DNA of 35,552 nt, taken from the NCBI GenBank assembly GCA_003990765.1, contig RBNJ01000247.1:1-35552 (forward strand), written 5' to 3'. The DNA is from Jimgerdemannia flammicorona. Taxonomy: Eukaryota. Position 1 is the stretch's first letter; each line of letters opens with the position of its first letter. A program made the translations under genes and the position numbers. Below are positions 1 to 35,552 of the stretch, one piece after another. The notes below the pieces were generated by a model. It was not told the origin of the DNA. It searched no databases and worked only from the letters and a program-made list of their open reading frames with translations.

Positions 1-124
1 TGGAAGTCACTCAGCCAATCAGAGTTAGCCATTTTAATGATGTCACCCATTTTGATGATGTCATGACCAATCATAGTCTTCAAATTTTTGCAGGCAAATT
101 TGCCTGCGTTTGTCTACAGCCTAA
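1..124. mobile_element. Possible end of a PIF/Harbinger-like DNA transposon or MITE interrupting the LINE
   Basis: LINE ORF2-like coding stops near 125. The sequence ends GTTTGTCTACAGCC followed by TAA (122-124), i.e. a GGC-starting terminus next to a TAA/TTA trinucleotide. It includes an 18-bp perfect palindrome at 90-107. The other end is outside the window. Confidence 0.3.
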
Positions 125-1334
125 GGGATAAGCATCTAGGACTCTATCCCACTGATGTCTCACCCTCCTAGCTTTGAGCAGATGGGACAAATATCTAGTA
201 GGCCACTCACCCTCCTCAAGCCCCTGCCACCTTAGCCTAGCAGCCATACCTCGCATATGCACCTTCTTCTCTTCTCTCAACACCTGTTATAGTTCCATTA
301 TCTCCAATTTAATCCATGCTAACCTCCAATCCTCCACCCCATCAGAAGTAAGCAAACCTGCCCAATCTATTTGCAATCTCCTCAGCCTGTTGGAAGCACA
401 CCTTATGTACTTCCTCCTCTGTCTCCCAGCTTCTCTCCCAGCCTCTCCCCAATAGACCCTTACAGCCTCTTTCAATCTCATCCAATGGACACTCACTGAT
501 AAACCCTCACACCTCTAGCAAGAAATTTTCACCTGAATGTCCTCTACCCATAAATCCCACAACCTCTTCTCAGCCAGCAGGGAGGAGTTAAGGTGCCAAT
601 GTCTGGGTCCATCTCCACTCCCCCCAAACTGCCTCTGTCCCAACAGTCTCCAGTGATCAGACCATGGGCACCATTCCACCTCCAATGCCTTCCAGACATC
701 TGACCCCCAGCATTCTGCCATCAGAATCCAGTCAATTCTTGTACCTAAGCCATTCGCCCAATACGTGTAGACCCTGGAGTTGCCCCATCATGTTTTGCCC
801 ATATCTCCTAAGGAGCTCAGCCTCTCCACCTCCTCCCATGTATCCAGGCCTCCACTTCTCCCTCCTGAACTCCTCCCACCATCAGTTTGGTCCAGATGCT
901 GATCCCAAACCATATTAAAGTCTCCCCCAAGCACATCAACCCCCTTCTGCCAAGAGAATACCCTTCTCCAGCAGCTTCTTAATCTATGCAATCCTCTCAC
1001 CCCTAACTACAGGGCAGTAGCAAGAGCCAACTCTCACCATCTCTCACCCCAGCTGATGCCAATCTCCCCAGACCAAGCGATCACCCCAGCTCTCAATACC
1101 CCCCAAGTCTCCTCTACCCTTTCTCACCAGAATCGCTACTTTTTCAAACCAAGTAGTAGCCCCATCCCATTCTCTAGTCCACTCAACCCGATCATCCTCC
1201 TCCTCACACCAAATATCCTGCAGTAAAAAGAGATTGGTCTCCAATCCCTTGAGGTAATTAAAAATGTTCTTACACTGCCCAGATCTTCTTAGCCTATTCA
1301 CATTCAAAGAGAAAATGTTGGTTATACTGTTCAT
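125..1334 (-). pseudogene. LINE ORF2 N-terminus: APE-like endonuclease plus linker, decayed and truncated
   Basis: Motifs IFSLNVN (SLNVNG-like), FLLQD (LQET-like), VLGGDFN, SDH, and L1-type ARLRW..EGEWPTRY. Broken by stops and frameshifts. Confidence 0.9.
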
Positions 1335-1335
1335 A

Positions 1336-3408
1336 AGAAAAGAAAGGTTGTATCATGAACCCACTCTCTACAATTCTGCATCCCACTCTTCCTGCAACAA
1401 ATCCAAGTCATAATCAGCAGCTAGTTCCCTTTCACCAGCTTCCTGTGCCTCCAACCCTCCCAGAAGTTCCACCATTACCCCATCTTCATGCTCCTCAAAG
1501 TCCTCATGATATTCCTGACAGGCCTCCTGCCAGAACCACAAACTATGCCACTCCACCCAACAGTATGCCACCTGCTCACTAGTGACCACTGCCAGCTTGG
1601 CCCTCCTTACCTCATCAACCTCATATCCCTCCTTCTCTAGGAAAATCGAAAGAATCTCCCCTTTCAGTGCCTCCACCACTCCCTTGCTATGCAAAATCTG
1701 TACCCAATGCTCCTCAGGCATTACCTGCAGGTCCACTTCTCCCAAAGTCTCAGCTGTGAGGTTATCCATCACCTTGCTCATCCACAGCAAGTTCCCCACC
1801 TCCTTCCCTCCCAGAGTCCCTGGCCATCCTATGTCCAACATCATGGTGTCAGCCCCCACACTGGCAGCCTCATCCCACTCCTCCTCCAGGACATCCACCA
1901 GCTCATCCTTGCCAACTGCCACCACCTAACTCCCTTTTTCCACATCAGGGACTCCAAAATACACTCACTGGGCCCCCTTCATTGGTATATTCTCTGTTGT
2001 CTGTCTCTTTCCAGCTGGGCCCCTCCTGATAAGAGGGGGGGGAGTTGTATCCAGCTCTTGCTCCCAGACCTCAAAAGTGCCATCAGTATAGAGGTTCTTG
2101 CTCAGCATCTTTTCAGCCCCTTCCTTGCCTGCCTCCACCTCCCCAACCCCTTTACTCACCCAAACACTGGCTTTGACACCCCCAGACCCTTCAGCTCCCA
2201 CTGCCTTCTGCTTAGCCTCTACTTTTATACTCGCAAGTAGCTCTCTCTACCTCCTGTACCCCTGTGCCCTCTCTCACTGCTTCCTGTCAGTACGGATGCA
2301 TTTCCCATCCACAACCTCCAGATGTATTGACTCCTCATATATCTTCCAGGCCCTTGCCCTCCTCTCCACAGCTCCACTCATCTCCTCTAGCACCTCCAAT
2401 AAGTCCTCCTCCTTCTCCTCACTCCCCTTCACCCTTGACACCCTACAGATGAATATCCCTCACATCAGCACAGAAGACCAGTCACTTGCCTTCCCTGTAG
2501 CCTTCTTGTCTACCAGCCTAATCCTGACATCAATGTCATCCATCCTGATCATTGTCCCCTCCCATACCTGAAAGCCAATGTCCACCATATCACCATACTC
2601 AATCATCACCTCCTCCACCCTCTTCCTAATCTCCTCCTTAGTCACCATGAGCACCCCCTTCACCAGAAACTGCACCACCCTGAGGTCTTATCATAAGTAC
2701 TGCACCATTGGAACCACTACCTCCCCAACTATAACTCCAGTCTTCAGTGCCTCATCCAGTGGGCCTGCCTCCTCAAAGCCCACCTTGACCCCCTCCAGAC
2801 CCTTCAAGAACTTCACCGAGGCCGCCCCAGCCTCCTGCTTCAAAACAAGCCCCAGAACTATCCTTACCATCACCATCAAGCTCTGGAAGCACAAGGTCAC
2901 TGCAAACTCCAAGATCGACTTCTTGAGCAACAGGGTCACTGCCAGCCCTGTTACACCATCGACCAGGTCCCCCTTCTGCATCAGGAACCCCTGCCCCACC
3001 TGGCCATCAGCCATCACATCTTCTTTTTTTTTCCTGATTCCCCATTACACTCCCATCAACAGTCACACCCCCAGCCACAGCACCTCTAGCCCCTACACCT
3101 GCACTCCCAGCCAAAGCACCACCCCCCCTCCCAAAGTATGCCTTGCCCTTCCCCTCAGCAACACCAGTCCTAGTACCAGCTGGCCACCCACTCTCCTTAA
3201 CCTTGTCTGCAAAGCTTGGAAGACCAGATTGTCCCCTATTGCCACCAGACACTGGTCCCTCTCCAGAGTCTTCTCCACTCTTTAGCCCTCTGAAGGCCCC
3301 TATCCCCAGGCCATAACCCCTCCCCACCTGCTGCCAGTCAAAGGCCCTAGGTCCACCTGACCTAGTATATGCACCTGTATATTCATCGCTTTCTATATTG
3401 CTAGTCAT
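1336..3408 (-). pseudogene. LINE ORF1 (putative RNA-binding protein), decayed
   Basis: Chain of minus-strand ORF fragments (3007-3408, 2691-3017, 2460-2678, 1965-2201, 1368-1925) directly upstream of the ORF2 ATG. No diagnostic motif was recognised, so the call rests on position. Confidence 0.7.
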
Positions 3409-3485
3409 CTTTCACCAAAAACATTGTTGAAAGTATTGCCTGAGTCTTGTGTCACCTGAATGTTACTGGTGAAAGGTGAGGAATA

Positions 3486-4163
3486 CTATGTATTCAATAT
3501 ATTTATAGTTAAGTTCTTATACTATATCAGCAATTTGGCCATAAGATAGAGTAGCAACTATTTTGGTAGTAATAACTTAAAGGTAGAGAATAAAGGTACT
3601 GTATTTATAGAAGAGTTCTTAGTATTTGTAGACAATGAGTTTCTAGTGTTGAGATGTCTGGGTAATATCTATGTCATAGTGATGTTCAACCATATCTTCT
3701 AGGAGGCAGCCAATCTGATAGTAGCTTGAGATTTGTTCAATTCAGTAGACTTTACTAAGCATATTTAGGACATTTTATTAGACTTCTACAAAATAGAGAG
3801 GTGCCAGGCTATGGATATTTATGAAGGACAGAGGGAGTGTGGCTTGGTTGACAATGGCATTCCAAATATCAGCATAGATATAGTTATAGATCTCAGTAGT
3901 CATGTTTGTATATATGTTTAAGAATTAAGATTGTTTGTTTGATTTATTGTGGTTCTCTGTTTCAATGCATCTGAGTACTCAATATATATATATTTGGTCC
4001 TGATTGGTAAGATTCTATTTGTGTAAATCTTATATTCTATGACTTTGAATTGACTTAGCTTTATACTCTATAACTTTGGTTTAACTCAGCTTCATGATCT
4101 TATATATAATTTTCAGATTTATTCAGAGGTAACATGTAATTTCAGTGGCTTGGAGGTTGTGTG
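3486..4163 (-). repeat. E0: 5' part of an old type-A LTR in inverted orientation
   Basis: Reverse complement aligns with the first ~680 bp of the type-A LTRs. Its terminal 6 nt are displaced to 34532-34537 by the E1 insertion. Confidence 0.9.
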
Positions 4164-4285
4164 TATAAGCACACAATCTCTAAGTCACTAAAATCACATG
4201 TCACTCTCTGAACAAGCTACTGGAATCATATGTGACCTTCAAACAAATCTGGAAATCACCTGCAAAATTACAAAGCTGAGTCAAT

Positions 4286-5517
4286 ATAAAGTCACAGAAC
4301 ATAAGATTTATATAAATGAGATCTTACCAATCAGAACTAAATATATATATACTAAGCACCAAGATATGTTAAAACAGAGAGCTAAAACAAACAACAATTA
4401 CAAACTTCTGAACATATATAAATATGACCACTGAGATCTACAACTGTATCCATACTAACATTTAGAATACTATTATCAATTGAGCCACACCCCCTCTGCC
4501 CCTTATGAATATCCATAGTCTAGCACCCCTCTACTTCATGAAAGCTCAATGGAATGCCCTGAACATACTTAGTGAGACCTACCAAATCAGATAAATCTCA
4601 AGCTACTATCAGATTGACTGCCTCCTGAAAGACATAATTGAACATCACTATGATATAGACATTACCCAGATGTCTCAACACCAGAAACTCATTGTCCACA
4701 ATCAAGAACTCTTTTACAAGTATAGCACTGTTATTTCCCACCTCTGAGTCATGACCACTAAAATGATTACTATTCTATCCTATAGCCAAATAAATGATAT
4801 AACATAAGAACTCAACCACAAGTATCTTGAATATGTTCAGACCATAGATAGAACCTTCCTGCATCTCAATGACCATATTCTGCAAATACCTCAAGTCAGA
4901 TATGCTATAAAGGACATCTATGATATAATCTGATTTAATGAAGACAAAGCAGAAGACAATAATCCCTCTGATACTGATATGACCTCAAGCCAAAGATTCC
5001 TGCCAACTCTGATCATACTGCCAACCTTACTAATGAACTTACAACAGTTCATAACCACCTATGAGACCTATTGGGATAATAACCACTGATATAAATATCA
5101 ACCTGCATTCACTTCCAATTACTTCAACTATAAGAAGAGACTGGAGAACACAATCTGTACCTACAGATAACTCTCAAGATTGAATCAACCACTCTACTAT
5201 CTGAGTATGAGTGATATGAACTATAGCTGCCAGCTTACTACAACCCTATGACTCATAGTGCTGTAACCTATAGAAGGTATGCAGACAGCAAATCTAATAG
5301 AAGTGAAGATAATACACTACTCCTTCACCCACCAACTCTATATCTAGTATATGAGATCAACAATGCTATCCTATAGGATGGTGATGAAGTCCCAATATAT
5401 TATTACCTCAGCAAACAAAGAGAGTTAATTCATAAACAACTCTTCCTAGATGAATACTTCATCAGAGATGAAATCATCAATAGTGATATCATCGAAGACT
5501 ACCCAGATAGTATCTAA
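4286..5517 (+). pseudogene. U3-encoded ORF-A, decayed copy
   Basis: Collinear with the better-preserved frame at 28702-29934. Confidence 0.7.
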
Positions 5518-5679
5518 ATCTATAGATTAGCCTTGTATGATATGACTGTGAACTGACTCAGCAGTCAGATGATCTCTTGACATATCAGATCACACTTATA
5601 CTATATAACTATATTCCAACTCAGTAAGACACTAAGTGTTATATCCATATCTAGTATAGCCCAGATAACTTCTTACTAG

Positions 5680-5687
5680 TATAAATA
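5680..5687 (+). promoter_or_regulatory. LTR TATA box (TATAAATA)
   Basis: Conserved in every complete LTR copy, about 130 bp upstream of a conserved AATAAA. Confidence 0.65.
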
Positions 5688-5811
5688 CCCCCTCCCCCAG
5701 ACCTCAGAATCTCAGATTTGAACACTTGAACAATCTGAATACAACCCCTGAACACTTCCCATAATATCTCTTTATACAACTACTTTTAGTATAGCAATAT
5801 TATAAATAGTA

Positions 5812-5817
5812 AATAAA
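5812..5817 (+). terminator. LTR polyadenylation signal AATAAA
   Basis: AATAAACCTATT is conserved in all complete LTR copies, downstream of the TATA box as expected for the R region. Confidence 0.55.
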
Positions 5818-6168
5818 CCTATTTAATAACTCATAAATCACTTTTAAGTAAATCTGCTCTCCATTAGATCCCACTCCTAACCCTATTACGAAATTTCCTA
5901 ATTAGGTATTGTCTACAGTGATACACCAATTCAACTAAGCTGGTCTTAGTCTCTTGAACTTTCTAAAATATGAAAAATTCTGAATATCCAGAACAGGATT
6001 TTGGTTGAGATGTCAACCTGAACTTGAAATCAATAAGCATAGAGGACATACTCCATATGAAATTGATCTTGACCTTAAGAAAACAGTCTCTCAGAATATT
6101 CAGAACTTCTAGAAAACCCTTCCAGAACTATGTAACAGTTACTCTAACAAGTAAACTCTCTTACAACT

Positions 6169-6182
6169 TGGTAGTAGTAGTT
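6169..6182 (+). promoter_or_regulatory. Primer-binding site (TGGTAG..., possibly tRNA-iMet type)
   Basis: TGGTAGTAG(C/T)AGTT lies 3 nt after the LTR end. Equivalent sites occur in E2 (~15500) and E3 (~27844-27858, minus). tRNA identity not verified. Confidence 0.6.
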
Positions 6183-7126
6183 CACAATCCAATTCTACTT
6201 CAAAATACTTTCTCACTCTACTATAAACTTCTCTGAGAATTCCTACAAGTTAGTATAAAGCCCAACCTCTGAACTGGAATTTATCCTGAACTATCTGACA
6301 ATCTGGAGAGAATTGAACCTGATGTATAAGGATAATTTGACCTCCACACCTGCAACAAGTGGGACAAACTTCATTAGAAGAAAGAAGTACTCCAGTTAAA
6401 TCAGCAGATAGATGAAACCCTATTCACTGAACTTCTTGCTCTACATCCTGCAAGTCAAGATAAAGAAGGTCTTATAGAAGTCTTCTTTACCCTTCTCAAT
6501 AAGAGGTTTATCAGCTCTACAAATTCAAGTGACCTAGGACAACTATCAGTAGTCTTTCTAGCCTTAGTTCCTTATGAAGCCCAAGCCTCTGTAGCTAAGT
6601 AGCTCAACTCTACCAACTTTCACTATATCAGGACCAAGACTGCATTATACTACTGATTCCAGAACAGTAAGGCCCACCATATTCTTAAGAAAGAAGTATG
6701 ATAAACCCTTCATCAACAACCTGACCCTGAATCTAAAGCAGGTCCTGCTACTACTCTACCTGAATCTGAAACCAATACTGAACCAGAACTTGACTTCAAA
6801 TTAAGTCTATCTAAAATCAGATATACAACTGATTCTGTCTACTTTGACACTGAGCAAACCCAATTACACAGGGACCAAACCAAAGAAGAAAATGAATATC
6901 TCAGTGAATTTGATCCAGATATACCACTGAAGAAGATATATCTCTATCAGGACAGAATACATCTATACAGTAACAAATAACTACCTATCAAGCCCTCACT
7001 CCAGACCTACAACTACTACTCTAGCAACTTACACAGACTCAAAGGACACCCTCACACTCTGCATCAATACCTCAAGTAGTACCAGTAACACTACTACCAG
7101 TAGTCCAACCACCTCCAGTAAACAAT

Positions 7127-10100
7127 ATGGCAAATCAACAGATTCTAGATCTTATAATCCAGATAGCCATAATGGCAGCAATCATTACTGCCTTAGCTAA
7201 ACAAACCTGATCTACTAAAAATCTAAGCCTACCTACCTTCAATGGTACTGTACAAGAAGTCCAAAGCTTTATTAGTATAGTTGATCCCAACTTTGAAGCC
7301 AATCAATGGACAAATGAGCAAGTTGCCAACTGCCTCCTGATAAATAATCAAGACCACACTCTGGAACAACTCTTTGCTACTACTACAGTCTATGTCTGAC
7401 AAGTTGTTATATTCTTCTGAGGACCTGCTGAAGAATGGTGGCAAACCCTTTTTGAAAAACCCCTCACTTAGGACACCTGACCTGCAGTTGTTGCCCAAAA
7501 TACAGCAAATAATGCCCCAGGATATAGAGTCTATCCTGCAGCCCCTGGACTGAAACAACTCATGATTGCTCAATACTACAGCAAAACTATGATTGCCAAA
7601 TCCCAAGTAAAACTCCACAACCTCAAATTTGATATACATGGTAAGGAAGAATTTGAAACCTTCTATACAAAACTCAAGTCACTCCTGAACACTATTGGCC
7701 TAGGATATATTACCAATGATGAAGCATGAAATGGTACAAGAGCAGACCATCTATTTGATGTACTATCAGAATGGCTTACAAGAAAGATCCAAGAACAAGG
7801 ATACCCAGTTGGTTGTGATCACCAACAATGATACCTAGTAAGAATCAAGACTATAGTCAAGCAAATTCTAACAGCTAGACCAATTCTGCCCCAAAGACAA
7901 TTCAACAATAAGAAAAAGACTTAGACCAAGAAAGAAGAACCCAAGCATGAAGTATCTAGAGCTCCCTTAACATCCACCTCATAGATATCTAAAAATCATA
8001 AATCTACTCAGCTGAGTACTTTCAAGAAACTCACCAAAGGAGAAAGAAATAAACTTTAAAGAAGTGGAGCATACTTCTATTGCCAAAAGACAGGACACAT
8101 GGCCAGTGCTTTCTCCAACCAAAAAACCTGAACAGCAATATGAGCAACTGTTACTACTCTATACCACCTCAATAATCTAACTACCAGAACACTGGACTTT
8201 GTCAAGTTAAGACAAAATGCCAAGGCCCCAATCAAAGGAAGTCAAAAAGTAGCTGGATATGACCTATATGCAGCTAAAGAAGCTACAGTTTCCAACCAAG
8301 AAGTCAAGCAAGTCTACACAGAAATCAGCATCCAAATCTCTGAAGGACATATTGGAAGAATATGCTATTACAACAGCCTAGTACTGAAAGGACTCTCAGT
8401 AGAAAGAGGAGTCATTGATAAAGATTATACAGGTGAAATTATTATCCTCATCTGAAACTATAGTTGGATACTCTTCAAGATCCCTATTGGTTTCTGTATC
8501 ACTCAGATCCTATTTGCGAAAATTGAGTCAACTCTGATAGTCAAGAAAGTCTCTGAACTACTACCTACCATCCAAGGATCCAAAGGATTTGGCTCATCAA
8601 ACAAGGCCCCAGCCCAACCTACTATAAATAAAGAAGAACAATTCTATAAGAAAATTGAAGAAAGTTATGTACCAAGTGGCTGATGTCTCTATGGCATTGG
8701 AATATACTCTTCCCAAATGATTGATAATTACTTCTCTTGTATCAATGAACTGGCTCAAAGAAGAACCAATATAAGGAAAGCTCCTATAACTGAAATCACC
8801 ACTATTGGATCAAACAAACTACTTATACTTCAAGCTTTTGTCAACTGAGTACCTGTCAAGATTATGATAGATAGTGGTACCTCAGGCAACTTTATTAATA
8901 AAGAAACAGTCAACAGACTTAAGGTCTTCATCTCTCCAGTACAACAAACTCAAGCAGTGACCACAGCTGATGGAATCTCTCATATTATCAGCAACGAAGT
9001 CTGCAATCTACTCTTCTGAATTGGTGACTACTGAGTATATATTACTCTGCAGATTGTACCACTTCCTGATAATAAAATCATCCTTGGAACCCTATGGTTG
9101 AAATAAGAGAACCCCATGATTAATTGGATAAATCATTCTCTGACCATAGGAAAGGATGCCACAACTTCAAATTATAAGGTGAAAAGGACCCACTCAGCTC
9201 TAGTGACCCTAGACCAAAGATCATCCACATAAATAAGCTATAGCTTAAGAAATTGATCAAGAAATGTCCTCTCTTTGCTATCTCTGTCTGTCCATCCAAA
9301 GGAGAACCTAAGAACTCTAAAGAAGACTTTTCCAAAGTTGACAGCTATGTTAGATCCCTACTCCAGAAATTCTGAGACATATTTCCAAAGAAACTCCTGA
9401 AAGGCCTACCTCTTAAATAAGCAGTAGACCATGCTATCAAGACTATTCCAGATGCCAAGCCAGCCTTCAAGTCAATCTACAACATGTCTCCAAGAGAAAT
9501 CAATATACTCAAGAAAGAAATCAATAAACTCCTAGAACAAGGATTCATCAGACCCAGTGTATTACCCTATAGTATACCAGTTCTCTTTGTTGTCAAGAAA
9601 GGAGAAGACCTGTAAATGTACATTGATTACTGTGACCTCAATGAATAGACCATCAAAAACTATTACCCACTACCCAGAATCGATAAAATATTCAATAGAC
9701 TTACCAACCTACAATTCATGAGCTCTTTTGATCTGTGAAATAGTTACTGGTAAATTACCATAAAAGAAGAAGATATCTACAAGACAGCCTTCCAAACTCA
9801 CTATAGACACTTCGAGTTCCTGGTTATGCTCTTTGGCTTAACTAATGCTCCTGCAACCATCCAGACCCTAATGAATACTATCCTGTACCTATATCTAGAC
9901 AAATTCATTGTTGTCTACATTGATGATACATATCCTAGTTTTCAGCAAAACCCTGGAGGAATATCTCAAACACCTTGAACTAGTGCTACTGAAACTCTGA
10001 GAAAACCAACTTTTCACAAAACTTAGCAAATGTGAATTTCTCCTAAAAGAAATTCAATTCCTTAGACACATTATCATGCTGAATGGAATCAAAGTGAACC

Positions 10101-12262
10101 TTAGCAAAATCTCTGCAATCAAGAATTGGCCCAGACCAAAGAAGCTGAAAGACCTCTAGTCATTCCTGAGATTAGCAAACTATTATAGACAATTTGTTGC
10201 TAACTTTACTAAGATTGCTACTGCCCTGATCCAAATGACCAAGTACAGCAAGAAAGAAGAATAGCCCTGGACTATGAAATAAGAAAAAGACTTCAACAAT
10301 CTTGTAAATTGGGGACCTGAGCAAGATACCACCTTTTAAGCACTAAAGGATACCTTGATAACTACCCCAGTACTTTAAGCAGTAAACTCTGCCCTACTAT
10401 ATAAAGTTACTACTGATGCCTCTGACCTAATCCTTGGAGCAGTGCTTATGCAAGAAGGACACTCTATGACCTATCACTCTCAAAAGTTCAATGATGCTGA
10501 AATCAACTATGTAACTCACAAGAAGGAAATATTAGCTATTATAGACACTCTGATCAAATAGTGACCATATCTAAAAGGAGTACACTTCACTATATTAACT
10601 GACCACAAGTCATTAGTCAATATCAAGACCCAGACTACTCTTTCCTGAAAGCAAGCCAGATGGATGAAAGTCCTCACCAACTTTGACTATGACATCCAGT
10701 ATTGCCCTGGCAAGGAAAACATTGTTGCTGATATAATCTCAAGACCACCAATCAAAGAAGTTATCTAAACTCTCACCTTGGTTACCAATACTATCATGGA
10801 ATAAATTATTGTAGTATGTACTGATAATAAAGAAGCTCAAGCACTTCGAGAAGTCTTAAATAGTGATGATGCTAACAAGTACATCCAGTACAACCAATAT
10901 CAACTCAAGGATAATACTATCTACTATAAGGACAGATTGTATATTCCAAATAACTGAGACCTCTAAAGAACTATCCTATTTGAATATCATGATGCCCCTA
11001 CTGCTGGATATTTAGGATTTGACAAATACTATAAAGTTATCTCCCAGAACTTCTATTGGCCCTGCATGGCAGATCAGCTCAAGATCTACATTACTTCTTG
11101 TGATGTCTATCAATATAATAAGTCCTCAACACTAGCAAAACCTGGCCTACTCCACTCTATCCCAGGACCATCCACTAATTGGGAACAAATCTCCATAGAC
11201 TTTATTGTACAACTACCCCAGACTAAGAATGAGAAAGATACAATTATTGTCTTCATGGACTATCTCAGCAAACAAGCCTACTTTGTGCTAACTACTACTA
11301 TTATAATAGTACCAGATATAGCTACACTCTTGTTTGACAACATCTTCTGCTATTATGGTCTTCCTAAGATCATTATTAGTAACTGAGATCTAAAATTCAC
11401 CAGCCATTTCTGAAAAGTCCTCTATATATACCTTGGAACAAAACTTGCACTATCCACAGCCTTTCACCCTGAGACAGATGGCCAAACTAAAAGAATGAAC
11501 TGAACTCTGGAACAAATACTAAGAAACTATGTTTCCTATAGATAAGATGATTGGCATGAACACCTCACTATAGTCAAGTTTGCCTACAATAACAATAAGT
11601 AAGCCTCTCTTGGAATGACCCCATTCTTTGCCAACACTAGACAAAATCCAAATACTCCTCTGACACTTATCTAAACTACTGATGAACCCTCCACAGTTGA
11701 AGCCATTGAAGAATTCCTACTCTAAATGTACAATCTAAGCCAAATTGTAATTGAGAATTTATCATGAGCTCAAGAACAACAGTCATAGTATGTTAACCAA
11801 TACTGCTGAGAAGAAATCTTTGATATTAGAGAAAAAATTCTACTAGATATCTGAGGATACTGAGTTAACAATCTCAAGCACAGACCATCTACAAAGCTGA
11901 ATAGCAAGTTTATTGGACCATTCAAAGTTATTGCACAAATCTCTCCAACCTCCTACAAATTGGTACTACCAGATACCATTAAGGTCCACCCAGTCTTCAA
12001 TGTCCAACATCTCAAATGATATATTGAAAATAATGACAAGCTATTCCCAAACTGAACCACCAAACCACCTGTACCTGTCATTATTAATGACTAAGAAGAA
12101 TATGAAGTTAAACAAATCCTCAACAAATATGGCCATAAGAACCACCCTGAGTATCTTATCTAATAGAAAGGTTACTTGATCCATAATGCAACATGGGAAC
12201 CCAAGGCCAATCTCCAGAATACAACTGACTTAGTTCAGAAATATGATTCCTTAAACAACTAA
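7127..12262 (+). pseudogene. E1 gag-pol polyprotein (Gag-CCHC-dUTPase-PR-RT-RNaseH-IN-chromodomain), decayed
   Basis: Gag LPTFNG; protease IDSG (~8865); [26 protein letters not shown] (~9915); RNase H TDASD, TDHKSL; integrase ISIDFI, FHPETDGQT; chromodomain EEYEV.QIL..YL..KGY...ATWEP. Many transition-derived stops. Confidence 0.95.
8190..8600 (+). pseudogene. dut: dUTPase domain in E1
   Basis: AGYDLY, GVIDKDYTGEI, TQI and GSKGFGSS motifs of trimeric dUTPases. Confidence 0.9.
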
Positions 12263-12695
12263 AACTGAATACTCTGCACCTATCAGTACATACTATATAT
12301 TACCCTCCTGAACATTATAACTATTATGAACAAAATCTAGAACTCAGCAAATTAAGACAAAAGAATACCAACTCTCTGAAAAAATACCAAAACTGAAAGC
12401 AAGTCTATTCTTCCCATATCACTGGTGGGAAATAAGGCATAGACATTTAAGAAGATTTCTTAAAGAAAATTCTCCAGCAGTGAATAACATCAGAATCACT
12501 TCCAGTGTATGGTATTAAATATATGACCCTTTAATGTATGAATCCAATGTATTAGACAACTATACTACAAGCATACCACTTTTTGAGAAAAATGGACTTC
12601 ATCAGACTTTTGACCTCCCAAATGATATAACAACACTAGAACAAATTAGAAGGCCCCAACAAGGATATCAAAAGCTAAGAAGGGGAGAGTTGTAA
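12243..12695 (+). pseudogene. E1 extra ORF3 (~150 codons) between pol and 3' LTR, unknown function
   Basis: ATG overlaps the end of pol, and the frame ends at the TAA inside the LTR's TGTAAG. Collinear with 31839-32292. Confidence 0.55.
12677..12689 (+). promoter_or_regulatory. Polypurine tract of E1
   Basis: AAGAAGGGGAGAG lies 1 nt before the 3' LTR. The same tract occurs in E2 (~32274-32286) and E3 (~24469-24481, minus). Confidence 0.9.
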
Positions 12696-14002
12696 GCACA
12701 CAACCTCTAAGCTACTAAAATTATATATCACCCCCTGAACAAGCCACTGGAATCACATGTGACCTCTGAACAAATCTGGAAATCACCTGCAAAATCACAA
12801 AGCTGAGTCAAATCGAAGTCACAAGCATACAAAGCTGAGTCAATATAAAGTCACAGAATACAAGATTTATACAAATGAGATCTTACTAATCAGGACCAAA
12901 TATATATATACCAAGTATCAAGACACATCAAAACAGAGAATCAAAACAAACAATAACTACAAACTTCTGAATATATACAAACATAACTACTGAGATCTAC
13001 AACTATATCTGTACTGACATTTAGAATGCCATTGTCAACTGAGCCACACCCTCTCTGCCTCTCATGAATATCCATAGTCTAGTACCCCTCTACTTCATGG
13101 AAGCTTAATGGAATGCTCTGAACATGCTTAGCGAGATCCACCAAATTGGACAAATCTCAAGCTACTACCAGATTGGCCACCTCCAGAAGACATGGTCAAA
13201 TACTACTATAATACAAATATTACTCAGATATCTCAATACCAGAAACTCATTGCTCACAAACATCAAGAACTCTTCTATGAGTATAGCACTATTATTCTCT
13301 GTCTCTGAGTCATGACTACTGAAATGATTACTATCCTGTCCTATGGCCAAATAGATGATATGATACAAAAACTCAACTACAAATATCTTGAATATGTTCA
13401 GACCCAGACAGAACCTTTCTACACCCCAATGACTATATTCTGCAAATGTCTCAAGTCAGATATGCTATAAAGGATATCTATAATATAATTCAATTTGATG
13501 AAGATAAAGTAGAAGACAATAATCTCTCTGATGCTGACATGATCTCAAGCCAAGGATCCCTGCCAACTCTGATCATACTGTCAACCTTACCAATGAACTT
13601 ACAACAGTTCATAACCACCTACAAGACCTATTGGGATAATGACCACTGGCATGAATACCAATCTATGTTCACTCCTGATTACTTCAACTATAATGAAGAG
13701 ACTGGAGAACACAATCTATACCTACAGACAACTCTCAAGATCGAACCAACCACTCCACTATCTGAGTATGAGTGATATAAACCATAGCCACTAGCTTACT
13801 ACAACCCTGTGACTCATAGTACTATAACCTATAAAAGGTATACAGATAGCAAATCTGATAGAAGTGAAGATAATGTACCACTCCTTTGCCCACCAACTCC
13901 ATACCCAGTATATGAGACCAATAATACTATTCTGTGAGATGGTGATGAAGTTTCAATATATTATTACCTTAGCAAATAAGAAGAGTTAATCTGCAAACAA
14001 CT
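12691..14002 (+). repeat. E1 3' LTR (type A), left part
   Basis: Begins TGTAAG after the PPT and is interrupted by E2 at CAACT. Confidence 0.95.
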
Positions 14003-14761
14003 TGTAAGCGCACAACCTCCAAGCCATCAAAATCGCATGGCATTCTCAGAACTAATTTGGAAACCACATGCGAGACTACAAAACAAGAGATCATCTGGTT
14101 ATATGAAATATGCCAGCAAGCACAAGAACCCACTACCAAGATATAAGAATACTAGAAGAAGTACTATAACCATAAGACTGACTCTGAACTACTATAACTA
14201 GTTTGGTATACTGTACTATTACAAAAGGAAACCGAAAGTACCAAACTCAAATTGAGATAAGAAGAACCCTATCTCATCTACCAAAAGGTTCACAAACTGC
14301 ACTTATCAACTCAAGACCAAGATACACTGTGACTATATAAGACCTCATTACTTAGCAGAAGCAAAATGCATTTAAATGACTCTATTTGCTCTATCTGTAT
14401 CACCTCTATTGGAGAGTGACAGATGCTTCATCTGAACTCAAGAAAGCTGACAACATCAAAACCAATCTCAAGCCATCCACATGACAGATATTACTACTAG
14501 AAATTGCCTTGGATTATAGATAATATCATTTCTGAGAGGTTTAAACCCCCAGCCATGACATTGAGAGCCCTTGCCCTAGATGAGAATGGCCAGTCCTCGC
14601 AAATATGCTAGCAGACAAAAAAAAAAAGAGAACCAAGACCTATTATTCTTATACAACTACCACCACCAAGGACAGCCTTAATCTTGCAAGAGATAGAAGT
14701 GACGACACCTTTGAAACTAATGACATCAGAAGTCAGAAAACTGCTCAGACTTTGCCAGTGA
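14003..14761 (+). pseudogene. Candidate U3-encoded ORF-B (~250 codons), decayed
   Basis: One frame is kept in both E2 LTRs. It has 8 stops here; 4 are sense codons (CAA/CGA/CAG) in another copy and 4 are shared by all B copies. No clear start ATG. Confidence 0.45.
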
Positions 14762-15497
14762 TGATGTCATCAATGGTAATGTCATCGAAGGCTACCCAGA
14801 TAGTATCTAAACCTATAAATAGCTTAGCAGTCATAGTATAGTTAAATTAGCCTTGTACGATATGACTGTGAACCGACTCAGCAGTCAGATGATCTCTTGA
14901 TATATCAGATCACTCTTGTACTACGTGACTACATTCCAACTCAGCAAGACACTTAGTGCTACATCCATATTCAGTATAGTCTAGATAGCCCCTCACTAGT
15001 ATAAATACCCTCTCCCCCAGACCTCAGAATCTCAGACTTGAAAGACCTGAACAATTTGAACACAACTCCTGAGCACTTCCCCACAATATCCCTTCACACA
15101 ACTACTCCTAGTATAGCAATATCATAAATAGTGAATAAACCTATTTAATAACTCACAAACCACTCTTAAGTAAATCCACTCCCTGTTAGATCCCACTCCT
15201 AACCCTATCATGAAATTTCCTAATTGGGTATTATCTGCAGTGATACACCAATTTAACTAAGCTGGTCTTAGTTTCTTGAACTTCCTGAAATACGGAAAAT
15301 TCTGAACATCCAGAACTAGTCTGAAAAAGGACTTTGGTTGAGACATCAATCTGATCTTGAAATCAATAAGCATAAAGGACATACTCCATATGAAATTGAT
15401 CTTGACCATAAGAAAACAGTCTTCCAGAACATCCAGAACTTCCAGAAAACCCTTTCAGAACTACATAACAGTTATCCTAAAAAGCAACCCTCTTACA
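14003..15497 (+). repeat. E2 5' LTR, type B (1495 bp)
   Basis: TGTAAG...CTTACA termini. Shares the first ~30 bp and last ~735 bp with type A, but has a different U3 core. Confidence 0.95.
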
Positions 15498-16459
15498 ACT
15501 TAGTAGTAGCAGTTTACAATCCAATTCCACTTCAAGATACTTCTTCACCCTGCTACAAATCCCTCTGCAAATTTCTATAAGTTGGTATCGAGCCCAACCT
15601 CTGAACTGGAATTTATCCTGAACTATCTGTCAATCTGGAGAGAATTGAACCTGATGTACAAGGACAATTTGACCTCCACACCTACAACAAGTGGGACAAA
15701 CTTTACTCAAAAAAAGAAGTACTCTGACTAAACTAGCAAATAGACAAAACCCTATTCACTGAACTCCTTGCACAACACCCAGCAAGTCAAGATGAAGAAG
15801 GTCTTATTGAAGCCTTCTTTACTCTTCTCAATAAGAGTTTTGTCAGCTCCACAAATCCGAGTGACCTAGGACAATCAGCAGTAGTCTTTCTAGCCTTAGT
15901 TCCTCACAAAGCCCAAGTCTCTGTAGCCAAGTGGCTCAACTCTATTAATTTTCACCATACCAGGACTAAGACTGCATTATACTACTGATTCCAGAATAGC
16001 AAGGCCCACCATATTCTTAAAGAAGAAGTAAGAGAAACCCTTCATCAACTACCTGACCCTAAACCTAAAGCAGACCCTGCTATAGCCCTACCTGAATCTA
16101 AAACTAATACCGAACCTGAACTTGACTTTGAATTAAGTCCATCTGAAATCAGATATACAACTGATTCTGTCTACTTTGATACTGAGCAAACCCAATTACA
16201 CAGGGACCAAACTGAAGAGGAGGAGGAGTATCTCAGTGAATTCGATCCCGAATATACCACTGAAGGAGAAGTACCTCCATCAGGACAGAATACATCTACA
16301 CAGCAACAAACAGTTATCTATCAAGCCCTCACTCCAGACCCACAACTACTACTCCAGCAACTTACACAGACCCAAAGAACCCCATCACACTCTGCACTAG
16401 TACCTCAAGTAGTACCAGTAACACCACTATCAGCAGTCCAACTGCCTCTAGTAAACAAC

Positions 16460-16782
16460 ATGGTGAACCAACAGATTCTAGACCTCACAGCCCAAGTAGC
16501 TATAATGGTAGCAACTATTACTGCATTAGCCAAACAGATCCAACCTACCAAAAATCTGAGCCTACCTACCTTCAATGGTACTGCACAAGAAGTCTAAAGC
16601 TTCATTAGTGTAGTTGACACCAACTTCAAAGCCAATCAATAGACCAATAAGTAAGTTTCTGACTGTGTCCTGACAAACAATCAAGACCATACTCTGGAAC
16701 AACTCTTTACTACTACTATAGCCTATGTCTGCCAAGTTGTTACATTCTTCTGAGGACCTGCTGAAGAATGGTGGCAAACCCT

Positions 16783-16813
<31 letters not shown>

Positions 16814-19800
16814 TAGTCCCTTGGACTCCATCTTTATTACCAGTCTATGAATAATTTACAATACCACCACCCACTATCCAATCCCCATCGGGTGGCTCCA
16901 CCCCACCTTGTTCTATATAAAGACCACCCTCTCACCAATAACTCCAACTCTCCCACCACTCTGACCACAGATTTTCACCACCAAGCAGCGCCTCCAACCC
17001 CCCTGCAGTCCCCAACCCAGCCACTAGCCTGTCAAGGTATCCTCCATAAGGAACTGCCATCTTGCTAACCAGCTCCCCAAGCTTGGTCACTTCTCCTTCT
17101 CAAATACAAATAGCCAGTGGCCGGCTAGCCCAACCCAAATAGCCAATGCCCATCCTAGGGTAATCCACTCTTCCCCAACCCCTCCAATCAATCGATCCCT
17201 CAAGTCCTCCCACCTCCCCTGGACATCATCACCCCTACGCCTTACCCCCAAGTAGTCCCCAACAGCCTGCCAAAAGTCTCCCAACATCTCACACTCCCCT
17301 AGCCAATGTTCCAGTGTCTGTACCAATCCCCCTTCCTGCCCGACATTATGGCACTCCTCACATTCAAAGCAGCCCCCTACAACAAGGTATCCTGAGCAGA
17401 AGTTAAGCATCACATTCCTCCTCAGTACATGCCACCAGACTACCCAGTACTTTGGTGGCATCCAGTTTTTCACTGCGGCACTCTAGGTCCAAACCCCATG
17501 CTAGTCCCACTCCTCACCAATTCTAACTCCTTGCCAACCACTAGGCCACAGATCCTGGCCTGGACCCCATTGACATTCGATACTATCACTAATGTTGAAC
17601 TCCAGTAAAGGCATACCTCCCAGAAGAATGCTATCCCATCTCCACATTGCCAGGTCCCAAGCCCTCTCCCCCACATTCCCTTACCAGCAAATACCAATGC
17701 AGTGTGCCCCCTTGGCTATCCCCCACCAGAATTCTTTGTATCTCAGTTGCGCATTGTTCTGAAGCCCAACCAACGAAAGAAGATTACCAGTCAAGCCTCT
17801 AGACAATGTCTGCCTCTCCCATATCTTCTGTAGCAGGGGGACTCAGCCCCCTCCATGCAACTCCACCACCCTCCTTAGCCACCAAGCCCTCAAACAGTGT
17901 AGGCATTTGGGGAAGTCCACCAGCCCAAGACAACCTCTCGCCACTGGTAGTGACAAAGTCTCCCAACCAATCTGACTCCATCTGCCAGCCCAAATCCAAC
18001 CCTTGGCCACCTTCACTAATCTCTTCACTACCCAGGCTGGGAAGTCCAGATGATAGACCAAATACCACAGCTTCGGCAGCCAGTATACATTCAAAATTGA
18101 GATCCTTCCTGCCAGAGAGAAGTGTCGACCCCCCCAACCCCGCAGGTCCTCCTCCCAAATTCCGATTCTCTGCTCCCACCACAGCCTGGGCAAAACAGAC
18201 CCATAGACCGACAAATAGATACCCAAGTACCGCACTGCCTCTCCGGTGGGGACAATTGTTCCAATGACTTCTCTGCCCACCAATCTATTGCCCAGCACCA
18301 TTTTTTCGCACTTGTGCCAATTCAGCTTCGCCCCAGAGTTCTCCTCATACCACTCCACTACCTTCCGGAGCTCCTCGACATCTGCAGTCACTCCCAAACC
18401 AACCACCATGTCATCTGCAAAGACTCCAACCTTCCAGCCAATGCCATAGATAGAGAGCCCCATGATCTTCCACCAAATCCTGTCCATCAGAGGTTCCAAG
18501 GAAAGAGCATACAAAATGGGGGACAGTGGGTCCCTCTGGGGCACTCCCCTACCCAGAGAGAAGGTGGCGAACCCTTCCTGAAAAACCTCTCACATGGGAT
18601 ACCCAACCTGCAGTAGTTGCTCAGAATGTAGCAAACAATGCCCCAGGATATAGAGCCCATCCTGCAGCCCCTGGACTCAAACAACTCATGATTGCCCAAT
18701 ACCACAGTGAAACCATGATTGCTGAATCCCGAGTAAAACTCCACAACCTCAAATTCAATGTATATGGTAAAGAAGAATTCGAAACCTTCTGTACAAAACT
18801 TGAGTCACTCCTGAACACTGTTGGCCTAAGATATATTGCCAACAATGAAGCATGAAATGGTATAAGAGCAGACCATTTATTTGATGCCCTACCTGAATAG
18901 CTTACTAGAAAAATCTGAGAACAAGGCCACCCAGTTGGTTGTGATCACCAACAATGGTACCTGGCAAGAATCAAGACTATGGTCAAGCAAATCCTAATAG
19001 CTAGACCAATTCTGCCCCGAAGGCATTTCAATAACAAGGAAAGGACTTAGACTAAAAAAGAAGAACCCAAGCATGAAGTATCCTGAGCTCCCTCCACATC
19101 TACCTCTTGAATACCCAGAAATCATGAACCCACCCAACTGAGTACCTTCAAAAAACTCACTGAAGGTGAAAGGAATGAACTTTGAAGAAGTGGAGCATGC
19201 TTCTATTGCCGAAAGACAGGATACATGGCCAGTGCCTGCCCTAACTAAAAACCCCAAACAGCAACATGAGCAACTGTTACCACTCTGCACCACCTCAACA
19301 ACATGACTACCAGAACACTAGACTTTGTCAAGTTAAGATAAACTGCTAAGGCCCCAACCAAAGGAAGTCAAAAAGCAGCTGGATATGACCTGTATGCAGC
19401 TGAAGAAGCTACAGTTTCCAACTGAGAAGTCAAATAAGTCTACACAGGAATCAGCATCCAAATCCCTGAAGGACATATTGGAAGAATATGCTGTCACAGC
19501 AGCCTAGCATTGAAAGAACTCTCAGTAGAAGGAGGAGTTATCGACAAAGATTACATAGGTGAAATCATTATCCTTATTCAAAACCACAGTTGGACACCCT
19601 TCAAGATCTCTATAGGTTTCTGCATTGCCCAGATTCTATTCGAAAAAATCAAGTCAACCCTGACAGTCAAGGAAGTCCCTGAACTACTGCCCACCATCTG
19701 AGGATCCAAAGGATTTGGCTCATTGAACAAGGCCCCAGCCCAACCTACCATGAGCAAAGAAGAACAGTTCTACAAGAAGATCAAAGATGGATATGTACCA

Positions 19801-22800
19801 AGTGGCTGATGCCCTCATGGCATTGGAATGTACTCTTCCCGAATGATTGATGATTGCTTCTCTTGTGTCAATGAACTGGCTCAAAGAAGAACCAATAGAA
19901 GGAAAGGTCCTACAACCAAAATCACCACCATTGGATCAGACAAACTACTCACACTTAAGGCTTTTGTCAACCAAGCACCTGTTAAGATTATAATAGACAG
20001 TGGTGCCTCAGGCAACTTCATCAATAAAGAGACAGCCAACAGACTCAAGATCTTCACCTCTCCAGTATAGCAAACTCAAGCAGTTGCTATAGCTGATGAC
20101 ACCTCACATATTATTAGCAAAGAAGTCCGCAATCTACCCTTCCGAATTGGTGACTACTGAGTACATGTTACCCTCCAAATTGTATCACTTCCTGATAATG
20201 AAATCATCCTTGAGACTCCATGATTAAAATAAGAGAACCCCATGATCGATTGGATAAACCATTCTCTGACCATTAAGAAAGGATGCCACAACTTCAAACT
20301 ACAAGGCAAAAAGGACCCACTTAATTCTAGTAACCCTAGACCAAAGATCACCTACATCAACAAGCTACAACTTAAGAAATTGGCCAAGAAATGCCCTCTC
20401 TTTGCCATCTCCATCTGTCCATCCAAAGGAGAACCCAAGAACTCCGAAGAAGATTTTTCCAAAGTTGACAGCCATATCAGACCACTATTCCAGAAATTTT
20501 GAGACATATTTCCAAAGAAGCTCCCAAAAGGCCTACCTCCTAAACAAGTGGTAGACTATACCATCAAGACTATCTCAGATGCCAAACCAGCCTTTAAGTC
20601 AATCTACCACATGTCTCCAAGAGAAATTGATGCACTCAAGAAAGAAATTGACAAACTTCTAGAATAAGGATTCATTAGATCCAGCATATCACCTTATAGT
20701 ACACTAGTCTTATTTGTTGTCAAGAAAGGAGGATATCTGCGAATGTGCATTGACTACTATGATTTCAATGAACAGACCATTAAGAACTGTTACCCACTAC
20801 TAAGGATCGATGAAATATTCGATAGACTTACCAACCCATAATTCATGAGCTCCTTTGACCTGCAAAATGATTACTGGCAAATCGCCATGAAAGAAGACAT
20901 CTACAAGACAGCCTTCTGAACTTGCTATGGACACTTCGAGTTCCTGGTTATGTATGCCCTTTGGCTTAACTAATGCTCCTGCAATCTTCCAGACTCTGAT
21001 GAATACTATTCTGCACCCATATCTGGACAAATTTGTTATTGTCTATATTGATGACATCCTAGTCTTCAGCAAAATGCTGGAGGAATATCTTGAACACCTT
21101 GAACTAGTCCTACTGAAACTTCAAGAAAACTGACTCTTTGCAAAACTCAGCAAGTGCGAATTTCTCCTGAAAGAAATTCAATTTCTTGGACACATTGTCA
21201 CTCCAAATGGAATTAAAGTGGACCCCAGCAAAATCTCTACAATCAAAAATTGGCCCAGACCCAAGAAGCTGAAAGACCTCCAGTCATTTCTGGGATTAAT
21301 AAACTATTACAGGTGATTTGTTGCCAACTTTGCTAAAATTGCCACTGCTCTCACCTAAATAACTAAGCATAGTAAGAAAGAAGAATAGCCCTGGACCACA
21401 AAACAAGAGAAAGACTTCAACAATCTTGTAAATTGGGGACCTGAGCAAGATACCACCTTTCAAGCACTGAAAGATGTCCTGATAACCACTCTAGTACTTT
21501 AAGTGGCAAATTCTGCCCTACTATATGAAGTTACTACTGATGCCTCTGACCTAGCTCTTGGAGCAGTGCTCATGCAAGAAGGACACTCTGTGGCCTATTA
21601 CTCCCACAAGTTCAATGATGCTGAAATTAACTATGCAACCCATGAGAAGAAAATGCTAGCCATCATAGACACTCTGATCAAATGGCGACCATACCTAGAA
21701 GGAGCACACTTCACCATATTGACTGACCACAAATCATTAGTCAACATTAAGACACAGACTACCCTTTCTCGAAAGCAAGCCAGATGGATGAAAGTCCTCA
21801 CCAACTTTGACTATGAAATCCAGTATCGCTCTAGTAAGGAAAATATTATTGTCAATACAATCTCCAGACTGCCTATTGAAGAAGTTATCCAAACTCTCAC
21901 CTTGGTTACCAATACTATCATGGAGAAAATTATTACAACATGTGCTGATGATAAGGAAGCTCAAGTACTGTGAGAAATCCTGAATAGTGATGATGCTGAC
22001 AAGTATACACAGTATCACTAATACCAATTGAAGGACAACGCTATCTACTATAAAGACAGACTATATGTCCCAAACAACCAAGACCTCTGAAGGATTATCC
22101 TATTCGAATGTCATGATGCACCCACAGCTGGATATTTAGGATTCGACAAATGCTATAAAGTTATCTCCCAAAACTTCTATTGGCCCCACATGGCAGATCA
22201 GCTCAAAACCTACATCACTTCCTGTGATACCTATCAACAAAACAAGTCCTCAACACTAGCAAAACCTGGCTTACTTCACTCTATCCCAGTACCATCTGTA
22301 AATTGGGAACAAATCTCTATAGACTTCATTATACAACTACCCTGAACTAAGAACAGACAAGATGCAATTGTTATCTTTGTAGACTATCTCAGCAAACAAG
22401 CTCACTTTGTGCCAACTACCACTACCACAACAGTACCAGATATAGCCACACTATTATTTGACAACATCTTCTGCTATCATGGTCTTTCTAAGATCATTGT
22501 TAGTGACCAAGACCCGAAATTTATCAGCCATTTTTGGAAAGCCCTTCATGCACACCTTGGAACAAAACTTACACTATCTACAGTCTTTCACTCTGAAACT
22601 GATGGCCAAACCGAAAGAATGAACTGAACTCTGGAACAAATGCTAAGAAATTATGTTTCCTATAGACAAGATGATTGATATGAATACCTTACTGCAGTCG
22701 AGTTTGTCTATAATAATAGCAAGCAAGCCTCTCTTGGAATAACTCCATTCTTTGCCAATACTGGACAAAATCCAAACACTCCTCTGACACTTATCTGAAC

Positions 22801-22985
22801 TACCGATGAACTCTCCACAGTTGAAGCTGTTGAAGAATTCCTACTCCGAATATGTAATCTAAGTCAGATTGCAATTGAGAATTTATCGCGAGCTCAAGAA
22901 CAACAGTCACAGTATGTTAACCAATACCACCAAGAAGAAACTTTCAATATTGGAGAAAAAGTTCTACTAGATATCCGAGGATACC
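16460..22985 (+). pseudogene. E2 gag-pol, main part (interrupted by the LINE at 16787-18562 and by E3)
   Basis: CFYCRKTG(Y)MASAC knuckle at 19198-19239; dUTPase ~19320-19725; [27 protein letters not shown] (~21044); TDASDLALGAVL; integrase core. Confidence 0.95.
16787..18562 (-). mobile_element. 5'-truncated L1/Tx1-like LINE inserted in E2 gag
   Basis: Poly(A) tail (T run 16786-16812). 17-bp TSD GGTGGCAAACCCTTTCT (16770-16786) / GGTGGCGAACCCTTCCT (18563-18579). RT motifs PQRDPLSPILY, FADD, YLGI, GRISILN. C-terminal CEEC..EHWLGEC zinc finger. Confidence 0.95.
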
Positions 22986-24467
22986 TATAAGAGGGTTACT
23001 TTTTTAGGATAACCATTATGTAGTTCTGGAAGAGTTTTCTGGAAGTTCTGGATATTCTGGAAGACCATTTTCTTATAGTCAAGATCAATTTCATATAGAG
23101 TATGTCCTCTACACTTATTGATTTCAAGATCGGGTTAACGTCTCAACCAAAGTCCTTTTTCAGACTAGTTCTGGATATTCAGGAGTTTCTGTATTTCAGA
23201 AAGTTTAAGAAACTAAAACCAGCTTAGTTGAATCAGTGTATCGCTGCAGACAATACCCAATTAGGAAATTTCATAATGGGGTTAGGAGTGGGACCTAATG
23301 GGGAGCAGATTTACTTAAGAGTGGTTTGTGGGTTATTAAATAGATTTATTCACTATTCATGCTATTGCTATACTAGGAGTAGTTGTGTAAAGGGATATTA
23401 TAGAGAAGTATTCAGGAGTATTCTTGTATATTCGAGTCTGAGATTCTGAGGTCTGGGGGAGGGGGTATTTATACTAGTGAGGGGCTATCTGGACTATACT
23501 AGATATGGATATAGCACTAAGTGCCTTACTGAGTTGGAATGCAGTCACATAGTATAAGTGTGATCTGATATATCAAGAGATTGTCTGACTGATGAGTCAG
23601 TTCACAGTCACATCATATAAGGCTAATCTAACTATACTATAACTGCTAGGCTATTTATAGGTTTAGATACTATCTGAGTAGTCTTTGATGACATCACTAT
23701 TGATGACATCATCACTAGCAAAGTCTGAGCAGTTTTCTGACTTCTGATATTATTAGTTTCAAGGTGTCATCACTTCTATCTCTTACAAGATTAAGGCTGT
23801 CCTTAGTGGCAGTGGTTGTATAAGGATAATAGGTCTTGGTTCTCTTTTTTTTTAGTCTGCTGGTGTATTTGTGAGAACTGGTCATTCTTGTCTAGGTGAG
23901 GGCTCCCAATGTCGCAGCTGGAAGTTCAAACCTCTCAGAAATGATATTTTCTGTAATCCGAGGCAATTTCTAGTAGTAATATCTGTCATGTGGATAGCTT
24001 GAGATTGGTTTTGACAATATCGGCTTTCTTGAGTTCAGATAAAGTGTCCATCACTCTCCAATGGAGGTGATACAGATAGAGTGAATAGAGTTATTCAAAT
24101 GTGTTTTGCTTCTGCTAAGTAATGAGGTCTTGTATAGTCGCAGTATATCTTAGTCTTGAGTTGATAAGTATAGTTCATAAACCTTTTGATAGATGAGATA
24201 GGGTTCTTCTTGTCTCAATTTGAGTTTGGTACTTTTGGTTTCCTTTTGTAATAGTACAGTATACTAAACTAGTTATAGCAATTCAGAGTCAGTCTTATAG
24301 TTGTAATACTTCTTCTAGTATTCTTGTATCTTAGTGGTAGGTTCTCATGCTTGCTGGCATATTTCATGTAACCAGATGATCTCTTGTTTTGTAGTCTCAC
24401 ATGTGGTTTCCAAATTAGTTCTGAGGATGCTATGTGATTTTGGTGGCTTAGAGGTTGTGTGCTTACA
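22986..24467 (-). repeat. E3 3' LTR (type B)
   Basis: Reverse complement of the type-B LTR, with the PPT adjacent at 24468 onward. Confidence 0.95.
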
Positions 24468-26898
24468 ACTCTTCCCTTCTTAGCTTTCGACATCCTCATT
24501 GGGGCCTTCTAATTTGTTCTGGTATTGTTATACCATTTGGATGATTCTTGTGGCTGTTTTTGTTAAGGATTTATTCAACTTTGTATTCTTCTTGGTCATT
24601 AATAATGACAGATACAGGTGGTTCTGTGGTTCAGTTCAGAAATATATCTTGGGCTTTCTGAAGTAGTGGTCTGACATGGCTGTCAACTTTGGAAAAATCT
24701 TCTTCAGAGTTCTCGAGTTCTCCTTTGGATGGATGGATGGAGATGGTGAAGAGAGGGCATTTCTTGGCCAATTTCTTGAGTTGTAGCTTGTTGATGTGGG
24801 TGATCTTTAGTCCAGAGTCACTAGAATTAAGTGGGTCCTTTTCATCTTGCAGTTTGAAGTTGTGGCATCCTTTCTTAATGGTCAGAGAATGGTTTACCCA
24901 ATCAATCATGGGGTTCTCTTGTTTCAACCATGGGGTTCTAAGGATGATTTCATTATCAGAGAGTGGTATGATCTGGAGGGTGACATGTTCTTGGTAGTCA
25001 CCAATTCAGAAGGGTAGATTGCAGACTTCTTTGCTAATAACATGTGAGGTTCCATCAGCTGTAGCAACTGCTTGAGTTTGTTATACCAGAGAGGTGAAGA
25101 CCTTAAGTCTGTTGGCTGTTTCTTCATTGATGAAGTTGCCTGAGACACTACTGTCTATTATAATCTTGACAGGTACTTGGTTGACAAAAGCTTTAAGTGT
25201 AAGTAGTTTGTCTGATCCAATGGTGATGATTTCGGTTATAGGACCTTTCCTTCTATTAGTTCTTCTTTGAGCCAGTTCATTGACACAAGAGAAGCAATCA
25301 TCAATTATTCAGGAAGAGTACATTCTAATACTATGAGGGCATCAGCCACTTGGTATATATCCATCTTTGATCTTCTTATAGAATTATTCTTCTTTGCTTA
25401 TGGTAGGTTGGGCTGGGGCCTTGTTCGATGAGCCAAATCCTTTGGATCCTCGGATGGTGGGCAGTAGTTCAGAGACTTCCTTGACTGTCAGGGTTGACTC
25501 GATTTTTTCGAATAGAATCTGGGTAATGCAGAAACCTATAGGAATCTTAAAGGGTGTCCAACTATAGTTTCGGATAAGAACAATAATTTTGCCTATGTAA
25601 TCCTCATCAATGACTCCTTCTTCTACTGAGAGTCCTTTCAATGCTAGGCTGCTGTGACAGTATATTCTTCCAACATATCCTTCAGGGATTTGGATACTGA
25701 TTCCTGTGTAGACTTGTTTGACTTCTTGGTTAGAAACTGTAGCTTCTTCAGCTATATATAGATCATATCCAGCTGCTTTTTGACTTCCTTTGGTTGGGGC
25801 CTTAGCAGTTTGTCTTAACTTGACAAAGTCTAGTATTCTGGTGATCAGGTTGTTAAGGTGGTGCAAAGTGGTAACAGTTGCTCATGTTGCTGTTTGGGGT
25901 TTTCAGTTAGGGCAGGCACTGGCCATGTGTCCTATCTTTCGACAATAGAAGCATGCTCTGCTTCTTCGAAGTTCATTCCTTTTACCTTCAGTGAGTTTCT
26001 TAAAGGTACTCGGTTGGATGGGTTCATGATTTCTGGGTGTCCAAGAGGTGGATGTGGAGGGAGCTTGGGATGCTTCATGCTTGGGTTCTTCTTTCTTGGT
26101 CCAAGTCTTTTCCTTGTTGTTGAATTGCCTTTGGGGCAGAATTGGTCTAGCTGTTAGGATTCACTTGACCATAGTCTTGATTCTGGCTAGGTACCATTGT
26201 TGGTGATCACAACCAACTGGACAGCCTTGTTCTCAGATTTTTCTAGTAAGCCATTCAGACAGGGCATTGAATAAATGGTCTGCTCTTGTACCATTTTGTA
26301 CTTCATCATTGGCAATATATCCTAGGCCAACAGTGTTCAGGAGTGACTTGAGTTTTGTACAGAAGGTTTCGAATTCTTCTTTGCTATATACATCAAATTT
26401 GAGATTGCAGAGTTTTACTCAAGATTCAGCAATCATGGTTTCACTGCAATATTGAGCAATCATGAGTTGTTTGAGTCTAGGGGCTGTAGGATGGGCTCCA
26501 TATCCTGGGGCATTGTTTGCTGTATTCTGAGTAACTACTGCAGGTCAGATATTCCATGTGAGGGGTTTTTCAGAAAGAGTTTGCCACCATTCTTTGGCAG
26601 GTCCTCAGAAGAATGTAACAACTCAGCAGACATAGGCTGTAGTGGTAGCAAAGAGTTGTTCCAGAGTGTGGTCTTGATTGTTTGTCAGAATGTGGTCAGC
26701 AACTCACTCATTGGTCTATTGATTGGCTTCGAAGTTGGTGTCAACTATACTAATGAAGCTTTGGACTTCTTGTGCAGTACCATTGAAGGTAGGTAGGCTC
26801 AGATTTTTGGTAGGTCTGGTTTGTTCAGCTAAGGCAGTAATGGTTGCTGCCATTATGGCTACCTGGGCTGTGAGGTCTAGAATCTGTTGGTTTGCCAT
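24463..26898 (-). pseudogene. E3 Gag-CCHC-dUTPase-PR fused to a chromodomain fragment and the ORF3 C-terminus
   Basis: MANQQILDL start; intact CFYCRKIGHMASAC at 25912-25953; junctions at ~24635-24644 and ~24538-24541. Confidence 0.85.
25425..25835 (-). pseudogene. dut: dUTPase domain in E3 (stop-free here)
   Basis: ORF 25384-25866 contains KAAGYDLY, GRIYCHSSLA, GVIDEDYIGKI, ITQI and RGSKGFGSS, covering all five trimeric dUTPase motifs. Confidence 0.93.
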
Positions 26899-27860
26899 GT
26901 TATTTACTGGAGGTGGTTGGACTGCTGGTAGTGGTGTTACTGGTACTACTTGAGGTACTAGTACAGAGTGTGATGGGGTTCTTTGGATCTGTTTAAGTTG
27001 CTGGAGTAGTAGTTGTAGATCTGGAGTAAGGGTTTGATAAATAGCTATTTGTTATTGTATAGGTATATTCTGTCCTGATAGAAGTGCATCTCCTTTGGTG
27101 GTGTATCCAGGATTGAATTCACTGAGATACTCCTCCTCTTCTTCAGTTTGGTCCCCATGTAGTTGGGTTTGCTCAGCGTCAAAGTAGATGGAATCAGTTG
27201 TATATCTGATTTCAGATAGACTTAATTCAAAGTCAAGTTTAGGTTCAGTATTGGTTTCAGATTCAGGTAGGGCTGTAGCAGGGCCTGCTTCAGGTTTGGG
27301 GTCAGGTAGTTGATGAAGAGTTTCTCTTGCTTCTTCTTTAAGAATATGGTGGGCCTTGCTGTTCTGGAATTAGTAGTATAATGTGGTCTTGGTCCTGGTA
27401 CGGTGAAAGTCGGTAGAGTTGAGCCACTTGGCTATAGAGGCTTGGGCTTCATGAGGAACTAAGGCTAGAAAGACTGCTACTGGTTGTCCTAGGTCACTCG
27501 GATTTGTAAAGCTGACAAAACTCTTATTAAGAAGAGTAAAGAAGGCTTCAATAAGACCTTCTTCATCTTGACTTGCTGAGTGTAGTGCAAGGAGTTTGGT
27601 GAATAGGGTTTCACCTATTTGCTAGTTTAACCAGAGTACTTCTTTCTTTGAATGAAGTTTGTCCCACTTGTTGCAGGTGTGGAGGTCAAATTGTCCTTGT
27701 ACATCAGGTTCAATTCTCTCCAGATTGTCAGATAGTTCAGGATAAATTCCAGTTCAGAGGTTGGGCTTTATACCAACTTATAGGAATTCTCAGAAGGGTT
27801 TGTAGTGGGGTGAGGAAGTGTCTTGAAGTGGGATTGGATTGTAAACTGCTACTACCAAGT

Positions 27861-28547
27861 TGTAAGAGGGTTACTTTTTTAGGGTAACCATTACATAGTT
27901 CTGGAAGGGTTTTCTGAAAGTTCTGGATGTTCTAGAAGACTGTTTTCTTATAGTTAAGATCAATTTCATATGGAGTATGTCCTCTATGCTTATTGATTTC
28001 AAGATCAGGTTGATGTCTCAACCAAAGTCCTTTTTCGGACTAGTTCTAAATATTCAGGAGTTTCCATATTTCAGGAAGTTCAAAAAACTAAGACCAGCTT
28101 AGTTGAATCAGTGTATCACTACAGACAATACCCAATTAGGAAATTTTGTGATAGGTTTAGGAGTGGGATCTAATGGAGAGCAGATTTACTTAAGAGTAGT
28201 TTGTAGGTTATTAAATAGGTTTATTCGCTATTTATGCTATTACTATACTAGGAGTAGTTGTGTGAAGGGATATTGTGGAGAAGTTTTCAGAAGTATTCTT
28301 GTGTGTTTGAGTCTGAGATTCTGAGGTCTGGGGGAGGGGGTATTTATACTAGTGAGGGGCTATCTGGACTATGCTAGATATGGATGTAGTACTAAGTACC
28401 TTGCTGAGTTGGAATGCAGTCACATAGTACAAGTGTGATCTGATATATCAAGAGATCATCTGACTGATGAGTCAGTTCATAGTCATGTCATATAAGGCTA
28501 ATCTAACTATACTATAACTGCTAGGCTATTTATAGGTTTAGGCACTA
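27861..28547 (-). repeat. E3 5' LTR, 3' portion
   Basis: Adjacent to the PBS and interrupted by E4. With 30657-31452 it sums to 1483 bp, versus 1482 bp for the 3' LTR. Confidence 0.95.
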
Positions 28548-28701
28548 TATAAGCGCACAACCTCCAAGCCACCGAAATTACACGTCACCCTCTGAACAAA
28601 GCCACTGAAATCACACGCGACCTCTGAACAAATCTGGAAATCACCTGCTTGATCATGAAGCTAAGTCAAACTGAAGTTACAGCACACAAAGCTGAGTCAA
28701 T

Positions 28702-29934
28702 ATGAAGTCACGGAACACAAGATCTACACAAACGGAATCTTACCAATCAGGACCAAATGTATATATACCAAGCACCGAGATACGTCGAATCAGAGAACCA
28801 AAACAAACAACAACCACAACTTCCAAACACACAAACATGACTACTGAAATCTACAACCATATCCGCGCTGACATTTAGAATGTCATTGTCAACCGAGCCA
28901 CACCTCCTCTGCCCCTCATGAATATCCATAGCCTGGCACCTCTCTACTTCGTGGAAGCCCGATGGAATGCCCTGAACATGCTTAATGAGGCCCACCAGAT
29001 CGGACAAATATCAAGCTACTACCAGATCGGCCGCCTCTTGGAAGACATGGTCGAACACCACCATGATACAGATATTACCCAGATGTCTCAACACCAGAAG
29101 CTCATTGCCCACAAACATCAAGAACTCTTCTATGAGTACAACACCTTTATTCCCCGCCTCTGAGTTACTACCAGCGAAATGGTTGCTACTCTGTCCTATG
29201 GCCAAATCAATGACATGATATAAGAAATCAACCACAAGTACCTCGAGTATATCGAAACCACAGACAGAACCTTCCCGCACCCCGATGACTATATCCTACA
29301 AATGCCTCAAGTTGGATATGCCATGAAGGATGTCTATGATATAATCCACTTTGATGAAGATGAAGCAGAAGACAATGATCCCTCTGACACTGATATGACC
29401 TCTAGCCAAGAATCTCTGCCAACCCTGATCACTCCGCCAACCTTGCCGATGAACTTACAACAGTTCATAACCACATATGAAACTTATTAGGACAATGACC
29501 ACTGGCATGAATACTAACCCGCGTTCACCCCTGATTACTTCAATTACAATGAAGAGACCGGAGAACACAACCTGTATCTTCAGACAACCCTCGAGATCGA
29601 ACCAACCACTCCACCACCCGAGTACGAGCGACATGAACTACAGCCGCCAGCATACTATAACCCCACAACTCATAGTGCTGTAACCTATAGAAGGTATGCA
29701 GACAGCGAATTCGATGAAAGCGAAGACAATACACCCATCCTTTGCCCACCAACACCTTATCCAGCATATGAAACAGATGATGCTATCCTGTGGGATGGAG
29801 ATGAAGTTCCAATGTATTATTATCTCAGCGAACAAGGAGAAGTAATCCGTGAACCATTATTCCTAGACGACTACTTCATCAGAGATGATGCAATTAATGG
29901 TAATGTCATCGAAGACTACCCAGATAGTGCCTAA
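28702..29934 (+). pseudogene. U3-encoded ORF-A (~410 codons), best-preserved copy; unknown protein with an acidic Tyr/Pro-rich C-terminal half
   Basis: Single frame from ATG 28702 to TAA 29932-29934 with no frameshift. It has 5 internal stops, 4 of which are TGG or CAA in other copies in this window. Confidence 0.8.
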
Positions 29935-30138
29935 ACCTATAAATAGCCTAGCAGTCATAGTATAGATAGATTAGCCTTATACGACATGACTGTGAACTGA
30001 CTCAGCAGTCAGACGATCTCTTGATATATCAGATCACACTTATACTATGTGACTGCATTCTGACTCAGCAAAGCACTTAGTGCTACATCTATATCTAGCC
30101 TAGTCCAGATAGCCCCTCACTAGTATAAATACCCCCTC

Positions 30139-30162
30139 TTTTTTTTTTTTTTATAGTCTATA
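30139..30162 (-). mobile_element. 24-nt abortive LINE insertion
   Basis: T14-ATAGTC matches the LINE 3' end at 16799-16818. Perfect 15-bp TSD TATAAATACCCCCTC (30124-30138 / 30163-30177). Confidence 0.85.
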
Positions 30163-30656
30163 TATAAATACCCCCTCCCCCAGACCTCAGAATCGGAGAC
30201 TTGAACAATCTGAACACAACTCCTGAGCACTTCCCCACAATACCCCTTCACATAAATACTCCTAGTATAGCAATATCATAAATAGCAAATAAACCTATTC
30301 CATAATCCACAAACCACTCTTAAGTAAATCCGCTCTCTGTTAGGTCCTACTCCTAACCCCATCACGAAATTTCCTAATTGGGTATTGTCTGCAGCGATAC
30401 GCCAATTCAACTAAGCTGGTCTTAGTTTCTTGAACTTCCTGAAATACAGAAAATCCTGAACATCCAGAACTAGTCTGAAAAAGGACTTTGGTTGAGACAT
30501 CAACCCGATCTTGAAATCAATAAGCATAGAGGACATACTCCATATGAAATTGATCTTGACCATAAGAAAACGGTCTTCTAGAACATCCAGAATATTCAGA
30601 AACCCTTTCCAGAACTACATAATGGTTACCCTAAAAAGTAACCCTCTTACACACTA

Positions 30657-31452
30657 TCTGGGTAGTCTTTGATGACATCACTATTGATGACATCATCGCT
30701 AGTAAAGTCTGAGCAGTTTTCTAACTTCTGACATTATTAGTTTCATGGTGTCATTACTTCTATCTCTTGCAAGATTAAGGCTGTCCTTAGTGGTGGTGGT
30801 TGTACAAGAATAACAGGTCTTGGTTCTCTTTTTTTTTGATCTGCTGGTGCATTTGCAAAAACTGGCCATTCTTGTCTAGGGCAAGAGCTTCCAATGTTAT
30901 AGCTGGGGGTTCAAACCTCTCAGAAATGATATTTTCTATAATCCGAGGCAATTTCTAGTAGTAATATCTGTCACATAGATGGCTTGAGATTGGTTTCGAT
31001 GATGTCGGCTTTCTTGAGTTCAGATGAAGCATCTGTCACTCTCTAATGGAGATGATACAGATAGAGCAAACAGAGTTGTTTAAATGTGTTTTGCTTCTAC
31101 TAAGTAATGAGGTCTTGTATAGTCACAGTATATTTTGGTCTTGAGTTGATAAGTACAGTTCATGAACCTTTTGATAGATGAGATAGGGTTCTTCTTATCT
31201 CAATTTGAGTTTGGTACTTTTGGTTTCTTTTTGTAATAGTACAGTATACTAAACTAGTTATAGTGGTTCAGAGTCAGTCTTATGGTTGTAGTACTTCTTC
31301 TAGTATTCTTATATCTTGGCGGTGGGTTCTCATACTTGCTAGCATATTTCATGTAACCAGATGATCTCTTATTTTGTAGTCTTGCATGTGGTTTCCAAAT
31401 TAGTTCTGAGGATAACATGTGATTTTGATGGCTTGGAGGTTGTGTGCTTACA
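30657..31452 (-). repeat. E3 5' LTR, 5' portion (type-B U3)
   Basis: Resumes after the E4 TSD and ends GCTTACA at 31452. Confidence 0.95.
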
Positions 31453-31457
31453 ATACC

Positions 31458-31858
31458 GAGTTGACAACCTCAAGCACAGACCATTTACAAAGCTGAACAG
31501 TAAGTTCATTAGACCATTTGAAGTTATCACACAAGTCTCTCCTACTTCCTACAAATTGGTGCTACTGGACACCATTAAGATTCACCTAGTCTTTAATGTC
31601 TAACGTCTCAAGCGATACAATGAGAATGATGACAAGCTATTTCCAAACCAGACCACCAAACCACCTGCACCTATCATTATTAATGACCAAGAAGAATACG
31701 AAGTTGAACAAATCCTCAACAAACATGGCCACAAAAACCACCCAGAGTACCTTGTCAAATGGAAAGGTTACCTAATCCATAATGCAACCTGGGAACCCAA
31801 GACCAATCTCCAGAATACTACCGACTTAGTTCAGGAATATGATCCCTTGAACAACTAA
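31458..31858 (+). pseudogene. E2 integrase C-terminus (GPY/F region) and chromodomain
   Basis: KLNSKFIRPFEV...IHLVFNV and EEYEVEQILNKHGHKNHPEYLVKWKGYLIHNATWEP. Confidence 0.95.
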
Positions 31859-32292
31859 AACTGAATACTCTGACACCTATCAGTACATACTATATACTAT
31901 ATCTTCTGAACATTATAATTATCACAAACCAAACCAAGAACTTAGCAAAACAAGACAAGAATACTGACTCTCTGGAAAAATAGCAAAACTGAAAGCAAGC
32001 CTATTCTCCCTGTACCACTGGTGGGAAACAAGGCATAGATATTTAAGAAGATTCCTTAGAGGAAATTCTCTAGCAGTGAATGATGTCAGAATCACTTCTG
32101 GTACACAGCATTGAATATATGACCCTTTAATGTGTGAATCCAATGCGTTAGGTAACTATACTATGAGCATGCCACTTTCTGAGAAAAATGGACTTCACCA
32201 GACTTTTGATCTCCCAAATGGGGTAACAACACTAGAATAAAATTAGAAGGCCCCAATGAGGACATCGAAAGCTAAGAAGGGGAGAGTTGTAA
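31839..32292 (+). pseudogene. E2 extra ORF3
   Basis: Reads MIP*TTKTEYSDTYQYILY...LYHWWETRHRYLRRFLRG...NGLHQTFDLPNGVTTLE. Stops are TGA/TAA of transition type, with one late 1-nt insertion. Confidence 0.55.
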
Positions 32293-33782
32293 GTGCACAA
32301 CCTCTAAGCCACCAAAATCGTATAGTATCTTCAGAACTAATTTGGAAACCACATGCGAGACTACAAAACAAGAGATCATATGGTTACACGAAATATGCCA
32401 GCAAGCACGAGAACCCACCACCAAGATACAAGAATACTAGAAGAAGTACTATAACCATAAAACTGACTCTGAACTGCTATAACTAGTTTGGTATACTATA
32501 CTATTACAAAAGAAACCTAAAAGTACCAAACTCAAATTGAGACAAGAAGAACCCTATCTCATCTACCAAAAGGTTCATGAACTGCACTTATCAACTCAAG
32601 ACCAAGATATACTGTGACTATATAAGACCTCATTACTTAGTGGAAGCAAAATACATTTGAATAACTCTGTTCACTCTATCTGTGTCACCTCCATTAGAGA
32701 GTGACGGACACTTCATCTGAACTCAAGAAAGCCGACAATATCAAAACCAATCTCAAGCCATCCACATGACAGATATTACTACTAGAAATTGCCTCGGATT
32801 ACAGATAATATCATTTCCAAGAGGTTCAAACCCCCAGCCATAATATTGGGAGCTCTTGCCCTAGACAAAAATGGCCAGTCCTTGCAAATGCACCAGCAAA
32901 CAAAAAAAAAAAGAGAACCAAGACCTGTTATTCTTATACAACCACCACCACTAAGGATAGTCTTAATCTTGCAAGCGATAGAAGTAATGATACCTTTGAA
33001 ACTGATGACATTAGAAGTCAAAAAACTGCTCAGACTTTGCCAGCGATGATATCATCAATGGTGATGTCATCGAAAGCTACCCAGATAGTGTCTAAACCTA
33101 TAAATAGCTTAGCAGTCATAGTATAGTTAGATTAGCCTTATATGATGTGACTGTGAACTGACTCAGCAGTCAGACGATCTCTTGACATGTCAGATCACTC
33201 TTATACTATGTGACTGCATTCTGACTCAGCAAAATACTTAGTGCTACATCCATATTCAGTATAGTCCAGATAGCCCCTCACTAGTATAAATACTCCCTCC
33301 CCCAGATCTTAGAATCTCAGACTTGAAAGATCTGAACAATCTGAAAACAACTCCTGAGCACTTCTCTATAATATCTCTTTATACAACTACTTCTAGTATA
33401 GCAATATCATGAATAGCAAATAAACCTATTTAATAACCCACAAACCACTCTTAAGTAAATCTGCTCCCTATTAGGTCTCACTCCTAACCCCATCATGAAA
33501 TTTCCTAATTGGGTATTGTCTGCAGCGATATGCCAATTTAACTAAGCTGGTCTTAGTTTCTTGAACTTCCTGAAATACAGAAAATCCTGAACATCAAGAA
33601 CTAGTCTAAAAAAGGACTTTGGTTGAGACATCAACCTGATCTTAAAATCAATAAGCATAGAGGATGTACTCTATACGAAATTGATCTTGATCATAAGAAA
33701 ACAGTCTTCCAGAACATCCAGAACTTCCAGAAAACCCTTCCAGAACTACATAATGGTTACCTTAAAAAGCAACCCTCTTACA
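32288..33782 (+). repeat. E2 3' LTR (type B, 1495 bp)
   Basis: Preceded by the PPT; direct repeat of 14003-15497. Confidence 0.95.
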
Positions 33783-33787
33783 CAACT

Positions 33788-34526
33788 CTTCCTAGATAAA
33801 TACTTCATCAGAGATGATGTCATTAATGGTGATATCATTGAAGACTACCCAGATAGTATCTAAATCTATAGATTAGCTTTATATGACATGACTGTGAACT
33901 GACTCAGCAGTTAGATAATCTCTTGATATATGTATCAGATCACACTTATACTATATAACTGTATTCTAACTCAGCAAGGCACTAAGTGCTACATCCATAT
34001 CTAGTATAGCCTAGATAGCCCCTCACTAGTATAAATACCCCCTCCCTCAGACCTCAGAATCTCAGACTTGAATACTTGAATAATCCAAACACAACCCCTG
34101 AACACTTCCCATAATATCTCTTTACACAACTACTCCTAGTATAGTAATATTATAAATAGTGAATAAACCTATTTAATAACCCACAAATTACTCTTAAGTA
34201 AATCTGCTTTCCATTAGATCCCACTTCTAACCCTATTATAAAATTTCCTAATTGGGTATTATCAGCAGTAATACACCAATTCAACTAAGCTGGTCTTAGT
34301 CTCTTGAACTTCCTGAAATATGGAAAATTCTGAATATCCAGAACTAGTCCAAAAAGAGACTTTGGTTGAGACATCAACCCAAACTTGAAATCAATAAGTA
34401 TAGAGGACATACTCTATATGAAATTGATCTTGACCTTAAGAAAACAGTCTTCCAAAATATCCAAAACTTCTAGAAAACCCTTTCAGAACTATGTAATGGT
34501 TACCCTAACAAGTAAACCCTCTTACA
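33788..34526 (+). repeat. E1 3' LTR, right part
   Basis: Continues the type-A sequence (CTTCCTAGAT...). Shares the E1-specific end CTAACAAGTAAA with the E1 5' LTR. Confidence 0.95.
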
Positions 34527-34531
34527 GTGTA

Positions 34532-34537
34532 CTTATA
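34532..34537 (-). repeat. Displaced terminus of LTR E0 (CTTATA from CTTACA)
   Basis: Completes GGTTGTGTG|CTTACA once E1 and one TSD copy are removed. Confidence 0.75.
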
Positions 34538-35552
34538 GGACAAGCTTCATTATCTATATTATCTATTAGAAGAGACCCAAATCTATCTTATCTCTATTGA
34601 AACACTTATACTACTAACTGATCAGAGAGATTGTATTTGCTCAAAGAGACTATTGGCATCTCAATCACTTTTATCTCAGTCAAAAACAAAACTTAGTTCA
34701 CTCAATCAGTAGTACCTCTTCTAATAGCTCAGAGAACATCTTTGCTATCAATATTAACATTGTTCACATTTAATAGTTTTAAGATAGATGACCAAAACAG
34801 TATTAGTAATAATAGTAAAAGATCTAAATATAAAAAATCATATTATCATAAAAAGTGATGAGTAATCAAGATAGTGATATAGTTAATGAAGATTAGAGTA
34901 TATTCAAATATATATTAGAGCCAACAGATAAAGCAGTAGATAGGCTGTGCTCAATTAGTATACAATATAGTAATTATGAACTATTAGTATATATGATATT
35001 ACAACTATTAGTTCTTTTTCTACTTTCTTCTCAAGTATGAGATCAGGAGTATATATTACTGATATTTTATAGAAATAGTACTATATGAGATTCTAGACTA
35101 TATAATTATATTAATAATCTAGGTATAAGATAAGATTAATCAACAGAATAAAGAGCTCATGAAGATAGAAAAGATACTATAGTATTGACTTTATTTTGTA
35201 ATAAAAAAAAAATCTAATCTAAACTATTATAATTTATATCTAATATTATTAAATACTTCTCTGATTTTATCTTTAGCTCCTATATAATAATGAGCTAGTT
35301 TCTGCTAACTCTGATCACCTATGTCATAAGACAAAATTACTACTCTATCACAAATATTGATAAAAGAGCTATTACTGGCTAAATAATAAAGAACTTATCA
35401 AGATAAATTTAAAATTTTCATATAATAGATATTTTAGATAATAGTCATTTATCTAAGTATATGGTAAAGAAGTCTATAAAAATAAAATAGAGATATATGT
35501 TTATACTATTGATCCTAATATATGGATCTTTTTAACTTAGTAAATTATTTAT
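34538..35552. other. AT-rich, CpG-depleted flank, unidentified
   Basis: No ORF or motif recognised. TpA richness suggests an older decayed repeat. Confidence 0.4.

Follow-up and report, generated by a model that had tools for sequence, protein, structure and literature searches.

The window analysed here, the whole 35,552-nt stretch of Jimgerdemannia flammicorona contig RBNJ01000247.1, holds five chromovirus insertions nested in the order E0>E1>E2>E3>E4, as read by self-BLAST and from the junctions (Table 1); an earlier map of the elements and their LTRs was reproduced in this way. A 5-bp target duplication is present at each of E1–E4: GTGTG/GTGTA for E1, CAACT for E2, ATACC for E3 and CACTA for E4. 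The LTRs begin with TGTAAG and end in TTACA and so are of the TG...CA type, with some copies starting TATAAG through a G-to-A change.

Pfam searches of the internal regions used the open fragments between stop codons. In E2 the matches ascend in the order dUTPase (19438), protease (19810), RVT_1 (20891), RT_RNaseH (21503), Integrase_H2C2 (22091) and rve (22346). The dUTPase family PF00692 is matched at 8144–8680 in E1 and at 19438–19698 in E2, upstream of the protease match, and the integrase C-terminus of E2 (P0005, 31460–31846) matches PF00385 Chromo (6.4e-15) and PF24626 SH3_Tf2-1 (3.5e-12). With TG...CA LTRs, a short target duplication, the order PR-RT-RNase H-IN and a chromodomain at the integrase C-terminus, the elements are one Ty3/gypsy chromodomain family of the order dUTPase-PR-RT-RNase H-IN-chromodomain, represented here by two subfamilies. 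ARAGORN found no tRNA genes in the window. Every copy in it is heavily decayed and the elements are dead; the youngest copy is E4, which has kept 52 of 81 CpG sites relative to the restored A consensus.

Table 1. Elements, LTRs and LTR features in the window (positions count from its first letter)
Feature	Positions	Strand	Remarks
E0 partial LTR, type A, about the first 680 nt	3491..4163 plus 34532-34537 (6 nt)	-	E1 splits E0 11 nt from the LTR end
E1 5′ LTR, type A	4164..6165	+	gene remnant with frameshifts and stops
E1 3′ LTR, type A, 5′ part	12691..14002	+	E2 interrupts the gene near codon 340
E1 3′ LTR, type A, 3′ part	33788..34526	+	separated from the 5′ part by E2
E2 5′ LTR, type B (feature under study)	14003..15497	+	TGTAAG to TTACA; CAACT duplication at 13998-14002
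5′ block common to A and B, ~50 nt	14003..14052	+	MAFFT alignment
B-specific middle	14075..14750	+	676 nt in the E2 5′ copy; 685 nt in the B consensus
A-gene remnant in B LTR (E2)	14751..14810	+	last 19 codons and stop, reading FASDDVINGNVIEGYPDSI and then the stop
3′ block common to A and B, 738 nt	14760..15497	+	starts at GATGATGTCATCAATGG, continues to the LTR end
E2 internal region, first part	15498..22985	+	dUTPase, PR, RT, RNase H, integrase, all broken; LINE insertion 16786-18562
E2 internal region, last part	31458..32287	+	integrase C-terminus (SH3_Tf2-1, chromodomain), ~440 nt spacer, purine-rich tract before the LTR
E2 3′ LTR, type B	32288..33782	+	CAACT duplication at 33783-33787
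E3 3′ LTR, type B	22986..24467	-	self-BLAST, junctions, alignment
E3 5′ LTR, type B, 3′ part	27861..28547	-	LTR interrupted by the E4 insertion
E3 5′ LTR, type B, 5′ part	30657..31452	-	ATACC duplication at 31453-31457 and 22981-22985
E4 solo LTR, type A	28548..30651	+	CACTA duplication flanks both sides
Type-A U3 gene in E4	28837..29934	+	366 codons including the stop; frame intact; 5 in-frame stops

Shared ends and dissimilar middles of the LTRs

The eight LTR copies of the five elements fall into only two types, A (~2.0–2.1 kb) and B (~1.5 kb). In a MAFFT alignment of seven of the copies, both types open with a common 5′ block, presumably the integrase-recognition end, which is followed by ~20 more nt of partial similarity downstream of a 32-nt tandem duplication found only in A. 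The common 3′ block of E2 carries TATAAATA at 14814 and 15000 and AATAAA at 15134; from the apparent roles of these motifs, the block probably contains the promoter, R and U5. The first-pass annotation had described two such anchors, of ~30 and ~735 nt. Both exist and the 3′ length agrees, while the 5′ block is longer than it had put it. The junctions between the shared ends and the middles are without clear microhomology, and on the 3′ side the similarity peters out over ~12 nt.

The middles themselves were compared as consensus sequences with C and G restored at transition-variable sites, 1233 nt for A and 685 nt for B. On the same strand the best local score is 23, against 24.2 ± 2.5 for 100 dinucleotide shuffles (z −0.5), and on the opposite strand it is 18, against 19.5 ± 1.6 for shuffles (z −0.9); 300 nt of the shared block, taken as a positive control, score 384. 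At the protein level, tblastn of the A-gene protein finds no counterpart in the B middle, its terminal residues 347–365 excepted. The first-pass observation that the two middles do not align by eye is thus borne out on either strand. It follows that B did not arise by deletion from A, a reading that the annotation had itself put up against its own proposal. A plain deletion derivative would be ~0.5 kb shorter and have both ends in common with its parent, as B does, but nothing in A, on either strand or in its protein, corresponds to the 685-nt B middle; this reading is already refuted, and we give it practically no credence.

E1 carries type A at both ends, E2 and E3 type B. The matched LTR types claimed for every element are therefore confirmed for these three, while E0 and E4 are single LTRs and cannot show a pairing. 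Both LTRs take their U3 from one template, the U3 at the 3′ end of the genomic RNA, so any alteration there turns up in both LTRs of each daughter copy; this explains the matching types within elements. With LTRs that match within elements and a target duplication for each insertion, both versions went through reverse transcription and integration, as had been proposed. The internal region and R/U5 are common to both subfamilies and a block of U3 differs, so that a slot in U3 bounded by conserved ends is real.

The U3 gene of type A and its remnant in type B

The slot of type A holds a gene that lies wholly within U3, most legibly in the solo LTR E4, where TATATATA occurs at 28760, 77 nt upstream of it. 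Two relatives with open frames are found on other public contigs: P0003 (128 aa) has 91% identity to residues 1–128 of the A protein, and P0002 (247 aa) has 66% identity to residues 115–364. At the five stop positions of E4 the relatives carry W, R, Q, W and Q. At 126 sites of the gene both E1 LTRs agree with each other and differ from E4, and these sites are distributed 35/20/71 over codon positions 1/2/3; transversions account for 23 of these, and they are distributed 4/2/17. The A middle is a decayed protein gene which bears a signature of selection in its codon positions, is conserved, and encoded a product with an acidic tail. For type A, then, the earlier idea of the slot as a holder of cargo stands, carried by the open relatives and the codon-position bias.

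The A protein has no Pfam match at E values up to 1, and no link to sag or to other known accessory proteins emerged. Besides the relatives, an all-protein HMMER search with the A gene gave a single match (E = 7.9e-6), to a repeat protein over 39 residues. Two tblastx matches of the A middle at 3048–3228 (E = 0.002) were dismissed as low-complexity C-rich LINE sequence. An AlphaFold2 model of the A protein from a three-row alignment (mean pLDDT 32.1, pTM 0.21) is too poor for a fold comparison, and the ESM Atlas gave no usable match for the relative P0002, with an Atlas model of pLDDT 0.39.

Type B retains the end of this gene. In tblastn, residues 347–365 of the A protein (P0001) match all four B copies, and the remaining residues match at noise level. 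The tail and stop stand at the same position in P0002, which is 34% diverged, and the A and B blocks have diverged little; the tail therefore predates the separation of A and B. This bears on the order of the two states. That B is the older, and that A is a B-like LTR which gained a gene by insertion, would accord with the known capture of genes by LTR retrotransposons (PMC7264820, in the part available), and the star-like relations of the shared block described below give no direction by tree. Against it, B has the last 19 codons of the A gene and its stop in frame, this tail is conserved in the 66%-identical relative and hence an old part of the gene, and an insertion by itself leaves the loss of the 685 nt special to B unexplained. 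We consider a B-first order very improbable.

Upstream of the remnant lies the B-specific middle. It includes an 11-nt run of A at 14617, and the longest ORF of its restored consensus is 105 aa. Over 270 codons of this consensus the best frame is interrupted by 7 stops, as against 8–17 for the other five; four of the stops are shared by all four copies, and stops persist after restoration. Among the 15 differences fixed between E2 and E3 in the middle, codon positions are hit 5/4/6 times, a count of few sites and little power. A word-index search of ~5.8 billion proteins with the best frame found no protein relative, and there is no Pfam-bearing match. Three Rfam matches reach 19.5–22.4 bits, below their gathering scores of 40–48, and blastn and tblastx against the rest of the window return chance-level matches alone. 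The B middle is without a convincing ORF and is apparently non-coding, as judged from its frames; it might still descend from an older, long-dead ORF.

The first-pass annotation had extended the idea of cargo to both types. For B there is no sign of it in ORF, codon periodicity, protein relatives or Rfam. The B middle could in principle be a second cargo, whether a dead accessory gene, a non-coding RNA or a selected regulatory module; its best sense frame does have the fewest stops of the six, and the middle persists in both B elements, which show 15 fixed differences over its 685 nt, not above the 24 in 738 of the shared block. We nevertheless regard this as improbable in view of the four stops common to all copies of that frame, the even codon positions (with the little power of 15 sites), and the lack of a relative among the ~5.8 billion proteins searched with one frame, of a Pfam-bearing or Rfam match, and of similarity within the window.

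Lineages, outside copies and the origin of type B

In the internal region, 18 transversions separate E2 from E3 over 3392 common columns, in which E1 and E3 differ by 52; E1 and E2 differ by 94 in 6516 columns. The two B elements pair as sisters there, so that cassette type agrees with lineage. In the shared 3′ block, a single transition separates A from B (position 322 of ~770 columns, ~620 of them comparable), A and B copies differ by 6–10 fixed transversions in ~580 sites, and the four lineages are star-like, with private transversions numbering 4 in E1, 1 in E2, 5 in E3 and 10 in E4. The LTRs of E2 and E3 differ at 41 fixed sites, of which 15 lie in the B middle. Their fixed transversions amount to 6 in ~617 LTR sites, as against 18 in 3392 internal sites, decay included. 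The uneven LTR and internal distances could reflect separate histories and so favor recombination, on counts too small to be decisive.

The first-pass annotation had called the cassettes interchangeable and swapped, and had likened the slot to a hypervariable locus. Neither description is supported by this window: it shows just two states, the B elements group together internally, none of the three elements with both LTRs, a small sample, has mixed LTR types or an LTR type discordant with its internal lineage, and the A gene is conserved, as its codon-position bias attests. The same annotation had held that congruence of cassette type with deeply separated RT lineages would speak against swapping. 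The congruence is there, though the lineages are separated shallowly.

Both the A and B middles are covered by contigs of three sequencing runs from three studies (X1, X2 and X3). In X1, 634 of 7135 contigs are ≥99% alike to the window; among the runs listed with matches to the window, the shares are at most 0.16 and none is on record as RNA. The contig depth of X1–X3 is greater in bins of the shared block than in the A and B middles together, and this depth cannot rank the parts, since distant relatives pass the 80% limit more readily in a conserved block; nothing was inferred from it. The joints and loose ends among those listed come from A-type contigs placed on the shared ends of the B copy. 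A further run, X8, which is RNA only by guess, covers mainly the R/U5 part and was not counted as evidence of expression. Metagenome contigs gave no match to a 24-nt pattern taken where the 3′ shared block begins; the integrase C-terminus P0005 found 19 loci among them at 32–56% identity, none with the shared blocks, the A gene or the B middle. Viral contigs held nothing with a 27-mer of the B middle, the shared-block pattern or an A-gene alignment, and contigs of prokaryote genomes held nothing with an A-gene alignment. A donor of the B middle was found neither within the window nor in the nucleotide-pattern and protein searches outside it.

We think it probable that B arose from a gene-bearing, A-like LTR through one replacement, followed by at least two transpositions. 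Type A would be the older state, with a 366-codon gene inside the U3 of a 2-kb LTR. About 1.2 kb of it would have been exchanged for ~0.68 kb of unrelated, apparently non-coding sequence, with loss of the upstream region and the first 347 codons of the gene. What would have been kept is, at the 5′ side, the first 50–70 nt, presumably the integrase-recognition end, and, at the 3′ side, the last 19 codons together with the TATA boxes, R and U5 that follow directly. The replacement may have come about by a template switch to another RNA in minus-strand synthesis, or a master copy may have been rearranged at the DNA level. The B subfamily would later have diversified, inserting at least twice, as E2 and E3. 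One such event would account for all that is seen in the window, across a very small sample of three elements with internal regions and four lineages with LTRs, and template switching would be a reasonable mechanism for it. Because B elements inserted at least twice, the U3 gene was not required in cis for transposition; it may not have been needed at all, or A elements may have provided it in trans.

A true modular slot, in which template switching at the conserved blocks repeatedly exchanges unrelated cassettes among co-packaged RNAs and more versions exist than A and B, is in our view unlikely, though it deserves some weight. Ongoing exchange or homogenisation would give a shared block in which one transition among ~620 comparable columns separates the types, and the LTR and internal distances are uneven between E2–E3 and E1–E2. 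There is also precedent in the available parts of two papers: fungal crapaud has 14 U3-differing subfamilies and mixed LTRs (PMC10787394), and the Tnt1 superfamily is described as modular through U3 diversification (PMC1838419). Repeated exchange is harder to reconcile with only two types among eight LTR copies of five elements, with B elements that are internal sisters and an absence of mixed LTRs, with junctions lacking clear microhomology, and with searches outside the window that brought no further readable copies.

A bolder form of this, that the LTR is a self-contained exchangeable gene unit, that A, B and other slots are traded by template switching and that B depends on the A protein, seems to us distinctly unlikely. 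If it were true, the A slot would bring with it the TATA-like box at 28760, ahead of the start codon, the poly(A) signal of the A gene would be that of the LTR itself (30288), and a solo LTR alone would be a small gene. The A/B pair offers a ready comparison for whether the LTR gene is needed in cis, in trans or not at all, and it also bears on whether the B middle alters promoter behavior.

Comparison with known systems

A comparable layout is that of sag, the LTR ORF of MMTV, and of retroviral genes overlapping U3: a protein gene within U3 upstream of the LTR promoter, such that each LTR has a copy. Type A resembles it in having a gene so placed and a complete ORF, which type B does not. The differences are a fungal host, a retrotransposon without env and no sequence relation to sag, and the gene described here is known from its sequence alone. 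In soybean, LTR swapping has reportedly been described by Du et al. (2010, Plant Cell) as the exchange of whole LTRs between autonomous and non-autonomous partners. There the whole LTR is exchanged; here the two types differ in a U3 block, with no demonstrated exchange.

Two further likenesses concern gene content. According to the available part of PMC2864245, fungal chromoviruses that bear a dUTPase have it in pol, with PosPlaTy3-3 carrying it at the N-terminus of Pol; here the dUTPase lies upstream of the protease, a likeness by domain order only. The additional ORFs (aORFs) treated by Vicient and Casacuberta (2020, PMC7264820) are likewise conserved ORFs of uncharacterized function beside gag-pol, present in many copies of a family. 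As far as the available part of that paper goes, they sit mainly downstream of pol and ahead of the 3′ LTR, and so mostly outside the LTR, in contrast to the type-A ORF inside it, and an LTR-internal position is not covered there.

As to the variation of U3 itself, the pattern is ordinary and already published for Tnt1 and crapaud. The Tnt1 superfamily (Tnt1A/B/C, Retrolyc1A/B and Retrosol) combines unrelated U3 regions with a conserved coding backbone, a case of 'modular evolution' in the available part of PMC1838419; these are plant Ty1/copia elements with short regulatory U3 boxes, where type A has a gene in its U3. Crapaud of the Podospora anserina complex is a fungal LTR family with U3-differing subfamilies on a common backbone. 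In the available part of Westerberg et al. (2024, PMC10787394), U3 (the 5′ half of the LTR) varies while R/U5 and the internal region are alike, some elements have mixed LTRs, internal regions are independent of LTR type, the copies are decayed by C-to-T mutation, and the authors discuss recombination of co-packaged RNAs. On the same partial basis, its LTRs are short (~800 bp for both together, compared with 1.5–2.1 kb each here), and its 14 subfamilies stand against two lineage-congruent types here, one of them bearing a 366-codon gene. Within a sample of five elements, all of them dead, it is the content of the slot that sets this family apart: a selected protein gene inside the LTR, set against a natural replacement of that gene that still spread.

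Nested insertions and their decay

BLAST of the window against itself, together with the junction sequences, resolves five LTR-retrotransposon insertions nested as E0>E1>E2>E3>E4: E2 sits inside the E1 3' LTR, E3 inside E2, and the solo LTR E4 splits the E3 5' LTR. LTR termini read TGTAAG ... TTACA. Open fragments of E1 and E2 match, in order, the Pfam families dUTPase, aspartyl protease, RVT_1, RT_RNaseH, Integrase_H2C2 and rve, with SH3_Tf2-1 and Chromo at the integrase end; as judged from these domains, the family is a dUTPase-bearing chromovirus, a kind known from fungi (PMC2864245, in excerpt).

Features of the nested insertions and of their two LTR types
Feature	Position	Strand	Target duplication or remark
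E0 partial LTR	3491-4163 plus 34532-34537	-	E1 sits 11 nt from E0 end
E1 5' LTR (type A)	4164-6165	+	GTGTG/GTGTA
E1 3' LTR (type A)	12691-14002 plus 33788-34526	+	GTGTG/GTGTA
E2 5' LTR (type B)	14003-15497	+	CAACT
E2 3' LTR (type B)	32288-33782	+	CAACT
E3 LTRs (type B)	22986-24467; 27861-28547 plus 30657-31452	-	ATACC
E3 internal region	24468-27860	-	
E4 solo LTR (type A)	28548-30651		CACTA
A gene in E4	28837-29934		366 codons
E4-only insertion	30124-30170		31 nt
32-nt tandem repeats in E1 3' LTR	12797-12863		
B middle in E2	14075-14750		
Remnant of A gene in E2	14751-14810		19 codons and stop
Chromodomain end to E2 3' LTR	31847-32287		~440 nt
LINE	16786-18562	-	16770-16785 and 18563-18578
LINE ORF	17846-18589	-	RVT_1 match, 1.7e-9
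Stretch before E0	1-3490	-	

The E3 internal region is just 3.4 kb long and, compared with E2, lacks ~2.7 kb and ~0.47 kb, most of RT to IN; either E3 was a deletion derivative already at insertion or these parts were lost afterwards. The interval between the chromodomain end and the 3' LTR of E2 holds no obvious ORF. The gag region of E2 carries a 5'-truncated LINE, absent from E1 and E3. A T run, which on the minus strand is its poly(A) tail, marks the left end, and a target duplication of 16 nt with 2 mismatches flanks the LINE. The first 3490 nt are G+C-rich (~0.5), and C is strongly over-represented on the plus strand; by eye, minus-strand ORFs there resemble a LINE ORF1 and the beginning of an endonuclease, and two of the minus-strand ORFs had no Pfam match. 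At ~3490 this stretch meets the truncated E0 LTR, which it probably interrupts.

All LTR copies are decayed, nearly all changes being C-to-T and G-to-A, as in a comparison of the E1 5' LTR with E4. Within an element, the 3' blocks of the two LTRs are separated by 61-67 transitions versus 2 transversions. Of 81 CpG in the restored A consensus, E1 keeps 2-3 and E4 52, and the B copies keep 7-13 of 58; CpG sites show the highest mutated fraction (0.44-0.58 in older copies), followed by CpA and then CpC, with CpT far lower. This pattern points to a mutation of repeats in the host of the cytosine-methylation type or RIP-like. Contigs from public sequencing runs differ from the window mostly by having C or G where the window has T or A (in run X1, window>contig, T>C 610 and A>G 414 vs C>T 289 and G>A 175).

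The two LTR types and their middles

A MAFFT alignment of seven LTR copies bears out the first-pass annotation in its description of two LTR types with common ends and non-aligning middles, the common 5' block being ~50 nt rather than the ~30 nt given there. After this block only type A has a 32-nt tandem duplication, followed by ~20 partly similar nt; the last 738 nt, from GATGATGTCATCAATGG on (14760 in E2), are common to all copies. Between the blocks lies a middle of ~1.2 kb in type A (E1, E4 and the partial E0) and ~0.68 kb in type B (E2, E3). To strip post-insertion decay, we compared the middles as consensus sequences with C and G restored at transition-variable sites. Local alignment scored 23 on the same strand (24.2 +/- 2.5 in 100 dinucleotide shuffles) and 18 on the opposite strand (19.5 +/- 1.6 in shuffles), and 300 nt from the shared block, as a positive control, scored 384. 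Since the middles are dissimilar at shuffle level on both strands, type B is not a deletion of type A, a possibility that the annotation had named as one that would refute its reading.

The type-A middle contains a protein gene. In E4, the least decayed copy, a single frame runs through 366 codons, interrupted by five stop codons. Public protein sets supplied two open relatives: P0003 (128 aa, from a 1180 bp contig), 91% identical to residues 1-128, and P0002 (247 aa, from a 998 bp contig), 66% identical to residues 115-364. Where E4 has its five stops, the relatives read W, R, Q, W and Q. HMMER over 1.84 billion representative proteins returned only these two and one weak match, a repeat protein, and the product matched no Pfam family. 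At 126 sites of the gene the two LTRs of E1 are identical to each other and unlike E4, differences that mostly date from the time of the active lineages. Codon positions 1, 2 and 3 hold 35, 20 and 71 of them, and 4, 2 and 17 of the 23 transversions among them, a skew that, at the sequence level, is the mark of a gene evolving under selection as a protein. The AlphaFold2 model of the A protein, which hints at helices over residues 1-170 and an acidic, little structured remainder, is unusable (mean pLDDT 32.1), and the Atlas model of P0002 is as poor.

In E4, TATATATA lies 77 nt upstream of the start codon, TATAAATA boxes at 29938 (right after the gene stop) and 30124, and AATAAA at 30288; we infer the putative roles of these elements from sequence. 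The insertion confined to E4 consists of a T run and a duplicated TATAAATA box directly after the main TATA box. Upstream of the gene, type-A LTRs carry 32-nt tandem repeats at the same place, and the short motifs GAAATCAC, AAGCTGAGTCAA and GAAGTCAC recur in this A-specific region; these may be regulatory repeats.

The four B copies match the A protein only in residues 347-365, a remnant of the gene. Even in the restored consensus, the longest ORF of the B middle itself, which precedes the remnant, is 105 aa. The best of its six frames contains 7 stops over 270 codons vs 8-17 in the other five; four of the 7 are common to all four B copies, and a word-index protein search with this frame found no relative. 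Between E2 and E3, 15 B-middle sites differ in both LTRs, spread 5, 4 and 6 over the codon positions. No Rfam family reached its gathering score, no other part of the window resembles the B middle, and a run of 11 A stands at 14617.

The first-pass claim that both types transposed is upheld by matching LTRs with target duplications in E1 (A/A), E2 (B/B) and E3 (B/B), and E4 also has a target duplication. Three public runs, each from a different study, have contigs covering both middles: X1 and X2 carry the label soil metagenome and X3 the label 'organism A'. Of the 7135 X1 contigs that align to the window, 634 match it at 99% or more.

Probable direction and number of replacements

P0002, although 34% diverged, has the C-terminal tail that type B retains and stops at the same position, and no more than 6-10 fixed transversions in ~580 sites separate the A and B versions of the shared 3' block. 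The tail is thus an old part of the gene, which argues that type B descends from a gene-bearing LTR. Over the 3392 internal columns common to E2 and E3, the two are 18 transversions apart, and E1 and E3 are 52 apart in the same region (E1 and E2 94 in 6516 columns), so the two B elements are sisters, and a single replacement on the branch to E2 and E3 explains the window. Two features of the 3' block run counter to a simple tree and would fit exchange between subfamilies: only 1 transition in ~620 comparable columns separates A from B, the four lineages being star-like, and E2 and E3 are relatively farther apart there (6 fixed transversions in ~617 sites) than internally. Such small counts do not discriminate between the two accounts, and the window holds only two LTR versions, congruent with lineage. 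Of the U3 slot with cargo swapped between elements that had been proposed, the slot and its cargo, the A gene, stand, but the swapping is not supported. Most likely, the U3 gene of an A-like LTR would have been replaced once, yielding a gene-less subfamily that went on transposing; E2 and E3 have 41 fixed LTR differences, which indicates that the B subfamily diversified after gene loss.

Comparison with known LTR variation

The LTR versions in the window share a backbone and vary in U3, like those of Tnt1 and its relatives (PMC1838419, in excerpt) and of the fungal element crapaud. According to excerpts of its description, crapaud has 14 U3-differing subfamilies, mixed-LTR elements and internal regions independent of LTR type, and its authors discuss recombination between co-packaged RNAs (PMC10787394); unlike crapaud, the window has only two versions, with LTR type following lineage. 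Additional ORFs of retrotransposons are mostly located downstream of pol, ahead of the 3' LTR, and the text of the review on them makes no mention of 'in', 'within' or 'inside the LTR' (PMC7264820). Among 12 of the 13 papers that a full-text search matched on open reading frames within LTRs of fungal retrotransposons, none describes a protein gene within an LTR in its title or the opening of its abstract. The unusual part here is that one of the LTR versions has a protein gene inside it, a layout to which, among known ones, the sag gene of MMTV comes closest.
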